A stretch of 64,000 nucleotides of DNA, taken from positions 896 through 64,895 of the forward strand of contig JBAYWE010000003.1 in NCBI GenBank assembly GCA_041674185.1. The letters are read 5' to 3'. Below, in pieces: positions 1 through 64,000 of the stretch (position 1 is the stretch's first letter; every line of letters starts with the position of its first letter). Below the pieces are notes generated by a model. That model was not told the DNA's origin. It did not search any database and worked only from the letters and a program-made list of their open reading frames with translations. The stretch is from Minisyncoccota bacterium. Lineage in GTDB: Bacteria > Patescibacteriota > Minisyncoccia > UBA6257 > JAGOQP01. Made by a program: the position numbers and the translations under genes.

Positions 1-685
1 ATCCCCACGTAGCACCATTCACATCGGTTGTTGTCATTATTAAACCTCTTGTTTGTCCTGCTACATATCCAACATCACCAGAACCAAAAATCTTTGCTAT
101 CTTTCCTCCTTGATACAAAGTATTTTCACTTAACACAACATCTCTCATAACTCGAATGAGATATAATACTGGTATTTTACCCACCTCTGTAGCAATTACT
201 TCAATAACGGTTTCTGTTCCAGCAGTTAATGCGATACCCCCCGAAGCACTCCCCGAAGAAACCACATTTCCATTTACGGTGATAACCCCCAATCCCGTTG
301 GCGTTACGGTTACACTAGAAACACCATTTGCTACTAATACCCCATTATAGTTATATGTTGAACCTGAAAATGAATAGTTCGTAGGAGATCCACTAATTAC
401 CAGGTTAGTCAAATTTGCAGAAGTATTTGCTGTTGCTGATGGACCAGTTCCATTCTTCACCATGTAAATATTCCCCGCTTCATTCATCTGCACTGTTGAA
501 TTAGAGGTTGCCCCACTTTTTAAGGATTGTGGTGTTGCTGTTGGGGCAGATGCAATAGGAGGAGTCGTGTCAGCCGCAGAAACTATTTGCGGATTATAAG
601 AAAGAGACAGAATAGAGAATAGTAAAACAAAACAAACAACTGCCTTACCCTTTATTCCCTTGCATTGTATATTTTTTATATTCAT
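1..685 (-). CDS. secreted Thr/Ser/Gly-rich protein, 5' end only (start ATG at 683-685; the gene continues off the window start)
   Basis: Reverse-strand translation from the ATG at 683-685 gives MNIKNIQCKGIKGKAVVCFVLLFSILSLSYNPQIVSAADTTPPIASAPTATPQ...VTVTPTGLGVITVNGNVVSSGSASGG... with no stop before base 1. It starts with a signal-peptide-like hydrophobic N-terminus. The ORF track missed it because no stop lies inside the window. Confidence 0.45.
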   Translation of the reverse strand, partial: MNIKNIQCKGIKGKAVVCFVLLFSILSLSYNPQIVSAADTTPPIASAPTATPQSLKSGATSNSTVQMNEAGNIYMVKNGTGPSATANTSANLTNLVISGSPTNYSFSGSTYNYNGVLVANGVSSVTVTPTGLGVITVNGNVVSSGSASGGIALTAGTETVIEVIATEVGKIPVLYLIRVMRDVVLSENTLYQGGKIAKIFGSGDVGYVAGQTRGLIMTTTDVNGATWG

Positions 686-861
686 GTGTATGACGTACTG
701 TTATTATGTTATATTTTCTGCTCTATCTTAATGTTTGTGTACAGTAATAAGAACAAAGTTAGTGTCAATTGTACATGAATAGACAGTTGAAAGCAATTTT
801 CTATTCCATTAAAAACATACACCAGTTCTGTGTATGTTTTTAATTTATAGAATAAAACTTA

Positions 862-2151
862 TTATGCGCGCACTTCTTCTACTACCTTGTCCAATTCAAG
901 AGAATGAGACCCTTTTACGAGTATAATATCTCCCGCTTTCATTATTTCTTGCAATTTAAGTCCTGCTTCCTGCGCAGTATCAAACGAATGTACTGCCGCT
1001 TCATACATTCCTTTTTCTATCGCTTTCTGTGCTATCAATTTTGCACGAGATCCTACCGTAATAAGTACATCGATACATTGAGCAGCAAGTATTCCCGCTT
1101 TCTCATGAGCCTCTATAGAGAAAGATCCTAATTCCAACATATCACCAAGAACCGCTACACGACGCGTATGAGCAACAAGTTGCATGGTTTTTAATGCCGT
1201 CTCGAGAGCTAAAGGAGATGAATTATAACTTTCGTCAATTACTTGTGTATTTTTAATTCCTTTTAAAATAACTGACCTTCCTTCCATGGGGCGATACTGT
1301 TTTTCAATAGAATCAAAAATGGCTATAAGATTTAATTTCATATATTCACTCGCCACTGCAACAGCACATGCAACCGCATACGCATGCGCTATAGAGAAAG
1401 CATTTTGAACAGTAAACGGAACCTCCGATCCCGCATATTTTAATTTAAACGTGATTCCTATAATACGATTGTGTTCTACTATATGTCGTATATGAGAAAT
1501 ACTTACATCCGCAGAATCTGTACACCCATACGTAATTATATGTGCTCGTATTTTTTCTGAAATTAATTTTGTGTGAGGATCATCAGCATTGAGAACAGCA
1601 CTATCACGAATATTTAATGCATGAACCAAACGTGATTTTTCTTTTACAATTGAACTTACTCCTGAAGGATAGAACTCTACATGAACGGGCATTTCTCCTA
1701 TAGCTGAGATAACTCCTGTATTCGGATGCGCAATAGATAATAGATGCGCAATATCACCTGGTCTATCTGCCCCATATTCAAGCACTAAAACTTCTGGATA
1801 TTGTTTCCGTAATGGAAATAAGATTTTAAAAAAAGATCCCACAATAACTCGAATCCAAAACCACCCTACGGGTCGCGTGATTGTATGCCAATTTCCTAGA
1901 ATAGTAAGTGGAACCCCTAATTCATTATTAAAATTTGCTTGTGTTTTTCGCACTCGACGTGCTTCACAGAGTGCCGCATAAATTGCCTCTTTTGCAGATG
2001 TTTTTCCTACACTCCCTGTGATAGCAATAATATATGGTTTATAGGTACGTATGGTTTGACGTGCGAGCCAATGCACTATGCGATGTAATATACGTACCAT
2101 TGTTTTTTTCATATTATGCATATGTTTTTTAGGAATGAGTTGATGATGCAT
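862..2151 (-). CDS. murF: UDP-N-acetylmuramoyl-tripeptide--D-alanyl-D-alanine ligase
   Basis: Mur ligase P-loop ITGSVGKTS and the NFNNELGVPLT motif characteristic of MurF. It lies directly downstream of ftsI in the mraZ-rsmH-ftsL-ftsI-murF arrangement. Confidence 0.85.
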   Translation of the reverse strand: MHHQLIPKKHMHNMKKTMVRILHRIVHWLARQTIRTYKPYIIAITGSVGKTSAKEAIYAALCEARRVRKTQANFNNELGVPLTILGNWHTITRPVGWFWIRVIVGSFFKILFPLRKQYPEVLVLEYGADRPGDIAHLLSIAHPNTGVISAIGEMPVHVEFYPSGVSSIVKEKSRLVHALNIRDSAVLNADDPHTKLISEKIRAHIITYGCTDSADVSISHIRHIVEHNRIIGITFKLKYAGSEVPFTVQNAFSIAHAYAVACAVAVASEYMKLNLIAIFDSIEKQYRPMEGRSVILKGIKNTQVIDESYNSSPLALETALKTMQLVAHTRRVAVLGDMLELGSFSIEAHEKAGILAAQCIDVLITVGSRAKLIAQKAIEKGMYEAAVHSFDTAQEAGLKLQEIMKAGDIILVKGSHSLELDKVVEEVRA

Positions 2152-3781
2152 TAGGGGTTATTCTATCTGGTCCAATCTCATAATAATTAAGAATAAATTG
2201 AGCTAAAGCTTTAAATGCAGGTACCACTGTTTGTCCTGCGAGTGGCGCATTGCGTGGTTTTACTAATTTAATAAGAATAACAAATTGAGGGTGTGATGCA
2301 GGAGCTGAACCTATATAGGTATTAATAACTTGTTCAGTGTACCCATTGCGTCCGAAATCGGGAATAAAGGCGGTACCTGTTTTTCCTGCTACATTGTACT
2401 GAGGAATCGCCGCGAGAATATTTTTATCTACCGCCGATACCATCATGTCCATTACTTTGCGAGATGTATCTTCACTAATAACTCGTCGCACCACCTGTGT
2501 CTCATCATCTTTTAGAATAAGAGGCTTTAAAAGTAATCCGCCATTTGCAATTGCTGACGCAGCACTAATCATACGAATCGGTGTCACTGAAATACCCTGT
2601 CCATAAGAAGCAGTTACATAGTTTATCTCTTCTTTTGTATTTTCAATATTTCTAATATTTCCTTTTACTTCTCCTGGTAATTGGATTCCCGTAATTTCTC
2701 CAAATCCAAAATCTCTTACATACGTACGAAAAATTTCATTCCCCATGGTGCGTTGTGCGAATGCAGTCCCTGTATTTAACGATTGCTCAATAACATTCGT
2801 CATAGTAAGTGTTCCGTGTGCTTTCCCATCCCAATTTCTAATAGTACGTCCATTTACTGTCAAAGAACCCGTATCTCGATACGTAGTCTGAGGAGTAATT
2901 TTTCCTGAATCAATCCCCGCCGCCATGGTTATCATTTTAAATACTGACCCAGGTTCATATAAAGATTGGATGGAATTATTTAAAAAACTTCCTACGTTGA
3001 ACTTTGCATATTCATTCGGATCAAACGTGGGCATATTTGCCATAGCAAGAATTTTTCCACTGTAAGGATCCTGTACAATCACACTTGCCGATTCTGCAGT
3101 CCACGTCTTTATTAAATCTTTAATAATCTTTTCAGCTTCCGCTTGAATATTTCTATCAAGTGTTGTGTATATATCTTTCCCCCGTTGTGGTCCCTGCGTC
3201 GTATCTCCCGTGACGATACCATCAATCCCTCGTAATTCCTTATCAAATTGTAATTCTAATCCATATCGTCCTGCCATGATATCATCCTGACCCGATGAAA
3301 CAAATCCAAAGACATGTGCCGCCATATCTTTTGAAGGGTAAAATCGAAATGTTTCGTTCTTTACATACAATCCCTTAATACCTAGTGCGCGTACCTGATC
3401 AACTTCATTTTGCGTTGCTTTTTCTTTGATTAATTCATATAAATCATTTTTTTTACTCAATGATTTTTCCAATGTTTCATTAGAGATGCCCACTAAAGGA
3501 GCTACCGCAAGTGCTGTTTCTAATGGTTTTTCTATTTCTTTTGGAACTGCATATATGAGAGGATATTCTTTATTTAATACACTAGAAATATCCGTTCCAT
3601 TTTTATCAGTCATATATATAGTTCCTCGACGTGCCTCGAGGGCTCCTGAGGCTTGATCTTGCGCTTGAGCTTTCTGTGTATAAAACTGCCCCTGAGAAAC
3701 TTGAATCACATATAAATTGGCGACCAAAACGCCAAAAATAAGTACAAATCCTATGCGAATAAACCAAAATTTAAACTTCAT
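2129..3781 (-). CDS. ftsI: penicillin-binding protein 2 / FtsI-type peptidoglycan transpeptidase
   Basis: N-terminal membrane anchor, PBP dimerisation region, and transpeptidase motifs SVFK (SxxK) and KTGTA (KTG). It sits between ftsL and murF. Confidence 0.85.
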   Translation of the reverse strand: MKFKFWFIRIGFVLIFGVLVANLYVIQVSQGQFYTQKAQAQDQASGALEARRGTIYMTDKNGTDISSVLNKEYPLIYAVPKEIEKPLETALAVAPLVGISNETLEKSLSKKNDLYELIKEKATQNEVDQVRALGIKGLYVKNETFRFYPSKDMAAHVFGFVSSGQDDIMAGRYGLELQFDKELRGIDGIVTGDTTQGPQRGKDIYTTLDRNIQAEAEKIIKDLIKTWTAESASVIVQDPYSGKILAMANMPTFDPNEYAKFNVGSFLNNSIQSLYEPGSVFKMITMAAGIDSGKITPQTTYRDTGSLTVNGRTIRNWDGKAHGTLTMTNVIEQSLNTGTAFAQRTMGNEIFRTYVRDFGFGEITGIQLPGEVKGNIRNIENTKEEINYVTASYGQGISVTPIRMISAASAIANGGLLLKPLILKDDETQVVRRVISEDTSRKVMDMMVSAVDKNILAAIPQYNVAGKTGTAFIPDFGRNGYTEQVINTYIGSAPASHPQFVILIKLVKPRNAPLAGQTVVPAFKALAQFILNYYEIGPDRITPNASSTHS

Positions 3782-3849
3782 CCCCGTAACGTTACTTTAA
3801 TTAGTACAGATCACCTTCCGTTGGAATCTCATTCGCGTACATTTTTGCA

Positions 3850-4164
3850 CTAAGGACGTTGTGTTGCCACTGTCGATGCTGTTTCTGAATATTGAGGATG
3901 TTTTTCAGAAATTAATCCTCGTGATTGAAGAAATGTTTCTTGAGTTGCTTCATCAAGAAATTGATACATATCATTTTTTAATTCAGCATTTCGTACTTGT
4001 GCGTGCGCGAGAACTGTTCTCTTACTTGCAATGTCTTGTCGTAATGCAGCAACTTCATTATACAGGAAAACTCCTCCAATAAAAGAGGCGAAGATAAGTG
4101 TGATGGTTGACAGTATAAAAATATTTCCTCTGAGTTCTCTTTTTTTGAATTCAATGACAGTCAT
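3850..4164 (-). CDS. ftsL: cell division protein FtsL-like (small bitopic coiled-coil protein)
   Basis: 104 aa with a short cytoplasmic N-terminus, one TM helix (IFILSTITLIFASFIGGVFLY) and a coiled-coil tail. It occupies the conserved position between rsmH and ftsI. Confidence 0.55.
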   Translation of the reverse strand: MTVIEFKKRELRGNIFILSTITLIFASFIGGVFLYNEVAALRQDIASKRTVLAHAQVRNAELKNDMYQFLDEATQETFLQSRGLISEKHPQYSETASTVATQRP

Positions 4165-4198
4165 AAGTTTTGAAATCTCTAATTATTAATTTCTAATT

Positions 4199-5092
4199 TT
4201 ATATTTTTTCAAATACACGAAGTTTTGCAGAGCGCGCACGTGGATTTTCTTGTATATCTTTTTCTGTAGGAATGAGTGGTCGTTTCGTGATACTAATTCC
4301 TATTCCTTGATCTACTAAGTCTTTAAATCCTTGCTTTATTCTCCTATCCTCCAGAGAATGGAACGTAATGATTCCCAATCTTCCCTGTGGAGCGAGTATA
4401 GATGGAGCATCTGTGAGTAATTTTTGTATATTCTCAAATTCTCCATTCACATATATACGTAACGCTTGAAATGTTCTGGTCGCAGGATGAATACCTCCCC
4501 GCTTATACTGTGGCACCATCTGTTCAATCAATTCTGCTAACTGCCGTGTAGTGTAGATGCGTTCTTTTTTTCTCTCGATGACTATTTTTTCTGCAATTGC
4601 ACGGGCATATCGTTCTTCTCCGTAGGTATGTATGATATCGGCAAGCGCTTCCTTAGAAAACGAGTTAATGACTTCGTATGCGGGAATGCGCGATGAGATA
4701 TTATATCTCATATCAAGAGGACCTTCACGCATAAAACTCATTCCTCGCTGTGGACTTTCAATTTGCAAAGAAGAAAATCCTAAATCAGCAATAATTGCAT
4801 TCACTGAAGTAATTTTTTCTTTTTCACACACGTTTTGAATATCAGCGTAATTACTCCACACAAATTTCAATTTTGATTGATCCTGTGAAGAAAATTCTGT
4901 TCTGATTTCTTTTTCGGTGCGCTCAATAATCTCTCTATCCCAATCAATACCCACAAACACACCACCGGGAAAGATGCGCTTAATAATTTCTCGTGCATGT
5001 CCTCCTCCATTCGTTGTCGCATCTATCACCGTCATCCCTGGGATACATTTGAGCGTCTCTATAACTTCATGTAAAAGTACTGGAATATGCAT
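4199..5092 (-). CDS. rsmH: 16S rRNA (cytosine1402-N4)-methyltransferase RsmH/MraW
   Basis: N-terminal MHIPVLLHEVIE...TVIDATTNGGGHA, typical of the RsmH SAM-binding region. It is adjacent to mraZ. Confidence 0.9.
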   Translation of the reverse strand: MHIPVLLHEVIETLKCIPGMTVIDATTNGGGHAREIIKRIFPGGVFVGIDWDREIIERTEKEIRTEFSSQDQSKLKFVWSNYADIQNVCEKEKITSVNAIIADLGFSSLQIESPQRGMSFMREGPLDMRYNISSRIPAYEVINSFSKEALADIIHTYGEERYARAIAEKIVIERKKERIYTTRQLAELIEQMVPQYKRGGIHPATRTFQALRIYVNGEFENIQKLLTDAPSILAPQGRLGIITFHSLEDRRIKQGFKDLVDQGIGISITKRPLIPTEKDIQENPRARSAKLRVFEKI

Positions 5093-5094
5093 GT

Positions 5095-5526
5095 CTATAT
5101 TCCTAATTCGCCTAACTGCTCGGCGATCTGATCTGACTCTCGTTCGGTTTTTGTTTTATACGCTTTCCATTCAACATCATTCCAAATTTCAATACGGTTA
5201 TATAATCCGGTTACGATGACATTTTTTCCTAAACGTGCATACGTACGTAAATGTTCTGGAATTAAGATACGTCCTTGTGTATCAAATTCTACTTCACCCG
5301 CACCCGCTAACATGAGTCGTACAAACGCGCGTGATCCTGATTGTGCCAATGGTAATGAAATTAATTTTTGTGCAAGGGTATCCCATTCCTTTTGTGTGAA
5401 CACAAACAAACAATGATCCAATCCTCTAGTAATAATCGCCCCTCCATCTAATTTGGAACGAAACTTAGCAGGAATAGCCATTCTGCCTTTGGGATCAATA
5501 CTGTGTTTGAATTCTCCTAGAAACAT
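5095..5526 (-). CDS. mraZ: transcriptional regulator MraZ
   Basis: MFLGEFKHSIDPKGRMAIPAKFR... with duplicated MraZ/SpoVT-AbrB-like halves. It is the first gene of the division/cell-wall cluster. Confidence 0.9.
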   Translation of the reverse strand: MFLGEFKHSIDPKGRMAIPAKFRSKLDGGAIITRGLDHCLFVFTQKEWDTLAQKLISLPLAQSGSRAFVRLMLAGAGEVEFDTQGRILIPEHLRTYARLGKNVIVTGLYNRIEIWNDVEWKAYKTKTERESDQIAEQLGELGI

Positions 5527-5574
5527 ACGTGTAAATTAATAGTCACCACCCCATTTATATGAAAAAACTTTGTT

Positions 5575-5634
5575 TTCTTCTTTGTCTGCGTCGTTCCCCG
5601 ATGCCTCATGCCCATCAGGGCAGACAAAGAAGAA
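5575..5634. promoter_or_regulatory. 15-bp perfect inverted repeat (ttcttctttgtctgc ... gcagacaaagaagaa) with a GC-rich internal hairpin, in the mraZ upstream region
   Basis: Read directly from the sequence. The left arm is at 5575-5589 and the right arm at 5620-5634, with about 30 nt between them containing a second small stem (gatg...catc). Its function is unknown; it could be an operator or a terminator. Confidence 0.4.
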
Positions 5635-5841
5635 AACATCAACCTTTTTTAACTTATCCACACAGTTATCCACTTTTCACCACTTTTATTTAATTATACC
5701 CACTCTACACACCTTTGCAACACCTCCCCTGTGCATAACTTTATATATTCTCACCGTAAAAATGAATCTCACTCAATACATAAAAAAACAAACTAAGATA
5801 GACAACTCTACTATTTTTTTGTACACTTGATACACTTGAAT

Positions 5842-5913
5842 GCATCCTTAGTTTAGTGGTAGAACGTCGCATTCACATTGCGAAGGTCGTAGGTTCGATC
5901 CCTACAGGGTGCA
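5842..5913 (+). tRNA. tRNA-Val (anticodon CAC)
   Basis: Hand-folded cloverleaf: acceptor GCATCCT/AGGGTGC, D-stem GTTT/GAAC, anticodon stem TCGCA/TGCGA with loop TTCACAT, T-arm GTAGG-TTCGATC-CCTAC, discriminator A. CCA is not encoded. Confidence 0.85.
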
Positions 5914-5921
5914 CATAAAAA

Positions 5922-5957
5922 AATAACCCCGTTTGATAACGTGGTTATTTTTTATAG
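5922..5957. terminator. bidirectional hairpin terminator between tRNA-Val (+) and rplL (-)
   Basis: aaataacc...ggttattt stem followed by a T-run on the plus strand and an A/T-run on the minus strand. Confidence 0.5.
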
Positions 5958-5971
5958 AACAATAAACTAAT

Positions 5972-6337
5972 TTATTGTAATTCTACAACAGCACCTGCTT
6001 CCATTAATTTCTTTTTCAATTCTTCTGCCTCTTCTTTCTTTACTCCTTCTTTTACTGCTTTGGGAGCTCCATCAACAATATCTTTTGCTTCTTTCAAACC
6101 AAGACCAGTAATTTCTTTTACTACTTTAATCACGTTAATCTTTTGCTCTCCAGCTTCTTTTAAGATAACAGTATACGCTGATTTTTCTTCTGCTGCTCCC
6201 GCTCCTGCTCCCGCTCCTGCGGCTGCGACCGGCATCGCTGCAGTTACTCCAAATTTTTCTTCTAAAGCTTTCACTAAATCTGCTAATTCAAGCGCAGTCA
6301 TAGATTCAACTTTTTCGATAATATCTTTAAATTCCAT
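5972..6337 (-). CDS. rplL: 50S ribosomal protein L7/L12
   Basis: [31 protein letters not shown], an Ala/Gly-rich hinge, and a C-terminal domain [51 protein letters not shown]. Confidence 0.95.
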
Positions 6338-6364
6338 AGTTGTAATGAATTAATTTATAATTTT

Positions 6365-6862
6365 TTATTTTTGTTTTGCAATCTGATCCAGGGTATACAC
6401 TAAAGATTTCACCGGGGCCTGCAACATACCCAATAATTGCGCGAGTAAAATATCACGCGAAGGTAATTGACCAATGCGTTGCATCTCACTATCAGAGAAA
6501 TACGTTTTTGATTTCAAATCATATCCTCCCAAAATTTTAAACGCCGATCCTTTTCCAAATCCTCTTGAGAAACGATATACGATTCCACCCGCTTCGGAAA
6601 TATCTTTCGGACTAAATACGGTTGCAAGTTGTCCTCCAAATCCTTTCGTATCAACGGAAACTCCTTGTTCAGTGAATGCGCGTTGCAATAAACGTTTCTT
6701 AATGACGCGATACACCCCCCCTATCGTCCGTACTTCATTTTTAAGTTCGGTAATATTTTTTACCGGTGTCTTTGCAAAATCAACGAATACCATTGAAACT
6801 GCATCTTTTGCCAATACTACCCCATCTTCTATTTCTTGTTTTTTTTGTGCTTTTGTCTTCAT
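6365..6862 (-). CDS. rplJ: 50S ribosomal protein L10
   Basis: L10 family sequence immediately upstream of rplL, in the conserved rplJ-rplL order. Confidence 0.9.
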   Translation of the reverse strand: MKTKAQKKQEIEDGVVLAKDAVSMVFVDFAKTPVKNITELKNEVRTIGGVYRVIKKRLLQRAFTEQGVSVDTKGFGGQLATVFSPKDISEAGGIVYRFSRGFGKGSAFKILGGYDLKSKTYFSDSEMQRIGQLPSRDILLAQLLGMLQAPVKSLVYTLDQIAKQK

Positions 6863-7060
6863 AATAATTTTATTATCAATTCCGACATATGTCGGATGAT
6901 CCTGTTATAGCCCTACACGGTTCTATACCATACGTCAAAAAAACGACCTTTGAGATCGCAGTACATAAAAGAATGTATCCTCGGTAGGTCTTATATTCCT
7001 TGCGGAATGCCTATCCCGACATGTTAGTCGAGATCCCTTGCGGGACGGTCTGCAGATCTT
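6863..7060 (-). promoter_or_regulatory. putative rplJ (L10) leader / structured 5' UTR
   Basis: The ~200-nt untranslated region upstream of rplJ contains several palindromes (tccgacatatgtcgga; gatcccttgcgggac...gtctgcagatc). Established knowledge: many bacteria carry an autoregulatory L10 leader at this position. This assignment is an inference, not a model match. Confidence 0.3.
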
Positions 7061-7201
7061 GTATATATACTACTTTACTATAATTATATTGTCAATAAAA
7101 ATTAATGGAAATTAGAAATTAAAGATTACCATTCTCCCTATAGCTAAAAAATCTCTTGTTAACAAGAGATTTTTTAGTATCTTTATTGGTAGAGAAAGTT
7201 T

Positions 7202-10200
7202 TTATGCTTTCAACACATCAATATCCTCTTCCACCACCTCTTCTTCTTTCTTTTTAAAGAAGATCCAATAGATAAGGAATATAATAATGAGTAAGAGAAG
7301 CAAACTAAACCACCATGATCCGAAAAGTCCTTGGAACGCATCAAATATACTTGCCGTCAAAGTGCGTCCTGAGAGAGTTTCCGCGGTTAGATAAGAACTT
7401 ACCGATTGTGGACGATTCTTACTATCGGTGAAATTAAATACTGAGCTGAAAATAAGAATATCTCCTTTATTAACCCCTGTACTTACTTCACCCTGAATAG
7501 TCACTGAACCTTGATCACCTGACAATACAGTACCAAGATCATAGGTTACCTCGTTTACATTCTGTTCTTTAACACCTCGATCACTTGAAACAAGTTGTAT
7601 GTCGGTTTCGTCAGGAGCAATAATTTTTAAGAATGAATTTGTTAATGGATACGTACACCCATTACGATAGGTTAATGTATAGGTATACGCTTCTCCTGCG
7701 TTTATATTTTGAGGAGCTATACTAGGAACAACTATTAAACAAGAAGATCCTCCTGTTGTTGTATTGGTAAAACTCGTAGTATTTACCGTTGTAATAGTAT
7801 TACCCGTAAATGTTTGCCCTCCCGATTGTGTTTGAACAGCAAGAATATATCCATATACTGTTCCATAACTGTTTTGTGCAACAACTCGATAGAAATATGT
7901 TGTTCCTGGAGTAAGTCGTGTTAATGCATATGATGTTTGTGCATCATTTGTTCCATTTCCTATTTGCTGAGCTGTCGTACGTGATCCCAATCCTGCACTC
8001 GTACCATATTCAAACCATGCAGTTGTATTTGTTATACCATTAGGATTTACCGTTGCATTTAACAATGCAGAGTTCTGAGAAATAAAGGTAGGAGCCTTTG
8101 TTAATACAGTTGCTAATTTTCCAGATGCTTGAGTACCAAATGTATTAAAGGTAAGTATATTTCCATATGAAGTATTTACTTGATTCCGTGCCGCGGCGCG
8201 ATAGTAATATGTTTTCCCAGTTTGTAGTCCAGAAAGTTCTACACTAAAAGGAACAAAGTTTTGAGAATTTTGTATAGATTTCTCATTTGTCTTTGCATCC
8301 ATAGCATCCTTTGTAAGACCATACTCAAACCATGCATATCCTGCGTACCCATTGGTAAACATAGATCCATAAATGGTTGCGCCTGTAAGTGAGATTGCTG
8401 ATGCATTATCAGTGTTTACCAGTGGTCCTCCCGCACTACTTCCTCCACCTCCACCACCTCCGCCACCACCAGAACTTGTTGTAGTAAATGAAAGCACCGT
8501 TCCTTGTGAGCGTCCCCTGGTGTTTTCAGCAACGACACGGAAATAATATACTGTACCCGCACTCAATCCTGAAATATTCGCGGTTACATTTTGTGCTGTA
8601 GAAAGCGTCTGAGATGCTGTCTTTTGACCCAAAGAAGAATCGGCTCCATATTCAAACCAATAGGTACTCGTTAATCCATTTGGATGTATATATCCTGCAA
8701 GTGTTGCATTCGTTTGAGTAATATTAGTTGCATTCTGAGTAGTCACTGTTGGTGCTGAAATACCACCACTTACTGTTGTAATAAATGAAAGTACATTTCC
8801 ATACACACGTCCCTTACTGTTTTGAGAAGCAACACGGAAGTAATATGTCGTATTTGCGCTTAATCCTGAAATGTTTGTGTATATAGGATTTGTTTGTGAT
8901 CCAGATCCTCCATTCTGTGTTGCGCTTCGGCTTCCCAATGTTTGATCAGTACCATATTCAAACCAGTAGGTAGTGGTAAGACTTCCTGGATTCACTGATC
9001 CATTTAAACGAGCGCTTGTACTTGTAATAGTATCTGCAGCGATAGTCTGTGCAATAGGAGCTGTTGTTGTATCTCCTCCTCCCGTTGTTGTAGTAAATGA
9101 AAGCACCGTTCCTTGTGAGCGTCCCATAGTGTTTTCAGCAACGACACGGAAATAATATACTGTACCCGCACTCAATCCTGAAATATTCGCGGTTACATTT
9201 TGTGCTGCATTTATATTTTGTGATGTCGTTATTTGTCCCAATGATTGTGTGGTTCCATATTCAAACCAATAGGTACTCGTTAATCCATTTGGATGTATAT
9301 ATCCTGCAAGTGTTGCATTCGTTTGAGTAATATTAGTTGCATTCTGAGTAGTCACTGTTGGTTTTGAATTTCCCCCATTTCCATTCGTTGTTGAAAAATT
9401 TAATATAGATCCATATGAAGTTCCCTTACTATTTTGAGCTACAGCACGGAAATAGTATGTCGTATTTGCAACCAATCCTGAAATACTGCCTGATATTGCT
9501 TGTACTACTGATCCATTCGTACTTTGTGTTGCGCTTCGGCTTCCCAATGTTTGATCAGTACCATATTCAAACCAGTAGGTAGTGGTAAGACTTCCTGGAT
9601 TCACTGATCCATTTAAACGAGCGCTCGTACTTGTAATAGTATCTGCAGCGATAGTTTGTGCAATAGGAGCTGTTGTTGTATCTCCCCCTCCCGTTGTCGT
9701 AATAAAACTCATAACATTCCCATAAGTACGTCCTTTACTATTTTGAGCTACGGCACGGAAATAGTATGTCGTATTTGCGCTTAATCCTGAGATGCTCGTA
9801 GAAACATCATTTGTTTGTGATCCAGTCCCCGCACCTTGTACTGCTGTACGGCTCCCTAATGTTTGATCAGTACCATATTCAAACCAATAGGTCGTTGCAA
9901 GATTATTTGCATTAATTTGTCCATGGAGCTGAGCTCCTGAAATAGAAGTCGCACTTGCTGCTTGTGTTGAAACTGAGGGTTGTGCGGTGGTATCCCCATT
10001 TGCCCCGGTCGTCGTAAATGAAAGAATTGAACCAGTAGTTCTTCCTTTATTATTCTCTCCAACGACACGATAATAATAGGTGGTGTTTGCAGATAATTGA
10101 GATATTAAAGCACTTACTGACTGCTTTGAGGTAAGCGATTGCGTTAGTGATTGCGTTGCGGTTCTTTGTCCCAAGGAAGAAGTTGTTCCATATTCAAACC

Positions 10201-11287
10201 AATAGTTTGTATCTTGTTTATTGGGAGTAATATCTCCTCGCACGGTTGCAGCTGAAGCTGAAAGACCCGTTGCTAAAATAGTTGTTACAGAAGGAGCTGC
10301 TCCTGTATCATCACTCGCTGCGGTAAAACGGAAACGCACGATAAGAGATCCTTGTGTGCTCCATCCTCCCGCAACGTCTCCAATATTTATACCATTTGAT
10401 GAGGTTATCTCTGCTCCACTCTGTCCAGAAGGAAGCGGTGCACTGGTGCTTACCATTTGATTGGGACGCCATGCAACAGAATCGAATACCATATTCCATG
10501 GTGTTTGAGGTGCTCCCTGAATTTGTATAGTTGTAAATCCTGAAACTGACGCTGCGTTATCTGCCCATAATTTTGAAGTTGCTTGAATTTTTCCTGATAT
10601 AGGATCCACATTGAACGAAAGATTCATGCGTGTGTTTAATGCGGTTGTCCCCGATGTATTGTGATAATACAAACTATAACTCACCACATCTCCTGCTTTT
10701 ACATCGGTTTGATTGCTCCAGGTAGGAGTACCTGGATTGTTTGTATAATTTGAGACACGTAAAGAAGCATAATCCTGTGGATCATTATTAAATATAGGAT
10801 TGCTCAGAACTGCGGTTCTCCCGCTTGAAGTTCCCGCCGGAGATCCAGTCGAGGTTGGATTTGAAGTTGGAGTTCCTCCCGTGCTTTCGTTACTTACTGT
10901 TGTAAACGAAACAATTGATCCCTCCCCTTTTCCATACTGGTTCTGCGCTACTGCACGAAAATAATATGTCGTTCCCGCAGTTAATCCAGAGAGAGAAGCA
11001 GAAACTGCTGATGCAGAGGTTGCATCGCCTCCTGCTTGTACGCTCGTATGACTTCCCAATGATTGAGAGGTGCCGTATTCAAACCAGTATGAAGTTGGTG
11101 CTCCGTTTGCATTTACCTGACCATTCACGGTTGCTCCTGAAGTAGAAACACCACTTGCAGAAGCTGTGGTAACAGTGGGAGTCGCTCCCGCGGCCAGTAC
11201 TGATATATCAGAAAATGGCAAAATGCCGTTTCCTAAGATAAGGCTGATGAGTATTACGAAAATGTTTATTTTTTGTATGTATTTCAT
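7202..11287 (-). CDS. giant cell-surface protein with more than 10 Fn3-like repeats, a DUF11-like C-terminal region and a C-terminal TM anchor
   Basis: N-terminal signal peptide MKYIQKINIFVILISLILG. Repeats of about 90 aa carry the conserved pattern TxTSAxLxGxVNPNGxxTxYWFEYGTxxxLGxxT...ISGLxAxTTYYFRxVAQNxxGxxxGxxxSFTT. A poly-Gly linker SSGGGGGGGGGGSS follows. A CxxVVPSIAPQNINAGEAYTYTLTYRNG region resembles the conserved-repeat DUF11 type. A C-terminal hydrophobic anchor WWFSLLLLLIIIFLIYWIFF is followed by KKKEEE. Confidence 0.7.
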   Translation of the reverse strand: MKYIQKINIFVILISLILGNGILPFSDISVLAAGATPTVTTASASGVSTSGATVNGQVNANGAPTSYWFEYGTSQSLGSHTSVQAGGDATSASAVSASLSGLTAGTTYYFRAVAQNQYGKGEGSIVSFTTVSNESTGGTPTSNPTSTGSPAGTSSGRTAVLSNPIFNNDPQDYASLRVSNYTNNPGTPTWSNQTDVKAGDVVSYSLYYHNTSGTTALNTRMNLSFNVDPISGKIQATSKLWADNAASVSGFTTIQIQGAPQTPWNMVFDSVAWRPNQMVSTSAPLPSGQSGAEITSSNGINIGDVAGGWSTQGSLIVRFRFTAASDDTGAAPSVTTILATGLSASAATVRGDITPNKQDTNYWFEYGTTSSLGQRTATQSLTQSLTSKQSVSALISQLSANTTYYYRVVGENNKGRTTGSILSFTTTGANGDTTAQPSVSTQAASATSISGAQLHGQINANNLATTYWFEYGTDQTLGSRTAVQGAGTGSQTNDVSTSISGLSANTTYYFRAVAQNSKGRTYGNVMSFITTTGGGDTTTAPIAQTIAADTITSTSARLNGSVNPGSLTTTYWFEYGTDQTLGSRSATQSTNGSVVQAISGSISGLVANTTYYFRAVAQNSKGTSYGSILNFSTTNGNGGNSKPTVTTQNATNITQTNATLAGYIHPNGLTSTYWFEYGTTQSLGQITTSQNINAAQNVTANISGLSAGTVYYFRVVAENTMGRSQGTVLSFTTTTGGGDTTTAPIAQTIAADTITSTSARLNGSVNPGSLTTTYWFEYGTDQTLGSRSATQNGGSGSQTNPIYTNISGLSANTTYYFRVASQNSKGRVYGNVLSFITTVSGGISAPTVTTQNATNITQTNATLAGYIHPNGLTSTYWFEYGADSSLGQKTASQTLSTAQNVTANISGLSAGTVYYFRVVAENTRGRSQGTVLSFTTTSSGGGGGGGGGGSSAGGPLVNTDNASAISLTGATIYGSMFTNGYAGYAWFEYGLTKDAMDAKTNEKSIQNSQNFVPFSVELSGLQTGKTYYYRAAARNQVNTSYGNILTFNTFGTQASGKLATVLTKAPTFISQNSALLNATVNPNGITNTTAWFEYGTSAGLGSRTTAQQIGNGTNDAQTSYALTRLTPGTTYFYRVVAQNSYGTVYGYILAVQTQSGGQTFTGNTITTVNTTSFTNTTTGGSSCLIVVPSIAPQNINAGEAYTYTLTYRNGCTYPLTNSFLKIIAPDETDIQLVSSDRGVKEQNVNEVTYDLGTVLSGDQGSVTIQGEVSTGVNKGDILIFSSVFNFTDSKNRPQSVSSYLTAETLSGRTLTASIFDAFQGLFGSWWFSLLLLLIIIFLIYWIFFKKKEEEVVEEDIDVLKA
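8481..9698. repeat. two near-identical 609-bp tandem copies inside the giant surface-protein gene
   Basis: gtagtaaatgaaagcaccgttccttgtgagcgtccc occurs at 8481 and 9090. tttgatcagtaccatattcaaaccagtaggtagtggtaagacttcctgg occurs at 8941 and 9550. The period is 609 bp (203 aa, two Fn3-like modules). More diverged copies flank this pair. Confidence 0.7.
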
Positions 11288-11470
11288 ACGTATATTGATT
11301 ATTATTTAAAATGTTAGTTGTGGCTTGTATTATATCACAATGATATTTCTATGTCAATATGCTCCACATATAAAATCTCAAACTGCCACACAGCTTAAAA
11401 ACTTATATATGGAGCCGTTTTGAGCCAAGGGTTATTACGCCCTCGCTTAAAACGGCTTCTAAAAAATAAA

Positions 11471-12301
11471 TCAAAATCTTACACCGAATGAGAGACCAAA
11501 TCCTCCTCCTGGCGCCATGGAGTTATTTGGATTTGCGGGACCGCCCGTTGGTGGTGTAATTGGTGGATTTACAATGATAGTAGTTCCATTATCTTTCTGC
11601 TGGAGTAACTTATATGTTATAACTCCTAGAGTAATAACGCCCACAGCTCCAAGTGCCCATTTCCACCAATCAGAAGAAGATTCAATTTTCTCTTCATCTT
11701 CCTTTTTTCCTTCTTTTTGAGATTCAAGCCATTCTTCTAAAGTCATTCTAATATTATGTAATTCACCTCCTATAATATCTAACCTTCTATCCATATCACT
11801 TCCGATACTAATAGATATACTTTGAAGCCCTTTTTGAATCAGAAACAAAACACTATCCGATGATGCTGATTGATTCTCTGTTCTTATTTTTTCAACAAAA
11901 GCATCATAATCAACGATTAAAGTGGTCTCAGAAAGATCTAATTCTGTTAGGGATTTTCCCTTTGCATTCTTAATTGGAATTGTTTCATTCTTACAATTTA
12001 CAATTAAAAATTCTTTTATGTGTCCGGACAGGAAAACTTCCCTAGGAACAGAGAGTACGGCCCCCCTATTCATAAGAATAGTAATTTTCTTTCCACTTCC
12101 TGAGTTTGTTCTTACCCAAACATCAGTTCTGGTTTTAAATAGAACCATTCCTGGACCAAATCCAGTAAATGTAAACGTTGGGTCTTGTGGATCATTCCCC
12201 ACCTTAGAATACGGTTGGATATTTTTTGAATCTTGCGCATATGTGTTTATCACCAGCGCAGAAAAAATGAATATAACAAAAATGAATATAATTTTTTTCA
12301 A
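11471..12301 (-). CDS. hypothetical membrane-anchored secreted protein
   Basis: Signal peptide MKKIIFIFVIFIFSALVINTYA, an acidic coiled-coil segment, a C-terminal TM helix WALGAVGVITLGVITYKLL and a Pro/Gly-rich tail. I recognise no family. Confidence 0.45.
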   Translation of the reverse strand: MKKIIFIFVIFIFSALVINTYAQDSKNIQPYSKVGNDPQDPTFTFTGFGPGMVLFKTRTDVWVRTNSGSGKKITILMNRGAVLSVPREVFLSGHIKEFLIVNCKNETIPIKNAKGKSLTELDLSETTLIVDYDAFVEKIRTENQSASSDSVLFLIQKGLQSISISIGSDMDRRLDIIGGELHNIRMTLEEWLESQKEGKKEDEEKIESSSDWWKWALGAVGVITLGVITYKLLQQKDNGTTIIVNPPITPPTGGPANPNNSMAPGGGFGLSFGVRF

Positions 12302-12545
12302 CTGACACCTCTTCTGTTTAGTTTTTGATTTATTTTTATAAAATTTTTCTCAATTTGCTTCCTTTAGTCTACCACAAGATAATAAAAATGTCAATTATAT
12401 ACTATTCCCCCATATACAAAAAGAGATACACAAAATGCACCTTTTTTGTACTCATACAGAAAAACTTTAACTCTGCGGGAGTTGAGGCCTGCCTGCCGGT
12501 AGGCAGGGAATCTTATATCATCTTCTGAGATAGTTTACATTTGAG

Positions 12546-12616
12546 CGGGGACACTAGGATTCGAACCTAGATACCTGGTTTTGGAGACCAGAGTCTTACC
12601 ATTGGACGATATCCCC
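12546..12616 (-). tRNA. tRNA-Trp (anticodon CCA)
   Basis: The reverse complement folds with acceptor GGGGATA/TGTCCCC, anticodon stem CTGGT/ACCAG with loop CTCCAAA, and T-arm CTAGG-TTCGAAT-CCTAG. It lies downstream of rpmG, as in the conserved rpmG-tRNA-Trp linkage. Confidence 0.85.
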
Positions 12617-12640
12617 TTCTTTTTATTTTATCACGTATAT

Positions 12641-12674
12641 AAAACAAAATCACCCGTGAGGTGATTTTGTTTTA
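12641..12674. terminator. perfect palindromic hairpin (aaaacaaaatcacc-cgtgag-ggtgattttgtttt) between rpmG and tRNA-Trp
   Basis: A 14-bp perfect stem flanked by T/A runs on both strands. It could be a terminator, attenuator or processing site. Confidence 0.5.
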
Positions 12675-12699
12675 TAGTACTAGCCTTTTAATTGCTTCA

Positions 12700-12867
12700 T
12701 TACACCTTCACTTGTTTGTGGTTCGTATGTATGCGACACCACGGACAATGCTTCTTCACCGCAAGTTTCCCCTCTGATTTTTTATTTCTGCTCGTATAAT
12801 AATTGCGCCGTTTACATTCGGTACATTGTAATCCTATTAAATTCTCACGAAATTTTGACTTTGCCAT
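12700..12867 (-). CDS. rpmG: 50S ribosomal protein L33
   Basis: Manual translation gives MAKSKFRENLIGLQCTECKRRNYYTSRNKKSEGKLAVKKHCPWCRIHTNHKQVKV (55 aa). It carries the L33 Cys4 zinc-ribbon (CxxC...CxxC). It falls below the ORF-track length cutoff. Confidence 0.8.
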   Translation of the reverse strand: MAKSKFRENLIGLQCTECKRRNYYTSRNKKSEGKLAVKKHCPWCRIHTNHKQVKV

Positions 12868-12911
12868 ATTGGTTTGGACTATATCTTATTTTTGAATAGA
12901 AATCAATACTG

Positions 12912-12984
12912 AGCCGATGCGCGGATTTGAACCGCGGACCTACTCCTTACCATGGAGTTGCTCTACCAACTGAGCTACATCGGC
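12912..12984 (-). tRNA. tRNA-Thr (anticodon GGT)
   Basis: The reverse complement is GCCGATGTAGCTCAGTTGGTAGAGCAACTCCATGGTAAGGAGTAGGTCCGCGGTTCAAATCCGCGCATCGGCT. The anticodon stem is ACTCC/GGAGT with loop ATGGTAA. Confidence 0.8.
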
Positions 12985-13053
12985 ACATACCATCTATCAA
13001 TCTGATTTATACTAAAGGAAAATATATAGAAATTCAACTATCTATTTTCTCTG

Positions 13054-13126
13054 AGCCACCTCGCGGACTCGAACCGCGGACCTTCGCTTTACAAAAGCGT
13101 TGCTCTACCAGCTGAGCTAAGGTGGC
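13054..13126 (-). tRNA. tRNA-Thr (anticodon TGT)
   Basis: The reverse complement is GCCACCTTAGCTCAGCTGGTAGAGCAACGCTTTTGTAAAGCGAAGGTCCGCGGTTCGAGTCCGCGAGGTGGCT. The anticodon loop is TTTGTAA. Confidence 0.8.
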
Positions 13127-13150
13127 ACCTCTCCTTATAACAAGTCGAAG

Positions 13151-13336
13151 TGTGCACGGGGAAGGATTTTCCCTCGCCTCTCGTCGCGTCGCCACGCTCC
13201 TCGGGTTAGGCACCGCCTCGCTGTGCTCATTGCTATTTGCACATGCTCCGGCGTTCAAATCCTTACGTTTCGCACGCAGGTGCGAAACTCCTCCAATCAT
13301 ATTATACACCCCCATTAAGGGAGATTATAATATATG
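13151..13336 (-). other. GC-rich structured element E1 immediately 3' of tRNA-Tyr, ending in a 19-nt direct repeat of the tRNA-Tyr 3' end
   Basis: tgtgcacggggaaggattt occurs at 13335-13353, where it covers the tRNA-Tyr T-arm and acceptor 3' end. It occurs again at 13151-13169. The ~165 nt between the copies are much more GC-rich than the surrounding DNA and contain hairpins (TTTCGCAC-CTGC-GTGCGAAA). The core is homologous to element E2 at 38138..38334 (shared GCGAGGnGGnGCCT...CGAG...GAGCG.GGCGA...AGGCGA blocks). The tRNA-proximal end, CATATATTATAATCTCCCTT, resembles that of E2. Confidence 0.55.
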
Positions 13337-13420
13337 TGCACGGGGAAGGATTTGAACCTTCGTAGCCCGTAGGGCGTCAGATTTACAGTCTGATGCGATT
13401 GACCGCTCCGCCACCCGTGC
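13337..13420 (-). tRNA. tRNA-Tyr (anticodon GTA, long variable arm)
   Basis: The reverse complement is GCACGGGTGGCGGAGCGGTCAATCGCATCAGACTGTAAATCTGACGCCCTACGGGCTACGAAGGTTCAAATCCTTCCCCGTGCA. The anticodon loop is CTGTAAA, the variable stem-loop is GCCC-TAC-GGGC, and the discriminator is A. Confidence 0.85.
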
Positions 13421-13424
13421 ATTT

Positions 13425-13775
13425 TTATTCATTACCCGTACTATCAGTATTTTTATCCTTTTTCTCAAGTTCAGTAAATACTTCTAGTGAATTTTTTTCA
13501 TGTGCTCGACTTTTTTTCTTCACTGTATCGAGTTTCTGAGAAACAGCGTGATCAACCTTGAGAATTGCCACTCGCGCTTTGCGTAAACCCTTTTCAATAA
13601 ATACAAGAATCTTTTTATCAAGCTCATACATAGTATCACTCGCACCCTGTGGCTTTTTTGTGGTGGACTCTTCTTGCTCCTGTTCTTCCTGAACCAAAGG
13701 ATACGTACGAATTATAAGATATATAATTCCTGCGAGTGCCACCACAAATATTCCCTTCGTAATATACAGCCACAT
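13425..13775 (-). CDS. hypothetical small membrane protein
   Basis: 116 aa with an N-terminal TM helix (IFVVALAGIIYLII) followed by a charged coiled-coil region. I recognise no family. Confidence 0.4.
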   Translation of the reverse strand: MWLYITKGIFVVALAGIIYLIIRTYPLVQEEQEQEESTTKKPQGASDTMYELDKKILVFIEKGLRKARVAILKVDHAVSQKLDTVKKKSRAHEKNSLEVFTELEKKDKNTDSTGNE

Positions 13776-13832
13776 AGTTTTTAAGTTTAAAATAAAAAGT
13801 CGAAAAAGATATACTATATCAATACAAGAAAT

Positions 13833-14276
13833 TTATATCTCGTATCGACAAAATCGTTCTATTTTTATATTTTCTCCAATCGTTGCAATTGCTTGAACCA
13901 CACACTGCTCAATCGTTTTACTTGAATCTTTTATGAATGCTTGCGCTAACAAAGATTCAACTGAGTCTGGATTCATAGAAGCAATTTGCATTGCAATATC
14001 ATGTGCTAATTCAATAAATTTTTCATTTCGTGCAACAAAATCTGTTTCACACCTCATTTCCAATAATACCCCAATTCGTCCTGCGTGAATATAGGTCTCA
14101 AGGTATCCTGATCCCGTTTTGCGCTCTTCTTTCTTTGCCGCCTTGGCGAATCCGCGCTCAAAAATAAGTTCCTTTGCTTTTTCAATGTCTCCCTGAGCAT
14201 CATCAAGTGCGCGTTTACAATCCATCATTCCCGCACCCGTTACTTCACGCAATCGTACAATAGCTTCGTTTCCCAT
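13833..14276 (-). CDS. tsf: elongation factor Ts (short form)
   Basis: N-terminal UBA-like EF-Ts signature IVRLREVTGAGMMDCKRALDDAQGDIEKA. It is adjacent to rpsB, the conserved rpsB-tsf pair. At 147 aa it is roughly half the E. coli length. Confidence 0.8.
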   Translation of the reverse strand: MGNEAIVRLREVTGAGMMDCKRALDDAQGDIEKAKELIFERGFAKAAKKEERKTGSGYLETYIHAGRIGVLLEMRCETDFVARNEKFIELAHDIAMQIASMNPDSVESLLAQAFIKDSSKTIEQCVVQAIATIGENIKIERFCRYEI

Positions 14277-14306
14277 AAAATAAAGTACGTAATTAATTAT
14301 TAATTA

Positions 14307-15086
14307 TTATTTACTTAATTGTGCTACCAATCTCGTTATAACCCAATTTATAGATGAAAGTGAATGATCGTTTGCAGGAATAAAGAATGAAAAAGAAGTT
14401 GGATCATCATCGTTATCAATAATACCCACTACTTGAATTTTCTTCACTTTTGCTTCATGGAGAGCGGTTTTATGACCGCGTACAGAACTATCAATTACAA
14501 ACATAATATCAGGAACTCCTTTGAAATCCTCTAATCCTTTAAATTTGTTTTCCATTTTCGAAATTTCTCGTTCCATGAGTAATCGCTCACGCTTCGTATA
14601 TTTCGCAAATGCTCCTTCTGCTAATCCCTTTTTTTGACGTTTAAAATAATCTAAACGTTTTGAAAGTACTGAGAAATTAGTAATTAATCCCCCAATCCAT
14701 TTATCTACTACAAAAGGACAATTTCCCAATGCGACAGAAAGTTTTTCAACCCCCTCTCGTGCTGCTGCTTGCGTGCCCACGATTAAAATATTTTTTCCCT
14801 CCGCTTTATTCTTCTTCAAGAATTGCGCAACAATTTCAATCGCATGTAAGGTCTTGGTGATATCAATCAACTCAATTCCATTACGCACGGAAAAAACGTA
14901 TTCGCTGAAGCGTGGATTTTTTCGTGATTTTTTGTGTCCATAGACAACACCTGCTTTCGTCATTTCAACTAAAACATCTTCGTCTATAGGCGCCTGTTGC
15001 AACGCAAACAAGGACGCGAGTTGATCGTTTTTCTTTTCTTCTCCTGCATCGGTCTGTATTGCCCCTGTTTTTTCTTCGTTTGCCAT
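14307..15086 (-). CDS. rpsB: 30S ribosomal protein S2
   Basis: S2 core (VYGHKKSRKNPRFSEY ... ILIVGTQ ... VVDKWIGGLITNF) with an acidic N-terminal extension of about 40 aa. Confidence 0.9.
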   Translation of the reverse strand: MANEEKTGAIQTDAGEEKKNDQLASLFALQQAPIDEDVLVEMTKAGVVYGHKKSRKNPRFSEYVFSVRNGIELIDITKTLHAIEIVAQFLKKNKAEGKNILIVGTQAAAREGVEKLSVALGNCPFVVDKWIGGLITNFSVLSKRLDYFKRQKKGLAEGAFAKYTKRERLLMEREISKMENKFKGLEDFKGVPDIMFVIDSSVRGHKTALHEAKVKKIQVVGIIDNDDDPTSFSFFIPANDHSLSSINWVITRLVAQLSK

Positions 15087-15195
15087 AGGTTTATTTTTTA
15101 TTATTCGACGTATCCGAGATTACCATAAAAAGAAGCTTATTGCAAGATTTTTAGAATAAAAACCGCCCAAACTACAGGCGGATTACTTAACCCAT

Positions 15196-15357
15196 TCAAC
15201 ATTGAGCCGATTTTGTGAGATGTAAGTTGCGTCTAAAATTCGCAAAATCTTTCTTTAAAATCTTAACCCCTTCTACAAGAACAATACTAATTCCCAAAGT
15301 GAGAAGAATATTTCCCCAACGAGGAATATTTCTAGAACTATCAGTTTTTTGTTTCAT
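15196..15357 (-). CDS. hypothetical 53-aa membrane peptide
   Basis: Manual translation gives MKQKTDSSRNIPRWGNILLTLGISIVLVEGVKILKKDFANFRRNLHLTKSAQC. A GC hairpin followed by a T-run (ccgcctgtagtttgggcgg-ttttt) lies 10 nt past its stop. It falls below the ORF-track cutoff, and I cannot tell whether it is real. Confidence 0.25.
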   Translation of the reverse strand: MKQKTDSSRNIPRWGNILLTLGISIVLVEGVKILKKDFANFRRNLHLTKSAQC

Positions 15358-15422
15358 TTTAAACCTCTCCCAGTAATTTTAGTTGCTCTCAATAAGATAA
15401 ATAGAAGAATAAAATTTGTCAA

Positions 15423-16082
15423 TTATTTCTTTCTCCATTCCTCTATCTGCTTATGATTCCCCGAAAGTAGCTCTTTGGGAACCCCCCATGCCTTCTTCTT
15501 CGTATTCTTTTTATCAGGTATATACTGCTCTGGTCTTGTATAGACAGGATAACTTCCCTTAATATCCTCAAGAGATTCTGTTTTCCCTAAGACCCCCGGA
15601 ATGAAACGGACAATAGCATCAATAATCATCATTGCGGGAATCTCTCCTCCCGAAAGTACCACATCTCCTATTGAAATTTCCTCATCAGCAATATGAGTTG
15701 CCACTCGCTCATCTACTCCTTCGTATCTGCCACAAATAAAAACAAGATGATTATATTTTGCCAGACGCTTTGCATGTGTAGTATTAAAAACTGCTCCTCG
15801 TGTGCTTAATAAAATTACTCGTGTCTTTTGTTTCTTCTTACTCTTGTGAATCTTTTTGGTTATTGCTGTCACTCCTTTATAAATAGGATCCACCATAAGC
15901 ACCATGCCCGGCCCCCCTCCATAAGGACTATTGTCTACTTTATGATGTTTGTCACTCGCCCATTGTCTCAATTGATACGCTCGTACCTGAAATATTTTTT
16001 TTTCTTGTGCCTTACCCAAAATAGACGTCTGAAAATACGATTCAAAAAGTTCTGGAAAAAGAGTAATAATATGAAACTGCAT
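15423..16082 (-). CDS. trmD: tRNA (guanine37-N1)-methyltransferase
   Basis: MQFHIITLFPELFESYF...SPYGGGPGMVLMVDPIYKG...VFICGRYEGVDERV, which are TrmD SPOUT motifs. An AGGAGG Shine-Dalgarno sequence lies upstream. Confidence 0.9.
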   Translation of the reverse strand: MQFHIITLFPELFESYFQTSILGKAQEKKIFQVRAYQLRQWASDKHHKVDNSPYGGGPGMVLMVDPIYKGVTAITKKIHKSKKKQKTRVILLSTRGAVFNTTHAKRLAKYNHLVFICGRYEGVDERVATHIADEEISIGDVVLSGGEIPAMMIIDAIVRFIPGVLGKTESLEDIKGSYPVYTRPEQYIPDKKNTKKKAWGVPKELLSGNHKQIEEWRKK

Positions 16083-16123
16083 ATACCGAACGATTACTAT
16101 AAATAATACCCTCCTATTAAATC

Positions 16124-16154
16124 ATAAACCCCGCTCTTTTTACAGAAGCGGGGT
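16124..16154 (-). terminator. intrinsic terminator hairpin between the KH-protein gene and trmD
   Basis: aaaccccgctctttttacagaagcggggttt is followed on the minus strand by a T-rich tract and then the trmD Shine-Dalgarno sequence. Confidence 0.55.
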
Positions 16155-16175
16155 TTATATATATCGTAAACTAAT

Positions 16176-16505
16176 TTAGAGATTCTTCAACTCTTCCATT
16201 GCTCGATCAACATCTGAAGGCTCTGATTCGATTTCTTGACGAGGCATTGATCCTCCTTCGGGCTCAAGGATTTTGAGGTTCACTCGGGCATTATTTTTCA
16301 TACCCACGATACGAAGCAAAGACCGAATCGCTTTTGCGGTTGATCCTTGGCGTCCAACTACTTGACCCATGTCAGCGCGGTTTACCTTAAGGGTAAGAAG
16401 AACTCCCATTTCATCAATCTTGCGTTCTACTACTACATCAGCAGGAGTATCCACGATTGATTTTACGAGAAACTCAAGAAATTCCTGATCTTTAAACTGT
16501 TCCAT
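16176..16505 (-). CDS. KH-domain RNA-binding protein (UPF0109/YlqC-like)
   Basis: KH fold with the GxxG motif (VVGRQGSTAKAIRSLL). It lies in the conserved rpsP-KH-trmD neighbourhood. Confidence 0.75.
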   Translation of the reverse strand: MEQFKDQEFLEFLVKSIVDTPADVVVERKIDEMGVLLTLKVNRADMGQVVGRQGSTAKAIRSLLRIVGMKNNARVNLKILEPEGGSMPRQEIESEPSDVDRAMEELKNL

Positions 16506-16561
16506 GAATGTCTATTCTTTCTTGTTTGAAACGACCTTTTTTCTTTACAGATGATAAATGA

Positions 16562-16846
16562 TTATGACTTCTTTACCTCTTTCTTTTTTTTATGCAATGC
16601 AATCTTTGTTCCCTCTATTAACTTTGCAGTAACTAAAATATTATGCACAGAATCAGTAGGCATGGCGCCAGATTTCATCCAATACTGCACTCGTTCTGCA
16701 TTTACAGAAAATTTATTGGTGTGTGGATTATACCATCCAATGTCCTCTAATGATTTACCATCTAATTTTGAGCGCTTTTCACCGATTACAATACGGTACG
16801 AAATTTGCTTCTTTTTTCCTATCGGTCGTAATTTAATTGCTAACAT
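16562..16846 (-). CDS. rpsP: 30S ribosomal protein S16
   Basis: MLAIKLRPIGKKKQISYRIVIGEKRSKLDGKSLEDIGWYNPHT, S16 family. Confidence 0.9.
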   Translation of the reverse strand: MLAIKLRPIGKKKQISYRIVIGEKRSKLDGKSLEDIGWYNPHTNKFSVNAERVQYWMKSGAMPTDSVHNILVTAKLIEGTKIALHKKKKEVKKS

Positions 16847-16910
16847 GAGTATAAATTTATTATGGGGTAATAGTAGACAAAAATAGTATATAAGTCAAGA
16901 ATTTAGGCTC

Positions 16911-19103
16911 TTATACCATCTTCAAAGAAAGCACCTTTGATCCCCCTCCCTCATCCATGGTGACTCCATATAATACATCTGCCGCTTCCATAGTTACTCG
17001 ATTATGAGTCACAATGACGAATTGTGTGTGCGTCGCAAAAGTTTTCACTAATTCAGAAAATCGACGTGAATTCTTCTCGTCAAGAGCGCTGTCCACCTCA
17101 TCAAGAACCAAAAATGGCGGAGGACTCACTGAAATTAAAGCGAAAAGTACCGCGAGCGAAATAAGACTCTTCTCTCCCCCCGAGAGCATCTCCAGACTAG
17201 TAATCTTTTTCTGTGGAATAGAAATTTCTATATCAATACCCAGCGCCTCATCCTGTGATTCCTTCTCTTCTTCGTTCGGTATGACAACCGAATCTTCAGT
17301 TTCTCCATCTAAAGATGCAGCGGTCGGATGTTCCTTTTTGATAACCTTCATTTTTCCAAATCCTCCTCCAAACATTAATCTGAAAAATGTATTGAATTCT
17401 TCATTTACTTTCTTAAATGATTCTTGAAACTGTGTCGTGATTTTTTCATTCAACTCAATAATAAGTTTAAATAAATCAGCTGAGGCGTTTTCTAAATCCT
17501 GTGATTCTTTTGTGAGATGCTCATAATGTGTTTCAACTTCTTGTGCTTCAGTAATAAGCCCTTCGTCTATCTCTCCAATACTTGCAATTTCTCCTCGTAA
17601 ACGCATACTTTCCCGCTCTTTCTCAGTGAGTTCACGTTCATCTCGTATAGGTTCAAATCCTGATATGTGCGCACACGCAACGAAGGATTCATATGAACCA
17701 CCAATTGAGTTAATATAATTTCGCAACTCTTCTTGTTTATATTTATTTTTTTCCTGTTCAAATCGAATGTGTTCTATATTCCCCTGCATGTCTCGCATAT
17801 GCATCCGAATCGTTTCAAGGTGAGCAAACGCATTCTTAAATCGTTTATTAAATGATTCAAAACCTTGTGAAACTTCTTGTTCCTGAATATCAATCGCATG
17901 AATTTCCTCCTCTATAGTATGAATAGAGTTAATAAGATTTTCTTTTTCTTTTATTTTAACCTCCCGTTCTTTAACCTCTTCCTGAGAAATCTCCTTTTCT
18001 CTAGGAGAATAAAATATTTCTATGGACTCTAGAGCTGATTGTAGCATCGAAATTACCTGAGATATATCTCCTATTTTTAAAGCACCCAACAAAATCTGAC
18101 GTACTTTCTGTATAACATCTTTTGCATCATCAAGAGACGCGCCTCCTTGTTTTTCTTGAGCATGTACTCGTTCCAACTCTGCCTCTAAACGATACATCCT
18201 TCTTTCTATATCTGATTTTTTATCAAATAAAATGCGTTTTTTCTCTTGTACTTCTCGCATACGATCCGTGCTGAGAGATGTTTTTTCTAACTCTTCAAGT
18301 GCTTTTTGCCCCTCTGCTTCTTGTTGTTTTAATTCTGTGAGTTTTTCCTCATATCCAGAAATTGGTTTGGTAATATGATTCGCTTCATGAGTGAGTGTAT
18401 AAATTTTACTTGCAAATAAAAGTTGCTCCACATCTTTCAATTTTTGTTCTATTTCAAATCGACGCTCCCATCGTGAGGTCTGCCTTTTCAACATGCGAAG
18501 CCGAGGACCCACTTCTTGAATCATCGCCTGAATCTTTTCTAAATTAATTTTGGTATTTTTTAATTTACGTTGAGCCTCTGTCTTCTTTAACTGATATTCC
18601 CGCAATCCTAAAATTTCTTGCACCATCATCATGCGCTCTTGAGGGGTCGCTTTTACAAAAATATCTCCTGCTCCTTGTCCAATAATCGTTAATCCCTTTG
18701 TCCCTAATTTTATTTTAGAGAAAAAATCTATAATATCTTTTAGGCGTACCTCAGCATCATTAATAAAATATTCTGATACTCCTGCTCTACTCACTTTTCT
18801 CGTAATAACTACTTCCTTAAAGTCTATGGGTAATTTTCCCAGTACATTATCAAAAACCAAACTTACCTGCGCTTGAGACATGCGCGGTTTTTTTGCAGTT
18901 CCTGCAAAAATAAGATCTTCAATTTTAGCTCCTCGTAAATTCTTTGCTTCACGCTCCCCCAATAACCACCGCATCGCATCAATAACATTTGATTTTCCTG
19001 ATCCATTGGGACCCACCACACCCACAATTCCCGCAGAGAATTCAAACGTGGTCTTTGTAGCAAATGATTTAAATCCGTTAATTTCTAATCGTTTAAGAAA
19101 CAT
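16911..19103 (-). CDS. smc: chromosome segregation protein SMC, unusually short (730 aa)
   Basis: Walker A GPNGSGKSN at the N-terminus, the ABC signature LSGGEKSL and Walker B FLVLDEVDSALD at the C-terminus, and a long coiled-coil middle. It is immediately downstream of rnc, the conserved rnc-smc synteny. Confidence 0.75.
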   Translation of the reverse strand: MFLKRLEINGFKSFATKTTFEFSAGIVGVVGPNGSGKSNVIDAMRWLLGEREAKNLRGAKIEDLIFAGTAKKPRMSQAQVSLVFDNVLGKLPIDFKEVVITRKVSRAGVSEYFINDAEVRLKDIIDFFSKIKLGTKGLTIIGQGAGDIFVKATPQERMMMVQEILGLREYQLKKTEAQRKLKNTKINLEKIQAMIQEVGPRLRMLKRQTSRWERRFEIEQKLKDVEQLLFASKIYTLTHEANHITKPISGYEEKLTELKQQEAEGQKALEELEKTSLSTDRMREVQEKKRILFDKKSDIERRMYRLEAELERVHAQEKQGGASLDDAKDVIQKVRQILLGALKIGDISQVISMLQSALESIEIFYSPREKEISQEEVKEREVKIKEKENLINSIHTIEEEIHAIDIQEQEVSQGFESFNKRFKNAFAHLETIRMHMRDMQGNIEHIRFEQEKNKYKQEELRNYINSIGGSYESFVACAHISGFEPIRDERELTEKERESMRLRGEIASIGEIDEGLITEAQEVETHYEHLTKESQDLENASADLFKLIIELNEKITTQFQESFKKVNEEFNTFFRLMFGGGFGKMKVIKKEHPTAASLDGETEDSVVIPNEEEKESQDEALGIDIEISIPQKKITSLEMLSGGEKSLISLAVLFALISVSPPPFLVLDEVDSALDEKNSRRFSELVKTFATHTQFVIVTHNRVTMEAADVLYGVTMDEGGGSKVLSLKMV

Positions 19104-19192
19104 CCCAGTAACTTTACTTTATTTGGTAAAAATATCAACTTCTTTTGAAGCGATACAATCGTCTTAATAAAAATCTATAATTTCATACTATC

Positions 19193-19888
19193 TTATTTTT
19201 CACTCAGACCCTCAAGCGCAGTCTTTGCCGCCTCAACTTCCGCTTCCTGCTTTGAATACCCGCGTCCTTCTGCAATTTTTTTATCTTTAAAAAAGACTCC
19301 TACCAAGAATTCCTTTCTGTGGTCGGGACCTGATTCATCTAATACTTGATACACAGGTGTTGTTTTAAATTTTTCTTGAGCGCGTTCTTGTAATAAACTT
19401 TTTGCATCTTTAAATAATTGTTTATCAATTATCTCCTGTGTATGCACAAACACATAGGTATCAATAAAATCAGCAACAACGGCATATCCCCCATCAAGAT
19501 ATATTGCTCCCAAAAGAGCTTCAAACGCATTCGCTAAAATCACTTCACGCGCACGACCCGTATCTTTTTCTTCCCCTTTGGAAAGAAGAATAAAATCTCC
19601 AAGAGAAATATCGCGAGCTACCTGAGCAAGCGATATATAATTCACTAATGCCGCGCGAACACTGGTTAAATGTCCCTCATCATCATCGGGATATTTTTTA
19701 AATAATCGTTCAGTGATAACTAATTCCAAAACAGCGTCTCCTAGGAACTCAAGTCTCTCATTATGAGAAAATGGCCAATCTTGATTCTCATTTAAGTATG
19801 AACGATGTGTACACGCTTCTTTGAGAAGATCTGTGTGTGAAAAAGAAATGCCAATTTTTTTCTGAAATACATCAAAGTCTCGAGACAT
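19193..19888 (-). CDS. rnc: ribonuclease III
   Basis: RNase III signature ERLEFLGDAVLELVITERLF plus a C-terminal dsRBD. Confidence 0.9.
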   Translation of the reverse strand: MSRDFDVFQKKIGISFSHTDLLKEACTHRSYLNENQDWPFSHNERLEFLGDAVLELVITERLFKKYPDDDEGHLTSVRAALVNYISLAQVARDISLGDFILLSKGEEKDTGRAREVILANAFEALLGAIYLDGGYAVVADFIDTYVFVHTQEIIDKQLFKDAKSLLQERAQEKFKTTPVYQVLDESGPDHRKEFLVGVFFKDKKIAEGRGYSKQEAEVEAAKTALEGLSEK

Positions 19889-19922
19889 ACACGATGAATA
19901 GATGGTTAATAGTCGTTAGTGA

Positions 19923-20444
19923 TTACAATGTTGCTGTGGGTTGAATTTCTGTCGCTGAGTCTGATTCTGATTCTTTCTGTACCTGTTCAATCTGTTTAAA
20001 AACAGTCCCCAACACTCCATTAATAAATTTACCCGAATTGATCCCTCCGTAATTTTTTGCAAGTTCAATAGCTTCATTAATAGCCACCTTAAACGGCACC
20101 TCATCATGGTTGGCATACATAAGTTCATATATACCAATACGCAAAACATTTCTATCAATCAAAGTTATTTGATCAAAAGGCCATTCCACTGCAGACGTCG
20201 TAATAATAGTGTCTATTTGAGATAAATTTTCTGTAATACCTTTAATAATTTTCCACACAAATTCTGGCTCATCAATACCGGGACCAAATTCATCTAAATT
20301 TCGTTGCGTAACTTGAACTAAATCCCCCTCCTTTCCAGAAAAATCCCATTCGTATAATGACTGGAGAATAATTGATCGAGCAAGATGACGTGTAGCCATA
20401 AATGTATAGGTAAAATTTTCAAGTATCAATTTCCAATTTTGCAA
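19923..20444 (-). CDS. nusB: transcription antitermination factor NusB
   Basis: NusB helical-fold sequence ([14 protein letters not shown]...). The true start may be the internal Met at about 20399 (MATRH...). Confidence 0.75.
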
Positions 20445-20503
20445 TCAATGTCCAACTACCCAATAGATCACTTTTAAAAATAAATACTTAGAAAAAATAA
20501 TTA

Positions 20504-20689
20504 TTATTTTTTCTTTACTGCAATTTTTCGTCCTCGATAAAACCCACATGCTGAACACGCACGGTGTGACATAACAGGATGCTTACACTCAGGACATGGT
20601 GCAATGTGTTGTTTTGGCGTTAATGCTTCGTGTGATCGGCGACGTCCCACTTTAGAACTCGTATGATGTCGCATTGGTACTCCTCCCAT
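20504..20689 (-). CDS. rpmF: 50S ribosomal protein L32
   Basis: 61 aa, MGGVPMRHHTSSKVGRRRSH... with a CPECKHP...CSACG zinc ribbon, typical of L32. Confidence 0.85.
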   Translation of the reverse strand: MGGVPMRHHTSSKVGRRRSHEALTPKQHIAPCPECKHPVMSHRACSACGFYRGRKIAVKKK

Positions 20690-20772
20690 AGTAGATAAAT
20701 ATTAAGTATTTAGTATTAAGTATTTAGTATTAAGCATAAGAAAACCTAATACCAAAAACGAGAAAAGAAAAC

Positions 20773-21450
20773 TTATTTCCTTTTCTGTATTCTATGCAAA
20801 GACCGTAGGAAAGTCAAACGATGAATAGGACTCAATCCATGTTGGTAGAGTGCGTGATAGTGTTTTTTTGTTCCATACCCTTTATGCACATCAAACGCAT
20901 AGTGAGGATACTCCACATGCATACGTTTCATATACGCATCCCTTTTTACTTTCGCTACAATAGAGGCTAATGATACCGCTGGTATGAGCTCATCGGCTTT
21001 CGGATAGTGTTGAAAAACAATGTTTTTTTGTACAGAAATAGTTATTCCCCCATCCGCGATTACTCTTGCACCTCCCTGTTTAATTTGTTTTCTATTATTT
21101 GTTTTTAATTTTTGGTTTTTAGTTGTTAGTTTATTATATGCTTTCTGTGCAGCACAATCACAGGCACGTGCAATGTTTATAGTATCTATCTGTTTTGGCG
21201 TTGCGGTTGCATATGCATACAAAATTTTATTCTTCTGTATCCATGAAAACCATTCTTCTCGCTGTTTCTCTGAAAGTTTCTTTGAATCTGCTAATTTCTT
21301 CGGTGTATTTGTTTTTTTGAATACTGACTTATAGTTTTTTGGCAGCGCAACCACACCTACATACACACTTCCTGCAAGTGGTCCCCGCCCAGCCTCATCA
21401 ATACCGATTATATATTCAGATTTCTTGTTCACCTGTATATCATGCCACAC
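20773..21450 (-). CDS. rnhB: ribonuclease HII
   Basis: IIGIDEAGRGPLAGSVYVGVV catalytic motif of RNase HII. Confidence 0.85.
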   Translation of the reverse strand: MWHDIQVNKKSEYIIGIDEAGRGPLAGSVYVGVVALPKNYKSVFKKTNTPKKLADSKKLSEKQREEWFSWIQKNKILYAYATATPKQIDTINIARACDCAAQKAYNKLTTKNQKLKTNNRKQIKQGGARVIADGGITISVQKNIVFQHYPKADELIPAVSLASIVAKVKRDAYMKRMHVEYPHYAFDVHKGYGTKKHYHALYQHGLSPIHRLTFLRSLHRIQKRK

Positions 21451-21504
21451 TTATTTATAAAAATAAAAATGACGCCCCCTAAAAATCGGGCGTCACAAAA
21501 AAAT

Positions 21505-21945
21505 TCAGAACATAGTTATCGGAGAATGAGCTTCTAGAATAGAAGTAAACCAAAAAGATTCAATAACGGTAGTAGATATACAAAGATGAATCTTTCTATC
21601 CACAGAGACAAAAACAATATTAAATGATTCTAATTCTTCTTCATTTCTTTCCGGCTGAAGTAGTATCTGCTTCTCTTTATAATATTTTATAACTGCCTCC
21701 GACACTTCTTCGTTCTCACAAGAAGAAATTTTATCGGCATTTTTAAAAACAATGTCACGAAGTGAAATTCCAAGTATTTCATTTCCTTCTTTTAAGTTTT
21801 TTTGTCTACCTAATTTAGCATAAAAATTGGCAGCTCTCGTATTTTTCTCCTCGTCCTCTTCGGAGATTTTATTCACAATTTCCAGCCCTAATTCTTGAGC
21901 AATAAAATCTTCAAGAGAAAGACTTATTCCTTCTTTTCCGTTCAC
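21505..21945 (-). CDS. hypothetical acidic protein
   Basis: A 146-aa ORF in a compact gene array. I recognise no motifs. Confidence 0.35.
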   Translation of the reverse strand: MNGKEGISLSLEDFIAQELGLEIVNKISEEDEEKNTRAANFYAKLGRQKNLKEGNEILGISLRDIVFKNADKISSCENEEVSEAVIKYYKEKQILLQPERNEEELESFNIVFVSVDRKIHLCISTTVIESFWFTSILEAHSPITMF

Positions 21946-22103
21946 GGTTTCCTCCGTTTTCTCGTTATTTTTTTGGTTGATTTATATAAAATATACTGAT
22001 CAAACAGTACAACTATATATACATGCTGTCAATATTTTGCATCTCACATCCTGATGAGTATAATACAAGCAATCTTTCAAGTAACTAAATTCCATAATCC
22101 GAC

Positions 22104-25100
22104 ATGCCAAATAAATTTGTCCATCTTCATACTCATTCTCACTATTCACTCCTTGACGGATTAGCAAAAATTGAAGACTTAGTGGCTCGCGTAAAAGAAT
22201 TGGGTATGGATACTATCGCACTCACTGATCATGGAAATTTATACGGCGCGATAGAATTTTATCAAAAGGCAAAAAAAGCAGGTATTAAACCCATTTTGGG
22301 TGTTGAAGCCTATATTGCTCCTCGCAGTAGGCACGATAGAGCAAATGGCGGTACTGAAAAGTATTATCATATTACCCTCCTTGCTAAAAATAACGTAGGG
22401 TGGAAAAATATTTTACAACTCGTCACGCTCGCTAACTTAGAAGGGTTTTATTATAAACCTCGTATTGATAAGGAGCTCCTCACTCAGTATCACGAAGGAC
22501 TTATTGTACTTTCGGGATGTATGAGTGGAGAAATTTCTCGACTCCTTTCGCATAATAAAAAAGAAGAAGCTCGATCAACGGCTCAATTTTATAAAAAATT
22601 ATTTGGAGATGATTTTTATATTGAAATCTGGGATCAAGAAAATATTCCCGATTTACAAAAAATACGCCCTCTCCTGATACGTCTTGCACAGGAAGAAAAA
22701 ATTCCTCTTGTTGCTACACAAGATATTCACTATCTACGAAAAGAAGATTCGTTTTATCACGATATTCTTCTGGCAGTACAAACAGGAAACAAAGTAACTG
22801 ATGATGATCGATTGACTTTGCGTGCAGGTGATTTTTCTATGCGTTCTCCCGAAGAAATGACCACTCTTTTTTTAGAACATCCTGAAGCTATTACGAATAC
22901 CGTTGTTATTGCAGATAAATGCGATGTACAAATAGAGCTCGGGAAAACATTTCTCCCTAAATTTTCAGTACCAAATGGAAAAACTCCCACCGCATATATG
23001 CGTGAATTGATAGATGCGCGTATTGTACACCGTTACCCCATCCTCACTCCTGAAATTACTCAACGCTTAGAATATGAACTCGGTGTTATTCAAAATATGG
23101 GATTTGAAGATTATTTCTTAATCGTACAAGATTTTATTAACTGGGCAAAAGATAGAAAAATTGTTGTAGGTCCTGGGAGAGGCAGTGCGGCAGGAAGTAT
23201 TGTTTCATATATTTTACGCATCACAGACGTCGACCCTATTCAATACGATCTTCTCTTTGAACGTTTCCTTAATCCTGAGCGTATTCAAATGCCTGATATC
23301 GACATCGATTTCACCGATGTACGTCGTGACGAAGTGATGGGATATCTAGAAGAAAAATATGGCAAAAACAGCGTTGCCCACATTATCACCTTTGGAACCA
23401 TGGCGGCACGTGCAGCGGTGCGCGATGTAGGACGTGCGCTAGGACTTTCGTATGGATTTTGTGATCAAGTTGCAAAATTAATTCCTTTTACAACCGAACA
23501 GACTCGCAAACCATTGCGCATAGTTGTCGACGAAACTCCTGATCTGAAAAAATTATACGATTCAAATTCAGACGCACGAAAACTTATCGATGCGGCATCA
23601 CGACTTGAGGGAGTTGCGCGTCATGCCTCAGTACACGCCTGTGGTACCGTTATTTCGGAAAAACCACTCACGGAATATATTGCACTCCAACACGCTCCTC
23701 AAGATGATAACGTTATCATTACTCAATTTGAAGGACACACTATTGAAGCACTGGGTTTATTAAAAATGGATTTACTGGGGCTCAAAAACCTCACCATTAT
23801 TGAAGAAACATTACGTTTAGTGAAAATGATTCACGATGTCGATATAGATATCTCCAAAATTCCCCTTGACGACACCGATACATTCAAAACCTTACAAAAG
23901 GGAGATACCACAGGGGTATTTCAATTAGAATCAAGTGGCATGCGTCGCTATCTCAAAGAATTAAAACCAACGGAATTAGAAGATATTATTGCTATGGTTG
24001 CGCTCTATCGTCCGGGTCCTATGGAACTGATCCCCCAATATATTGCGCGTAAACATGGAAAAGAAGAGGTTACCTATCTGCATCCTAAATTAGAGCCTGT
24101 ACTCAAAACAACGCACGGTATTGGTATTTATCAAGAACAAATGATGCGTATTGCCCGTGACTTAGCTGGATTTTCTCTCGCACAAGCAGACACCCTTCGG
24201 AAAGCTATTGGTAAAAAAATTAAAGAGCTTCTCGCAAAACAAGAAGAGCTCCTTATAGAAGGTATGATTCGAAATGGTATCGATAAACGAACCGCTCGAA
24301 AAATCTGGGATCTTTTTCCTCCCTTTGCACGCTATGGATTTAATCGTAGTCATGCCGCATGTTATGCGTTCATCGCCTATCGCACCGCGTGGCTCAAAAC
24401 AAAATATCCGATTGAATTAATGACCGCTTTGTTTAATGCAGATCGAGGTGATATTGATCGAATTTCATTTTTAATTTCTGAAGCACGACGTGCAGGAGTC
24501 GGCATACTTCCCCCAGACATCAATCAAAGTTATGCCTTATTTATGCCAGAAGGACACGCAATTCGTTTTGGACTCACGGCTATTAAAAATGTGGGAGAAG
24601 CAATTGTGGCAGAAATTGCACAAGAACGGCAACGAGGGGGCCCGTTTAAAAATTTTTCAGATGTACTTACGCGTGTACTTCACAAAGATTTAAATAAGAA
24701 GTCACTTGAAAGTATGATTAAAGGAGGAGTTTTTGATTCTTTAGAAACAGAACGACAAAACCTTCTTGATAATCTTGATGCTATTTTACAGTTTGCTCAA
24801 GAAGCACGAAAACACACCGCGTGTAAACAAAATAGTTTATTTGGATCATCGTCTGCTCCCGCAGGTATTTATATTCAATTAAAGCCAAGTAGTCCTGCTC
24901 GAACCGAAGACATATTGTTTTGGGAAAAGGAACTTTTGGGGTTTTATCTTTCAGATCATCCGATGCGTTCCTATGAAAAAACACTCAAAGAAAAAAATGT
25001 ACTTCCGATAAAAACTACTCTTGCTGATACGACCCTTGCCGCAAAAGGAACCACTATACGCGTTGCGGGTGTGGTTACGCTGGTAAAAAAAATAATCACA

Positions 25101-25295
25101 AAAACGAAAAAACAGATTGCATTTGTGACCATAGAAGACATGAGTGACACGACTGAAATTATTGTATTTGAAGAAGTACTTCTCCGTCGCCCCGAAGCAT
25201 GGCAAGAAAAGAATATTCTCATTGTGCAAGGAAAACTTTCCACCAGAGATAATGAAACAAAAATAGTCTGTGATCAGGTACTAAAGCTGAATTAG
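22104..25295 (+). CDS. dnaE: DNA polymerase III alpha subunit
   Basis: N-terminal PHP domain HLHTHSHYSLLDG, the polymerase core (GPGRGSAAGS, PDIDIDF) and a C-terminal OB-like region. Confidence 0.9.
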   Translation: MPNKFVHLHTHSHYSLLDGLAKIEDLVARVKELGMDTIALTDHGNLYGAIEFYQKAKKAGIKPILGVEAYIAPRSRHDRANGGTEKYYHITLLAKNNVGWKNILQLVTLANLEGFYYKPRIDKELLTQYHEGLIVLSGCMSGEISRLLSHNKKEEARSTAQFYKKLFGDDFYIEIWDQENIPDLQKIRPLLIRLAQEEKIPLVATQDIHYLRKEDSFYHDILLAVQTGNKVTDDDRLTLRAGDFSMRSPEEMTTLFLEHPEAITNTVVIADKCDVQIELGKTFLPKFSVPNGKTPTAYMRELIDARIVHRYPILTPEITQRLEYELGVIQNMGFEDYFLIVQDFINWAKDRKIVVGPGRGSAAGSIVSYILRITDVDPIQYDLLFERFLNPERIQMPDIDIDFTDVRRDEVMGYLEEKYGKNSVAHIITFGTMAARAAVRDVGRALGLSYGFCDQVAKLIPFTTEQTRKPLRIVVDETPDLKKLYDSNSDARKLIDAASRLEGVARHASVHACGTVISEKPLTEYIALQHAPQDDNVIITQFEGHTIEALGLLKMDLLGLKNLTIIEETLRLVKMIHDVDIDISKIPLDDTDTFKTLQKGDTTGVFQLESSGMRRYLKELKPTELEDIIAMVALYRPGPMELIPQYIARKHGKEEVTYLHPKLEPVLKTTHGIGIYQEQMMRIARDLAGFSLAQADTLRKAIGKKIKELLAKQEELLIEGMIRNGIDKRTARKIWDLFPPFARYGFNRSHAACYAFIAYRTAWLKTKYPIELMTALFNADRGDIDRISFLISEARRAGVGILPPDINQSYALFMPEGHAIRFGLTAIKNVGEAIVAEIAQERQRGGPFKNFSDVLTRVLHKDLNKKSLESMIKGGVFDSLETERQNLLDNLDAILQFAQEARKHTACKQNSLFGSSSAPAGIYIQLKPSSPARTEDILFWEKELLGFYLSDHPMRSYEKTLKEKNVLPIKTTLADTTLAAKGTTIRVAGVVTLVKKIITKTKKQIAFVTIEDMSDTTEIIVFEEVLLRRPEAWQEKNILIVQGKLSTRDNETKIVCDQVLKLN

Positions 25296-25382
25296 GAATT
25301 AGTTACTAGTCGTTAGGGGTTAGAGACCATAAGTAGAAGTTAGCATATAGTCATATTTATATACACATTTTTGTATAAAATA

Positions 25383-25410
25383 GGACTCAAGCGTAATTAC
25401 GTTTGAGTCC
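25383..25410. terminator. hairpin terminator downstream of dnaE, shared with the convergent gene
   Basis: ggactcaa-gcgtaattacgt-ttgagtcc stem-loop followed by an A/T-rich run. Confidence 0.5.
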
Positions 25411-25443
25411 ATAAAACAAATCATAAGAGAAAAAATGAGAAAA

Positions 25444-26307
25444 TTATGAAATTACCTGACGAATACCACCAATTGGATAGTAGTCGTCCATACTACTGTT
25501 ACCCACGAATACCGAATGATTATCTGGATACCAACGCATACGTGGTACAAGACCATCAACGGTACGGGAGCCGGAACAAATTGTTAATCCTTTTTCATCG
25601 AGATGCTTCTTCGTCTCAATAAAATAAACGATTCCGTAAATCATCCTTTCCAGCAATGTTATGCCAATTAATTTGTTCGGATCTGCCTGTTTGGCTGATT
25701 GTCCATAAAACTCTTCATCGCTTTCTTGTCCATCGCGAACCCAGATTGCATACGAATCGTCTTTAGGGTTACGAATATTATCGTTTACTCTGTAGTCAAT
25801 GGAAGCACTATAATAACCATCTCTCTGCATTTTTGAATTATGTATTTTCATAACTCTCCTATAGACACTACATGCATCTTCTATCATTAATCCTTGAGCG
25901 ATAAACAACAATCGCCATTTGCCTCCATTTGGTTTCGAAGGGACACTAACATTAGTGAAATCGACATGCATATCAAAATGTTTTTTATAGATCCCCTGCC
26001 AATAAACTTTTGTTTCAACAAATTCACCCTGGTTTACTGCAAAAACAAAAACGAGAGCATTATAAATCTTTTTAGCAAATGCATCTTTGTTTTGTAACAA
26101 CTTATTTTTCTCATCTCTACTTAATGAGAAAAAATAATGTGAAATTATGGAACTTAGTATTGACATGATATAGCCAATGAAAATTCCAAATTGTTTAATT
26201 TCTGATTTTGTTACAGTTATGTTTGTAACAATCGCGGGGTTGGTTCCATGATCATTTTTCACGGTCTTTTCTCCTTTTTTGTTATGTAATGTACAACACA
26301 TAATCAC
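25444..26307 (-). CDS. hypothetical protein (orphan)
   Basis: 287 aa with one hydrophobic segment (IFIGYIMSILSSIISHYFF). I see no recognisable catalytic motifs. Confidence 0.45.
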   Translation of the reverse strand: MIMCCTLHNKKGEKTVKNDHGTNPAIVTNITVTKSEIKQFGIFIGYIMSILSSIISHYFFSLSRDEKNKLLQNKDAFAKKIYNALVFVFAVNQGEFVETKVYWQGIYKKHFDMHVDFTNVSVPSKPNGGKWRLLFIAQGLMIEDACSVYRRVMKIHNSKMQRDGYYSASIDYRVNDNIRNPKDDSYAIWVRDGQESDEEFYGQSAKQADPNKLIGITLLERMIYGIVYFIETKKHLDEKGLTICSGSRTVDGLVPRMRWYPDNHSVFVGNSSMDDYYPIGGIRQVIS

Positions 26308-26402
26308 CTTGACTATGCAATTATATTATAGCATATCGTAATTAAAAAGTCAATTCACTACAGTATACAAATAACCCGCTTTTCTGCTACACTATTTTCT
26401 AT

Positions 26403-28193
26403 ATGAAACATAGTAAAAAACAGACAAAAGAAGAAGAACAACTTCATAAGGTCAGACATTCACTTTCTCACCTGCTTGCAACAGCGGTGCTTGAACAATA
26501 TCCTAAAACTACGTTGGGCATTGGCCCCGTCATTGATAATGGATTCTATTATGACTTTGATTTTGTGACTCCTATTTCAGATAAAGATTTAGAGGGTTTA
26601 GAGAAACGTGTGCGAGAACTTATTCAGGAAAATCTTACTTTCACCAAGAAATCAATTACTCCTCAAAAGGCAGCGCTTGCATTCAAAAAAGCTCCCTACA
26701 AAAAAGAACTCATTGCTGATTTACGAAAACAAAAGTCCCCTCTTTCTGTATATGAAACCACGCGTGGCACAGGAGCAAAGAAAGAAGTGGTGTTTATGGA
26801 CTTGTGTTCAGGGCCTCATATAAAAAACACCTCCGAGATTAACCCCGAAGGATTTAAACTCACTCATCTTGCGGGAGCCTATTGGCGCGGAGATGAAAAG
26901 AATAAAATGCTGACTCGTATCTATGGCGTTGCATTTGCAACAAAACAAGAATTAGACACATATTTAGAACTTCAAGAAGAAGCAAAAAGACGCGATCACA
27001 AAAAATTAGGTCCCGAGCTAGATTTGTTTACATTTTCTGAATTAGTAGGGGCCGGACTTCCCTTATGGACGCCCCGAGGAACTCTCGTGCGCAACTTATT
27101 GGACAATTTTGTATGGGAACTTCGTCATGCCTATGGATATGAACAAGTAGACATTCCTCACATTACCAAAAAAGATTTATACGAGACCAGTGGACATTGG
27201 GATAAATTTAAAGAAGATCTTTTCAAAATTAATACTCGTGAAGGACATCTATTTGCTATGAAACCTATGAATTGTCCTCACCACACACAAATCTATGCAC
27301 GAAAAGCATGGAGCTATCGAGAACTCCCCCAACGATACGCAAACACTACAAAAGTATATCGAGACGAACAATCAGGAGAACTTTCGGGACTTTCTCGAGT
27401 TCTTTCCATTACTCAAGATGACGCACATGTATTTTGTCGACTTTCTCAAGCAAAAGAAGAATTCTTAAAAATTTGGGATATTATTCATACTTTTTATGGC
27501 GTCTTTGGGTTTCAGCTTCGTATTCGTGTTTCGACACATGATCCGAAGCATCCTGAAAAATATTTAGGAGATACAAAAAAATGGAAGTTTGCAGAATCCA
27601 TGTTGAAAGAAATTATTGCAGAGAAGAACGTTGATTCATTCTTAGGTGTCGGAGAAGCTGCGTTTTATGGACCAAAGTTAGATTTTATGGCAAAAGATTC
27701 ATTGGGACGTGAATGGCAGGTTGCCACCATACAATTAGATGTAAACATGCCGGAACGATTTAACCTTACCTGTACAAATGAAGAGGGAAAACCTGAACGC
27801 ATTGTTATGATTCACGCGGCAATTATGGGATCTATTGAACGTTTTCTCTCTATCTTAATTGAACACTACGCGGGAGTATTCCCCGCATGGCTTGCTCCGA
27901 CACAAGTTGCCCTTATCCCTGTTTCTGATAAACAGGTTGGGTACGCAGTGATAGTTGCGCAAGATTTACATCTCAATGGTATTCGCACAAAACTATATGG
28001 TGACAACGAAACATTAGGGAAACGCATTCGTGAAGCGGAGATGCAAAAGATTCCTTATATCATAGTAGTGGGAGATAAAGAAAAAGAATCAAAAACTGTT
28101 GCCGTGCGTATACGCGGACAGAAAGAAACTCAAACTATTTCTAGTGAAGAATTTATTGAAGGTATTTTGAAGAAAATACACGATCGCTCATAG
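26403..28193 (+). CDS. thrS: threonyl-tRNA synthetase (short form without the N-terminal TGS domain)
   Basis: Editing/second additional domain HLLATAVLEQYP, the class II core (motif 2/3 region), and the C-terminal anticodon-binding domain. Confidence 0.9.
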   Translation: MKHSKKQTKEEEQLHKVRHSLSHLLATAVLEQYPKTTLGIGPVIDNGFYYDFDFVTPISDKDLEGLEKRVRELIQENLTFTKKSITPQKAALAFKKAPYKKELIADLRKQKSPLSVYETTRGTGAKKEVVFMDLCSGPHIKNTSEINPEGFKLTHLAGAYWRGDEKNKMLTRIYGVAFATKQELDTYLELQEEAKRRDHKKLGPELDLFTFSELVGAGLPLWTPRGTLVRNLLDNFVWELRHAYGYEQVDIPHITKKDLYETSGHWDKFKEDLFKINTREGHLFAMKPMNCPHHTQIYARKAWSYRELPQRYANTTKVYRDEQSGELSGLSRVLSITQDDAHVFCRLSQAKEEFLKIWDIIHTFYGVFGFQLRIRVSTHDPKHPEKYLGDTKKWKFAESMLKEIIAEKNVDSFLGVGEAAFYGPKLDFMAKDSLGREWQVATIQLDVNMPERFNLTCTNEEGKPERIVMIHAAIMGSIERFLSILIEHYAGVFPAWLAPTQVALIPVSDKQVGYAVIVAQDLHLNGIRTKLYGDNETLGKRIREAEMQKIPYIIVVGDKEKESKTVAVRIRGQKETQTISSEEFIEGILKKIHDRS

Positions 28194-28314
28194 GAATATA
28201 CTCCTCATAAAAAAAGACACGTATATAAACAATCTATTTGTATTCTGAGGATCTAATACTCCTCCAGGTAAAATCCAAACATCATCGACACACATCAACA
28301 ATAATAGATGTTTT

Positions 28315-29331
28315 TTGGGTGTTATAGATATTCCCCGAACCGTGACGATGGACATACCACCTCCTTCTATGATTTACTCATTTCATGCTAATCATGTTAT
28401 GAAAATAAGTCAACCTCAAAAAATAATCATTGTTCTTGGACCCACGGCGAGTGGAAAATCCGATTTGGCAGTAAAAATAGCGCTTTATATAAAAAAACAG
28501 AAGAACTTGGGTCTCTTCAATACGGCTATTATTTCGGCTGATTCACGACAAGTATATAAGGGATTCAACATTGGATCGGGTAAGATTACTTCCCAAGAAA
28601 TGCGGGGCATCCCCCATTATGCACTTGATATCGCATCTCCTCAAAGACGTTTCACTGTTTCTCAGTATCAACAGTATGTTAAAAAAATATTAAAAAAACT
28701 CATCAAACAAAAAACATTTCCTATACTCTGTGGAGGTACGGGTCTTTATATTGATTCAGTTTTATATAACTATATACTCCCCCATGTAAAACCAAATCTT
28801 GTTTTACGTATGCAGTTAGAAAAATTGACCACAGAAAAATTATTCCTCATGCTCACAAAAAAAGATTCTGTGCGTGCACAAACCATAGATAGACATAATC
28901 GCAGACGACTTATTCGTGCACTTGAAATACTACACGAACAAAAAACTATCCCCCCACTTGAGAAAACAGCGACTTTTAATGCTCTTATAATAGGAATCAA
29001 TCCCACCCAATCTACTTTATATAAAAGAATACACGTGCGACTTCTGAAGCGGTTGCGCGGAGGTATGATTACTGAAGTAAAACAACTCCACGCGAAAGGA
29101 CTCTCATATGCACGACTCGAATCATTCGGTCTAGAATATAGATATATCGCCCAATTTCTTCAGAAGAAATTATCAAAAAAAGAGATGGAAGAATTATTAG
29201 AAAAAGAAATTCAACACTATACGAAGCGTCAAATGACGTGGTTTAAAAAAAATAAGGATATTACATGGATAGAAAAACCAGATTTAACCAAAACACTCCA
29301 AAACAACATTCTCACATTCTTGAGAATGTGA
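28315..29331 (+). CDS. miaA: tRNA dimethylallyltransferase
   Basis: P-loop IIVLGPTASGKSDLAV and a SADSRQVYKG-like motif. The true start is probably the internal Met at about 28399 (MKISQPQKIII...). Confidence 0.85.
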   Translation: MGVIDIPRTVTMDIPPPSMIYSFHANHVMKISQPQKIIIVLGPTASGKSDLAVKIALYIKKQKNLGLFNTAIISADSRQVYKGFNIGSGKITSQEMRGIPHYALDIASPQRRFTVSQYQQYVKKILKKLIKQKTFPILCGGTGLYIDSVLYNYILPHVKPNLVLRMQLEKLTTEKLFLMLTKKDSVRAQTIDRHNRRRLIRALEILHEQKTIPPLEKTATFNALIIGINPTQSTLYKRIHVRLLKRLRGGMITEVKQLHAKGLSYARLESFGLEYRYIAQFLQKKLSKKEMEELLEKEIQHYTKRQMTWFKKNKDITWIEKPDLTKTLQNNILTFLRM

Positions 29332-29351
29332 GAATGTTGTTTTACTAGCTC

Positions 29352-30803
29352 CTATTTTGCCAACTCTTTTTCCAGCATTGTTCTCACCATTCCTGGATTT
29401 GCGGCTCCTTTGGTTTTTGCCATTACTTGCCCTACAAGAAATTGTACTACACTTACTTTTCCTTTCTTGTATTCTTCTACCACAGATACATTTCCGAGAA
29501 TAACTTCCGCGATTATCTTTTGGAGAGCAGATTCATCAGATACTTGCGTAAGTCCTTTTTGTTCAACGATATCTTGCGGTGAACTACCAGAATCAAATGC
29601 TTCTTTCAACACATCTTTTGCAACACGACTTGATATTTTATTTTCACCAATAAGCGCTACAATTTGCGCCACATGAACTGGTTTTATTTTTGATTCATTT
29701 ATAAGAATTCTGGAATCTTTTTGAATTCCTTGCAAATCACTCGCAATATAGTTGTATATCATTTCCACATTCCCTTTTGGATTTATGGCTTTTAATTCAG
29801 AGACCGCTTCTTCAAAGAAAGAACACAAAAATATATCTCGCACTAATAATTCTACCTGTTTTTCTGAAAGATTATATTCTTGCGAAAGTCGTTCTCTTCG
29901 TTGCGCAGGAAGCTCCACAATAGACGCCTTTATTTTCTCTATATCGACATCACTCAATTCTATGGAGGGTAAATCAGGATCGGGGAAATACCGGTAATCG
30001 TGTGCATCCTCTTTTGAACGCTGAGAAAATGTTTCTTGTTTTGCTTCATTCCACCCCCGTGTCTCTTGTATAATTTCTTTTTCTCTTCCTTCCTCCCATA
30101 ATGCCGTGTGGCGTTCTATTTCATATTGAACGGCACGAAACACAGCTTGGAACGAATTGAGGTTTTTTACCTCTACTTTAGTACCTAGTTTTTCTTGACC
30201 CTCTGGCGCAATGGAAATATTCGCCTCCAAACGTAAGTGCCCCTTTTCCATATCTCCATCCGAGACTCCTAAATATCGAAGTATTAATTGAAATTCTTGC
30301 GCAAATGCAACTACACTTTCTGCGCTATGAAAGTCGGGCTCAGTGACGAGTTCCATCAAGGGCACTCCAGCGCGATTAAAATCAACAAGAGAATGCTTCC
30401 CATCCGCCGCATGTGTTAACTTTGCTGTATCCTCTTCTAAATGAATGCGAGTAATTCCTATTTTTATATTGCTTTCAGGAAGCACAATATATCCATTTTT
30501 ACAGAACGGTTGATCATATTGACTAATTTGATACGCCTTTGGAAGATCGGGGTAAAAATAATTCTTTCTATCAAATTTTGAAATTTTGTTTATTTCACAA
30601 TGGAGCGCAAGTCCTGTTTTGATGACAAAATCAATTGCTTGTTTATTTGCAACAGGAAGCGTGCCTGGGTGAGCCAGACAAACAGGACATATGTTCGTAT
30701 TCGCGACTAATTGTGTTTCATCATTCAAACACTCACAAAACATCTTTGTTTGCGTCAACAATTCGGCGTGGACTTCTAATCCGATAGTCGGTATGTATTT
30801 CAT
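29352..30803 (-). CDS. gatB: aspartyl/glutamyl-tRNA(Asn/Gln) amidotransferase subunit B
   Basis: MKYIPTIGLEVHAELLTQTKMFC...GatB N-terminal catalytic domain with a C-terminal YqeY-like tail. Confidence 0.9.
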   Translation of the reverse strand: MKYIPTIGLEVHAELLTQTKMFCECLNDETQLVANTNICPVCLAHPGTLPVANKQAIDFVIKTGLALHCEINKISKFDRKNYFYPDLPKAYQISQYDQPFCKNGYIVLPESNIKIGITRIHLEEDTAKLTHAADGKHSLVDFNRAGVPLMELVTEPDFHSAESVVAFAQEFQLILRYLGVSDGDMEKGHLRLEANISIAPEGQEKLGTKVEVKNLNSFQAVFRAVQYEIERHTALWEEGREKEIIQETRGWNEAKQETFSQRSKEDAHDYRYFPDPDLPSIELSDVDIEKIKASIVELPAQRRERLSQEYNLSEKQVELLVRDIFLCSFFEEAVSELKAINPKGNVEMIYNYIASDLQGIQKDSRILINESKIKPVHVAQIVALIGENKISSRVAKDVLKEAFDSGSSPQDIVEQKGLTQVSDESALQKIIAEVILGNVSVVEEYKKGKVSVVQFLVGQVMAKTKGAANPGMVRTMLEKELAK

Positions 30804-30838
30804 ATGTTTTTAGTATATAGAAACACTTTTATTTATGC

Positions 30839-30861
30839 AAAACCCCGCTCAAGCGGGGTTT
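30839..30861. terminator. hairpin terminator between rplK and gatB
   Basis: aaaaccccgc-tcaa-gcggggttt. A T-run follows on the plus strand and a weaker U-tract on the minus strand. Confidence 0.5.
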
Positions 30862-30884
30862 ATTATTTTGCTGATTACTCGTTA

Positions 30885-31310
30885 TTATTCCACCACCTCA
30901 ATTCCCATAGAACGAGCAGTTCCTTCAATAATTTTCATTGCTCCTTCAATATTGACTGCGTTCAGATCCACCATCTTTTTTTCTGCAATTTCTTTAATTT
31001 GAGCTTTGGTTACTTTACCTACTTTATTGCGCAATGGATTCGCCGCCCCCTTTTCTATACCAGCCGCTTTACGCAACATATCAGATGCTGGAGAGGTTTT
31101 TAATTTAAATTCAAACGTGCGATCTTCATAGATAGTAATTTCTGCAGGAACAATGTTTCCTGTCATATCTTTCGTTGCTTCATTAAACTGTTGGCAGAAT
31201 TGACCAATGTTAATACCGTGTGGTCCTAATGCGGTTCCGACTGGAGGTGCGGGATTTGCCTTTCCTGCCTCAAGTTGTAATTTAATAACTGTTTTAATTG
31301 CTTTTGCCAT
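30885..31310 (-). CDS. rplK: 50S ribosomal protein L11
   Basis: [35 protein letters not shown]..., a canonical L11. Confidence 0.9.
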
Positions 31311-31423
31311 ATCTATATAATATTTAATTTTTTAATTTTTTAAATAAATCCTAAATTCTAATTTTTAAACATTGAGGTTTAAATATTATTTAAAAATTAA
31401 AAATTGGAAATTAAAAATTCTTC

Positions 31424-32017
31424 TTATATTTTCTGTAACTGTCCTGAATCAATTTCTATAATGGTATCCCGTCCAAACACAGGCACAGACACTTTCACTC
31501 GTCCATGCTCTTCGTCTACTTCCAAAACTTTTCCTTCATAGTCGCGGAACGGTCCATCTATAATTTTAACCAAATCATCAACAACACACTCAATCTTAAA
31601 TCGCGCTTCTTTATTCTCTCCTTCACTCATGCGTGCCATAAGATATTCAATTTCATCTTGTGAAAGGGGTGTCGGCTTTGTTGAATCGGGTCCCACAAAT
31701 CCCATAACGCGAGGCGTATTCCGTACCACATACCATGAATCTTCCGAAAGGATCATTTGTACTAATACATATCCCGGATAAATCTTTTCCTCCACTGATT
31801 TCTTTTTATTATTCTTAATGCGAATTTTCTTTTCTTTTGGGACAATAACATTAAAAATTTTATCATTCATTGAAAGTGATTCGACGCGTTGTTTCAGATA
31901 TCGGGCAACCGCATCCTCATATCCTGAGTATGTATGGATGGCATACCACGCTTTCTGTGTTTTCGCTTTTTCATCAAAAGCGAGGTGTTTCGTATTTTCT
32001 TTTTTCTCTGGTTCCAT
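31424..32017 (-). CDS. nusG: transcription termination/antitermination factor NusG
   Basis: NGN domain (WYAIHTYSGYEDAV) plus a KOW domain (GPFRDYEGKVLEVD). The start is set at the Met of MEPEKKEN (32017). The ORF track extends it to 32050, which overlaps secE. Confidence 0.8.
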   Translation of the reverse strand: MEPEKKENTKHLAFDEKAKTQKAWYAIHTYSGYEDAVARYLKQRVESLSMNDKIFNVIVPKEKKIRIKNNKKKSVEEKIYPGYVLVQMILSEDSWYVVRNTPRVMGFVGPDSTKPTPLSQDEIEYLMARMSEGENKEARFKIECVVDDLVKIIDGPFRDYEGKVLEVDEEHGRVKVSVPVFGRDTIIEIDSGQLQKI

Positions 32018-32031
32018 AATGTATGTATATA

Positions 32032-32217
32032 TTACGAAGTTATAAACCATTTAATACCATAGGAAAACATCATGTCGAGAATTCCCAAAAATATAGCCAC
32101 ACTTAATGAAAAACCAATAACCACTATGGTTAAGTGTATTGTATCTTTTCGTGTCGGCCAATTTACTTTACGTAATTCCTGATATGATTCAGAAAAATAT
32201 GATTTTATTTTTGACAT
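32032..32217 (-). CDS. secE: preprotein translocase subunit SecE
   Basis: 61 aa with a single TM helix (LTIVVIGFSLSVAIFLGILD). It lies directly upstream of nusG, the conserved secE-nusG-rplK order. Confidence 0.7.
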   Translation of the reverse strand: MSKIKSYFSESYQELRKVNWPTRKDTIHLTIVVIGFSLSVAIFLGILDMMFSYGIKWFITS

Positions 32218-32293
32218 ATGTATATGTGTAATAAAAAACCCCCTTTCTCTATATACCTAACTGGGGTATATAGAGATACTACAAGCCAATGAC

Positions 32294-34315
32294 CTATATG
32301 TCAAGATTTTTTACGGTCGTTGCTCGACTTTGAATAAAGTGCTTCCGAGGAGCGACTTTTTCTCCCATAAGCACATCAAACAAGCGATCAGCCTCTTGTG
32401 CGTCATCAATATTCACCTTCTTTAGAACGCGGGTACTCGGATCCATTGTGGTTTCCCATAATTGCTCAGGATTCATTTCTCCTAAACCTTTATATCTCTG
32501 CACACTAATTCCTTTTATGGACTCACCTCCTTCTCCATTCTCTCCTTGTGATTCATCAATATCTTCAGTTTTTATTTTTTTATTTTCAGTTCTCTCTTTT
32601 TTCTTCTCTCCTTTTATTTTCTGTATTTCGAGAATAATTTTTTCTTTTTCATCATCTGAAAATGCATACCGAATCTCTTTTCCTGATTTTATTTGATACA
32701 ACGGTGGTTGTGCAATATACAAAAAACCACTCTCAATCACTGGTCTGAAATAACGGAAGAACAGGGTGAGTAATAAAGTACAAATATGAGCACCGTCTAC
32801 ATCAGCATCAGTCATGATGACGATTTTATGATATCGAATTTTTTCAATGGAGAAATCATTTCCAATGGCAGTTCCTAGTGCGATAACCATTGATTTAATT
32901 TCATTATTTGCCAACATTTTATCAAGACGCGCTTTTTCTACATTGAGAATCTTTCCTCGTAAAGGCAAAATAGCCTGATATCGTCTATCACGCCCTTGTT
33001 TTCCACTTCCTCCTGCACTGTCTCCCTCCACAATAAACAATTCTGATTCTACGGCATCTCGTGAGGTACAATCCGCAAGTTTTCCTGGTAAGGTGAGTCC
33101 TTCAAAAGGACCTTTGCGTAATACTGTTTCCTTTGCTGCTTTTGCCGCTTTCCGCGCCTTCACCGCAAGTAATGCCTTCCCCACAATTGCTTTTGCTTCC
33201 GCAGAATGTTTTTGTAAGAATTCCTTCAGTGCTTCAGAGACAATACTCTCTACGGCGCTTCGTGCAGGAGGATTCCCTAATCGTGCTTTTGTTTGTCCTT
33301 CAAATTGAGGTTCTCGTAATTTAAGAGAAACAACCGCAACTAATCCCTCACGAACGTCATCTCCGGTAAAATTTTCTTCCTTCTCTTTTATATATCCTTG
33401 TTCACGCGCATAATCGTTTAATACACGCGTCAAAGCGCTTCGAAATCCTGTTAAATGCATTCCCCCATCGGGAGTATAAATATTATTTGCAAAACTTAAT
33501 TCCTGTGTTTCCGTATCATCGTTGTAAACAAAAGCCGCTTCAACGGGCATACCATCATATTCCTTGTCTACATAAAATGGCTCATCTTGAATCTGATCGT
33601 TGTATTCATTGAGATATTTTAAGAACGAAATAATTCCTCCTTCAAAACAAAAAGAATAATATACGGGAACTTCTTCTCGTTGATCAATAATTTCGATGCG
33701 AAGCCCTTTAACAAGAAACGCTTGCTGACGTAAATGATCAATAATCTTTTTCCTATCGTATTTTATTTCAGTGAAGATTGATTCGTCGGCACGGAATGTT
33801 ATTTTTGTTCCAGTTTTTTCAGTCTTTCCAATTTTCTTAACCGCATACTGAGGGACTCCGATTTTGTATTCTTGTGTATATATACCTCCATCTTTATGTA
33901 CTTCTGCTTTCAAAGAAGTAGAAAGTGCATTTACCACCGAAACTCCTACTCCGTGTAATCCCCCCGAAACTTTATATGAATCACCACCAAATTTACCTCC
34001 GGCATGCAATGTACACAATGCTGTTTCTAATGCCGATTTTTTGGTTTTTGGATGAATGTCTACCGGAATACCGCGTCCATCATCAGTAACAGAAATAAAA
34101 CTATCTGGTAATAATTCTACTCGGATATTTTTTGCATACCCTGCCATCGCCTCATCTATAGAGTTATCAACAACTTCCCAAATAAGGTGATGCAATCCTT
34201 CAGGACCCGTTGATCCGATATACATACCGGGACGTTTGCGTACTGGCTCGAGTCCCTCTAATACAAATATATCCTTTGCACTATATGATGATTCTTTTTT
34301 TGCTTCTTTTGGCAT
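32294..34315 (-). CDS. gyrB: DNA gyrase subunit B / type IIA topoisomerase ATPase subunit
   Basis: GHKL ATPase motifs (GLHHLIWEVVDNSIDEA), the transducer, and TOPRIM motifs (EGDSAGGS, MTDADVDGAHI). A Lys/Glu-rich insertion lies near the C-terminus. Confidence 0.85.
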   Translation of the reverse strand: MPKEAKKESSYSAKDIFVLEGLEPVRKRPGMYIGSTGPEGLHHLIWEVVDNSIDEAMAGYAKNIRVELLPDSFISVTDDGRGIPVDIHPKTKKSALETALCTLHAGGKFGGDSYKVSGGLHGVGVSVVNALSTSLKAEVHKDGGIYTQEYKIGVPQYAVKKIGKTEKTGTKITFRADESIFTEIKYDRKKIIDHLRQQAFLVKGLRIEIIDQREEVPVYYSFCFEGGIISFLKYLNEYNDQIQDEPFYVDKEYDGMPVEAAFVYNDDTETQELSFANNIYTPDGGMHLTGFRSALTRVLNDYAREQGYIKEKEENFTGDDVREGLVAVVSLKLREPQFEGQTKARLGNPPARSAVESIVSEALKEFLQKHSAEAKAIVGKALLAVKARKAAKAAKETVLRKGPFEGLTLPGKLADCTSRDAVESELFIVEGDSAGGSGKQGRDRRYQAILPLRGKILNVEKARLDKMLANNEIKSMVIALGTAIGNDFSIEKIRYHKIVIMTDADVDGAHICTLLLTLFFRYFRPVIESGFLYIAQPPLYQIKSGKEIRYAFSDDEKEKIILEIQKIKGEKKKERTENKKIKTEDIDESQGENGEGGESIKGISVQRYKGLGEMNPEQLWETTMDPSTRVLKKVNIDDAQEADRLFDVLMGEKVAPRKHFIQSRATTVKNLDI

Positions 34316-34469
34316 GATGGTATGATGGTATGAAATAAAAAACGCCTAAACGTTGGCTTTATTCTATCATAAGATAATACTGAATACAACTCATTATAAC
34401 CTTAAAAAAGCAAGTATACACGCCATTTTTTAGCATAAAGCCATCTCGAAAGATGGCTTTTATAAAAAA

Positions 34470-34796
34470 CTAATATTCAAAGTCTATGAGTATACTATTG
34501 AGAGCAGCGGCATATGCAGATCGAGAACCATTTCCACAGAATTGCCACTCATTTTCTCCCTCGTTAAACTTTAGATCTAATATCCATTCCTTATTCTTAT
34601 TGAGAAGAAAAGAGTGCTGCCTTCCTGTCTGATCTATAATACTCTTGACGGCAACAGTTAAACAGCCATTCTGAATTATGGGTTTTTCCTTAAGAACGAC
34701 CTCATATCCCATTGTCCCAGGAACCATAATAACAGACCCTTCTTTGATATTATCAAACTGGTGATACTCTGCGCTTTCTTTCATAAATGACTCCAT
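34470..34796 (-). CDS. hypothetical protein
   Basis: The start is trimmed to the internal Met (MESFMKESAEY...) to avoid a 50-nt overlap with alr. I recognise no family. Confidence 0.35.
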   Translation of the reverse strand: MESFMKESAEYHQFDNIKEGSVIMVPGTMGYEVVLKEKPIIQNGCLTVAVKSIIDQTGRQHSFLLNKNKEWILDLKFNEGENEWQFCGNGSRSAYAAALNSILIDFEY

Positions 34797-34848
34797 TTTT
34801 TGTTCTAAATTTAGAGTAAAACATAATATTTTTGATGTCAATTTCTTC

Positions 34849-35994
34849 TCATTTCCATACTCTTCGTATTTTTTCAGGTAACGCAACAAGAATTTCATAT
34901 GGAATCTGAGAAGTATGTGTCATAGCAATGATTGAATTTTTATCATCTACGCGAGAGCTTATTATTTCCACTCCATTTCCTTCTACAACGTTTGGTACGT
35001 TTGATACATCAATACTCATCATATTCATACTCACCCGTCCTATAATCGGACAATACTCCCCTTTCACTTTTACATATCCTTTATTCGAGAGCCCTCGAGG
35101 AATTCCCTCAAAATATCCCACAGGTATTACCCCAATGGTCATGTCCTGTGAAGCGACATACGTACCGTTATACCCAACCTTCTCTCCCTTTTGTATGTGT
35201 TTTATACCAACCACAATTGATTCCATAGATAACACCGGGAGAAGATTTCCCTTTTGATAAGAAGGAGAATCTATTCCGTACAATCCCAATCCTATGCGTG
35301 CGACATTCGCATGAATCTTATCGGCATACAGAATACCGGCGGTAGCTTCCACGTGAGTGTATCGTATGGTAGAAAATTCTTTTTGAAAACGACCACCCCA
35401 TTCATTCCATATCTCTATCTGTCTTTGGGTCTGTGGCGAGTCTTTTGTATCTGCATCAGCAAGATGAGAACAGACTCCTTCAAGATATATATTTTTATTG
35501 TTCCGAATACTATTAATTGCTTCTAGTATATTTTCAAGCACAATACCTTGGCGATGCATGCCGGTATCTATTTTTATGTGAAATCGTGTTTTGTGAGTAC
35601 AGATATTCGCTATTTCTTTTAATTGATCAAACGAAACGATAGTGAAGATTATCCCTTTTTGTTTTGCGTTCTGTATAATTTCTGGGCGTGTATAGCCAAT
35701 GACCAATATATCAGAAATAATCCCTTCATTTTTTAGTATAAGCGCTTCATAGTACGAATCCACTACAAAAAATGGAACGTTCTCTTTGTCTAATTTTTGA
35801 GCGATCAAAATGAGTCCGTGTCCATACGCATTACTTTTAAGCACGGGCGCTACACGTAATCCAGGTTGAATAGTATTAAATAATGCGTAGTTATGCATCA
35901 GCGCTTTGCCATCCAACACAATTTTTACCAGCGGTTCGTATAAGAATCTTTTGGCACGAATTCTTCTAAAGATTTTTTTTAAGAGAGATATCAT
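34849..35994 (-). CDS. alr: alanine racemase
   Basis: PLP-lysine motif APVLKSNAYGHG and the overall Alr N-terminal/C-terminal domain pattern. Confidence 0.85.
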   Translation of the reverse strand: MISLLKKIFRRIRAKRFLYEPLVKIVLDGKALMHNYALFNTIQPGLRVAPVLKSNAYGHGLILIAQKLDKENVPFFVVDSYYEALILKNEGIISDILVIGYTRPEIIQNAKQKGIIFTIVSFDQLKEIANICTHKTRFHIKIDTGMHRQGIVLENILEAINSIRNNKNIYLEGVCSHLADADTKDSPQTQRQIEIWNEWGGRFQKEFSTIRYTHVEATAGILYADKIHANVARIGLGLYGIDSPSYQKGNLLPVLSMESIVVGIKHIQKGEKVGYNGTYVASQDMTIGVIPVGYFEGIPRGLSNKGYVKVKGEYCPIIGRVSMNMMSIDVSNVPNVVEGNGVEIISSRVDDKNSIIAMTHTSQIPYEILVALPEKIRRVWK

Positions 35995-36377
35995 AGCAAC
36001 GCAAGTTTTGATTTCATATCTTCGTAAGAAGTATAGAAAATAATTTTTTGAGCAACTCCTTTCACAGTATTAGAAATATCACTTCCCTCACGCGCAATGA
36101 CAATAATTGGTTTTTTATGAGCGTGAGCATATCCTATTTCAATACCTATCCCCACTCCTTTCTCCGAGAATTCAACAAGCAACGCATCACATGCATCTAT
36201 CTCAACAAATGTTTTTTTCATAAGTTCCTGTGGAGAGAATTTTATCTCCCCCCATTTTTCACCATCTCGAATTATACATGAAACTCTATGGGCTGGCTGT
36301 ATAAAATTATATATGTTTTCTATTAATTCACGATTCTGATTGTCCGAATAATATTTTATTGAGAGATATATTTTCAT
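35991..36377 (-). CDS. nucleoside 2-deoxyribosyltransferase-like (flavodoxin-like fold) protein
   Basis: A GIGIEIGYA motif resembling the FEIGYA motif of the nucleoside deoxyribosyltransferase family. This is a weak assignment. Confidence 0.35.
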   Translation of the reverse strand: MKIYLSIKYYSDNQNRELIENIYNFIQPAHRVSCIIRDGEKWGEIKFSPQELMKKTFVEIDACDALLVEFSEKGVGIGIEIGYAHAHKKPIIVIAREGSDISNTVKGVAQKIIFYTSYEDMKSKLALL

Positions 36378-36425
36378 ATCTTTAGTATATCAAGCAAAAC
36401 AAAAAACAGCTATCGTGCTGTTTTT

Positions 36426-36497
36426 TGTTTTATGGGGTGGCTAGAGGGAATTGAACCCTCGACACCAGTGCCACAAACTGGAGTTTTACCACTAAAC
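36426..36497 (-). tRNA. tRNA-His (anticodon GTG) with encoded G-1; CCA appears to be encoded (36423-36425)
   Basis: The reverse complement is G-GTGGCTATAGTTTAGTGGTAAAACTCCAGTTTGTGGCACTGGTGTCGAGGGTTCAATTCCCTCTAGCCACC followed by CCA. The anticodon stem is CCAGT/ACTGG with loop TTGTGGC. Confidence 0.8.
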
Positions 36498-36552
36498 TAT
36501 AGCCACCATACTTCTTCGTGTTTACACTGAGTGAATACAGTGAATCGAAGTG

Positions 36553-36624
36553 TGCCGCGGGAGGGAATTGGACCCCCGACACGACGCTCTTCAGGCGTCT
36601 GCTCTACCACTGAGCTACCGCGGC
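36553..36624 (-). tRNA. tRNA-Phe (anticodon GAA)
   Basis: The reverse complement is GCCGCGGTAGCTCAGTGGTAGAGCAGACGCCTGAAGAGCGTCGTGTCGGGGGTCCAATTCCCTCCCGCGGCA. The anticodon loop is CTGAAGA. Confidence 0.85.
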
Positions 36625-36685
36625 ATTTGGTATACAGTATAGTATATAAAATACAAGAAAAAATCAACTGAATCTCTATATTCTG

Positions 36686-36757
36686 TACTCCCACTAGGAA
36701 TCGAACCTAGATCTACTCCTTAGAAGGGAGTCGTTCTATCCATTGAACTATGGAAGC
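36686..36757 (-). tRNA. tRNA-Arg (anticodon TCT)
   Basis: The reverse complement is GCTTCCATAGTTCAATGGATAGAACGACTCCCTTCTAAGGAGTAGATCTAGGTTCGATTCCTAGTGGGAGTA. The anticodon stem is ACTCC/GGAGT with loop CTTCTAA. Confidence 0.8.
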
Positions 36758-36825
36758 AGTACAAAAGTATCGTACCTAAAAGCCTGTTGAGAATCAAGAA
36801 ATAGTGTGCTATGGTGTTTTTACTT

Positions 36826-36897
36826 CGGGGCGTAGTGTAACGGCTAGCACGAGTCCTTTGGGAGGATTTATTCCGGGTTCGAATCCCGGCGCCCCGA
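36826..36897 (+). tRNA. tRNA-Pro (anticodon TGG)
   Basis: CGGGGCGTAGTGTAACGGCTAGCACGAGTCCTTTGGGAGGATTTATTCCGGGTTCGAATCCCGGCGCCCCGA. The anticodon loop is TTTGGGA and the T-arm is CCGGG-TTCGAAT-CCCGG. Confidence 0.8.
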
Positions 36898-36905
36898 CAA
36901 AATAA

Positions 36906-36935
36906 GAGAACTCTGTAAGGAGTTTTTTGTTTTTT
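36906..36935 (+). terminator. intrinsic terminator after tRNA-Pro
   Basis: gagaactc-tgtaagg-agtt hairpin followed by ttttttgtttttt. Confidence 0.55.
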
Positions 36936-37130
36936 ACAGAAAAAAATGTTCAAATTTTGAATATTAAAAGATGTTTATTATTCTCCATATTTTTTCGCGA
37001 TCGCGAAAAAATATGGAGAATAGTTGAAAAACTATATAACCTTAATACCAATACTGTTATTCAGAAACTTAGCATCATTGCTGTTTCATACTATTCTATT
37101 TGGATATTCTATCTGAGTTACTTGAGCTCA

Positions 37131-37925
37131 TTAAAACGGACAGATATTATAATACTGAGCTAATGCCCATAGTGATAACGCTGTGGTATGAGGATTATCC
37201 ACTCCTTCAAGATAGAGAGGATCTTGCCACGCACCACCACTCTGTTGCATGCCCAGTATTTCTTGAATTTCTTTTTCGTTTATAAGATTTGTATACCCCG
37301 CAAATTCAATAAAGGCAATTTTTTCAGCATATAAATCAACCCCCACTGTATCGAGATCATTGTATATTTGATTCACCATCTGATAGATCACTCCGTCAGC
37401 GGTATCAGAATCGATACAATTATTCTGTTTTAAAAATAAGAGTGCAAGTAATCTATGGGTAAGATCATATCCATATACAGATGTATTAAATATTTCTTTT
37501 TGTGTCGCGGTGGCTATAGTTTTCTGATCACAATATATTACTGGTAAAAGTAAATTATCATACTGCGTCTCTCTCGCTTGTAACCTCGCGTTATCTATTT
37601 CGTACTCAATTGGAATTTCTAAGAGTCTTCCGTACCCTTTTTGTATAGGATCATGTGCAAATTCTCTTTGGAATGTGCTCTTAATAAATTGAGTAACGGA
37701 TTCTTTATTACAATATTTTTTATTTATTTTTGATAATATCCATAAAATTCCCGGATCACGAAACTCTCCCTCGTAGCGTAAGAGCCATTCCCCTCCCTTG
37801 AGGATTTTTGAGGTCACTTCTTTATGAATCGTTTGAGAACGAAACGGTCCCGTAGTGCTCAAAAAAATCAGCACAAAAATACTTAGAAGAAGCGTTGTTA
37901 CTAAAAAAATATGTTTCTTAGACAT
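37131..37925 (-). CDS. hypothetical secreted/membrane-anchored protein with a QxxxGxW-type (terpenoid cyclase/prenyltransferase-like) repeat
   Basis: N-terminal TM helix (IFLVTTLLLSIFVLIFL). QQSGGAWQD and ALSLWALAQYY motifs resemble alpha-alpha toroid QW repeats. The start is moved to the Met of MSKKHIF to avoid overlap with tRNA-Arg. Confidence 0.35.
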   Translation of the reverse strand: MSKKHIFLVTTLLLSIFVLIFLSTTGPFRSQTIHKEVTSKILKGGEWLLRYEGEFRDPGILWILSKINKKYCNKESVTQFIKSTFQREFAHDPIQKGYGRLLEIPIEYEIDNARLQARETQYDNLLLPVIYCDQKTIATATQKEIFNTSVYGYDLTHRLLALLFLKQNNCIDSDTADGVIYQMVNQIYNDLDTVGVDLYAEKIAFIEFAGYTNLINEKEIQEILGMQQSGGAWQDPLYLEGVDNPHTTALSLWALAQYYNICPF

Positions 37926-37940
37926 TGAAAATATATTCAG

Positions 37941-38012
37941 TGCCCCCACCTTGAATCGAACAAGGATCTATCCCTTAGGACGGGACTGTTTTATCCATTA
38001 AACTACAGGGGC
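37941..38012 (-). tRNA. tRNA-Arg (anticodon CCT)
   Basis: The reverse complement is GCCCCTGTAGTTTAATGGATAAAACAGTCCCGTCCTAAGGGATAGATCCTTGTTCGATTCAAGGTGGGGGCA. The anticodon loop is GTCCTAA, and the G at position 32 is unusual. Confidence 0.7.
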
Positions 38013-38066
38013 GATTTGAAAAACCATCTCTTGTATTGTATTATACCAGCGCAGAGAAGAAAAGCT

Positions 38067-38137
38067 GGGCCCATAGTATAGCGGTAGAACGATTCCATGG
38101 CATGGAATAGGTCGGGGTTCGACTCCCCGTGGGTCCA
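38067..38137 (+). tRNA. tRNA-Ala (anticodon GGC)
   Basis: GGGCCCATAGTATAGCGGTAGAACGATTCCATGGCATGGAATAGGTCGGGGTTCGACTCCCCGTGGGTCCA. The G3:U70 Ala identity pair is present and the anticodon loop is ATGGCAT. Confidence 0.85.
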
Positions 38138-38334
38138 CATATATAATCCCTTTGTAGAATTTTTATATGTGAAAAAAAATTTCACAACTACTTATGAAAT
38201 GTCGGGGAGGCGAAGACCGCAGCGTTATGCATTCAGTAGAATGCATCGCGAGGGGCGGCCTGCGAGTTTGTTGAGCGACGGCGAAACAAAACTTGTAGGC
38301 GACTCCCCGTGGGTCCACATATATAATCCCTTTG
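38138..38334 (+). other. GC-rich structured element E2 immediately 3' of tRNA-Ala, ending in a 35-nt direct repeat of the tRNA-Ala 3' end plus downstream bases
   Basis: cgactccccgtgggtccacatatataatccctttg occurs at 38120-38154, where it covers the tRNA-Ala T-loop to the 3' end plus 17 downstream nt. It occurs again at 38300-38334. The body contains perfect hairpins (TGTGAAA-AAAA-TTTCACA; ATGCATTC-AGTA-GAATGCAT) and a GC-rich core homologous to E1. Its 5' CGGGGAG can pair with the CTCCCCG inside the terminal repeat. Confidence 0.55.
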
Positions 38335-38399
38335 GGGATTTTATGTGGAGAGACTTTCCAAATTCTATTATTTTTTGTATAGTATATTTATATATTTAT

Positions 38400-38735
38400 A
38401 TGGAAAAACAACCAAGACTTGATTATGTAAAAACAAAGGAAACAAGAGAAAAAGAAGAGAGAAAATTTGAAAAAGACATCGATCGGGTACGAGATATTAT
38501 GAAGAACGAGAACCCCTACGAAGTCACCGAAGATTCCGAGTTTTTTATAATACATTATCCCCATAAAAATGCCCACATACCCAAAAGACAACACATTCCC
38601 CTCGTGAGAGAAAATGGTCTTATTAAAGATGTCGATATAGAAACGTTTGCACATGCAATCTCTTGTTTTCCAGAAGATGAGTTATTAGAAGCTGTGACAA
38701 AATATGAAAAAGAACACCCCAAAAATCAATCGTAG
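38400..38735 (+). CDS. hypothetical protein (111 aa)
   Basis: Trimmed from ORF 38097..38735, whose 5' part overlaps tRNA-Ala and E2. The start is at the Met of MEKQPRLDYVKTKETREKEERKFEKD... It is Lys/Glu-rich with no recognised family. Confidence 0.35.
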   Translation: MEKQPRLDYVKTKETREKEERKFEKDIDRVRDIMKNENPYEVTEDSEFFIIHYPHKNAHIPKRQHIPLVRENGLIKDVDIETFAHAISCFPEDELLEAVTKYEKEHPKNQS

Positions 38736-38846
38736 TATTTTATAGAGGCGTGCCAAAGTCCTATCTGCGCTCTATCGGCTATAGCCTTTAGCAACGTACG
38801 ATCAGTAGGTATAAGTTCAATATGATATACTCACCTCGTACAATAT

Positions 38847-38935
38847 GGAGGGTTCGCATAGTGGTCTAGTGCGGCGCACTCGAAATGCGCTTGGGGAGTC
38901 AAATCCCCTCACAGGTTCAAATCCTGTACCCTCCG
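38847..38935 (+). tRNA. tRNA-Ser (anticodon CGA, long variable arm)
   Basis: GGAGGGTTCGCATAGTGGTCTAGTGCGGCGCACTCGAAATGCGCTTGGGGAGTCAAATCCCCTCACAGGTTCAAATCCTGTACCCTCCG. It has a 3-bp D-stem, anticodon loop CTCGAAA and a variable stem-loop GGGGA...CCCC. Confidence 0.8.
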
Positions 38936-39024
38936 CACATGAAACTTTACTCACTAAAAGTGAAATACATTTCATTCAAATAATAGAGAGAGTCATCTGA
39001 ATGAACAAGAAGAGACACACATCC

Positions 39025-40410
39025 TTACAGTGCACCCCACAATACCCATACACTAAAAAATCCAAAAAATAAAAACGTGGTGATAATAATAATCTTTCGT
39101 GTCCAACTAGGACGAAATGGTTTGGGTAATTCTCTGTGATTTAATATAAAAATCAAAGCAATATGCACAAACATAGCAAACGCGTTAATAACCGCTCCTA
39201 AAACAATAAGAGTTTTAGGTTCATATACATTACATAAAAATAAGATGATCCCAAATAAAATTTGTCCCCATATAAAGACAAAATAAATTTTCGAAAGATT
39301 TATTTTGTTTGTTTTTTTCTTGTCTAATTCTCTTATAGCCACATTCTCTGCCATAATACGAGACGTTGAATCCATAATACCCAATTGGGTTTGAAATAAC
39401 ATAATCGAAACAACCAAGAGAAATAGTACCCCTATAAATGGAGCAATTTCCTGACCAATACTCAGTCCTTCATAAATAACAAAATAAATACCCTCAAAAT
39501 TTCCCGGTGCTCCATATGTGGTACTATATGATAAGAGCATAAGTAAAAGCATAGACACAATTCCCAAAAACCAAAAGACTAATGCATGTTCTACACTTAT
39601 TAATCTCCACCATTTTTTAAAACGAGAAATAGTTTCTTCGTTTATTTCGCAATCCACTCCCCGCAACTGAACCTCACTCTTTTCTTTTTTAGAGAATAAA
39701 CCCGTAATCCTTTGTGCGTAGAATCCCATGCCATATCCTTTTTCTTTAACATAGATTGATTGCGTTAAATTTAAATTTCCCCCAGCTCCAGAATAGGCAA
39801 ACGCAGCGAGAAAAGATGCAATAGCTATCCCCTCTGGCAGAAATAAGAATTGATCTCCCACCCCCACCATACCCCCCAATAAAGCCACCCAATCTGCTTT
39901 TATACTCATAACAATTACTAACAAGAATATAAATGGAATTCCGATAAGCAGTGTCGTTTTAGTGATACGCTCCACAACGCCATACACTGTCTTTCCAACA
40001 CTTAAAATAATCCCAATCAATAACAGAAGAACTATGGCGAGCCATTTGAAATCCTCGAGACCAAGAATGTTTCCCATAACTTGAGCAGAAGCAGAAATAA
40101 TCCCTGGTAACCCAAATCCAATGAATGTTGAGATAATAAACCAATATACCGCCGGTTTACAAAATCTATATATTCCCACAAAGACACTCTCTCCTTTTAC
40201 CAAAGCGTACCGTTCGATTTCCATATTCATAAAATATTGAAAGGTAATCCCCAGTATTGCACCCCACGCAATGCCCAACCCATAATTCGCAACGAGGTAT
40301 GGCCATAAGATAATCTCCCCAGATCCAAGTCCCAAAGCAAGAATAATAAAACTGGGACCAAAAAGTTTTTTAAATGAAATGGGTTTAGGAAATGGTTTTA
40401 CTTCTAACAT
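39025..40410 (-). CDS. polytopic membrane transporter, possibly Nramp-related
   Basis: 461 aa with about 11-12 hydrophobic segments. The N-terminal LFGPSFIILALGLGSGEI resembles the Nramp TM1 region (GPGFL...DPGN) but with substitutions. The family assignment is tentative. Confidence 0.4.
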   Translation of the reverse strand: MLEVKPFPKPISFKKLFGPSFIILALGLGSGEIILWPYLVANYGLGIAWGAILGITFQYFMNMEIERYALVKGESVFVGIYRFCKPAVYWFIISTFIGFGLPGIISASAQVMGNILGLEDFKWLAIVLLLLIGIILSVGKTVYGVVERITKTTLLIGIPFIFLLVIVMSIKADWVALLGGMVGVGDQFLFLPEGIAIASFLAAFAYSGAGGNLNLTQSIYVKEKGYGMGFYAQRITGLFSKKEKSEVQLRGVDCEINEETISRFKKWWRLISVEHALVFWFLGIVSMLLLMLLSYSTTYGAPGNFEGIYFVIYEGLSIGQEIAPFIGVLFLLVVSIMLFQTQLGIMDSTSRIMAENVAIRELDKKKTNKINLSKIYFVFIWGQILFGIILFLCNVYEPKTLIVLGAVINAFAMFVHIALIFILNHRELPKPFRPSWTRKIIIITTFLFFGFFSVWVLWGAL

Positions 40411-40509
40411 AATGCAATCATATCAAAATATATTTATAAGTTCTATGTATACAAAAATAAAATATCACTTTATACGTGATATTTTATTTTTGAATTTATA
40501 ATAGGATGA

Positions 40510-40926
40510 TTATTGAATTAAGACTCCAATTTGTAATTTTGCGAGTCCTGCTTCTGGGAGAGGCTGTCCTCCATGTTTACCAGTAAATATACTTGTTCCC
40601 TCAATACCACATATACGCATCATCTTTTCTGCTCCTCCTGGATGTGCATCTATAGCCGGCGTAAGATCATATACATTTCCCTTCACAGCTGTATAACAAC
40701 TTGCCTTCGAAGCATGTTGCGCAACTTCCGCAAGAGTAAATTGTTTTTGTGTTATTGTCTCGGTTGAAGTTCCCACAACTGATTCAGCTGATTGTGTATT
40801 TGTATTTTTTACATCTTGTATAATCGAATCTAATCGAGGAGTCTCTGGTTGATTCACTATAACCACCACACCAACAACAATAAAAATCCATACTATGGCT
40901 CCGATAATAACTGTTTTTTTATTCAT
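40510..40926 (-). CDS. membrane-anchored cytochrome b5-like heme/steroid-binding domain protein
   Basis: N-terminal TM helix. The C-terminal domain carries FTLAEVAQHASKASCYTAVKGNVYDLTPAIDAHPGG, matching the cytochrome b5-like HPGG signature. Confidence 0.5.
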   Translation of the reverse strand: MNKKTVIIGAIVWIFIVVGVVVIVNQPETPRLDSIIQDVKNTNTQSAESVVGTSTETITQKQFTLAEVAQHASKASCYTAVKGNVYDLTPAIDAHPGGAEKMMRICGIEGTSIFTGKHGGQPLPEAGLAKLQIGVLIQ

Positions 40927-40977
40927 TATGTTTCTATTTAATTATTAATTAATTTAGTTGTGTAATATATCTTTTAT

Positions 40978-41110
40978 CTACTCATATCGTAATGCATCAA
41001 TAGGGTTTAATTTTGAAGCACTTCGTGCAGGATACCATCCAAACACAATTCCAATTATAGCAGAAACACTAAATGCCAACAAAATAGAAAAAAGAGAAAC
41101 ACTTGTTTGT
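40978..41110 (-). pseudogene. C-terminal fragment of an FtsX/MacB-family ABC-transporter permease (remnant)
   Basis: The last ~40 aa of ORF 40978..41241, VSLFSILLAFSVSAIIGIVFGWYPARSASKLNPIDALRYE, reproduces the characteristic FtsX-family last TM helix and ...PARRAARLDPIEALRYE tail. The upstream ~50 codons show no permease-like sequence and no ATPase gene is adjacent. Confidence 0.45.
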
Positions 41111-41202
41111 ACTACATTAAAATATGCCAGACCAATTATATATTCTCTTTTTTTATATATAAAATAAGGTATACTACATATATTATCAGTTTCATATACC
41201 AT

Positions 41203-41514
41203 ATGTCTCATAATAAATTGGTGCCATATATCGTAAATCAACTACATGCCTGTGTCCCCGAACAAGATATTACCGCCATATTACAAGAGAATAAGTGGCC
41301 CACTCAAGATATAGAAAAAGCATTCCACATCGCACGATCATCACCCCAATCTCAAAACCACGAAGATGTATGTGCGGTACGAGTAGATTTTACAGGAACA
41401 TCCCGACACGTTATAGTTCCTTTGTATAAGGGATCTAAAAAATATATTTTGTTATCTATAGCAACTTTGTTTCTTGCGGGAGGAATTTTTTTCTATATAC
41501 AAACACTTCCCTAA
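41203..41514 (+). CDS. hypothetical protein with a C-terminal TM helix
   Basis: Trimmed from ORF 41107..41514 to the Met of MSHNKLVPYIVNQLHACVPEQD... The C-terminus ILLSIATLFLAGGIFFYI is hydrophobic. Confidence 0.3.
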   Translation: MSHNKLVPYIVNQLHACVPEQDITAILQENKWPTQDIEKAFHIARSSPQSQNHEDVCAVRVDFTGTSRHVIVPLYKGSKKYILLSIATLFLAGGIFFYIQTLP

Positions 41515-41584
41515 TGTACCCTCTCATTAAAAATGAGATAGCGTACTCCATAAATAAAAGCTATACTATTCTGTATCTACATAT

Positions 41585-41734
41585 ATGAAACTGAATCAAA
41601 GAAAAAAAACTATCTTGTTTATTATTGCGATAGCACTCTTATTAACTATTTCATTTTTTGAATGGTCCTTGTGGTCATGGATTGGACTTGGAGGAATTAT
41701 TTGTATGAGTATCGGATGGTATCTGAAGAAATAA
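41585..41734 (+). CDS. hypothetical 49-aa membrane peptide
   Basis: Manual translation gives MKLNQRKKTILFIIAIALLLTISFFEWSLWSWIGLGGIICMSIGWYLKK. It falls below the track cutoff, and I cannot tell whether it is real. Confidence 0.2.
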   Translation: MKLNQRKKTILFIIAIALLLTISFFEWSLWSWIGLGGIICMSIGWYLKK

Positions 41735-41784
41735 CTACACATCATTAAATATCGCCCACTCTCTTATCACTAATCCCCCATTTT

Positions 41785-42834
41785 ATGACTCAAGAAGAAG
41801 AAAATCGTATTGAAATAATAGAACGCTCTCTCCCCGCTATTGTTTCCATTAGCGTTTCAAAAAAGATAACCACCCCCTCTGTTCAAAAAATAAAACAGAG
41901 TTTTCCTGTATTTGAACGCAATAAATCAAAAATTAAAGTCACTCATGATCAGAGAGAAGATGAACAACTTGATTGTGGAGGTGGTTCTGGATTCATTGCT
42001 GATACCACGGGAATTGTTATTACGAATATACATGTTATTAAAGAAGGATCTCTTGATTATGAAGTAACTCTGCATGATAACACCATACATAAAGCACAGC
42101 TTATTGATATGGATCCTGTGCATGATGTAGCATATCTACAAATTATGCATGGAGATACATTTCCCACACTTTCTTTGGGAGATTCCACACAGATAAAATT
42201 AGGACAAACAGTATATGCTATTGGTGATGTATTGGGAGTTTTTCCCGATACTATTTCACGAGGCATTATATCAGGACTCGGAAGAACTATTGAAGCACAT
42301 AGTGAAGATAGAAAAGAAGTACTTCATGATTTAATACAAACCGATGCCGCAATTAACCCTGGAAATTCAGGAGGACCTCTTATTGATAGCAGTGGATCTG
42401 TTATCGGTATTAACTCAGCTAATGTAGCCCGTGCAGAAAATATTGGATTCGCAATACCTATTAATGCAATCAAAAATGATCTTGAGGATATAAAACAATA
42501 TGGGAAAATACGTCGTGCTTTTTTGGGCGTCCGCCATGTTGTTATCACTCCTACTATTTCACTGGGACTCAAACTAGCCCGTACCCATGGTATTTTTGTT
42601 ACCAGTCCCTCTCCTCATCAACCCGCCGTTATCCCTAAAAGTCCTGCTGATCACGCAGGATTGCGAGCAGATGATATTATTATCTCTATTAACGGCACAG
42701 AATTAAACGAACGCTATACATTGGAAGATTTTCTTGAAGACTCATCTGGTGGCATGGAAGCAGAAATGACTGTCCTTCGTAATGATAGAGAAATTAAATT
42801 AGTAGCTACCTTATTAGAACGACCCCAACAATAG
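41785..42834 (+). CDS. htrA: HtrA/DegP-family serine protease with a C-terminal PDZ domain
   Basis: Trypsin-like catalytic triad context: His in TNIHVI, Asp in DVAYLQI, Ser in GNSGGPL. A PDZ-like C-terminal region follows. Confidence 0.8.
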   Translation: MTQEEENRIEIIERSLPAIVSISVSKKITTPSVQKIKQSFPVFERNKSKIKVTHDQREDEQLDCGGGSGFIADTTGIVITNIHVIKEGSLDYEVTLHDNTIHKAQLIDMDPVHDVAYLQIMHGDTFPTLSLGDSTQIKLGQTVYAIGDVLGVFPDTISRGIISGLGRTIEAHSEDRKEVLHDLIQTDAAINPGNSGGPLIDSSGSVIGINSANVARAENIGFAIPINAIKNDLEDIKQYGKIRRAFLGVRHVVITPTISLGLKLARTHGIFVTSPSPHQPAVIPKSPADHAGLRADDIIISINGTELNERYTLEDFLEDSSGGMEAEMTVLRNDREIKLVATLLERPQQ

Positions 42835-43110
42835 ACTTTCAATTCAATTTGATTTTTTCATTTTTTATAGATATCCTAGAGGGGTATTCAGAGGAGATAT
42901 TGTTTTGAAAAAAGTAAAAGTATTTTTAACAATACTTTTCATCATTCTTTTTCTTGTTTTGTTAACATTCACCCCCCGTATATACGGATGATGAAGAGTA
43001 TACTAAAAAAGATCACACACATAATCCTCCTGATCATAGTTCTTCTATATTCGTGGGTGGGTATAACCAACCTAAGCTGGTAGATTCCCCACAGTTCAAA
43101 TTTTTATCAT

Positions 43111-43133
43111 AAGCCCCAAGAACCTTGGGGCTT
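43111..43133. terminator. strong 10-bp hairpin (aagccccaag-aac-cttggggctt) between convergent htrA and leuS
   Basis: A perfect stem. The flanking U-tracts are weak on both strands, so it may act as a bidirectional terminator. Confidence 0.4.
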
Positions 43134-43309
43134 ATCCATATCTAAAAGTATATATAACACCTTCTCAACGGTGCGATCCAATATAGGGTGCAACCCGTTC
43201 AGCTGGTAACTTGTTACGTACTTGTGCTATTGCATTAAAAAAATACAAGAAGAAAAAAACCACAAGCAAGACGAGCATAATATTCTTAATCACGAGAGTA
43301 GAAAATAAA

Positions 43310-45805
43310 TTATTCTTTTACAATAATATTAATAATCTTATCAGGAACAAATATAGACCTCAATACCTCCTTCCCTTGTACATACTTACAGAAGCTATCA
43401 TTTTGTAGAGCAATTTTCATAGCCGCTTCTTTTTCAGTTCCGGTTGGAATTTCAATGACGGCTCGCTTCTTTCCATTCACCTGACAGACGAGAGAAGTTA
43501 CTGTTGACTGTAAATATTTCTTCTCAAATGATGGCCATGGTTCCGTATGAATACTCTTAGTGTGACCCAATTGAGACCATAGTTCTTCAGTAATAAATGG
43601 AGCAAATGGCGCGAGTATACGAAGAAATTGTTCCCATACTTTTTGAGGTATCTGATCCAATCCATAACACGTATTTATAAAAATCATAAGAGAAGAAATG
43701 GCTGTATTAAAACTCATTGTTTCAATATCTTCGCTTACTTTCTTAATCGTCGTATGCAACTGTAATAAGAGAGTATCAGTCGGTGTCCCCCGAGAAACAA
43801 TTTTTTGTGTAGAAATATCCCATACTTTATTCAGAAATCTACTACAACCAGCAATACTCCCCGCATCCCATGCTATCGATTGTGTAAACGGACCCATAAA
43901 CATTTCATACACCCGCAAAGCATCGGCACCATATATTTGTACCACACTATCAGGATTCACTACATTTCCTCTTGATTTAGACATTTTTATTCCTCCTTCT
44001 CCTAGAATCATTCCATGAGATGTTCGTTTTTTGTATGGCTCTGAAACAGGAACAACTCCTATATCATGCAGAAAGATATTCCAAAAACGAGAATAGAGTA
44101 AATGCAATGTCGTATGCTCCATGCCTCCATTATACCAATCAACAGACATCCAATATTTCATTTTCTTATAATCAGCACAGGCCTTCTTATTTTTTGGATC
44201 GCTGTATCGTAAAAAATACCAGCTTGATCCTGCCCAGTTAGGCATTGTGTCGGTTTCTCGAAATGCAGGAGCTCCGCATTTCGGACACGTTGTGTGGACC
44301 CACTTTTTTATTCCCGCGAGAGGAGATTCTCCTGTATGCGTTGGTTCATATTTTCTTACGCGAGGAAGAGTCACAGGAACATCCTTATGAGAAAGTGCAA
44401 TCCACCCCGGATTCAAGAGTTCTCCTTTTGAAAACTCATTCTCCGTATGTGTTCCTTTTTGTATACGTTCCGCACATGCGTTACAAAAGACTAATGGTAT
44501 AGGTTCTCCCCAATAATGTTGTCGTGAAAAAACCCAATCACGCAGATGATATTGTGTCTGAGATTTTCCATGAACAAATTTGGCTATAGCTGACTTCGCG
44601 TGCTTACTCGTCATGCCTGTGAATGTACCCGAATTTATAATAAATCCCTCGCCGGTATACATTTCTTCTTTGTCGAGACGTGATTGTGCGTCTTTAGAAA
44701 CAACAGACACGATCGGTAAATTAAATTTCTTTGCAAATTGAAAATCACGTTCATCATGAGCAGGGACTGCCATAATAGCCCCCGTTCCATACGTAGCTAA
44801 TACATAATCAGAAACAAAAATAGGAATCTCTTTTTTATTCGCAAGATTATGAGCGTGTATCCCCTGTATCAAGACTCCTGTTTTTTCTTTTGAAGTATCA
44901 ATACGTTGTAATTCTGATTTTTTCTTTGCCTGTATGCTATATGCTTCAATCTCATCCCAATTTTGAATATATGCACGATGCGTAGCGAGTATGGGGTGTT
45001 CTGGGTTAACGACGAGATAGGTACATCCAAAGATAGTATCCACCCGTGTCGTAAATACCTCGACACCATCCATAAGTGGCTTTTTTTGAGCGGTCACAAT
45101 CGGAAATTTTACTAAAGCTCCCTCTGAGCGTCCGATCCAATTCTTCTGCTGTGTCTTTGCCGCTTCAATATAATCAACGGTATCTAATCCTGCGAGTAAT
45201 TTATCTGCATATGCGGTAATGCGTAAGAGCCATTGTTCTTTTTCTTTTTGCTCTACTTTTGTCCCACATCGTTCACACGCGCCATCAACTACCTCCTCGT
45301 TTGCAAGTCCGATCTTATCTTTCGGACACCAGTTAATATACATCTTCTTCTTATATGCAAGACCATGCGTATATAACTGCAAAAATATCCATTGCGTCCA
45401 TTTATAATACTCTGGATCAGTGGTGTTTACTTCTCGTTTCCAATCAAATGAAAATCCGAGCGCTTTGAGCTGACGGCGAAATGTGTCGGTATTTTTTTTT
45501 GTAACCACCGAAGGATGAATTCCTTTTTGTATAGCATAATTTTCGGTTGGTAACCCAAATGCATCCCATCCAATAGGATAGAGAACATTATATCCCTCCA
45601 TACGTCGTTTACGCGCGATGATATCCATCGCGGTATATCCGCGCACGTGGCCTGTATGTAATCCATCTCCTGATGGATATGGAAATTCAACAAGAGTATA
45701 ATATTTTTTCTTTTTAGAAAAATCTTTTGCGCTATATATATTTTTTGATTCCCACTCTTTTTGCCACTTTTTTTCTATCTGTTTTGGTAAAAATTTTTTC
45801 TTCAT
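43310..45805 (-). CDS. leuS: leucyl-tRNA synthetase
   Basis: HIGH region (PYPSGDGLHTGHV), KMSKS (IKMSKSRGN), and the editing (CP1) and anticodon-binding domains. Confidence 0.9.
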   Translation of the reverse strand: MKKKFLPKQIEKKWQKEWESKNIYSAKDFSKKKKYYTLVEFPYPSGDGLHTGHVRGYTAMDIIARKRRMEGYNVLYPIGWDAFGLPTENYAIQKGIHPSVVTKKNTDTFRRQLKALGFSFDWKREVNTTDPEYYKWTQWIFLQLYTHGLAYKKKMYINWCPKDKIGLANEEVVDGACERCGTKVEQKEKEQWLLRITAYADKLLAGLDTVDYIEAAKTQQKNWIGRSEGALVKFPIVTAQKKPLMDGVEVFTTRVDTIFGCTYLVVNPEHPILATHRAYIQNWDEIEAYSIQAKKKSELQRIDTSKEKTGVLIQGIHAHNLANKKEIPIFVSDYVLATYGTGAIMAVPAHDERDFQFAKKFNLPIVSVVSKDAQSRLDKEEMYTGEGFIINSGTFTGMTSKHAKSAIAKFVHGKSQTQYHLRDWVFSRQHYWGEPIPLVFCNACAERIQKGTHTENEFSKGELLNPGWIALSHKDVPVTLPRVRKYEPTHTGESPLAGIKKWVHTTCPKCGAPAFRETDTMPNWAGSSWYFLRYSDPKNKKACADYKKMKYWMSVDWYNGGMEHTTLHLLYSRFWNIFLHDIGVVPVSEPYKKRTSHGMILGEGGIKMSKSRGNVVNPDSVVQIYGADALRVYEMFMGPFTQSIAWDAGSIAGCSRFLNKVWDISTQKIVSRGTPTDTLLLQLHTTIKKVSEDIETMSFNTAISSLMIFINTCYGLDQIPQKVWEQFLRILAPFAPFITEELWSQLGHTKSIHTEPWPSFEKKYLQSTVTSLVCQVNGKKRAVIEIPTGTEKEAAMKIALQNDSFCKYVQGKEVLRSIFVPDKIINIIVKE

Positions 45806-45813
45806 TCCAGTGT

Positions 45814-47322
45814 TTATTTCTTATTCATAGTAATCTTGAAAACGATGGTGTTTTGATCTACCTGCGTAATACTTGTGAGAGGAAGTTGTACGTTTGTTAC
45901 AGAGGAAAGTTGCTCAAGTTTCCTTTTGAATTCAATCGCGGATTCTTCTTTATTTGTTCGAGCATTTAACGTAATACCCGAATCTGATGACTGTACATAG
46001 ATTCTATCGATCGCTACCAAGGGACCTGTTTGATTATATAAATCTGAGAGTACTGCGTGCCATCGTACTTGTTGATTTTGTACGGTAGATGCGCGTACTA
46101 CCGCATCATTAAATGCGGTTGCTTCCTGTTTTAATTCATTGTATCGCGTAACACTCGCAGAGGTAATTGAGGTATTCAAATCATCAGAAATAGTTCCCAC
46201 TAAATGGTTTAAAAATATATAAATTCCGATAAATGCCGCGAGAATAATAGTTCCTGATATGAGTATCATCGTACGCCACGCACCAATAAACGTATTTATT
46301 TGCGCTTGCAATAACATGCTTCGTGTATCTTCGGGAGTTAAGCTAATAGCTGTATCTTCTGAGCGGTCAATAACTCCTCGGAGTGCAGCACCTGCCCCCA
46401 CAAACCACGCCTCATCACTTGGTGCATTCGTAACGGTAAGAGGAAACACTCCAAATGAAAATTTATTTTTAAGAACTTCAAGAAGCTGTTTTTCCATAGC
46501 TCCCCCTATAATATATACTCCCGCAATAGGATCGTGATGCCTCCCTACAAAAAAGTTAGTCACCTGATGTATCTCTCGTATAATAAGCGTTGCAAAATCT
46601 GAAAAAATAATATCTCGCGTTGCGTGTATTTCTTTTAAAATTGTTTGCCATGAAGAAAATTTATCAAAGCAAAGATGTCCTCGAGTAATCACAGCCATAG
46701 TGATTCCATCACCTCCTATATGAAGTAATAAATATGATTTTGTTTTTACAAATGATGGTTCGCGTTGCACAATAAAACGAGCAAGAGACATGGACCTATG
46801 TTCAATTGCAACAGCTGAAAATCCCCCCTTTCTCAAACATCTTAAAAATATATCAATGATAGACTTTTCTACAAAAGAAGAAATAATTTCTACATCTGGA
46901 ACGTGTACCGTGGATTCTATTTTTTCCCATCCAGAATATGCCTCAGAAAAATTAATGGGAGAAATCGTCTGCATATTAAGTCGGACAGCCTCCTCAAACG
47001 ATCCCTCTGACAACTGAGGAAGGGTAAATAATTGCGTAAAAATATTCTCATCAGAAATAGTTACAATAACTGGAATTTCCTTTTTTTCTTTTGAGGTGAT
47101 CTGTTTATGTAACAGTTTTAGACTTTTTATAAATGCTTCTTGTTGTTTTATTTTTCCCTCTTGAATAATACCCGCTTCGAGAGGAACTGAATGCCGAGTA
47201 ACTCGGAGTGTTTCTGGCGCGATAGAAAAAAACACAATTCCTGCATCAGTTATTTCAAGCCCCCCAATCTCAATTTGAGGACGTACAATTCGTATAATTT
47301 TCTTTAGAAATAAAATATTCAT
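45814..47322 (-). CDS. type IV pilus assembly protein PilM-like fused to a PilN/PilO-like C-terminal region
   Basis: The N-terminal ~330 aa match an actin-like ATPase-fold PilM pattern. They are followed by a single TM helix (TMILISGTIILAAFIGIYIF) and a coiled-coil/periplasmic region as in PilN. The call rests on sequence pattern, not an HMM hit. Confidence 0.5.
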   Translation of the reverse strand: MNILFLKKIIRIVRPQIEIGGLEITDAGIVFFSIAPETLRVTRHSVPLEAGIIQEGKIKQQEAFIKSLKLLHKQITSKEKKEIPVIVTISDENIFTQLFTLPQLSEGSFEEAVRLNMQTISPINFSEAYSGWEKIESTVHVPDVEIISSFVEKSIIDIFLRCLRKGGFSAVAIEHRSMSLARFIVQREPSFVKTKSYLLLHIGGDGITMAVITRGHLCFDKFSSWQTILKEIHATRDIIFSDFATLIIREIHQVTNFFVGRHHDPIAGVYIIGGAMEKQLLEVLKNKFSFGVFPLTVTNAPSDEAWFVGAGAALRGVIDRSEDTAISLTPEDTRSMLLQAQINTFIGAWRTMILISGTIILAAFIGIYIFLNHLVGTISDDLNTSITSASVTRYNELKQEATAFNDAVVRASTVQNQQVRWHAVLSDLYNQTGPLVAIDRIYVQSSDSGITLNARTNKEESAIEFKRKLEQLSSVTNVQLPLTSITQVDQNTIVFKITMNKK

Positions 47323-47401
47323 GAGTCTTCGTTCCTGTCTTTTAGTATAATATAAAAACTATCGATTCACAAAATAAATCTGTCGCACCATGCTACTTTA
47401 T

Positions 47402-47860
47402 TTATAACTCGGTCAGTGACTGTTGATTTACTGAACCCAAATAACCATCTACCACAAAGATACTTTGAATTTGCACTCTCTTTGTTAATGCTCTTCCTGT
47501 TGCCACAACAGTATATTGACTAAATCGTGAGTCAATTGGTGTTTTTGTTACTGCAACTTGAACTGTAAAACTTCCTACTTGTATAGTATATGGACTTATT
47601 GAAGGTACCCAATCTTTGTTTCGTGCAATATGTAATAGTACATCAGAGATACCTGATTCCGCAGCTGCGGTCGCACTATATGACGCGCGTACCCCCATTC
47701 CTTGTTCACCCACTAGATACGCAACAACAAGCCCTACTAAAGCAGTTTCCATAATCACCGTACCAATAATCATTACCGTAGTAATAGAAACAACACCTCT
47801 CCGTACAGAATAATTCGAAGACGAACGAAGTTTTTGAAATATATTCAAAATCATATACAT
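47402..47860 (-). CDS. hypothetical membrane protein in the pilus-like cluster
   Basis: An N-terminal hydrophobic helix (VVSITTVMIIGTVIMETALVGLVVAYLV) followed by a Ser/Thr-rich beta-rich region. It has no canonical prepilin motif. Confidence 0.35.
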   Translation of the reverse strand: MYMILNIFQKLRSSSNYSVRRGVVSITTVMIIGTVIMETALVGLVVAYLVGEQGMGVRASYSATAAAESGISDVLLHIARNKDWVPSISPYTIQVGSFTVQVAVTKTPIDSRFSQYTVVATGRALTKRVQIQSIFVVDGYLGSVNQQSLTEL

Positions 47861-47871
47861 AGTCGTTATGT

Positions 47872-49479
47872 TTATTTACTCCAGTTAATCATTGATCCCA
47901 TGACTATAGGACCGGCTCCCCCACTGGGATTCAGGAAAATTTTATATCTAAAATATCGATAGTTATGAAAATTTTCTACATCAACTGATATATTAGAAGA
48001 TGCAGGAGAAAAATACGTTGATCCAGAGCCATCATATCCAGCATACCCCCATGGCCCGTCGGCATTGTTCGACATTGCGATCTGAAACTTTACATTTGTT
48101 CCCACCGGCTGTACCCCTTGCCATAACACACTATTAATCGCTGCACCTTGCGGTGTTTGAGTATCAAGTGTTGCTGACTCAAGCCATCCACTCACCGTAG
48201 TTGTTGCAAGACTAATCTGCCCCACCGTTGAAGTTGCGATATTATACGATGCAGCAAACGTACTGGTTGCGCTGGTAGTTGTTCCTGTGTTTCCAGGCCC
48301 TCCACTCCAATTATTATTATGTAATACAAAAATAGTATTTCTCATAAAATAATGGTAGAGCTGTAATTGTCTCCCCCCTTCCCACGTGACTCCCACAGTT
48401 ACTTTCTGAGTTGAAGGATCAACCACCCCTCCACTTGAAACAATATTTAAGTTTGTATCTCTATTTGTATTCTCTGTGAAAAAATATCTGTCATAAATAG
48501 GACTTTCATAAAGGCTTTTTATTTCTTCCGCACTTAATGCGCGATTATAGACCCGCGCATCATCAACAAGACCATTTAATCTGTAATTACCCACATACGC
48601 ATACGACCACTGTCCTACAAATATTTTATCAGGAGTAAACCTAACTGTTTTACTTAAATTCCACTTACTATCAAATTCACCGTTGATATAAAAACTAATG
48701 GAATTATCGTTTGTGCTGTATATAAGAACAACGTGGGACCACGTATTCGTGGGTACCACAAAATTACTTTGTTTAGAATTATATTCTCTCGTCCCATCGG
48801 TATATCCTATAGATGGAGCAAATCTACTGCTCACAATATTGATTCCGATATTTGATGGAACGGTATAATTATGAGTCGTTAAAACTCCAACCAGACTACT
48901 AACTGCTCGTGGATACACCCATACGGAATATGTTTGATCTGAACTTAAAGACACATCATTATCGCTCTTCGCATATGCATTATTAGTCCCATTAAAATCT
49001 AGGCATCCACCCGCTATACAACCGGGGGAAGAGATACGAGCAGGATCTCCTGTTGTAACTCCATCATTTCCATTTCCTGAAGTATCATATGTGGTTGTTC
49101 CTATATCTTCATCAAACTTCCACTGCCCTATCAACCCAGCAGTCACATCATTATATAAAACACTTTCAGTACCTGGAATAATAACGGTTGCTGATCCTCG
49201 TTGATTTAAAAAATAGTGATTCGTAGATCCTTTTGAAAGGTCATATAGTCCATGCCAATCTGAATTAGCTAATAACTGTACCTGATTTAAAACATCGTTT
49301 GCATATCCCGACGCAGCTTGATTTCCTCGCGTCTCAAAACTGTAGCGTAAAATAGAAGTTACCCCTAACGTTGCTCCTAACAAAAACATACCTCCCACAA
49401 ACAACGAAATTAACAACTCGATGAGAAGTTGTCCGTCATTTGCGTTTTTAAGCTTTTTGAAAAAATCTAACATACACAA
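47872..49479 (-). CDS. type IV pilin-like protein with a LamG/concanavalin-like domain
   Basis: The N-terminal class-III-type signal DGQLLIELLISLFVGG has Gly at -1 and Glu at +5. A W.FDEDIG....D.SGNGNDG motif is typical of the LamG-like jellyroll. Confidence 0.55.
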   Translation of the reverse strand: MCMLDFFKKLKNANDGQLLIELLISLFVGGMFLLGATLGVTSILRYSFETRGNQAASGYANDVLNQVQLLANSDWHGLYDLSKGSTNHYFLNQRGSATVIIPGTESVLYNDVTAGLIGQWKFDEDIGTTTYDTSGNGNDGVTTGDPARISSPGCIAGGCLDFNGTNNAYAKSDNDVSLSSDQTYSVWVYPRAVSSLVGVLTTHNYTVPSNIGINIVSSRFAPSIGYTDGTREYNSKQSNFVVPTNTWSHVVLIYSTNDNSISFYINGEFDSKWNLSKTVRFTPDKIFVGQWSYAYVGNYRLNGLVDDARVYNRALSAEEIKSLYESPIYDRYFFTENTNRDTNLNIVSSGGVVDPSTQKVTVGVTWEGGRQLQLYHYFMRNTIFVLHNNNWSGGPGNTGTTTSATSTFAASYNIATSTVGQISLATTTVSGWLESATLDTQTPQGAAINSVLWQGVQPVGTNVKFQIAMSNNADGPWGYAGYDGSGSTYFSPASSNISVDVENFHNYRYFRYKIFLNPSGGAGPIVMGSMINWSK

Positions 49480-49584
49480 TTTTTAAGCACACATTTTTGA
49501 ATTTTTAAATAAGGTATCAATGTTTTAAATTTTAAAAATTAGGTTTTATTTATAAAATTACAAAATTAAAAATTATAAAACTTT

Positions 49585-50712
49585 CTAATAGCTCTCATAT
49601 AATGCTTTCACCTCACTTGTTGCAAGCGCACGATTATACACCCGCACATCATCTAATAATCCCTTTACCCTATCCCAATGTCCAGAGAAAAAAAGTGGAT
49701 TTGATTGATACGATATTGACCCTGTTACTGTCTGACATTCCTTCATAACTCCATTCATATAAATACATTGCTGTTTTGATGTATTATCAAAAGTTCCCGT
49801 GAGATACACCCACTCATTCCAATTTATTTTCTGCGTTCCAAAATATTGACCCGTAAGACCATTTAATCCCCACTTAAAAGTTCCATCAGAATTTACTTCA
49901 GTCGTATATCCATACCACGTAGTTACCAACACGTGCCGTTTTGATTGATTTTGTAGATTAGCCCAAAAACTAAGCGTTATAGAACTCGGTTTATAAGTCG
50001 CATTATTGGGAATACTGATTTCATCATTAATTCCATCAAAACCCAAACACCCCCCTGTCCTGCACAGTCCTGAACTTGAAGATTGCCATGTTGGACTATT
50101 ATTGAGAGTTCCTGTATGTCCTTTCCCCGATGCATCATACGCGTTCACTCCTATCTCCTCGTCAAGAGGCCAATATGCCACCAAATCTTTTCCCGATAAT
50201 TGACTTACGGATGATGATTTACTAACGGAGATAATATTCGCATCACCTCCCGCTGCTGTTTGAATACCAACGGTTTGTGCTACATCTGGCACTCCTGTTG
50301 TTTTAGAAAAAATAATAACCTTAGAAAAACCAGTTGAAGGATTAGAAAATTTTGAAGCACGGCTCAATGTTTGAGTTGTTACTACTGAAGATGTGGTATA
50401 TGTGGTACCTGAAAATATCTGGTAGGTATCACTTTCTGAACCAGTACTGGGATTAAATTTAATTCCCCACGCAGTCCCCTCCTCTCCTAAAATAGCTTTA
50501 TTTTGAGCACTACGAATACCTTCTAATATATTGGTACTATCTAATTGAAAACTGTGACGATTCTTATAACTCGTTAAATTGAGAATACCTATTCCAGTAA
50601 TAATAGAAAGAATTGTTACGGAAATAAGCATTTCTATCAACGTAAATCCTCCCCGCGCAGAATACGATGGTGTACAAATTTTATTATATTCTTCTCTGAA
50701 CGCATCTTTCAT
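49585..50712 (-). CDS. type IV pilin-like protein with a LamG/concanavalin-like domain
   Basis: A canonical prepilin N-terminus, RGGFTLIEMLISVTILSIITGIGIL, and an AYWPLDEEIGVNAYDASGKGHTG LamG-like motif. Confidence 0.6.
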   Translation of the reverse strand: MKDAFREEYNKICTPSYSARGGFTLIEMLISVTILSIITGIGILNLTSYKNRHSFQLDSTNILEGIRSAQNKAILGEEGTAWGIKFNPSTGSESDTYQIFSGTTYTTSSVVTTQTLSRASKFSNPSTGFSKVIIFSKTTGVPDVAQTVGIQTAAGGDANIISVSKSSSVSQLSGKDLVAYWPLDEEIGVNAYDASGKGHTGTLNNSPTWQSSSSGLCRTGGCLGFDGINDEISIPNNATYKPSSITLSFWANLQNQSKRHVLVTTWYGYTTEVNSDGTFKWGLNGLTGQYFGTQKINWNEWVYLTGTFDNTSKQQCIYMNGVMKECQTVTGSISYQSNPLFFSGHWDRVKGLLDDVRVYNRALATSEVKALYESY

Positions 50713-50794
50713 AAAAAACTCTTCTCGTATACCTCTATGATATGCACCAAGTATATCACATACAGAGATACTTCTTATAGAGACCTAAAAAATT

Positions 50795-51385
50795 CTACAA
50801 ATCTTTTTCATATCCCTTCTCTCCATTCCATACGCCCGAAGCCCCCACAAAAATAATATGTGTATTATTTCGTTGTTCCATAAGCCACGGAAGTATTTCC
50901 TTCTGTTGTAGGGTAAATAAATCAGTTAAAAGCTGTCCTCGTGCAATATGATTTAAAAGATATATACGAGAATCTGATTCTGATTCTTGTGTTAATGCAA
51001 GCATCTGTATCCGCCCATCTCCTGAAGAAATCATAGCATCCACCTGTTCTTCTGTTTTTTGATCTAATTCACGAGGAGTCATCTGTGTATGAAGTTCATC
51101 AGTCATAAGAATATCATCAACCAATCCATCAAATACTATTTTTTCAAGTTCGGTATTTTGTGGAACGCGCATCTTTGTTTGTTTTGCAATACTACTATAA
51201 AAATTATGCGTTAATCGTAATGACATACGATATTCACTCGCCCATACTGCAGTTCCATTTACATATACCAAAGGGTACCACCCCATCCGGTAACAGACGT
51301 ATCCGCCGACTATAAGAATCAACGCACAAAATACACCCACACGCACCCCCCAAGAACGCCAAAAATATTTATATAATGGTACCAT
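50795..51385 (-). CDS. hypothetical membrane protein
   Basis: An N-terminal TM helix (VGVFCALILIVGGYVCY). I recognise no family. Confidence 0.4.
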   Translation of the reverse strand: MVPLYKYFWRSWGVRVGVFCALILIVGGYVCYRMGWYPLVYVNGTAVWASEYRMSLRLTHNFYSSIAKQTKMRVPQNTELEKIVFDGLVDDILMTDELHTQMTPRELDQKTEEQVDAMISSGDGRIQMLALTQESESDSRIYLLNHIARGQLLTDLFTLQQKEILPWLMEQRNNTHIIFVGASGVWNGEKGYEKDL

Positions 51386-51387
51386 AG

Positions 51388-51738
51388 TTATGGTTGTTTT
51401 TCTGGAACTACAATAATCATTATCTCTCCAGATCTTTTATAATTAAATTTCTCTCGCAAACTTTTCTCTAAATTATCAGGATTTTTATAGTATACTTGAT
51501 TATCTTCAACATCTTTATTCTCTTCTTCAATCGCCTGTAATTTCTGAGTTACTTCGACATGTTCTTGTCTTAATTTTTTAGCATCCGCAAGCATAGAAAA
51601 TAACTCCACACCTATTAAGATGAGAACAACTAACAAAATACTAAAAGTAACCACGCGCTTGAGAGACATGTCATTAGTATACATTAAAAAACTGATTTTG
51701 TAATTTCTGTTAAAAATAAATAACAAAAAAATACACAC
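51388..51738 (-). CDS. ftsB: septum formation initiator FtsB/DivIC-like
   Basis: TM helix (VVTFSILLVVLILIGVELF), a coiled coil, and a C-terminal FNYKRSGEIMIIV motif typical of FtsB/DivIC. The start is probably the internal Met of MSLKRVV. Confidence 0.55.
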   Translation of the reverse strand: MCIFLLFIFNRNYKISFLMYTNDMSLKRVVTFSILLVVLILIGVELFSMLADAKKLRQEHVEVTQKLQAIEEENKDVEDNQVYYKNPDNLEKSLREKFNYKRSGEIMIIVVPEKQP

Positions 51739-51766
51739 TCAGTTTTCTATTTCTCCTTGGAGATTA

Positions 51767-53644
51767 TTACTTTGAGAGAAGTTTTTTAAAATCTTCCGGA
51801 GAAATACGCACTTTTGCCATAGAAAGCAATTTCTTTTTCCCTTCTTTTTGTTTCTTCCACAATTTCATTTTACGCGTACGATCCCCTCCATTTTTTCCAA
51901 AATTTCCAAGATCTTTTTTCATTGCAGGAATTGTTTCTCGTGCCACAAATCTTCCAAATGCTTGTGCCTGAATAGCCTGTGTAAATTGCTGACGCGGTAA
52001 TACTTCTTTCAGTTGAATAACCATTTTACGCGCTTCACGTTCAAGTGTATTTTTAGGTAAGATGCGTGACAATCCAGGAACAAACTCCCCTGCTACTAAA
52101 ATATCCATACGGGCTAACTCACTCTTCTGATATCCATCTGCCTCATAGTTAAATGAAGCAAATCCTCCTGAGATAGATTTCAGTCTATCGTCAAAATCAG
52201 ATATTAATTCTGCAAGTGGCATACGGGTACGAATAATAACCCGATCTCCTAGTGTTTCGGTCATAACCTGCTCCCATCGAAACGATTCTTGTAATCCTAA
52301 CACCGGACCAATGAGATGTGACGGACACACAAGCTCTATTTTTATGAGAGGTTCTAAAATTTCTTCAAATTCCATAGGAAGATCTTTCGGATTCTGTATG
52401 TGCACATATCCTGCTTCATCTCGTTTAATATGCGGTAATAATTTTGGTGCCACCTTCAATTTATATGAAACAGAGGGAAATGAAGTAATAGTGCGGATAT
52501 GAAATTCTCTATCTAATCGTTGTGCAATAATTTCAAAATGTAGTTTACCCAAAAATCCCCCTTTAAATCCACGCCCCAATACTTCGTTAAAATCAGGTTC
52601 ATATGAAAAAGAAGAATCATTTAATTTCAAACGTTCTAATGATTTTTTTAAATCATCATAATCATCAGCCTCATCAGGAAAGAAAGAAACGAATACGACG
52701 GGATTTGGTTCTTTATATCCAGGTAGTGCGAGTGTAATCGCATGAGAAACGTGAGTAAGTGTATTTTTTACTAAAATAGTATCTCCAATTTTTATCTTAT
52801 GAGGATCTTTTAACCCCGTTACCACATAGCCAATTTCTCCCTCACCAACCTCTGGTGACTCATTCATTTTAGGAGTTACATACCCCACTTCTTTAATTAC
52901 AATTTTTTCTCTAACCGCCATAAGTTCAGCAGTCATGCCTTTCCGCAATACGCCATCAAATAAACGCACCACCGCAATAATTCCTTTATGATCATCATAA
53001 AAAGAATCAAAAACAAGTGCTCGTGAAACTCCCTGAGGAACAGATTCTTTTTTACGGGGAGGAGGAACAAGACGAACAATATCTTCTAATAAAGCTGCAA
53101 CTCCTTCACCCGTCTTTCCTGAAATCCGATGAATCTTATCTGGTGTTGTATTAATAAGTTTTGCTGTTTCCTCTAACACTATATCAATATTGGGAATATG
53201 CATATCAACTTTATTCACCGCACCAACAATCGTAAGCCCTGCTTTCTGTGCAGAATATAAATTAGAAAGTGTTTGGGCTTGAATTCCCTGCATACCATCA
53301 ACTAACAAAATAGCACCCTCTACTGCTTCCAGTGCACGTGACACCTCATATCCAAAATCAGGATGCCCTGGCGTATCAATAAGATTTAATACATATACTG
53401 TGCCATCGGGAGCGGTATAATGCATACGTACTGGAGTCATTTTTATAGTAATACCTCGCTCTCGCTCCAATTCTAATTGATCAAGGAACTGATTCTTCAT
53501 TTTTCGTTTATCAATCGTTCCGGTCACTTCAAGTAATCGATCTGCGAGGGTCGATTTTCCATGGTCTATATGTGCGATAATACAAAAATTCCGTATCTGT
53601 TCCATAATAGGTATTATCATGTCATGCAAAATCAAAAAAGGCAA
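51767..53644 (-). CDS. lepA: elongation factor 4 (LepA)
   Basis: G-domain NFCIIAHIDHGKSTLADRLL, DTPGHPDF, and the LepA-specific C-terminal domain. The start is probably the Met of MEQIRNF (about 53605). Confidence 0.9.
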   Translation of the reverse strand: MPFLILHDMIIPIMEQIRNFCIIAHIDHGKSTLADRLLEVTGTIDKRKMKNQFLDQLELERERGITIKMTPVRMHYTAPDGTVYVLNLIDTPGHPDFGYEVSRALEAVEGAILLVDGMQGIQAQTLSNLYSAQKAGLTIVGAVNKVDMHIPNIDIVLEETAKLINTTPDKIHRISGKTGEGVAALLEDIVRLVPPPRKKESVPQGVSRALVFDSFYDDHKGIIAVVRLFDGVLRKGMTAELMAVREKIVIKEVGYVTPKMNESPEVGEGEIGYVVTGLKDPHKIKIGDTILVKNTLTHVSHAITLALPGYKEPNPVVFVSFFPDEADDYDDLKKSLERLKLNDSSFSYEPDFNEVLGRGFKGGFLGKLHFEIIAQRLDREFHIRTITSFPSVSYKLKVAPKLLPHIKRDEAGYVHIQNPKDLPMEFEEILEPLIKIELVCPSHLIGPVLGLQESFRWEQVMTETLGDRVIIRTRMPLAELISDFDDRLKSISGGFASFNYEADGYQKSELARMDILVAGEFVPGLSRILPKNTLEREARKMVIQLKEVLPRQQFTQAIQAQAFGRFVARETIPAMKKDLGNFGKNGGDRTRKMKLWKKQKEGKKKLLSMAKVRISPEDFKKLLSK

Positions 53645-53715
53645 TAAAAATGTACAAAAATCACCCTTCTCTCCAAATTATGCATACATTAGAAGTATTC
53701 TGAAATCCCCCCCTA

Positions 53716-54578
53716 TTTACGATTCCCGACATCGTAAGATATAATAATAGAAACAAATAAATATGAGAAAAATATCTTTCTCCAATGACGGTATCTATCA
53801 TATTTTTAATAGAGGAGTCGATAAAAGAACTATATTTCTAGAAGACGGTGATTATTTTAGATTCATACATGATTTATATGAATTTAATGACGAATCACCA
53901 GCGGAGAATATTTATTACAAAACCTCCTCCTTACAATCTTACGATGTCGGGAATCGTAAGATACAAAAAAAGGTGCGAACCTTACTTGTTGATATTATTG
54001 CATTTTGTATAATGCCCAATCATTTTCATTTACTTGTAAAACAACGTGTAGAAAATGGCATTACATTGTTTATGAAAAAACTCGGAGGAGGATATGCAAA
54101 TTATTTTAATACAAAAAATGAACGATCAGGAACCTTGTTTCAAGGACGGTTTCAGGCAGTTCCTATTGATACAGATGAATATCTCACGTACATTCCATTT
54201 TATATTCACGCCAACCCCATAGAACTGTATGATCCAGGGTGTAAAGAATCTGGTTTTTCAAAAAACAAAAAAGATGTTTTACATTTCTTAGAATCTTATA
54301 GGTGGTCAAATTTTCCAGATTGTATAGGTAAGAAAAATTTTCCCTCGGTTACACAAAGAGATTTTATTCTGAATTATTTTGGCGGACCTCTTCAATATAA
54401 AAAATATATGCTGAATTGGATGGATCGATTTGCTTCTTCAAAAATTTCTGCAAATACAACTACAAAAATAGAAGTGTCGGACAGAGACATGCGAGATATC
54501 ACCCTAGACTAGAGACTAGACTCGAAACTACTAGACTAAAAGTTATATTTATGTTCTTACGATTCCGGGAATCGTAAG
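53716..54578 (+). mobile_element. IS200/RAYT-like HUH transposase unit with REP-like hairpins
   Basis: Three copies of the 23-bp imperfect palindrome CTTACGAT-N7-ATCGTAAG lie at 53716-53738 (upstream, inverted loop), 53938-53960 (inside the CDS) and 54556-54578 (downstream). They bracket the transposase gene 53763..54512. Confidence 0.5.
53763..54512 (+). CDS. IS200/IS605-family (Y1 HUH) transposase / REP-associated tyrosine transposase-like
   Basis: YHIFNRG near the N-terminus, the HUH motif MPNHFHLLV, and a catalytic Tyr region YIPFYIHANPI, matching the Y1 transposase (Transposase_17) pattern. A C-terminal extension of about 100 aa is present. Confidence 0.65.
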   Translation: MRKISFSNDGIYHIFNRGVDKRTIFLEDGDYFRFIHDLYEFNDESPAENIYYKTSSLQSYDVGNRKIQKKVRTLLVDIIAFCIMPNHFHLLVKQRVENGITLFMKKLGGGYANYFNTKNERSGTLFQGRFQAVPIDTDEYLTYIPFYIHANPIELYDPGCKESGFSKNKKDVLHFLESYRWSNFPDCIGKKNFPSVTQRDFILNYFGGPLQYKKYMLNWMDRFASSKISANTTTKIEVSDRDMRDITLD

Positions 54579-54741
54579 ATGGGTACGGGGGGAAGGGGGC
54601 GCAGAAAAGTTGTACACATTTTTTCATAGCGTATTACCCGTGAATACGGTATACTATCTGTATGTACTATAGTATATGTATAGATACTATTCATTTATAC
54701 ATTCACTGTACTATATATAATACACAGTTAGTACCACACGT

Positions 54742-57700
54742 ATGATACGCGTACCATTTTTACAACAGCGGAGAGGTTTTTCGTTGGCCGAACTTATTAT
54801 CTATTTGGGTATTCTCGGTATATCAGCCGGGATTTTCGGTGGTATGTTAAATACCATCAGCACTACTCAAATTGCGGAGTTTAATCAGAATGAAGTTTCT
54901 GGACAATTAAACTTTGCTATACAAACTATTCAACGTTATGTACGCGCGGCAAGTATTATAGAAGGAGAATCAGGAATTCCGAGTTCTACGCTTGTATTAC
55001 AGATGCCTGTTGCCGCACAAAATCCAACAAGCATTTCTCTGCAGAATAATCGTATTTATATTACTCAGGGAGCAACGGGGACACCACTTGCCATTACGAA
55101 TGATAAAGTTTCTATTGATAATTTAGAATTTCGTCGTTTTGCACAACCTGCCTCAAAAGATGTTGTCCAAATTGATATTGCTATCTCACAAGAATCAGCC
55201 GGAGGAAAACGTATTGCTCGTTCATTGCGCTCCGCTATTACTCGTGTGAACGCCGCTGCATTTGATAGCGATCTTATTCCTAATTCCGACGGTTCATATA
55301 ATGTGGGTACGTACCCTTCCGCACGATGGCGTGACGGATCATTTTCTGGACAAGTTTCCGCTGGATCATTTTGTTTTGCTTCTGATTGTCGTACATCGTG
55401 GGCAAACATCGCAGGAGTAAGTGGAAGTGGAAGCGCAAATTATATTGCAAAATGGAATACTGCAAGTACCATTAACGCCTCAACTCTTATTTATGATAAC
55501 GGCACCAATGTAGGAATCGGTGCTATTAACCCTGGATACAAACTCGATGTACAAGGCGGACAAATTAATACTTCAGGTGGACTTTGTATTAACGGTGATT
55601 GTAAAACAGCGTGGTCTCAAATTGCGGGCACCCAGGCGTGGACGGCAACCGGAACCAGTATTTATTACAACACGGGAAATGTAGGGATTGGAATGGTAAA
55701 TCCGGGATCAAAACTAGATGTTTTAGGTGATATTCGATCAGGAACTTCGTACCGAACCAGCATCCAAGGAGATGGTTCTGGAGCAAGGGTTCTATTTGGA
55801 TCTGAAGGAGATCCAGATTATTTAGGTATTATTGGAGCTTTCGCATCAATGATGCAAATTGATAGTTATAATGGACCACTTGTATTTAAGGAGGCTGGTT
55901 CTGAAAAAGTTAGAATTACTTCCGGTAACGTTGGCATTGGAACAACAGCACCTGGTGCCAAACTACATGTTTCTGGAGGGAGTATTTTAATGGATAATAA
56001 CCTTGCATTTAAATTCAAAGATTCCACAGGAACTGCACAAAATGTATTCTTCGCTGGTACTGATAACGTACTCTATATTCAACCGCTTAACGTAACCAAG
56101 GGAACTTCTATTCAATATGGAAATCTTGGTGTAGGTACTAACGTACCCACCGCAAAGCTACAAGTGAATCCCGGAACCGCGGTTGAAGGAATTCGTATTA
56201 TTTCGAGTGACTACTCCCCTTTTATTATTCGTAACTCTGCCGACACTGCTGATTTGTTCCGCGTAGATCAAAATGGAAATATTACTGGAGGAACAGGAAA
56301 TGCAAGTGCATGGACACGTAATTCAACCAGTGGCTATTTATATACAAGTACTTTAACCGACAAAGTTGGTATTGGAACAGCAACACCCGGAACCTATAAC
56401 GGCGTCGTATCTGGTTTAGAAGTAAAAGGATCTAGTCATACCGGAATAGCGATTAATTCTCCAACGGATTATGCGGCAAGTCTTACTTTGGCTGAAAATA
56501 ATAATCCTATGTGGCACTTACTCTCCAGAGGAGATTCTGCTAATAGATTTGAATTATATGCTGCTGATGGAACAAGTAATGGAGCAAAAATAACTGTATT
56601 GCAAGGTGGAAATGTGGGTATTGGAACGATAGCACCAACATCAAGATTGGTAGTAAGTTCCTCAGGTATATCAGCTGGAACACCAGAATTTGTTGTTGGT
56701 GATTATGGAACAATAAAATTAAAAACATATCAAACTGGAAGTACTTATGCTGCGATTTATACAGGAGCTAATGAAGATTTAAGAATTACTGCTGGGACAG
56801 ATAGTTCTCAATTAGTATTAAAAGCAAACAATGGAAACGTCGGTATCGGGACTGCCTCCCCTGCTCAAAAACTATCTGTTGCGGGAACTATAGAATCAAC
56901 TTCAGGTGGTGTTAAGTTTCCTGACGGCACCACACAAACCACTGCATATGCAGGAGGGACTCAAACAATTGTTTCCGGAAATGTTTCCTCAGGTGCGTTT
57001 GGTAGTAATACGGGGGGTGGAAATTATAGTTTTCCGGGTAATGTGGGGATAGGGACAACAAGTCCGGGAAAAACCTTGCATGTGGTAGGCGATGTTCGTG
57101 GTGGAGCTTATTATAATACGAACTCTGGCGACGGTTGGTTGATAAATCAGGATTCGGGAACAAACCGAGGACTATATTATTACAATACCGCAGGAACTTG
57201 GGATTTCTTTGACGGAGGTACATCAAAGGTAAGTATCAACACCAGTGGGAATATACAAATGGACGGAGTATTAACAATAAGTGGGACAGGAAATACAACA
57301 ATAGCCGGTAACGTCGGTATCGGAACAACGGCACCTCAATCTACTGTTAAACTTGATGTTCGACAAAGCCTCACAAACGGCACTGCTATTGCTGGATATG
57401 TTTATGACGCTACCCAAGAAATAACGGCACTATACGGTGTTGCCTATCCAACAACAGGTAGCGCGGCAGCGTATGGAATGCGAGGTGAGGCAGGTGGCAC
57501 ACGTACAACTGGAACAAATATCGGTGGTTACTTTTCTGCAAGTGGTGCAACAAATAATTATGCTTTGATTACAGGAGGTGGCAACGTCGGTATCGGTACT
57601 GCCTCCCCTGCTCAAAAACTATCTGTTGCGGGAACTATAGAATCAACTTCAGGTGGTGTTAAGTTTCCTGATGGTACTACACAGACAACTGCATATGCAG

Positions 57701-59970
57701 GAGGAACCCAGACAGTGGTAGCGGGAAATGTATCTTCGGGTGCGTTTGGTGCAAATACTGGCGGTGGAAATTATAGTTTTCCAGGTAATATGGGAATTGG
57801 AGTAGCAAGTCCTTCGTATAAATTGGAGATTGGAGCTTTGAGTGGTTCTGTAGAACCCACGAGCTTGAAAATAAATGGTGGTGCAACCAATGTTACTCAG
57901 ATTCGTATTGGTGATAACTATACCGCAGCAGTTGGTACTCGATATTCTGGAGCAGAGGCTTACCTATCGAGTAACTCTTATCAGAATACATTAGGAGCTG
58001 ACTCATGGGCTAAAACAGCAACCACATACGGATCAACCATGCTTTCTTTGGGAATTAGTTCTACTTTAACTTCACCAGCACTTCAAGTTAAATTTTCTCC
58101 GGCAAGTACAGCAAATGGAGCTATAGCCTCTTTCTTCCCAAATGATTTATTTACTATTCTCGGTAATGGAAGTGTTGGTATTGGAACGGTATCACCCGGA
58201 GGAAAATTAACTGTGGATGGATCTGGAGAGACACTCATTAAGTTGCAATCAGGTGGCACTGAGTTTGGTGAAATCGGCACCTATTCGAGTGGTTTGATAA
58301 TAGGTACCAATACCGCTGTTCCGTTGACTTTAGAAACCAGCAATACGGCAAGAGTAACTGTTCTCGGTGGTGGTAATGTGGGTATTGGAACGACGAGTCC
58401 GGGAGCAAAATTACATATCCAAACTGATACCTCAGGAACGCAAATACCATTTGATATCTACGGATATAGAACAGCAGCACCAGCAAGTGCTACTCATTTA
58501 GCCCAAATATCTCAAATAGGAACTTATGGCCAAGGTGTTTTGGATCTATATAACTCCGCCCAGGTTAGTGCTATTCATCTTGCAACAGATGGTAACAGTT
58601 ATATAGTACCGCAAAATTCTGGCAACTTTGGTATCGGAACCACTACTCCTGCTACAGCACTTCATGTCGTTGGTACAGTAACCGCGAGTGCTTTTAGTGG
58701 TGCTCTTTCAGGAACGGTAACCGCCCCGAATGTATCTTCTGGTGCGTTTGGTGCAAATACCGGAGGTGGAAATTATAGCTTCCCTGCTAATGTCGGTATT
58801 GGAATTGCAAGTCCGGGAAGCCAGCTACATGTTTATTCAGCAACAACAGGTATCTTTACTTTAGAGGGGGCTACTACAGGTGCTTATACGGCAGCTGACA
58901 TGCTTCTAAAAAGCAGCGGCTCATCTGGTATGCGGGGTACAGGAGTATTTATGTATGATTCTCTAGCACAGAAAGAATGGTATGCGGGAACTCCATATAG
59001 TGCTACTGATTCTTACATGATTGGAAGAAAATCCTCGGTTGCTAGTCACGATTCATCGATTGCCCAAACATCAAACGCTCTATTGGTTATTAATAACACC
59101 GGCAACGTCGGAATTGGAATAGCAAATCCGGTAAAAAAATTACAGGTACATGGAGATATAGCCCTATCAAATGGAGGAAGGATCGGACAAGGAAATGGAT
59201 GGGGCACTGATGGTAATTCTTATAATGCGACTTTAGAACTATATAATGGAGCAACCGGATATACTACTCTACAATCCGCAACAGCTTATGGGATATTACT
59301 CAATCCTTCGGGTGGCAATGTCGGCATCGGGACGACGGCACCGAACTATAAACTACATACTTATGTTGCTTCTGGAAATACAGAAAATAGATTTCAGACT
59401 GCTGGAACAGGATATGCTGCACTAAGCTTAATTAATAACACAAATAATTTATATGTAGGAGTTAATGATAGTATAGGAACAGGAATGTTTTCTTCGGGAG
59501 GTATAGCAAATGCTGGAGCATTATATACCCTTGGGAGTTATCCATTACAATTAGGAACTTCAAATCTTCCCAGAGTTACAATTGACAGCGCCGGCAACGT
59601 CGGCATCGGGACGACGGGGCCTACCCATAAACTTGATGTATCTGGTTCATTTTATTCTCGTCTTATTACCAAGGGCAATTGTACTGGTGCGGTTACCATT
59701 GATTGGAATGCAGGAAACACCCAACATTGTGTACTTACCGGAAATGTGACCTTCACCTTCTCAAATGGACAAAGCGGAGGTAACTATAAATTGGTCTTAA
59801 AACAAGGCGGTACCGGATCATACACGATCACGTGGCCTGGAACGGTGCGTTGGGGTGGAGCTGTCTCCCCCACACTCACCACTACCGTGGGTAAGAGCGA
59901 CTATGTAGGATTCTTCTACAACGGAGTAGATAGTACGTATGACGGAAATGCATTTAATGCAAACTTCTAA
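54742..59970 (+). CDS. giant (1742 aa) pilin-like protein with a class III signal peptide and tail-fibre-like GNVGIGTTxPxxKLxV repeats
   Basis: The N-terminus QQRRGFSLAELIIYLGILGISAGIFGG has G-F at the cleavage site and Glu at +5. The body holds more than 20 copies of a (G)NVGIGT(T/A)SPxxKL(H/S)VxG motif, which resembles the phage tail-fibre repeat (Phage_fiber_2-like) consensus. The repeats are separated by Gly/Thr/Ser-rich beta segments. Confidence 0.65.
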   Translation: MIRVPFLQQRRGFSLAELIIYLGILGISAGIFGGMLNTISTTQIAEFNQNEVSGQLNFAIQTIQRYVRAASIIEGESGIPSSTLVLQMPVAAQNPTSISLQNNRIYITQGATGTPLAITNDKVSIDNLEFRRFAQPASKDVVQIDIAISQESAGGKRIARSLRSAITRVNAAAFDSDLIPNSDGSYNVGTYPSARWRDGSFSGQVSAGSFCFASDCRTSWANIAGVSGSGSANYIAKWNTASTINASTLIYDNGTNVGIGAINPGYKLDVQGGQINTSGGLCINGDCKTAWSQIAGTQAWTATGTSIYYNTGNVGIGMVNPGSKLDVLGDIRSGTSYRTSIQGDGSGARVLFGSEGDPDYLGIIGAFASMMQIDSYNGPLVFKEAGSEKVRITSGNVGIGTTAPGAKLHVSGGSILMDNNLAFKFKDSTGTAQNVFFAGTDNVLYIQPLNVTKGTSIQYGNLGVGTNVPTAKLQVNPGTAVEGIRIISSDYSPFIIRNSADTADLFRVDQNGNITGGTGNASAWTRNSTSGYLYTSTLTDKVGIGTATPGTYNGVVSGLEVKGSSHTGIAINSPTDYAASLTLAENNNPMWHLLSRGDSANRFELYAADGTSNGAKITVLQGGNVGIGTIAPTSRLVVSSSGISAGTPEFVVGDYGTIKLKTYQTGSTYAAIYTGANEDLRITAGTDSSQLVLKANNGNVGIGTASPAQKLSVAGTIESTSGGVKFPDGTTQTTAYAGGTQTIVSGNVSSGAFGSNTGGGNYSFPGNVGIGTTSPGKTLHVVGDVRGGAYYNTNSGDGWLINQDSGTNRGLYYYNTAGTWDFFDGGTSKVSINTSGNIQMDGVLTISGTGNTTIAGNVGIGTTAPQSTVKLDVRQSLTNGTAIAGYVYDATQEITALYGVAYPTTGSAAAYGMRGEAGGTRTTGTNIGGYFSASGATNNYALITGGGNVGIGTASPAQKLSVAGTIESTSGGVKFPDGTTQTTAYAGGTQTVVAGNVSSGAFGANTGGGNYSFPGNMGIGVASPSYKLEIGALSGSVEPTSLKINGGATNVTQIRIGDNYTAAVGTRYSGAEAYLSSNSYQNTLGADSWAKTATTYGSTMLSLGISSTLTSPALQVKFSPASTANGAIASFFPNDLFTILGNGSVGIGTVSPGGKLTVDGSGETLIKLQSGGTEFGEIGTYSSGLIIGTNTAVPLTLETSNTARVTVLGGGNVGIGTTSPGAKLHIQTDTSGTQIPFDIYGYRTAAPASATHLAQISQIGTYGQGVLDLYNSAQVSAIHLATDGNSYIVPQNSGNFGIGTTTPATALHVVGTVTASAFSGALSGTVTAPNVSSGAFGANTGGGNYSFPANVGIGIASPGSQLHVYSATTGIFTLEGATTGAYTAADMLLKSSGSSGMRGTGVFMYDSLAQKEWYAGTPYSATDSYMIGRKSSVASHDSSIAQTSNALLVINNTGNVGIGIANPVKKLQVHGDIALSNGGRIGQGNGWGTDGNSYNATLELYNGATGYTTLQSATAYGILLNPSGGNVGIGTTAPNYKLHTYVASGNTENRFQTAGTGYAALSLINNTNNLYVGVNDSIGTGMFSSGGIANAGALYTLGSYPLQLGTSNLPRVTIDSAGNVGIGTTGPTHKLDVSGSFYSRLITKGNCTGAVTIDWNAGNTQHCVLTGNVTFTFSNGQSGGNYKLVLKQGGTGSYTITWPGTVRWGGAVSPTLTTTVGKSDYVGFFYNGVDSTYDGNAFNANF
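56839..57800. repeat. near-identical internal DNA repeats (period 747 bp) within the giant pilin-like gene
   Basis: gtcggtatcgg(g/t)actgcctcccctgctcaaaaactatctgttgcgggaactatagaatcaacttcaggtggtgttaagtttcctga occurs at 56839 and 57586. A third, more diverged copy lies near 58736. Confidence 0.6.
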
Positions 59971-60035
59971 TGGATATATTATGGAGTTCGTATTATGAAT
60001 TGTGCTATACTTAAAAAAATAATTAAACGTTTATT

Positions 60036-60608
60036 ATGACTATAGATAAAAAGACTTTATATATTATCATCGGTGTTGTGGTACTTATCATCGCAGGACT
60101 TATTGGATTACTTCTTGCACAAAGTGATAACACCTCTTCTTCAGCCAATCCAGCTAATCCAACTTCTCAAGATGGAGGCTCAGGAACTCCCCTTTCTGAG
60201 ACACACGCAGAAGTTCCTCAAGACATAGAGGTTCCTGATTTAAGCGCAACTGCTACCAGTGTTCCTGAGGACGTTGCTATCCCCAAAGCAGTTACTTCTG
60301 CCGCCCCTGGTGTTTCTGCTTCATTACGCGTATTTGAAATTAAAGGAGAGAATGGTACCTTTAGTCCTTCAACGGTTATTGCCTACACCGGAGATACGAT
60401 ACATGTGAATTTTACCGCCGTTGATAAAGAATATGATATTACGTTTCCTGACTATAATATGAAACAAACGGCATCAAAAGGACAAACAAAAGTTCTTGAG
60501 TTTCAAGCACAAGCAACAGGGAAATTTACCTACTACTGTGATCTCTGTGGTGGATTAAAATCAAAAGCTGTTGGATATATTATTGTAGCTCCTCTGAAGA
60601 CTCAATAA
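60036..60608 (+). CDS. membrane-anchored protein with a cupredoxin-like C-terminal domain (paralog 1 of 3)
   Basis: TM helix, a Ser/Thr/Pro-rich linker, then FSPSTVIAYTGDTIHVNFTAVDKEYDITF...GKFTYYCDLCGG...GYIIV. This resembles the cupredoxin beta-sandwich pattern but lacks the full Cu-ligand set. Confidence 0.35.
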   Translation: MTIDKKTLYIIIGVVVLIIAGLIGLLLAQSDNTSSSANPANPTSQDGGSGTPLSETHAEVPQDIEVPDLSATATSVPEDVAIPKAVTSAAPGVSASLRVFEIKGENGTFSPSTVIAYTGDTIHVNFTAVDKEYDITFPDYNMKQTASKGQTKVLEFQAQATGKFTYYCDLCGGLKSKAVGYIIVAPLKTQ

Positions 60609-60718
60609 ATAAATCTTTTTATTTATCATAAAAACCGTGTTACCTGACACGGTTTTTATATACTTACTTTATGCTATACTAATACATATATTTTTGTGAG
60701 AAAGAATACGTTTCACCT

Positions 60719-61270
60719 ATGCACAAAATTTTAAACCATACCAAAGTTATTTTTGTTATTGTAGGAGTTTTTCTTCTCTGCGGCATTGCTCTGATTATGT
60801 ATTCATCCTCTCCTACTAATTCTCATCAAGACACCTCTCTTATAACACCTATTGCTTCATCAACCACACCTTCTGTATCATCTATCCCCCAACCATCATT
60901 TCAACCATTTACAGAACAACATCCTGATTCTTATACTCTGTCAAAACCAGACCAACTTATTCCTGCACCTATAAAAACAAACGACACCAGAAAGACAAAA
61001 TTGTTTTATTTACAGGAAACGATTGATGGATTTACTCCCGATCATATTGTTATTGAACGAACTGATCGTGTGCGTATTCAATTTACTGCAGTTGATGATG
61101 CATACGATCTTGCTATTGCTCCTCCTATTGGAGCCTACATTGCCGCGGCGCATGGAGGCTCTACTTTATTTGGATTTGACGCACATTATATTACCCCTGG
61201 CATATATACTTTTGTCTGTCAGAAGTCGTGTCCCCCTCGTTACGCACAGGGAACTCTGGTTATTAAATAA
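60719..61270 (+). CDS. membrane-anchored protein with a cupredoxin-like C-terminal domain (paralog 2 of 3)
   Basis: The same architecture as paralog 1: FTPDHIVIERTDRVRIQFTAVDDAYDLAI...GIYTFVCQKSCPPRYAQGTLVIK. Confidence 0.35.
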   Translation: MHKILNHTKVIFVIVGVFLLCGIALIMYSSSPTNSHQDTSLITPIASSTTPSVSSIPQPSFQPFTEQHPDSYTLSKPDQLIPAPIKTNDTRKTKLFYLQETIDGFTPDHIVIERTDRVRIQFTAVDDAYDLAIAPPIGAYIAAAHGGSTLFGFDAHYITPGIYTFVCQKSCPPRYAQGTLVIK

Positions 61271-61325
61271 CAAATGCAGTATAATATTTATATATTAGTA
61301 ATTAATAAGTAACACATAAAAAAAT

Positions 61326-61826
61326 ATGAGTACTGAAAATGGTGGATCAACAAAATCCACAAAAATAGTCACCGGCGTGGTGGCAGTTATCGTTATTATT
61401 ATTATTGCGTTGTTTGTTTTCCTCTCCCCCTCTTCACCGGAGTCAACAACAGACACCACAAACCCAGCTACTGAAGATAGCGCCCTTCCTCCTGAAAATG
61501 CGTCTACTACCGGTGGCGCTGCAGGTGGCGCATTTGGTGATATAAAAGATGTTGATAAGATTTATGAAATAAAAATGGATAAGGGAGCATTTAGTCCTGT
61601 GAGTACTGTTGTTTCTAAGGGCGCAGTTGCTCGTATCGCTTTTTCTGCAATAGATGGGGATTACAATGTTTCATTTGCATCTCCTATTGATATGAATATC
61701 AATTTGAAAAAAGGACAAGCAGCACTCGTTCCGTTTGATGCTCAGAAAAATGAATCGGGAGAATATGCATTTACCTCAAAAGATGCTGAAGGAAAAACCA
61801 TGACGGGAAAAATTGTTATCAAATAG
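61326..61826 (+). CDS. membrane-anchored protein with a cupredoxin-like C-terminal domain (paralog 3 of 3)
   Basis: The same architecture as paralogs 1 and 2: FSPVSTVVSKGAVARIAFSAIDGDYNVSF...GEYAFTSKDAEGKTMTGKIVIK. It contains no Cys. Confidence 0.35.
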   Translation: MSTENGGSTKSTKIVTGVVAVIVIIIIALFVFLSPSSPESTTDTTNPATEDSALPPENASTTGGAAGGAFGDIKDVDKIYEIKMDKGAFSPVSTVVSKGAVARIAFSAIDGDYNVSFASPIDMNINLKKGQAALVPFDAQKNESGEYAFTSKDAEGKTMTGKIVIK

Positions 61827-61847
61827 TTAGTTAATCATCACCATACT

Positions 61848-64000
61848 ATGACACCAACTTTTTTGCGTGATTTTAGTCTTTCTGCACTACTGTCACGCAA
61901 AATATATCTTACGGTCGTCTTTTTCGCTTTCATTGTACTGGCTTCATTTTTCATGGAGCCAGTTTCTATTGCCGAAGCTGCTTTATGGAACAACTGCGAT
62001 GGAGGCTGTCAAACTGAATATTTTTGTTCTGGATATACTCGATACTATAACGAACCTGATTGGGAAGATTGTACCGGAGCCTGTATTCCTTACGTTGTTC
62101 AATATAACTCTCCTGCGTGCGGATGGAATAACTGTGTAGGAGTAACCTGTAATCCTTATTGTTCAGGTACAACGGCTTATTACAATGGATATTGTTCCAA
62201 CGGAGCTTGTTATTATTCTACCGACAACTGCGCAAATGGATTTTGTGATGGTATGACTCCCTATGCAGGAGCGGGTTGTTCTGGTGGATCCTGTATGAGA
62301 ACCGCCGGAAGTGCTTGTCCTTCTTCCACCTGTTCAGGCACCACCTATTTATATAATGGATATTGTTCGGGAGGTGGTTGTGGATATTCTTCTTCATCAA
62401 TTACCGCAGGAACCTGTGGAGCGACCTGCACCCCAGGTGCTTCTCGCGTACGTTATAGAACTTATTCTGTCGCCTGTGGATATAGTGGTGCGAGTGAAAC
62501 GCAATACTGTAATGCGAGTGGTACTGGATGGTCTGGTACATTTACTGATACCACCTATACCACCTCATCTCGTACTGCATATTCAGCACTCACTTCTTCG
62601 TGCGGAACATATGGATATTCGAGTGAATCTCAAATATGTTATAACTCTGGTAGTTGGTCAGGAACATTTACCCTCACCTCACCTCCTACCGTTACCTCAC
62701 GAACACGATATAACCCGCAAACTAATTCATGTGGTACCTACGGATATACGAGTGAGGGTCAAACGTGTCAATCAAATGGTTCTTTCAGTGGATCGTATAC
62801 ACTCACCAGTCCTCCTTCCAATTCAACACGGTATATGTATGCTCCCGCAACTTCTGCGTGCGGAACCTACGGTACCATGGGAGAAACACAAACGTGTTCG
62901 GCGGGTGGATGGAGTGGTACTTTTACTTATTCATCCCCACCTGCATATTCAACACGAGTGAGACATGCAGCAAATACATCTTCTTGCGGAACGTATGGGT
63001 ATTCTTCTGAATCACAAACATGTCTTTCAAGTGGTAGCTGGTCAGGATCCTATACACTTGCCTCACCTCCCTCTACAAGCAGTAGAACTATGTATGCACA
63101 ACTCTTTTCTGCGTGCGGAGCATATGGATCAACTTCAGAAACACAATATTGTCAATCGAGTGGAAGTTGGACTGGAAGTTATACGTGGGCATTTGCACCA
63201 CCCTCTAGCTATAGAACTGTTTATGGACCACTTACTTCAGCGTGTGGTACCTATGGATCAACTGCCGAAACACAATATTGTCAATCGAGTGGCGCATGGA
63301 CTGGTACTGGACTAACCATGGGATCACCTCCCTCAAATACAACTCGCTTACGATATGGAGCGCTTACTTCTGCGTGTGGTACCTATAGCATTGATAGTGA
63401 AACACAAACCTGTTTATCAAATGGATCTTTTAGTGGTACGTATTCTCTAACTTCCCCACCAAGTATAACAACGAGAACTAGATACGGAGCGCGTACCTCT
63501 GCGTGTGGAATATATGGATCAGATAGCGAAACACAGACCTGTGGATATAATGGAGCGTGGTCTTCTGTTATGGGATACACTCTTACCTCTCCTCCATCTG
63601 CTGATACTCGTACACGATATGCTGCTGCAACTTCAGCCTGTGGAACATACGGAGCATCTAGTGAGAGTCAATCGTGTCAGTCAAGCGGTTCTTGGTCTGG
63701 AAGTTATTCACTAACTTCTCCCCCATCTGCTGATACTCGTACACGATACACCTCTCTCACTTCAGCCTGTGGAACGTATAGCTATACAAGTGAGAGTCAA
63801 TCATGTCAGTCAAGCGGTTCTTGGTCTGGAAGTTATTCACTAACTTCTCCCCCATCCAATACAACGAGAACGCGCTATACCGCTTTAACAAGCGCGTGTG
63901 GTACGTATAGCTATGATTCCCAAACTCAAACCTGTCAATCAAATGGAAATTTTGATGGAACGTATGCTCTCGCCTCACCTCCTTCATATCCTACAACTCG
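61848..64000 (+). CDS. secreted Cys-rich protein with 12 or more tandem ~43-aa repeats, 3' partial (continues past the window end)
   Basis: Manual translation from the ATG at 61848 gives MTPTFLRDFSLSALLSRKIYLTVVFFAFIVLASFFMEPVSIAEA, then a region with about 30 Cys (CSGTTAYYNGYCSNGACYY, CSGTTYLYNGYCSGGGCGY). Twelve repeats follow, of the form TRxRYxxLTSACGTYGxxSE(T/S)QxCQSSGSWSGSYxLTSPPS (DNA period about 120-129 bp). There is no stop before base 64000. The ORF track missed it and instead shows spurious ORFs in frame +1 and on the minus strand. Confidence 0.6.
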   Translation, partial: MTPTFLRDFSLSALLSRKIYLTVVFFAFIVLASFFMEPVSIAEAALWNNCDGGCQTEYFCSGYTRYYNEPDWEDCTGACIPYVVQYNSPACGWNNCVGVTCNPYCSGTTAYYNGYCSNGACYYSTDNCANGFCDGMTPYAGAGCSGGSCMRTAGSACPSSTCSGTTYLYNGYCSGGGCGYSSSSITAGTCGATCTPGASRVRYRTYSVACGYSGASETQYCNASGTGWSGTFTDTTYTTSSRTAYSALTSSCGTYGYSSESQICYNSGSWSGTFTLTSPPTVTSRTRYNPQTNSCGTYGYTSEGQTCQSNGSFSGSYTLTSPPSNSTRYMYAPATSACGTYGTMGETQTCSAGGWSGTFTYSSPPAYSTRVRHAANTSSCGTYGYSSESQTCLSSGSWSGSYTLASPPSTSSRTMYAQLFSACGAYGSTSETQYCQSSGSWTGSYTWAFAPPSSYRTVYGPLTSACGTYGSTAETQYCQSSGAWTGTGLTMGSPPSNTTRLRYGALTSACGTYSIDSETQTCLSNGSFSGTYSLTSPPSITTRTRYGARTSACGIYGSDSETQTCGYNGAWSSVMGYTLTSPPSADTRTRYAAATSACGTYGASSESQSCQSSGSWSGSYSLTSPPSADTRTRYTSLTSACGTYSYTSESQSCQSSGSWSGSYSLTSPPSNTTRTRYTALTSACGTYSYDSQTQTCQSNGNFDGTYALASPPSYPTT
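62440..64000 (+). repeat. coding tandem repeats (about 123-129 bp per unit, 12 or more units) within the Cys-rich protein gene
   Basis: For example, ccatctgctgatactcgtacacgata...gtcagtcaagcggttcttggtctggaagttattcactaacttctccccca occurs at 63594 and 63723 with more than 90% identity. Confidence 0.65.

What the first reader, a model, noticed from the sequence alone, without database searches (positions are those of the whole stretch)
54742..59970. Giant pilin-signal protein with more than 20 tail-fibre-like repeats and large near-identical internal duplications
One ORF of 5229 bp combines a type IV pilin-type leader with an array of (G)NVGIGTxSPxxKLxVxG repeats. Internal segments of about 220 bp recur at a 747-bp spacing with near-perfect identity (56839 versus 57586), and a third copy lies near 58736. 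Such recent intragenic duplications suggest copy-number or antigenic variation by recombination. In a metagenome-assembled sequence they could also cause the assembler to collapse repeats. The AT-rich region just upstream (54600..54741) holds several TACTAT-containing direct repeats that could be regulator binding sites.
Basis: seen in the sequence. Interest (0 to 1): 0.62.

Follow-up and report, generated by a model that had tools for sequence, protein, structure and literature searches.

The report
Pilin-headed phage-like fibre adhesin
A tiny, probably host-dependent bacterium (Candidatus Paceibacterota) encodes a 1742-residue surface protein that joins a type IV pilin head to a long phage-tail-fibre-like shaft and a phage-fibre end domain, most likely a device for grabbing a host cell; its internal repeats are mostly old, not recent duplications.

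Summary
The ORF (54742..59970, +, 1742 aa) is real. The identical protein is deposited as a hypothetical protein of a Candidatus Paceibacterota MAG.

It has three parts:
- A prepilin leader (RRG|FSLAE, Glu+5) and a confidently modelled helix-plus-sheet module, aa 1-170.
- A shaft with 18 (not more than 20) GNVGIGTxxPxxKL motifs. It is homologous to Bdellovibrio MAT fibres (PDB 8OND, E 2e-17) and to phage tail-fibre families.
- A 100-aa end domain shared with the C-termini of phage tail fibres.

The "near-identical" 220-bp duplicates are 87% identical, with dS about 0.46 and dN/dS about 0.08. They are old and constrained. The exception is a 93-nt tract with 2 mismatches, which looks like gene conversion.

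Syntenic orthologues in five related genomes keep both ends (about 80-90% aa identity) but have entirely different shafts, 973-1793 aa long. The N-terminal module defines a large family (546 clusters at E<1e-10). All 13 named genome loci recovered are Patescibacteria.

My best reading is a modular minor pilin that trimerises through its fibre, as CofB does, and is displayed on a type IV pilus as a host-binding adhesin.

I rate this a new variant of known kinds, of moderate interest. The TACTAT repeats are real but are absent from the orthologous loci.

The parts
54606..54656 (+). Conserved upstream block (AAGTTGTRCACATTTTTT...GGTATACTA) holding the palindrome TTGTACA/TGTACA. Candidate promoter or operator of the fibre gene.
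   Evidence: It aligns at 78-84% identity with the corresponding intergenic block in the orthologous loci L001 and L003. The palindrome is I6. Function is inferred only.
54657..54741 (+). AT-rich leader with the TACTAT repeats (54652, 54665, 54685, 54709; inverted copy at 54669). About 66 nt of it is specific to this genome. It can form a long imperfect hairpin.
   Evidence: The enrichment is real. The stretch is absent from L001 and L003. The fold z-score is -2.3. The 31-nt core has no other copy in the window.
54742..54777 (+). Prepilin (class III) leader peptide, aa 1-12, ending in Gly-1.
   Evidence: Sequence MIRVPFLQQRRG|F. A profile of the family matches the leader and alpha1N of solved pilins: Geopilin at E 2.5e-4 and PilA at 0.012.
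54778..55251 (+). Pilin module, aa 13-170. It has Phe+1, an invariant Glu+5, a 55-residue helix (aa 15-69) and a seven-stranded sheet.
   Evidence: The AF2 model with a 37-sequence alignment has block-mean pLDDT of 85-98 over aa 11-170. E17 is invariant in all 37 sequences. N_methyl is hit by 32 of 37 members. There are weak hits to ComGF, ComGE and GspJ. Foldseek against the PDB gave no significant match.
55252..55503 (+). Junction, aa 171-254. It holds the conserved FDSDLIPxxDGSYxxGxxxxRW motif and the first CxxxxC pair (C211, C216). A second pair (C282, C287) follows within the first shaft units.
   Evidence: F174, D175, P180, G189 and W196 are nearly invariant. Profile positions 174-209 weakly match a phage tailspike, 6EU4, at E 0.0045. 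The AF2 model has low confidence here.
55504..59658 (+). Fibre shaft, aa 255-1639, with 18 GNVGIGTxxPxxKL motifs 55-128 aa apart. It is rich in Gly, Thr, Ser and Ala.
   Evidence: Motif list and composition are. Hits: phrog_9942 at 2e-37 and phrog_18345 at 2e-21; PDB 8OND (Bd2133) at 2e-17 and 8OJN at 4e-7.
56832..57065 (+). Duplicated module, copy A (aa 698-775). Its first 93 nt (56832-56924) are nearly identical to copy B.
57579..57812 (+). Duplicated module, copy B (aa 947-1024), 747 nt downstream of copy A.
   Evidence: 86.8% nt identity. Over the 72-codon core, 68 of 72 aa are identical, dS is 0.46 and dN/dS is 0.08.
58729..58814 (+). Partial third copy (NVSSGAFGANTGGGNYSFPxNVGIG sub-module).
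   Evidence: 81% and 86% nt identity to copies A and B (79% and 86% by blastn). dS is 0.6-1.3. The same sub-module occurs in many distant homologues, such as P0002-P0005, P0024, P0030 and P0077.
59659..59970 (+). Distal end (tip) domain, aa 1640-1742, plus the stop codon. It is a beta-rich domain with one Cys pair (C1647, C1663).
   Evidence: It matches the C-terminal ends of phage tail-fibre PHROGs (phrog_19976, 9017, 7760, 22179). It also matches the C-terminus of the annotated tail fibre of Microcystis phage Mel-JY34 (49.5% identity, E 2e-15). Identity to orthologues is 79-90%. P0011, which has a different N-terminus, shares it at 74%. No solved relative was found by sequence.
60036..61826 (+). 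Three co-directional genes for small membrane-anchored cupredoxin-like proteins (60036-60608, 60719-61270, 61326-61826). They are possible accessory partners.
   Evidence: Pfam Cupredoxin_1 at 9e-9, 9e-3 and 1.7e-6. A cupredoxin-like gene directly follows the fibre gene in L001, L003, L006 and the more distant L007. A functional link is inferred from synteny only.

Best explanation
The gene encodes a modular type IV (minor) pilin. A prepilin leader and a pilin module of about 160 aa form the handle. A roughly 1400-aa beta-rich fibre of the phage-tail-fibre / Bdellovibrio MAT type is grafted onto it, ending in a 100-aa domain of the kind found at the distal end of phage tail fibres.

Proposed mechanism:
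1. The protein is inserted into the membrane and the leader is cut after Gly12 by the prepilin peptidase.
2. Three copies trimerise through the fibre.
3. Their three pilin modules form the first layer (the cap) of a type IV pilus, as the CofB homotrimer does in E. coli.
4. The tip domain is thereby held tens of nanometres from this very small cell, where it binds a surface structure of a host or partner cell.
5. Pilus dynamics then bring the two cells together.

Shown here: the three-part architecture, the homologies, the conserved synteny, and the pattern of conserved ends with a remodelled shaft.

Inferred: leader cleavage, trimerisation, location on a pilus, and the adhesin role.

The shaft is an evolutionarily plastic spacer built from old, constrained modules that are shuffled by recombination. 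One gene-conversion tract is visible inside this gene.
For: Pilin head:
- The leader has Gly-1, Phe+1 and Glu+5, and Glu+5 is invariant in 37 family members.
- A family profile matches the leader and alpha1N of solved pilins at E 2.5e-4.
- N_methyl is hit by 32 of 37 members.
- ComGF, ComGE and GspJ minor-pilin models are weakly hit by 28, 21 and 11 of 37 members.
- The AF2 model has block-mean pLDDT of 85-98 for aa 11-170, with a 55-residue N-terminal helix and a beta-sheet.

Fibre:
- PDB 8OND Bd2133 at E 2e-17 and 8OJN at 4e-7. MAT fibres are crystallographic trimers with a VG..P...L capping-loop motif (PMC10769870).
- PHROG tail-fibre families at 2e-37 and 2e-21.

Tip:
- It matches the C-terminal ends of phage tail-fibre families and of an annotated phage tail fibre.

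Family:
- The N-terminal 255 aa find 1535 cluster representatives at E<1e-3 and 546 at E<1e-10.
- Of the best 150, 127 have the prepilin motif and 123 have at least one fibre motif.
- All 13 loci in named genomes are Patescibacteria.

Context:
- The gene sits in a housekeeping neighbourhood (lepA, divIC, leuS) that is syntenic in related genomes.
- A PilM-like gene and two lectin-carrying pilins lie 4-9 kb upstream.

Precedents:
- Modular pilins are widespread and are thought to be tip-located. The published survey already lists pilins carrying the S74 tail-fibre chaperone domain IPR030392 (PMC8179133).
- The minor pilin CofB homotrimerises through its C-terminal beta domains and caps the pilus (PMC6048534).
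Against: - This protein itself falls just under Pfam's N_methyl cut-off (18.2 and 21.0 bits against 21.2) and passes no NCBIfam pilin model.
- Foldseek of the N-terminal model against the PDB gave no significant pilin match (best E 5.5e-3, to streptavidin). The other fold libraries were unavailable.
- No PilB, PilC, PilD or PilT gene lies in the window. The gene is not inside a pilus operon, and in the more distant locus L007 no pilin cluster is nearby.
- Trimerisation and pilus incorporation were not modelled or measured.
- Three bulky fibres must be compatible with pilus geometry. That is known only for CofB/TcpB, to which no sequence similarity was found.
Confidence: 0.55

Rival explanations
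1. A membrane-anchored surface fibre that is not part of a pilus. The prepilin-like N-terminus serves only for export and as a membrane anchor. It might form a very short stub, as in archaeal class III signal-peptide surface proteins or type II secretion pseudopili. The trimeric fibre projects directly from the cell envelope, like Bdellovibrio MAT fibres.
For: - The shaft is homologous to MAT fibres, which are cell-surface or vesicle-associated and not pilus-borne.
- The gene is not in a pilus operon, and no pilus ATPase or peptidase gene is in the window.
- Many fibre homologues in Patescibacteria have ordinary signal or transmembrane N-termini instead of the pilin head. Only 13 of the 120 best full-length hits have the pilin motif. 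P0011 carries the same tip on a non-pilin N-terminus.
Against: - Glu+5, which pilins use for packing into the filament, is invariant.
- A complete 160-aa globular pilin module is conserved at about 90% among orthologues. That would be unnecessary for a mere anchor.
- Short family members of 200-300 aa look like ordinary minor pilins.
Confidence: 0.27
2. One reading: a contingency or antigenic-variation locus in which recent intragenic duplications change the repeat number within a population.
For: - A 93-nt tract with 2 mismatches lies inside otherwise 79%-identical copies (P about 1e-4), which suggests recent gene conversion.
- Orthologues differ greatly in shaft length, 973-1793 aa.
Against: - The duplicates have dS about 0.46 and dN/dS about 0.08. 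The third copy has dS of 0.6-1.3.
- Only 5 DNA-level self-matches exist in 5.2 kb, and there are no tandem arrays.
- There are no donor cassettes or paralogues in the window.
- The compared genomes are only about 80% identical in lepA. The length differences are therefore between species, not between strains.
Confidence: 0.1
3. Assembly artefact or prophage remnant: the long ORF is a chimera or collapse of repeats, or a phage tail-fibre gene left in the chromosome.
For: - It is a metagenome-assembled contig, and repeats are present.
- Strong matches to phage tail-fibre families.
- An IS200-like transposase gene lies next door.
Against: - The longest exact internal repeat is 74 nt and the contig was built at k=141.
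- The ORF is uninterrupted, and an independent genome holds a comparable 1793-aa orthologue.
- No phage genes flank it. The locus is syntenic with housekeeping genes in five other genomes.
Confidence: 0.05

Closest known systems
Bdellovibrio bacteriovorus MAT (mosaic adhesive trimer) fibres, e.g. Bd2133 (PDB 8OND) and the 8OJN fibre (PMC10769870)
   Same: - The shaft is homologous: E 2e-17, including the identical sub-module GNVGIG..P..KL.VAGTI.STSGG[VI]KFPDG..QTTA.
- It has the same VG..P...L capping-loop motif.
- Tips are interchangeable.
- The carrier is a bacterium that attaches to other cells.
- This protein resembles the non-S74 subgroup, since no Peptidase_S74 domain is present.
   Different: - MATs start with a Sec signal peptide and a conserved 130-aa beta-rich domain. 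Here the N-terminus is a prepilin leader plus a pilin module.
- The tip has no detectable sequence relative among solved MAT tips.
- The organism is a Patescibacterium, not a predator of the Bdellovibrio type.
Modular type IV pilins (Streptococcus sanguinis PilB/PilC; survey in PMC8179133)
   Same: - A pilin module carries a grafted functional module.
- The organism is a monoderm-type lineage.
- Two lectin-carrying pilins of the PilC kind lie 4-7 kb upstream.
- The published survey already lists pilins fused to the S74 tail-fibre chaperone domain, and an 860-residue repeat pilin from a CPR bacterium.
   Different: - The grafted part here is about 1570 aa, roughly ten times the pilin module. 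It is of a kind that is trimeric in the solved relatives.
- It carries no domain signature in Pfam or NCBIfam, so a domain-based survey would not have listed it.
CofB / TcpB, type IVb minor pilins that cap the pilus as homotrimers (PMC6048534)
   Same: The proposed way of working is the same: an N-terminal pilin domain, C-terminal beta-rich domains that homotrimerise, a location at the pilus tip, and a distal lectin-like domain that mediates attachment.
   Different: - No sequence similarity was detected in the PDB searches.
- CofB has two compact beta domains, not a long fibre.
- It belongs to type IVb pili of diderm enteropathogens.
Phage tail fibres / receptor-binding proteins (PHROG 9942, 18345, 9017, 7760, 19976; Microcystis phage Mel-JY34 tail fibre)
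   Same: Both the shaft repeats and the distal domain are homologous. The distal domain occupies the C-terminal end in the phage proteins too.
   Different: - It is a chromosomal gene in a conserved housekeeping neighbourhood with no phage genes.
- The N-terminus is a pilin rather than a baseplate- or tail-attachment domain.

Membership tests
Type IV pilin (class III signal peptide proteins) | A short basic leader ending in Gly, then Phe/Met+1, Glu+5 and about 20 hydrophobic residues. | tested here: met
   MIRVPFLQQRRG|FSLAELIIYLGILGISAGIFGG. Glu is invariant and Phe nearly invariant in the 37-sequence family alignment.
Type IV pilin (class III signal peptide proteins) | Curated model score: Pfam PF07963 N_methyl at 21.2 bits or more, or TIGR02532 at 16.3 bits or more. 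| tested here: inconclusive
   18.2 bits for the full protein and 21.0 bits for the 260-aa fragment, both just under the cut-off. There is no NCBIfam hit for this protein. Thirty-two of 37 relatives hit N_methyl at E<=0.01, and relative P0124 passes TIGR02532 at 19.4 bits.
Type IV pilin (class III signal peptide proteins) | Lollipop fold: an alpha1 helix of about 50 residues packed on an antiparallel beta-sheet. | tested here: inconclusive
Type IV pilin (class III signal peptide proteins) | Cleavage and methylation by the prepilin peptidase, and polymerisation by a type IV filament machinery. | not testable with these tools
   Only a PilM-like gene and two other pilins are in the window. PilB, PilC and PilD were not found in the 64 kb. 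Type IV pilus genes are reported as near-universal in CPR genomes (introduction of 10.64898/2026.03.03.709456).
Bdellovibrio MAT fibre family | A beta-helical fibre with the recurring capping-loop motif V-G-G/N-pi-x-x-P-x-x-x-L, and homology to solved MAT shafts. | tested here: met
   There are 18 motifs. 8OND matches at E 2e-17 over aa 561-757, and 8OJN at E 3.7e-7. The trimeric state itself was not tested.
Bdellovibrio MAT fibre family | A Sec signal peptide followed by the conserved beta-rich N-terminal domain of about 130 aa. | tested here: not met
   The N-terminus is a prepilin leader plus a helix-sheet pilin module. The definition is from PMC10769870. The MAT N-domain sequence itself was not available for a direct comparison.
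Bdellovibrio MAT fibre family | A variable C-terminal tip, either with the S74 chaperone-protease or without it (NS74). | tested here: met
   There is no Peptidase_S74 hit, so it is NS74-like. Tip swapping is seen: the same tip sits on a non-pilin N-terminus in P0011 (74% identity), and the same pilin head carries other tips in P0007, P0008, P0024 and P0030.
Phage tail fibre (as a phage gene) | Encoded among phage structural genes, with an N-terminal domain that docks on the tail or baseplate. | tested here: not met
   The neighbours are lepA, divIC, leuS, pilins and cupredoxin-like genes, and the locus is syntenic in five genomes.
Modular pilins (sensu Raynaud et al. 2021) | An N-terminal pilin module fused to an additional module that is not specific to pilus biology. 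| tested here: met
   The pilin module spans aa 1-170. The tail-fibre-type shaft and tip span aa 255-1742.
CofB/TcpB trimeric initiator minor pilins | Sequence or fold relationship to CofB or TcpB. | tested here: not met
   No CofB or TcpB chain appeared among the PDB sequence hits for the protein or for the N-terminal profile. The resemblance is functional only.

The most novel reading that the evidence does not exclude
Patescibacteria of the Paceibacteria/Parcubacteria type cap their type IV pili with homotrimers of pilin-headed, phage-like fibres. The tips are exchangeable and phage-derived. Host recognition by these episymbionts would then work like phage receptor binding mounted on a retractable pilus. 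The pilin-fibre family (hundreds of clusters) would be the host-range determinant, and the shaft, which is remodelled between species, would set the reach.
Probability: 0.35. Interest if true: 0.75.

Novelty: new variant of a known kind. Interest (0 to 1): 0.5.

Why it matters
How ultrasmall Patescibacteria find and hold their hosts is largely unknown. Type IV pili are implicated in the few cultivated Saccharibacteria (abstract of PMC12206443, seen).

This gene family would give a concrete, testable candidate for the recognition device in the uncultivated Paceibacteria: a pilin handle, a fibre homologous to Bdellovibrio prey-recognition fibres, and a phage-type distal domain.

It also shows that the same fibre toolkit is shared between phages, predatory bacteria and episymbionts, and that it can be mounted on a pilin.

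In practice, the tip domains could be expressed and used as probes to identify hosts. For annotation, the family has no Pfam or NCBIfam model beyond the leader and is deposited as 'hypothetical protein'.

Tried and rejected
- **Single-sequence AF2 of aa 1-385.** This failed with mean pLDDT 35.5. It was repeated with a 37-sequence alignment.
- **Word-index homology searches.** The N-terminal fragment and the tip returned only 6 and 15 proteins. The exhaustive HMMER search was needed to size the family.
- **Genome scan.** Alignment A2 was too diverse for the search for related loci. A narrower alignment, A4, gave 13 loci. The taxonomic picture therefore covers close and middle-distance relatives only.
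- **Cluster look-up.** This gave no organism names.
- **PF26209.** It is precomputed for several tip homologues but did not appear in the local Pfam scan, so I cannot name it.
- **Tandem-repeat interpretation.** Rejected, because TRF finds no array.
- **DGR or cassette-type variation.** No similar DNA exists elsewhere in the window. A reverse transcriptase was not looked for systematically in every ORF.
- **Riboswitch or known RNA in the leader.** Rfam finds only tRNAs in the window.
- **Pam pili of CPR bacteria** (10.64898/2026.03.03.709456). [quoted passage not shown]
- **Prophage origin.** Rejected on context.
Full report
**1. What is there**

The window is chromosomal DNA of a small-genome bacterium. 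It has about 37% G+C, 12 tRNA genes and housekeeping genes such as dnaE, gyrB, leuS, thrS, lepA, murein ligase and a PBP.

The ORF 54742..59970 (+) is uninterrupted and encodes 1742 aa. The identical protein is deposited as [quoted passage not shown]. It lies on a 73,496-bp MEGAHIT k141 contig.

**2. The N-terminus is a pilin head, not just a leader**

- The sequence MIRVPFLQQRRG|FSLAELIIYLGILGISAGIFGG has the Gly-1, Phe+1, Glu+5 signature.
- Pfam N_methyl scores 18.2 bits on the whole protein and 21.0 bits on the fragment. The cut-off is 21.2.
- An exhaustive HMMER search with aa 1-255 finds 1535 cluster representatives at E<1e-3, 546 at E<1e-10 and 113 at E<1e-30.
- Of the best 150, 127 carry the prepilin motif and 123 carry at least one fibre motif. 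Lengths run from about 200 to 1930 aa.
- In an alignment of 37 members, Glu+5 is invariant and Phe+1 is nearly invariant.
- Thirty-two of the 37 hit N_methyl.
- Many hit the minor-pilin models ComGF (28), ComGE (21) and GspJ (11). These hits are far below the curated cut-offs and lie mostly in the helix.
- A profile of the alignment matches the leader and alpha1N of solved pilins at E 2.5e-4.
- AlphaFold2 with this alignment gives block-mean pLDDT of 85-98 for aa 11-170. The model has a 55-residue helix (aa 15-69) followed by a seven-stranded sheet.
- Foldseek against the PDB gave no significant hit and the other fold libraries were unavailable. The fold assignment is therefore plausible but not confirmed.
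- After the pilin module comes a conserved junction, FDSDLxP...G....RW. It weakly matches a phage tailspike, 6EU4, at E 0.0045.

**3. The shaft**

- The motif GNVGIGTxxPxxKL occurs 18 times, at irregular spacings of 55-128 aa. TRF finds no tandem array.
- The region hits phage tail-fibre families: phrog_9942 at 2e-37 and phrog_18345 at 2e-21.
- Among solved structures it hits only the Bdellovibrio MAT fibres: Bd2133 (8OND) at E 2e-17 and 8OJN at 3.7e-7.
- MAT fibres are homotrimeric beta-helical fibres with a VG..P...L capping-loop motif and interchangeable adhesive tips. They are used for prey recognition (PMC10769870).
- No Peptidase_S74 domain is present.
- A full-length search finds 1757 homologues at E<1e-10. 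The few that sources name are mostly from Patescibacteria, and many carry S74. Only 13 of the best 120 have a pilin-type N-terminus.

**4. The tip**

- The last 100 aa or so match the C-terminal ends of several phage tail-fibre PHROGs.
- They also match the C-terminus of the annotated tail fibre of Microcystis phage Mel-JY34: 49.5% identity, E 2e-15.
- There is no solved relative by sequence.
- P0011, a 2149-aa fibre with an ordinary hydrophobic N-terminus, carries the same tip at 74% identity.
- Conversely, proteins with the same pilin head (P0007, P0008, P0024, P0030, P0077) end in different domains.
- Heads, shafts and tips are therefore exchanged as modules.

**5. The internal duplications**

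- Copies 56832-57065 and 57579-57812 are 747 nt apart and 86.8% identical. Of the 31 mismatches, 23 are at third codon positions.
- Over the 72-codon core, 68 of 72 residues are identical, dS is 0.46 and dN/dS is 0.08. This is an old duplicate under purifying selection.
- Part of the module is conserved even in Bd2133.
- The NVSSGAFGxNTGGGNYSFP sub-module, including the partial third copy at 58729-58814, recurs in many distant homologues.
- Identity is patchy. The first 93 nt have 2 mismatches and include a 74-nt exact run, while the remaining 141 nt are 79% identical. A run that long is reached in about 1 of 10^4 permutations of the mismatch positions.
- I read this as a gene-conversion tract between the copies.
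- Only five DNA-level self-matches exist in the gene, and there is none elsewhere in the window.
- The longest exact repeat (74 nt) is shorter than the assembly k-mer (141), so a collapse is unlikely.

**6. Comparison with relatives**

- Loci L001/L009, L003 and L006 come from genomes about 80% identical in lepA DNA. They have the same order: leuS, PilM-like gene, small gene, two lectin pilins, SurA-like gene, divIC and lepA on one strand, then the fibre gene and cupredoxin-like genes on the other.
- Their fibre proteins share the first 295 aa (89.5-92% identity) and the last 125 aa (about 90%) with this one. Their lengths are 999, 973 and 1075 aa, and the shafts are unrelated or rearranged.
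- A further orthologue, L011, is 1793 aa with 19 motifs. Its tip is 79% identical and its shaft only about 30% identical.
- The shaft is therefore the plastic part and both ends are kept. These are differences between species, not between strains.
- All 13 loci found in named species-representative genomes are Patescibacteria: Paceibacter, Paceibacterota, Parcubacteria, Wolfebacteria, and two labelled Saccharibacteria.

**7. Upstream region**

- TACTAT is significantly enriched. The repeats lie in a stretch of about 66 nt that is missing from L001 and L003.
- In those two loci the start codon follows the conserved block AAGTTGTRCACATTTTTT...GGTATACTA by about 20 nt.
- The extra stretch is partly palindromic and could fold. 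It has no other copy in the window.
- The conserved block at 54606-54656 is the better candidate for promoter or operator function.
- An IS200-like Y1 transposase gene (53763-54512) lies between lepA and the fibre gene in this genome only.

**8. Mechanism**

The architecture fits the 'modular pilin' concept, a pilin module presenting a grafted functional module, probably at the pilus tip (PMC8179133).

The apparent conflict between a trimeric fibre and a pilin has a precedent. The minor pilin CofB homotrimerises through its C-terminal beta domains, caps the pilus and mediates attachment (PMC6048534).

I therefore propose a homotrimeric, pilus-capping, phage-like adhesin. The main rival is a membrane-anchored fibre that uses the pilin head only as export signal and anchor.

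Cleavage, trimerisation, localisation and ligand are all inferred.

**9. Novelty**

- Each component is known, and pilin-S74 fusions appear in a published domain survey.
- I found no paper in the held library that describes pilin-headed tail-fibre or MAT-like fibres in Patescibacteria.
- The recently described CPR Pam pili are unrelated.
- I rate this a new variant of known kinds, of moderate interest.

Noticed in passing
window 53763-54512 (+), and 54555-54579: An IS200-like Y1 tyrosine transposase gene (Pfam Y1_Tnp, 3.3e-9) sits between lepA and the fibre gene. It is absent from the orthologous loci L001, L003 and L006. A perfect 12-bp-stem hairpin (TCTTACGATTCC-G-GGAATCGTAAGA) and CTAGACTA repeats follow it.
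   Followed up: partly
window 60036-61826 (+); L001, L003, L006, L007 downstream of the fibre gene: Three paralogous small proteins, each with an N-terminal membrane helix, a low-complexity linker and a cupredoxin-like domain, follow the fibre gene. At least one such gene follows it in every locus examined, including a distant one (52% head identity). On reading, the usual copper ligands (His, Cys, His, Met) are not evident, so they may be structural partners rather than redox proteins.
   Followed up: partly
window 61827 to beyond 64000 (+): A long ORF runs off the window and, off the contig end. It encodes a Cys-rich protein with at least 12 tandem repeats of about 38 aa (TRTRYxxLTSACGTYGxxSETQxCQSSGSWSGSYxLTSPPS). 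The assembly breaks inside it. The local G+C rises to 45%.
   Followed up: no
window 45814-50712 (-): A small pilus-related cluster: a PilM-like protein (502 aa), a 152-aa membrane protein, and two large pilin-like proteins carrying concanavalin-A/Laminin_G_3 lectin modules (535 and 375 aa; the latter has RGG|FTLIEML). These are modular pilins of the S. sanguinis PilC type. The cluster is conserved in L003 and L006.
   Followed up: partly
window 7202-11287 (-): Another giant protein (1361 aa), made largely of fibronectin-III / purple-acid-phosphatase-N type domains, with a weak match to a phage tip-attachment protein J Ig-like domain.
   Followed up: no
window 54605-54622; L001 about 4099-4149; L003 about 7933-7988: The palindrome TTGTACA/TGTACA (TTGTGCACA in the relatives) lies within the conserved upstream block. 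It is a possible operator conserved across three species.
   Followed up: partly
protein P0004 (locus L006 6001-9228): In this orthologue the shaft between the conserved head and tip is largely replaced by short NTAVGYxAL-type repeats that resemble trimeric autotransporter (YadA-like) head repeats. Different classes of trimeric repeat may therefore be interchangeable in the shaft.
   Followed up: no
window aa 174-200 of the ORF (55261-55341): The junction motif FDSDLIPxxDGSYNVGxxxxRWRDGxFSG is nearly invariant in the family and weakly resembles a segment of a phage tailspike (6EU4, residues 571-606). It may be the point where trimerisation starts.
   Followed up: no
window 12545-13420 and 36433-38936: Two tRNA clusters (Trp, Thr, Thr, Tyr; and His, Phe, Arg, Pro, Arg, Ala, Ser). 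These are ordinary features.
   Followed up: no

Follow-up and report, generated by a model that had tools for sequence, protein, structure and literature searches.

The window analysed here, which is the whole stretch of 64,000 nucleotides, carries near its 3' end a cluster of plus-strand genes that closes with a 3'-partial open reading frame (ORF) for a Cys-rich tandem-repeat protein (61848..64000, + strand). The first gene of this same-strand cluster is probably that of a giant pilin-like protein of 1742 aa (54742..59970, +), which has a prepilin-type N-terminus, GFSLAELIIYLGILG, and many GNVGIGT repeats; its N_methyl motif scored E 0.0018, below Pfam's cut-off. Three genes for cupredoxin-like membrane proteins, all on the + strand, lie between the two. 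Paralogue 1 (60036..60608) is membrane-anchored, matches Pfam Cupredoxin_1 at E 9e-9 and carries YYCDLCGG...GYIIV. Paralogue 2 (60719..61270) has a weak Cupredoxin_1 match and aligns with paralogue 1, while paralogue 3 (61326..61826) was assigned by alignment and by a Cupredoxin_1 match at E 1.7e-6, contains no Cys and ends 21 nt upstream of the repeat ORF. A conserved C-x2-3-C...G-H motif was also observed in the cupredoxin-like partner. Genes for PilM and a LamG pilin-like protein were located 11-16 kb upstream. Scanning for promoters and terminators gave nothing above chance, and this includes terminator-like sites from the giant pilin-like gene to 61848. No thiol-oxidoreductase gene was found within the window, and a viral contig scan returned nothing.

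As the first-pass annotation had stated, the reading frame that opens with the ATG at 61848 reaches the last base of the window, 64000, without a stop. In frame 1 it spans 717 codons with 45 Cys, and the closest upstream in-frame stop ends at 61826. The ENA contig ERZ27247358 k141_1183446 contains the window and extends 331 nt beyond its end, and when the frame was followed into this extension no stop was met through 828 codons, the contig ending inside the repeat array. The independent Logan assembly SRR6484325 encodes an identical protein across 619 codons. Homologues of the ORF were detected with a best E of 3e-99, and an orthologue occupies the same genomic position in the related locus L003. 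The gene had been described as unannotated, which does not hold, since the ENA gene call already includes it, with a product of 828 residues that is cut by the end of the contig; the Logan gene call on its short contig chose out-of-frame ORFs instead. Two further searches were aimed at the stop codon. The N-terminal 240 aa, used as the query of a JGI metagenome scan, retrieved zero relatives, and 159 related proteins contained no high-identity fragment overlapping the last units (best 70%). We conclude that the ORF is a genuine gene, incomplete at its 3' end, whose product is secreted, rich in Cys and built of tandem repeats.

The N-terminus reads like a Sec-type signal, in agreement with the signal-like character first ascribed to it. 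A putative signal peptide (aa 1-44; 61848..61979, +), read from the sequence, consists of a basic n-region, a 17-residue hydrophobic core, IYLTVVFFAFIVLASFF, and the residues AEA/ALW, between whose two halves cleavage would occur; the xA/ALW junction is kept in the homologues P0001 and P0160. The N-terminus (MTPTFLRDFS...AEA/ALW) was also examined as a type IV pilin, and neither a prepilin motif (G followed by F-T/S-L-x-E and a hydrophobic helix) nor an N_methyl match was present. The signal peptide is followed by a Cys-rich module (aa 45-197; 61980..62438, +), delimited by its Cys positions and by sharing among homologues (P0001, P0004, P0017 and P0160). It is built of hairpin-like CSGxTxYYxGYCSxGxCYYS sub-units and contains 21 Cys (aa 50-194) instead of the about 30 counted before; of the CSGTTxYxNGYCSxGxC units reported earlier, two are exact copies and the other two are of a variant form. 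The module gave zero matches against Pfam and NCBIfam, and EGF-like and defensin sequences in the PDB matched it weakly (E 0.05-0.3), which is a lead only. A word-index search with the module retrieved a single protein, the L003 fragment, and its AlphaFold2 model (pLDDT 41.7) was unusable.

Downstream of this module, a local HMM parse resolved 12 tandem units of 42-45 aa with two Cys each (aa 198-714; 62439..63989, +), in agreement with the original count of at least 12 two-Cys repeats. Units 1-4 span 62439-62567, 62565-62693, 62694-62822 and 62823-62948; units 5-8 span 62949-63077, 63078-63209, 63207-63338 and 63339-63467; units 9-12 span 63468-63602, 63603-63731, 63732-63860 and 63861-63989, all on the + strand. 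Unit 13 starts at 63990 and runs past the window end (63990..64000, +), the source contig (L001) holding units 13, 14 and a cut 15, which brings the total to 15 units (14 complete and one cut). The consensus is xTRTRYxALTSACGTYGxxSETQTCQSxGSWSGxYTLTSPPSx. The 12 window units scored 50-79 bits each against the unit HMM, a partly circular test because this HMM derives from units of the protein itself; independent support comes from 18 homologues, whose units scored as high as 76 bits against it. No longer run of two-Cys units was found than that of this protein, with 14 units versus at most 8 elsewhere, and among two-Cys units Y6, Y35 and S39 are conserved at 99%, 89% and 94%, respectively.

For neighbouring repeats a DNA identity of over 90% had been stated, a figure that the codon-aligned units did not reproduce: over 78 pairs the identity averaged 60% (range 50-84%), and only units 10 and 11 reached 84%. 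Divergence between units was 0.70 at synonymous (pS) and 0.30 at nonsynonymous sites (pN), silent sites being near saturation. Judged from these values, the array is old and has been under purifying selection across its units, because its DNA identity is only 50-84% and its silent sites are nearly saturated. Recent expansion of the array was ruled out by the same silent-site divergence. Tandem Repeats Finder detected the last 2-3 units only.

The first reading had not recognised the repeat, and it is indeed in no curated library. No Pfam or NCBIfam model covers it in the window protein or in its close and distant homologues; no significant match was obtained among PDB sequences either. A unit profile built from alignment A2 retrieved 409 proteins at E<=1e-3 among 1.84e9 cluster representatives. 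The unit profile is characterised by R3, Y6, C13/G14, S20-E21-x-Q23-x-C25, G29, an aromatic residue at 31, G33 and Y35, and the 12 window units match it. By these searches the 43-residue repeat constitutes a previously undescribed family, defined here from uncurated sequences. It is not an orphan, since hhalign ties the 43-aa unit to a 49-52-aa, four-Cys long form (probability 98.2%, E 6e-14, positions 2-40), and at the profile level the unit is a shortened two-Cys derivative of this wider family of about 50 aa. The long form occurs in large bacterial lipoprotein-like proteins such as P0022 (43 copies), P0031, P0044 and P0055; it is uncurated, and searches of Pfam and NCBIfam, and of PDB sequences with its profile, likewise found nothing. 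Both forms share an RTxY strand, a SExQxxC strand and a C-x3-G-x-[WFL]-S-G-x-Y segment. Only the long form has an additional N-terminal stretch, C-x-x-N/T-x-HG, which bears C1, together with a C2-C4 pair. C1, C2 and C4 are all missing from the window units, in which a new Cys has been acquired at the tip of the hairpin.

Comparison of loci supports the link to the pilin-like gene that had been suggested from adjacency. In L003 the gene order is kept, LepA being followed by the giant pilin-like gene, then by the three cupredoxin-like genes and the repeat protein; the pilin-like orthologue there (999 aa, 50% identical) holds the same position, and paralogue 2 has an orthologue. A repeat protein also lies near a pilin-like gene in the Patescibacteria loci L004, L005, L010, L018 and L020, and in P0003 and P0008 a prepilin N-terminus and the same repeats are joined in a single polypeptide. 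Cupredoxin-like genes are frequent near repeat genes, not universal: homologues of paralogue 1 occur in 13 of 23 related loci, and in L006, L007, L008, L011, L023 and L025 a cupredoxin-like homologue lies 2-11 nt downstream of the repeat gene. Homologues combine the repeat with fn3, F5/8 type C (discoidin) and MopE-type motifs. The last of these (PF11617, DxDGDGY...C...DCxD) adjoins the repeats in P0003, P0005 and P0017 and is absent from the 828 available residues of the present protein. The C-terminal part of orthologues comprises a four-Cys cap unit and an fn3-like domain, to which P0004 adds a discoidin domain. Close relatives with a named source come from Patescibacteria, except for one bin labelled Gammaproteobacteria; likewise, the 11 GTDB loci belong to Patescibacteria lineages or unclassified bacterial MAGs, bar one "Gammaproteobacteria" bin.

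Three consecutive units (aa 586-714) were modelled by AlphaFold2 with a pLDDT of 97.2, a confidence that is possibly inflated, as the alignment consisted of shifted paralogous unit triplets and not of independent orthologues. In every unit, residues 2-11 and 14-25 were predicted as strands, with isolated bridges at W31 and L37; the predicted fold is a long two-stranded beta-hairpin with an irregular segment after it. Foldseek searches with this model gave no significant match (best E 1.4 in PDB and 2.1 in BFVD). Given the predicted strands, C13 would occupy the turn, and C25 would follow on the strand after twelve residues. Since the two Cys of one module would thus lie at opposite hairpin ends, they could not bond to each other.

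Cys covariation was analysed over 865 units of 158 proteins, with 598 unit junctions. C2 and C4 covary (both present in 767 units, neither in 82, discordant in 16). Units without a hairpin-tip Cys are followed by exactly one linker Cys at 425 of 430 junctions, and units with a tip Cys by 0, 2 or 4 linker Cys (107, 59 and 2 junctions, respectively), never by 1. This parity rule, by which a tip Cys accompanies an even linker Cys count, is obeyed at 593 of the 598 junctions; those of the present protein are all of the type with a tip Cys and 0 linker Cys. Where adjoining units differ (n=15), 13 junctions are consistent with a bond across the next junction, and 2 with the opposite direction. Most likely, the hairpin-tip Cys of module n bonds to the base Cys of module n+1, partners that are proposed from strand lengths and covariation and not from measured S-S distances. 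A C13-C25 disulfide within the unit was rejected, because the predicted hairpin does not allow it and both junction parity and the 13:2 test speak against it. The parity rule alone is compatible with C13(n)-C25(n), so that only the hairpin prediction, the 13:2 test and cases like P0004 exclude this pairing. Cys counts at the array ends were too noisy for an additional test, as flanking domains have their own Cys.

With moderate confidence we propose that this Sec-exported protein of Patescibacteria (CPR) consists of the 21-Cys module and at least 15 modules that serve as the disulfide-linked stalk of a surface or adhesion protein. Each module would contribute a hairpin (TRTRYxALTSA / GTYGxxSETQTC) and then the segment QSxGSWSGxYTLTSPPS, which most likely runs back along the hairpin, a direction that we infer. 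Bonding of the tip Cys of module n to the base Cys of module n+1 would give a covalently linked, single-layer beta rod of about 3.5-4 nm per module, or about 50-60 nm for 15 modules, as estimated from strand lengths. The rod would most likely act as a stalk or spacer holding the C-terminal part, beyond the contig end, away from the cell, and may form part of a pilus-associated surface apparatus by which episymbionts contact other cells. The label "adhesin or fibre-associated" given by the first-pass annotation is the best available reading; pilin-like synteny and the prepilin-repeat fusions P0003 and P0008 support the association, and the adhesive function is putative. Large Cys-rich extracellular proteins of CPR bacteria, for which an attachment role was proposed, are strain-variable and weakly similar to Myxococcus Cys-rich repeats (PMC4736985). 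Compared by class description, the present protein resembles them in being large, very Cys-rich and signal-peptide-bearing; the class was described in general terms, without a defined repeat family, structure or disulfide pattern (PMC4736985). Families of MdbA-like oxidoreductases and VKOR are enriched in CPR (bioRxiv 10.1101/335083), and episymbiosis of Saccharibacteria is driven by type IV pili (PMC11623550).

A bolder form of the proposal, which we consider doubtful, is that the unit represents an undescribed single-layer beta fold without a hydrophobic core, which would owe its stability to the disulfides from hairpin tip to the base of the next module and so form a continuous covalent nanorod, and that the rod, the membrane-anchored cupredoxin-like proteins and the giant pilin-like protein together make up a dedicated host-contact apparatus of Patescibacteria, in which the cupredoxin-like partner would be required for oxidative assembly or anchoring of the rod.

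It is also conceivable, if unlikely, that the modules themselves are the binding elements, a multivalent array for a repetitive host-surface ligand such as a cell-wall glycan or teichoic acid, with repeat number setting the avidity. The strong conservation of Tyr, Trp and Ser/Thr at positions that disulfides do not need, the purifying selection on all units and the exceptional length of the two-Cys run (14 versus at most 8) would fit such an array. However, in a single-layer beta structure conserved residues may be merely structural, and the orthologues P0001 and P0004 have separate candidate binding domains (fn3 in both, discoidin in P0004) after just 3-5 units.

Descent from the Sushi/CCP/SCR module (PF00084) would make the repeat a divergent bacterial CCP, with ligands bound at the interfaces of beads-on-a-string modules. 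Both are small all-beta extracellular tandem modules with a local C-x3-G-x-W-S-G motif, and the unit profile picks up the three CCP modules that complement factor B and C2 contain (whole-sequence E 4e-4), with SxxRTCQxxGxWSG aligned. The top, non-significant Foldseek rows were SCR/CCP chains (E-selectin and C1r), and Cys covariation in the long form fits the 1-3/2-4 pairing by which the four Cys of CCP are bonded within the module, a pattern that the long-form repeats probably have; an aromatic residue separating C3 from C4 is a further feature common to the long form and CCP. Nevertheless, the single CCP stretches have i-E values of about 2 and cover 14-21 residues, the Foldseek hit has E 1.4 and probability 0.08, and the PDB search with the long-form profile, which is expected to lie nearer the ancestor, retrieved no CCP protein. 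Pfam Sushi matched 0 of the 25 proteins tested; the window protein, scanned at E<=0.1, and 19 homologues, scanned at E<=0.01, had no Sushi hit. CCP modules are about 60 aa long versus 43-52 aa for the repeat units, and the window units have two Cys, with bonding probably between modules. We regard this origin as quite improbable.

Still less probably, the unit would be a thrombospondin type 1 repeat (TSR) in rearranged form, a three-stranded layered fold in which the Arg of TRTRY stack with the Trp and Tyr of WSGSY. The TSR fold combines an Arg-rich strand with an irregular aromatic strand, of which the RxR strand and the irregular W/Y-bearing strand of the unit are reminiscent, and TSR (PF00090, PF19030, PF19035) is likewise an elongated, thin beta module. 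In the distant member P0022 the TSP1_CCN scores add up to 39 bits (E 9e-10), and canonical TSRs co-occur with the repeat in P0044 and in P0035, the latter with WSDWSTCSASCGGGTQTRSC. Yet no single TSP1_CCN stretch passes, the match spanning 14 of 44 profile positions, and in P0044 Pfam calls the canonical TSR but not the repeats of the same chain. The window protein has no Pfam match to TSP1 (PF00090 and relatives), and no TSR structure appeared in the Foldseek results. The order of elements and the Cys pattern also differ: in TSR a WxxW strand precedes CSxTCG and RxR, with six Cys, whereas in the unit the hairpin with RxR comes first and the irregular aromatic segment last, with two Cys. An assembly artefact of wrong repeat number or order, or a pseudogene, is hardly credible: both contigs terminate within the array and the L003 orthologue is broken by a frameshift near codon 146, but the 16-50% DNA difference between units allows short reads to place them uniquely, two assemblies concur over 619 codons, and the 828 codons without a stop are in a frame backed by homologues and by the pLDDT-97 model.

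The disulfide-linked stalk that we favour has a counterpart in working principle. In Gram-positive bacteria, the tandem thin beta modules of SasG/Aap (G5-E repeats) and of Rib domains form long, stiff adhesin stalks, rods that are not known to contain disulfides. The likeness would lie in a stalk that projects a binding region from the surface; there is no sequence or detected fold relationship, and the stiffness of the present repeat is proposed from its inter-module disulfides. No sortase signal was seen in the available 828 residues, the C-terminus lying beyond the contig end, and complete orthologues end in ...C-x-x-G-F-[FL]-x-[NE] without LPXTG.

Much of bacterial diversity falls within the Patescibacteria, which live attached to other microbes, and few of their contact proteins are known besides type IV pili. 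Their pilin-like and secreted surface proteins repeatedly contain a confidently modelled repeat module that is missing from curated libraries, and a curated profile of it would label several hundred hypothetical proteins. The module-to-module disulfide proposed here would be unusual, because in tandem extracellular modules disulfides mostly stay inside one module; if true, a stiff protein rod could be built in this simple way, and the number of repeats (at least 15 here versus 3-13 in relatives) would offer a natural means of setting the length needed to span a host envelope.

Translation of positions 61848-64000 (+) in frame 1 gave 717 codons with zero stops and 45 Cys, which upheld the first-pass annotation of a 3'-partial ORF open to the window end. 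The closest in-frame stop on the 5' side ended at 61826, with a gap of 21 nt between the preceding gene and the ORF. A 166-aa neighbour protein was used to locate the source contig (ENA ERZ27247358 k141_1183446, 73,496 bp), and the contig extension proposed for finding the stop gained 331 nt beyond the window; the stop was not reached, and the ORF was still open at the contig end at 828 codons. It had been described as unannotated, but was already present in the ENA gene call for this contig. A separate Logan assembly (run SRR6484325) encoded an identical protein across 619 codons. Two ORFs in another frame, of 216 and 116 aa, lie within the repeat region (window 62311-62961 and 62965-63315, +; 2764-3369 and 3373-3723 on the Logan contig L002). 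They had been called spurious; on the short Logan contig the gene caller picked them instead of the true frame, a kind of mis-annotation that can befall partial, repeat-rich genes where a contig ends. The repeat ORF is a real gene that can be characterised in part.

By local HMM parse, the window contains 12 units (aa 198-714; 42-45 aa each) and the contig 15, all with exactly two Cys, in agreement with the at least 12 two-Cys repeats noticed before. The N-terminal module contained 21 Cys and not about 30. Neighbouring repeats had been reported as more than 90% identical at the DNA level and recently expanded, but codon-aligned units (78 pairs) were 50–84% identical (mean 60%), with pS of 0.70 and pN of 0.30, and Tandem Repeats Finder picked up no more than the final 2-3 units. 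These values show an old array, not a recently expanded one, which is close to saturation at silent sites and evolves under purifying selection.

No Pfam or NCBIfam model matched the window protein at E ≤ 0.1, consistent with the repeat having gone unrecognised at first reading, and in 19 homologues, both close and distant, the repeat was likewise covered by none. Word-index searching among 5.8 billion proteins returned 18 homologues. An exhaustive search of 1.84 billion cluster representatives with a 67-unit profile matched 409 proteins at E ≤ 1e-3, of which 28 reached E ≤ 1e-30. The repeat family is real but rare. Its distant members P0022 (43 copies), P0031, P0044 and P0055 carry a four-Cys form of 49-52 aa, which hhalign aligned to the window-type unit with a probability of 98.2% (E 6e-14). 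The composition of these four proteins suggests non-CPR bacteria, possibly of predatory or social lineages; their N-termini have lipoprotein-type signals (LSTAAC, ISFQNC, LASYGC).

Cys patterns were classified for 865 units in 158 proteins. C2, C3 and C4 with an upstream C1 occurred in 577 units, the same set plus a hairpin-tip Cys (C1') in 189, and C1' and C3 only, the window type, in 82. Any two-Cys unit was present in only 27 of the 158 proteins, and the longest run of such units was that of the window protein (14 complete; others ≤8). Scanning one genome per GTDB species gave 11 repeat loci. Seven bear the labels Falkowbacteria, Paceibacter(ota), Parcubacteria, Saccharibacteria or Patescibacteria, another three have no label beyond 'bacterium', and the eleventh comes from a bin labelled Gammaproteobacteria whose cupredoxin-like protein is 53% identical to that of the window. 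The repeat was found on no contig in the viral contig scan. The family is uncurated, and its two-Cys form is mostly in Patescibacteria.

The repeat was not assigned to either of two known families, because their similarities to it are weak or partial. The unit profile matched the three CCP (Sushi) modules of complement factor B with a whole-sequence E of 4e-4, but each stretch was short (i-E ~2), the long-form profile found no CCP protein among PDB sequences, Pfam Sushi had zero matches among the window protein and the homologues scanned, and Foldseek of a three-unit model returned nothing significant. For TSR, the similarity came down to a partial summed score for a single distant member, and genuine TSRs were recognised separately from the repeat; canonical copies (WSDWSTCSASCGGGTQTRSC) occur in P0035 (aa ~470-510), P0044 (aa 598-654) and P0002 (aa ~950-1030), bacterial proteins that also bear the hairpin repeat.

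The three-unit model was predicted with AlphaFold2 for aa 586-714 from an alignment of 30 unit triplets of the window protein and homologues. The prediction is confident (mean pLDDT 97.2, pTM 0.72), with the caveats that each row of the alignment is a shifted triplet of paralogous units and that the model was read from its strand assignments rather than its coordinates. Each unit is predicted to form a long hairpin (strands at residues 2-11 and 14-25, turn at A12-C13), followed by an irregular segment in which W31 and L37 form isolated bridges. According to this model, C13 and C25 of one unit cannot bond with each other, since twelve strand residues part them in the hairpin, and covariation agrees.

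Comparison among units suggests that C2 and C4 form an intra-unit pair, because they are present together in 767 of the 865 units, absent together in 82 and discordant in 16. At 598 junctions of adjacent units, a parity rule was obeyed in 593: where the tip Cys was absent, exactly one linker Cys came next in 425 of 430 junctions, and where it was present, the linker contained 0, 2 or 4 Cys (107, 59 and 2 junctions) and never 1. By the same comparison, the single linker Cys would be C1 of the next unit and the partner of that unit's C3. Neighbouring units differ in the tip Cys at 15 junctions; 13 of these fit a tip Cys that bonds forward, over the junction after its own unit, and the remaining 2 fit the opposite direction. 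The final unit of P0004 has C2, C3 and C4 without a tip Cys, and its eight Cys are fully paired only if every tip Cys bonds to C3 of the next unit. In the window protein the linkers contain no Cys at any junction, so a bond from each unit's tip Cys to C25 of the next unit (n to n+1) is most likely. The inferred pattern is unusual and testable.

In MAG FK3.bin40 (L003), synteny with the window covers LepA (87% identity), a pilin-like gene, three cupredoxin-like membrane proteins and an orthologue of the repeat ORF. Near codon 146 a frameshift divides the orthologue in two (8140-8586 and 8576-11056), through an assembly error or because it is a pseudogene; its N-terminal fragment is recorded separately (P0160, 148 aa, on 8 contigs). 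The orthologue has 13 units by local HMM count with extra N-terminal Cys-motif copies interspersed, then a four-Cys cap unit and a C-terminal region of ~150 aa ending in YCTQGFFGN. This domain and tail also terminate P0001, P0004, P0028 and P0036, and the window protein probably ends in a similar way beyond the contig. These complete members share an fn3-like domain and the tail K-x-C-S-T-x(8-14)-C-x-x-G-F-[FL]-x-[NE]-stop, with neither LPXTG nor a terminal hydrophobic segment at their C-termini; the tail could be a so far unrecognised sorting or docking signal.

The giant pilin-like gene (54742-59970, +) encodes 1742 aa, against 999 aa in L003 (3431-6430) at 50% identity, which suggests repeat-number variation within the fibre protein itself. 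This protein is rich in GNVGIGT(T/A)xPxxKLxV repeats and had no Pfam match besides a sub-threshold N_methyl motif. Between LepA and this gene lies an IS200-like Y1 transposase (53763-54512, +; Pfam Y1_Tnp, E 3e-9), which looks like a lineage-specific insertion immediately 5' of the surface-protein cluster, since the corresponding L003 interval (LepA end 3213 to pilin-like start 3431) has no ORF of ≥100 aa. The position beside a giant pilin-like gene noted at first reading recurs: the order is kept in L003, and pilin-like genes are near the repeat gene in L004, L005, L010, L018 and L020.

Three tandem cupredoxin-like, membrane-anchored small proteins (60036-60608, 60719-61270 and 61326-61826, +) directly precede the repeat ORF. 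Members beside repeat proteins share F-x-[FY]-x-C-x2-3-C-x-G ... G-H-I-V-V; paralogue 1 partially matched the C-terminal domain of the NosZ model (E 8e-10, well short of the cut-off), and paralogue 3 has lost both Cys. Homologues were seen in L003-L012, L018, L020, L023 and L025. Such a homologue was present in 13 of 23 related loci, and in six of the 13 (L006, L007, L008, L011, L023, L025) it lies 2-11 nt 3' of the repeat gene. A pilus-related cluster (45814-50712, -) comprises a PilM-like gene (45814-47322), a LamG-domain protein (47872-49479), with homologues near repeat proteins in L006, L008, L011, L023 and L025, and an N_methyl + LamG pilin-like gene (49585-50712). A 1361-aa protein with many fn3-type domains (7202-11287, -; Pur_ac_phosph_N, PhoD_N, fn3 and a phage tip-attachment-protein-J Ig-like match) is a further large candidate surface protein. 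With 37% GC, housekeeping genes, PilM and LamG-bearing pilin-like genes, the window looks like a Patescibacteria chromosome segment. It has 12 tRNA genes in 64 kb, of which 4 are clustered at 12545-13420 and 7 at 36433-38936.

In P0003 and P0008 a prepilin N-terminus is followed by the same repeats in a single polypeptide, and partner domains in other homologues include fn3, F5/8 type C, MopE-type motifs and canonical TSRs. An attachment role has been proposed for large Cys-rich extracellular CPR proteins (PMC4736985), CPR are enriched in MdbA-like and VKOR disulfide machinery (bioRxiv 10.1101/335083), and Saccharibacteria episymbiosis is driven by type IV pili (PMC11623550). For the window protein, a setting at the cell surface and in adhesion is plausible but unproven. 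Synteny, domain partners and CPR literature combined support a putative exported surface protein whose repeat array would be a stiff spacer in a pilus-associated contact apparatus. Rod-forming tandem repeats are a feature of Gram-positive adhesins, and the array may work most like these; unlike them, disulfides, probably inter-module, would replace a hydrophobic core in the window protein.
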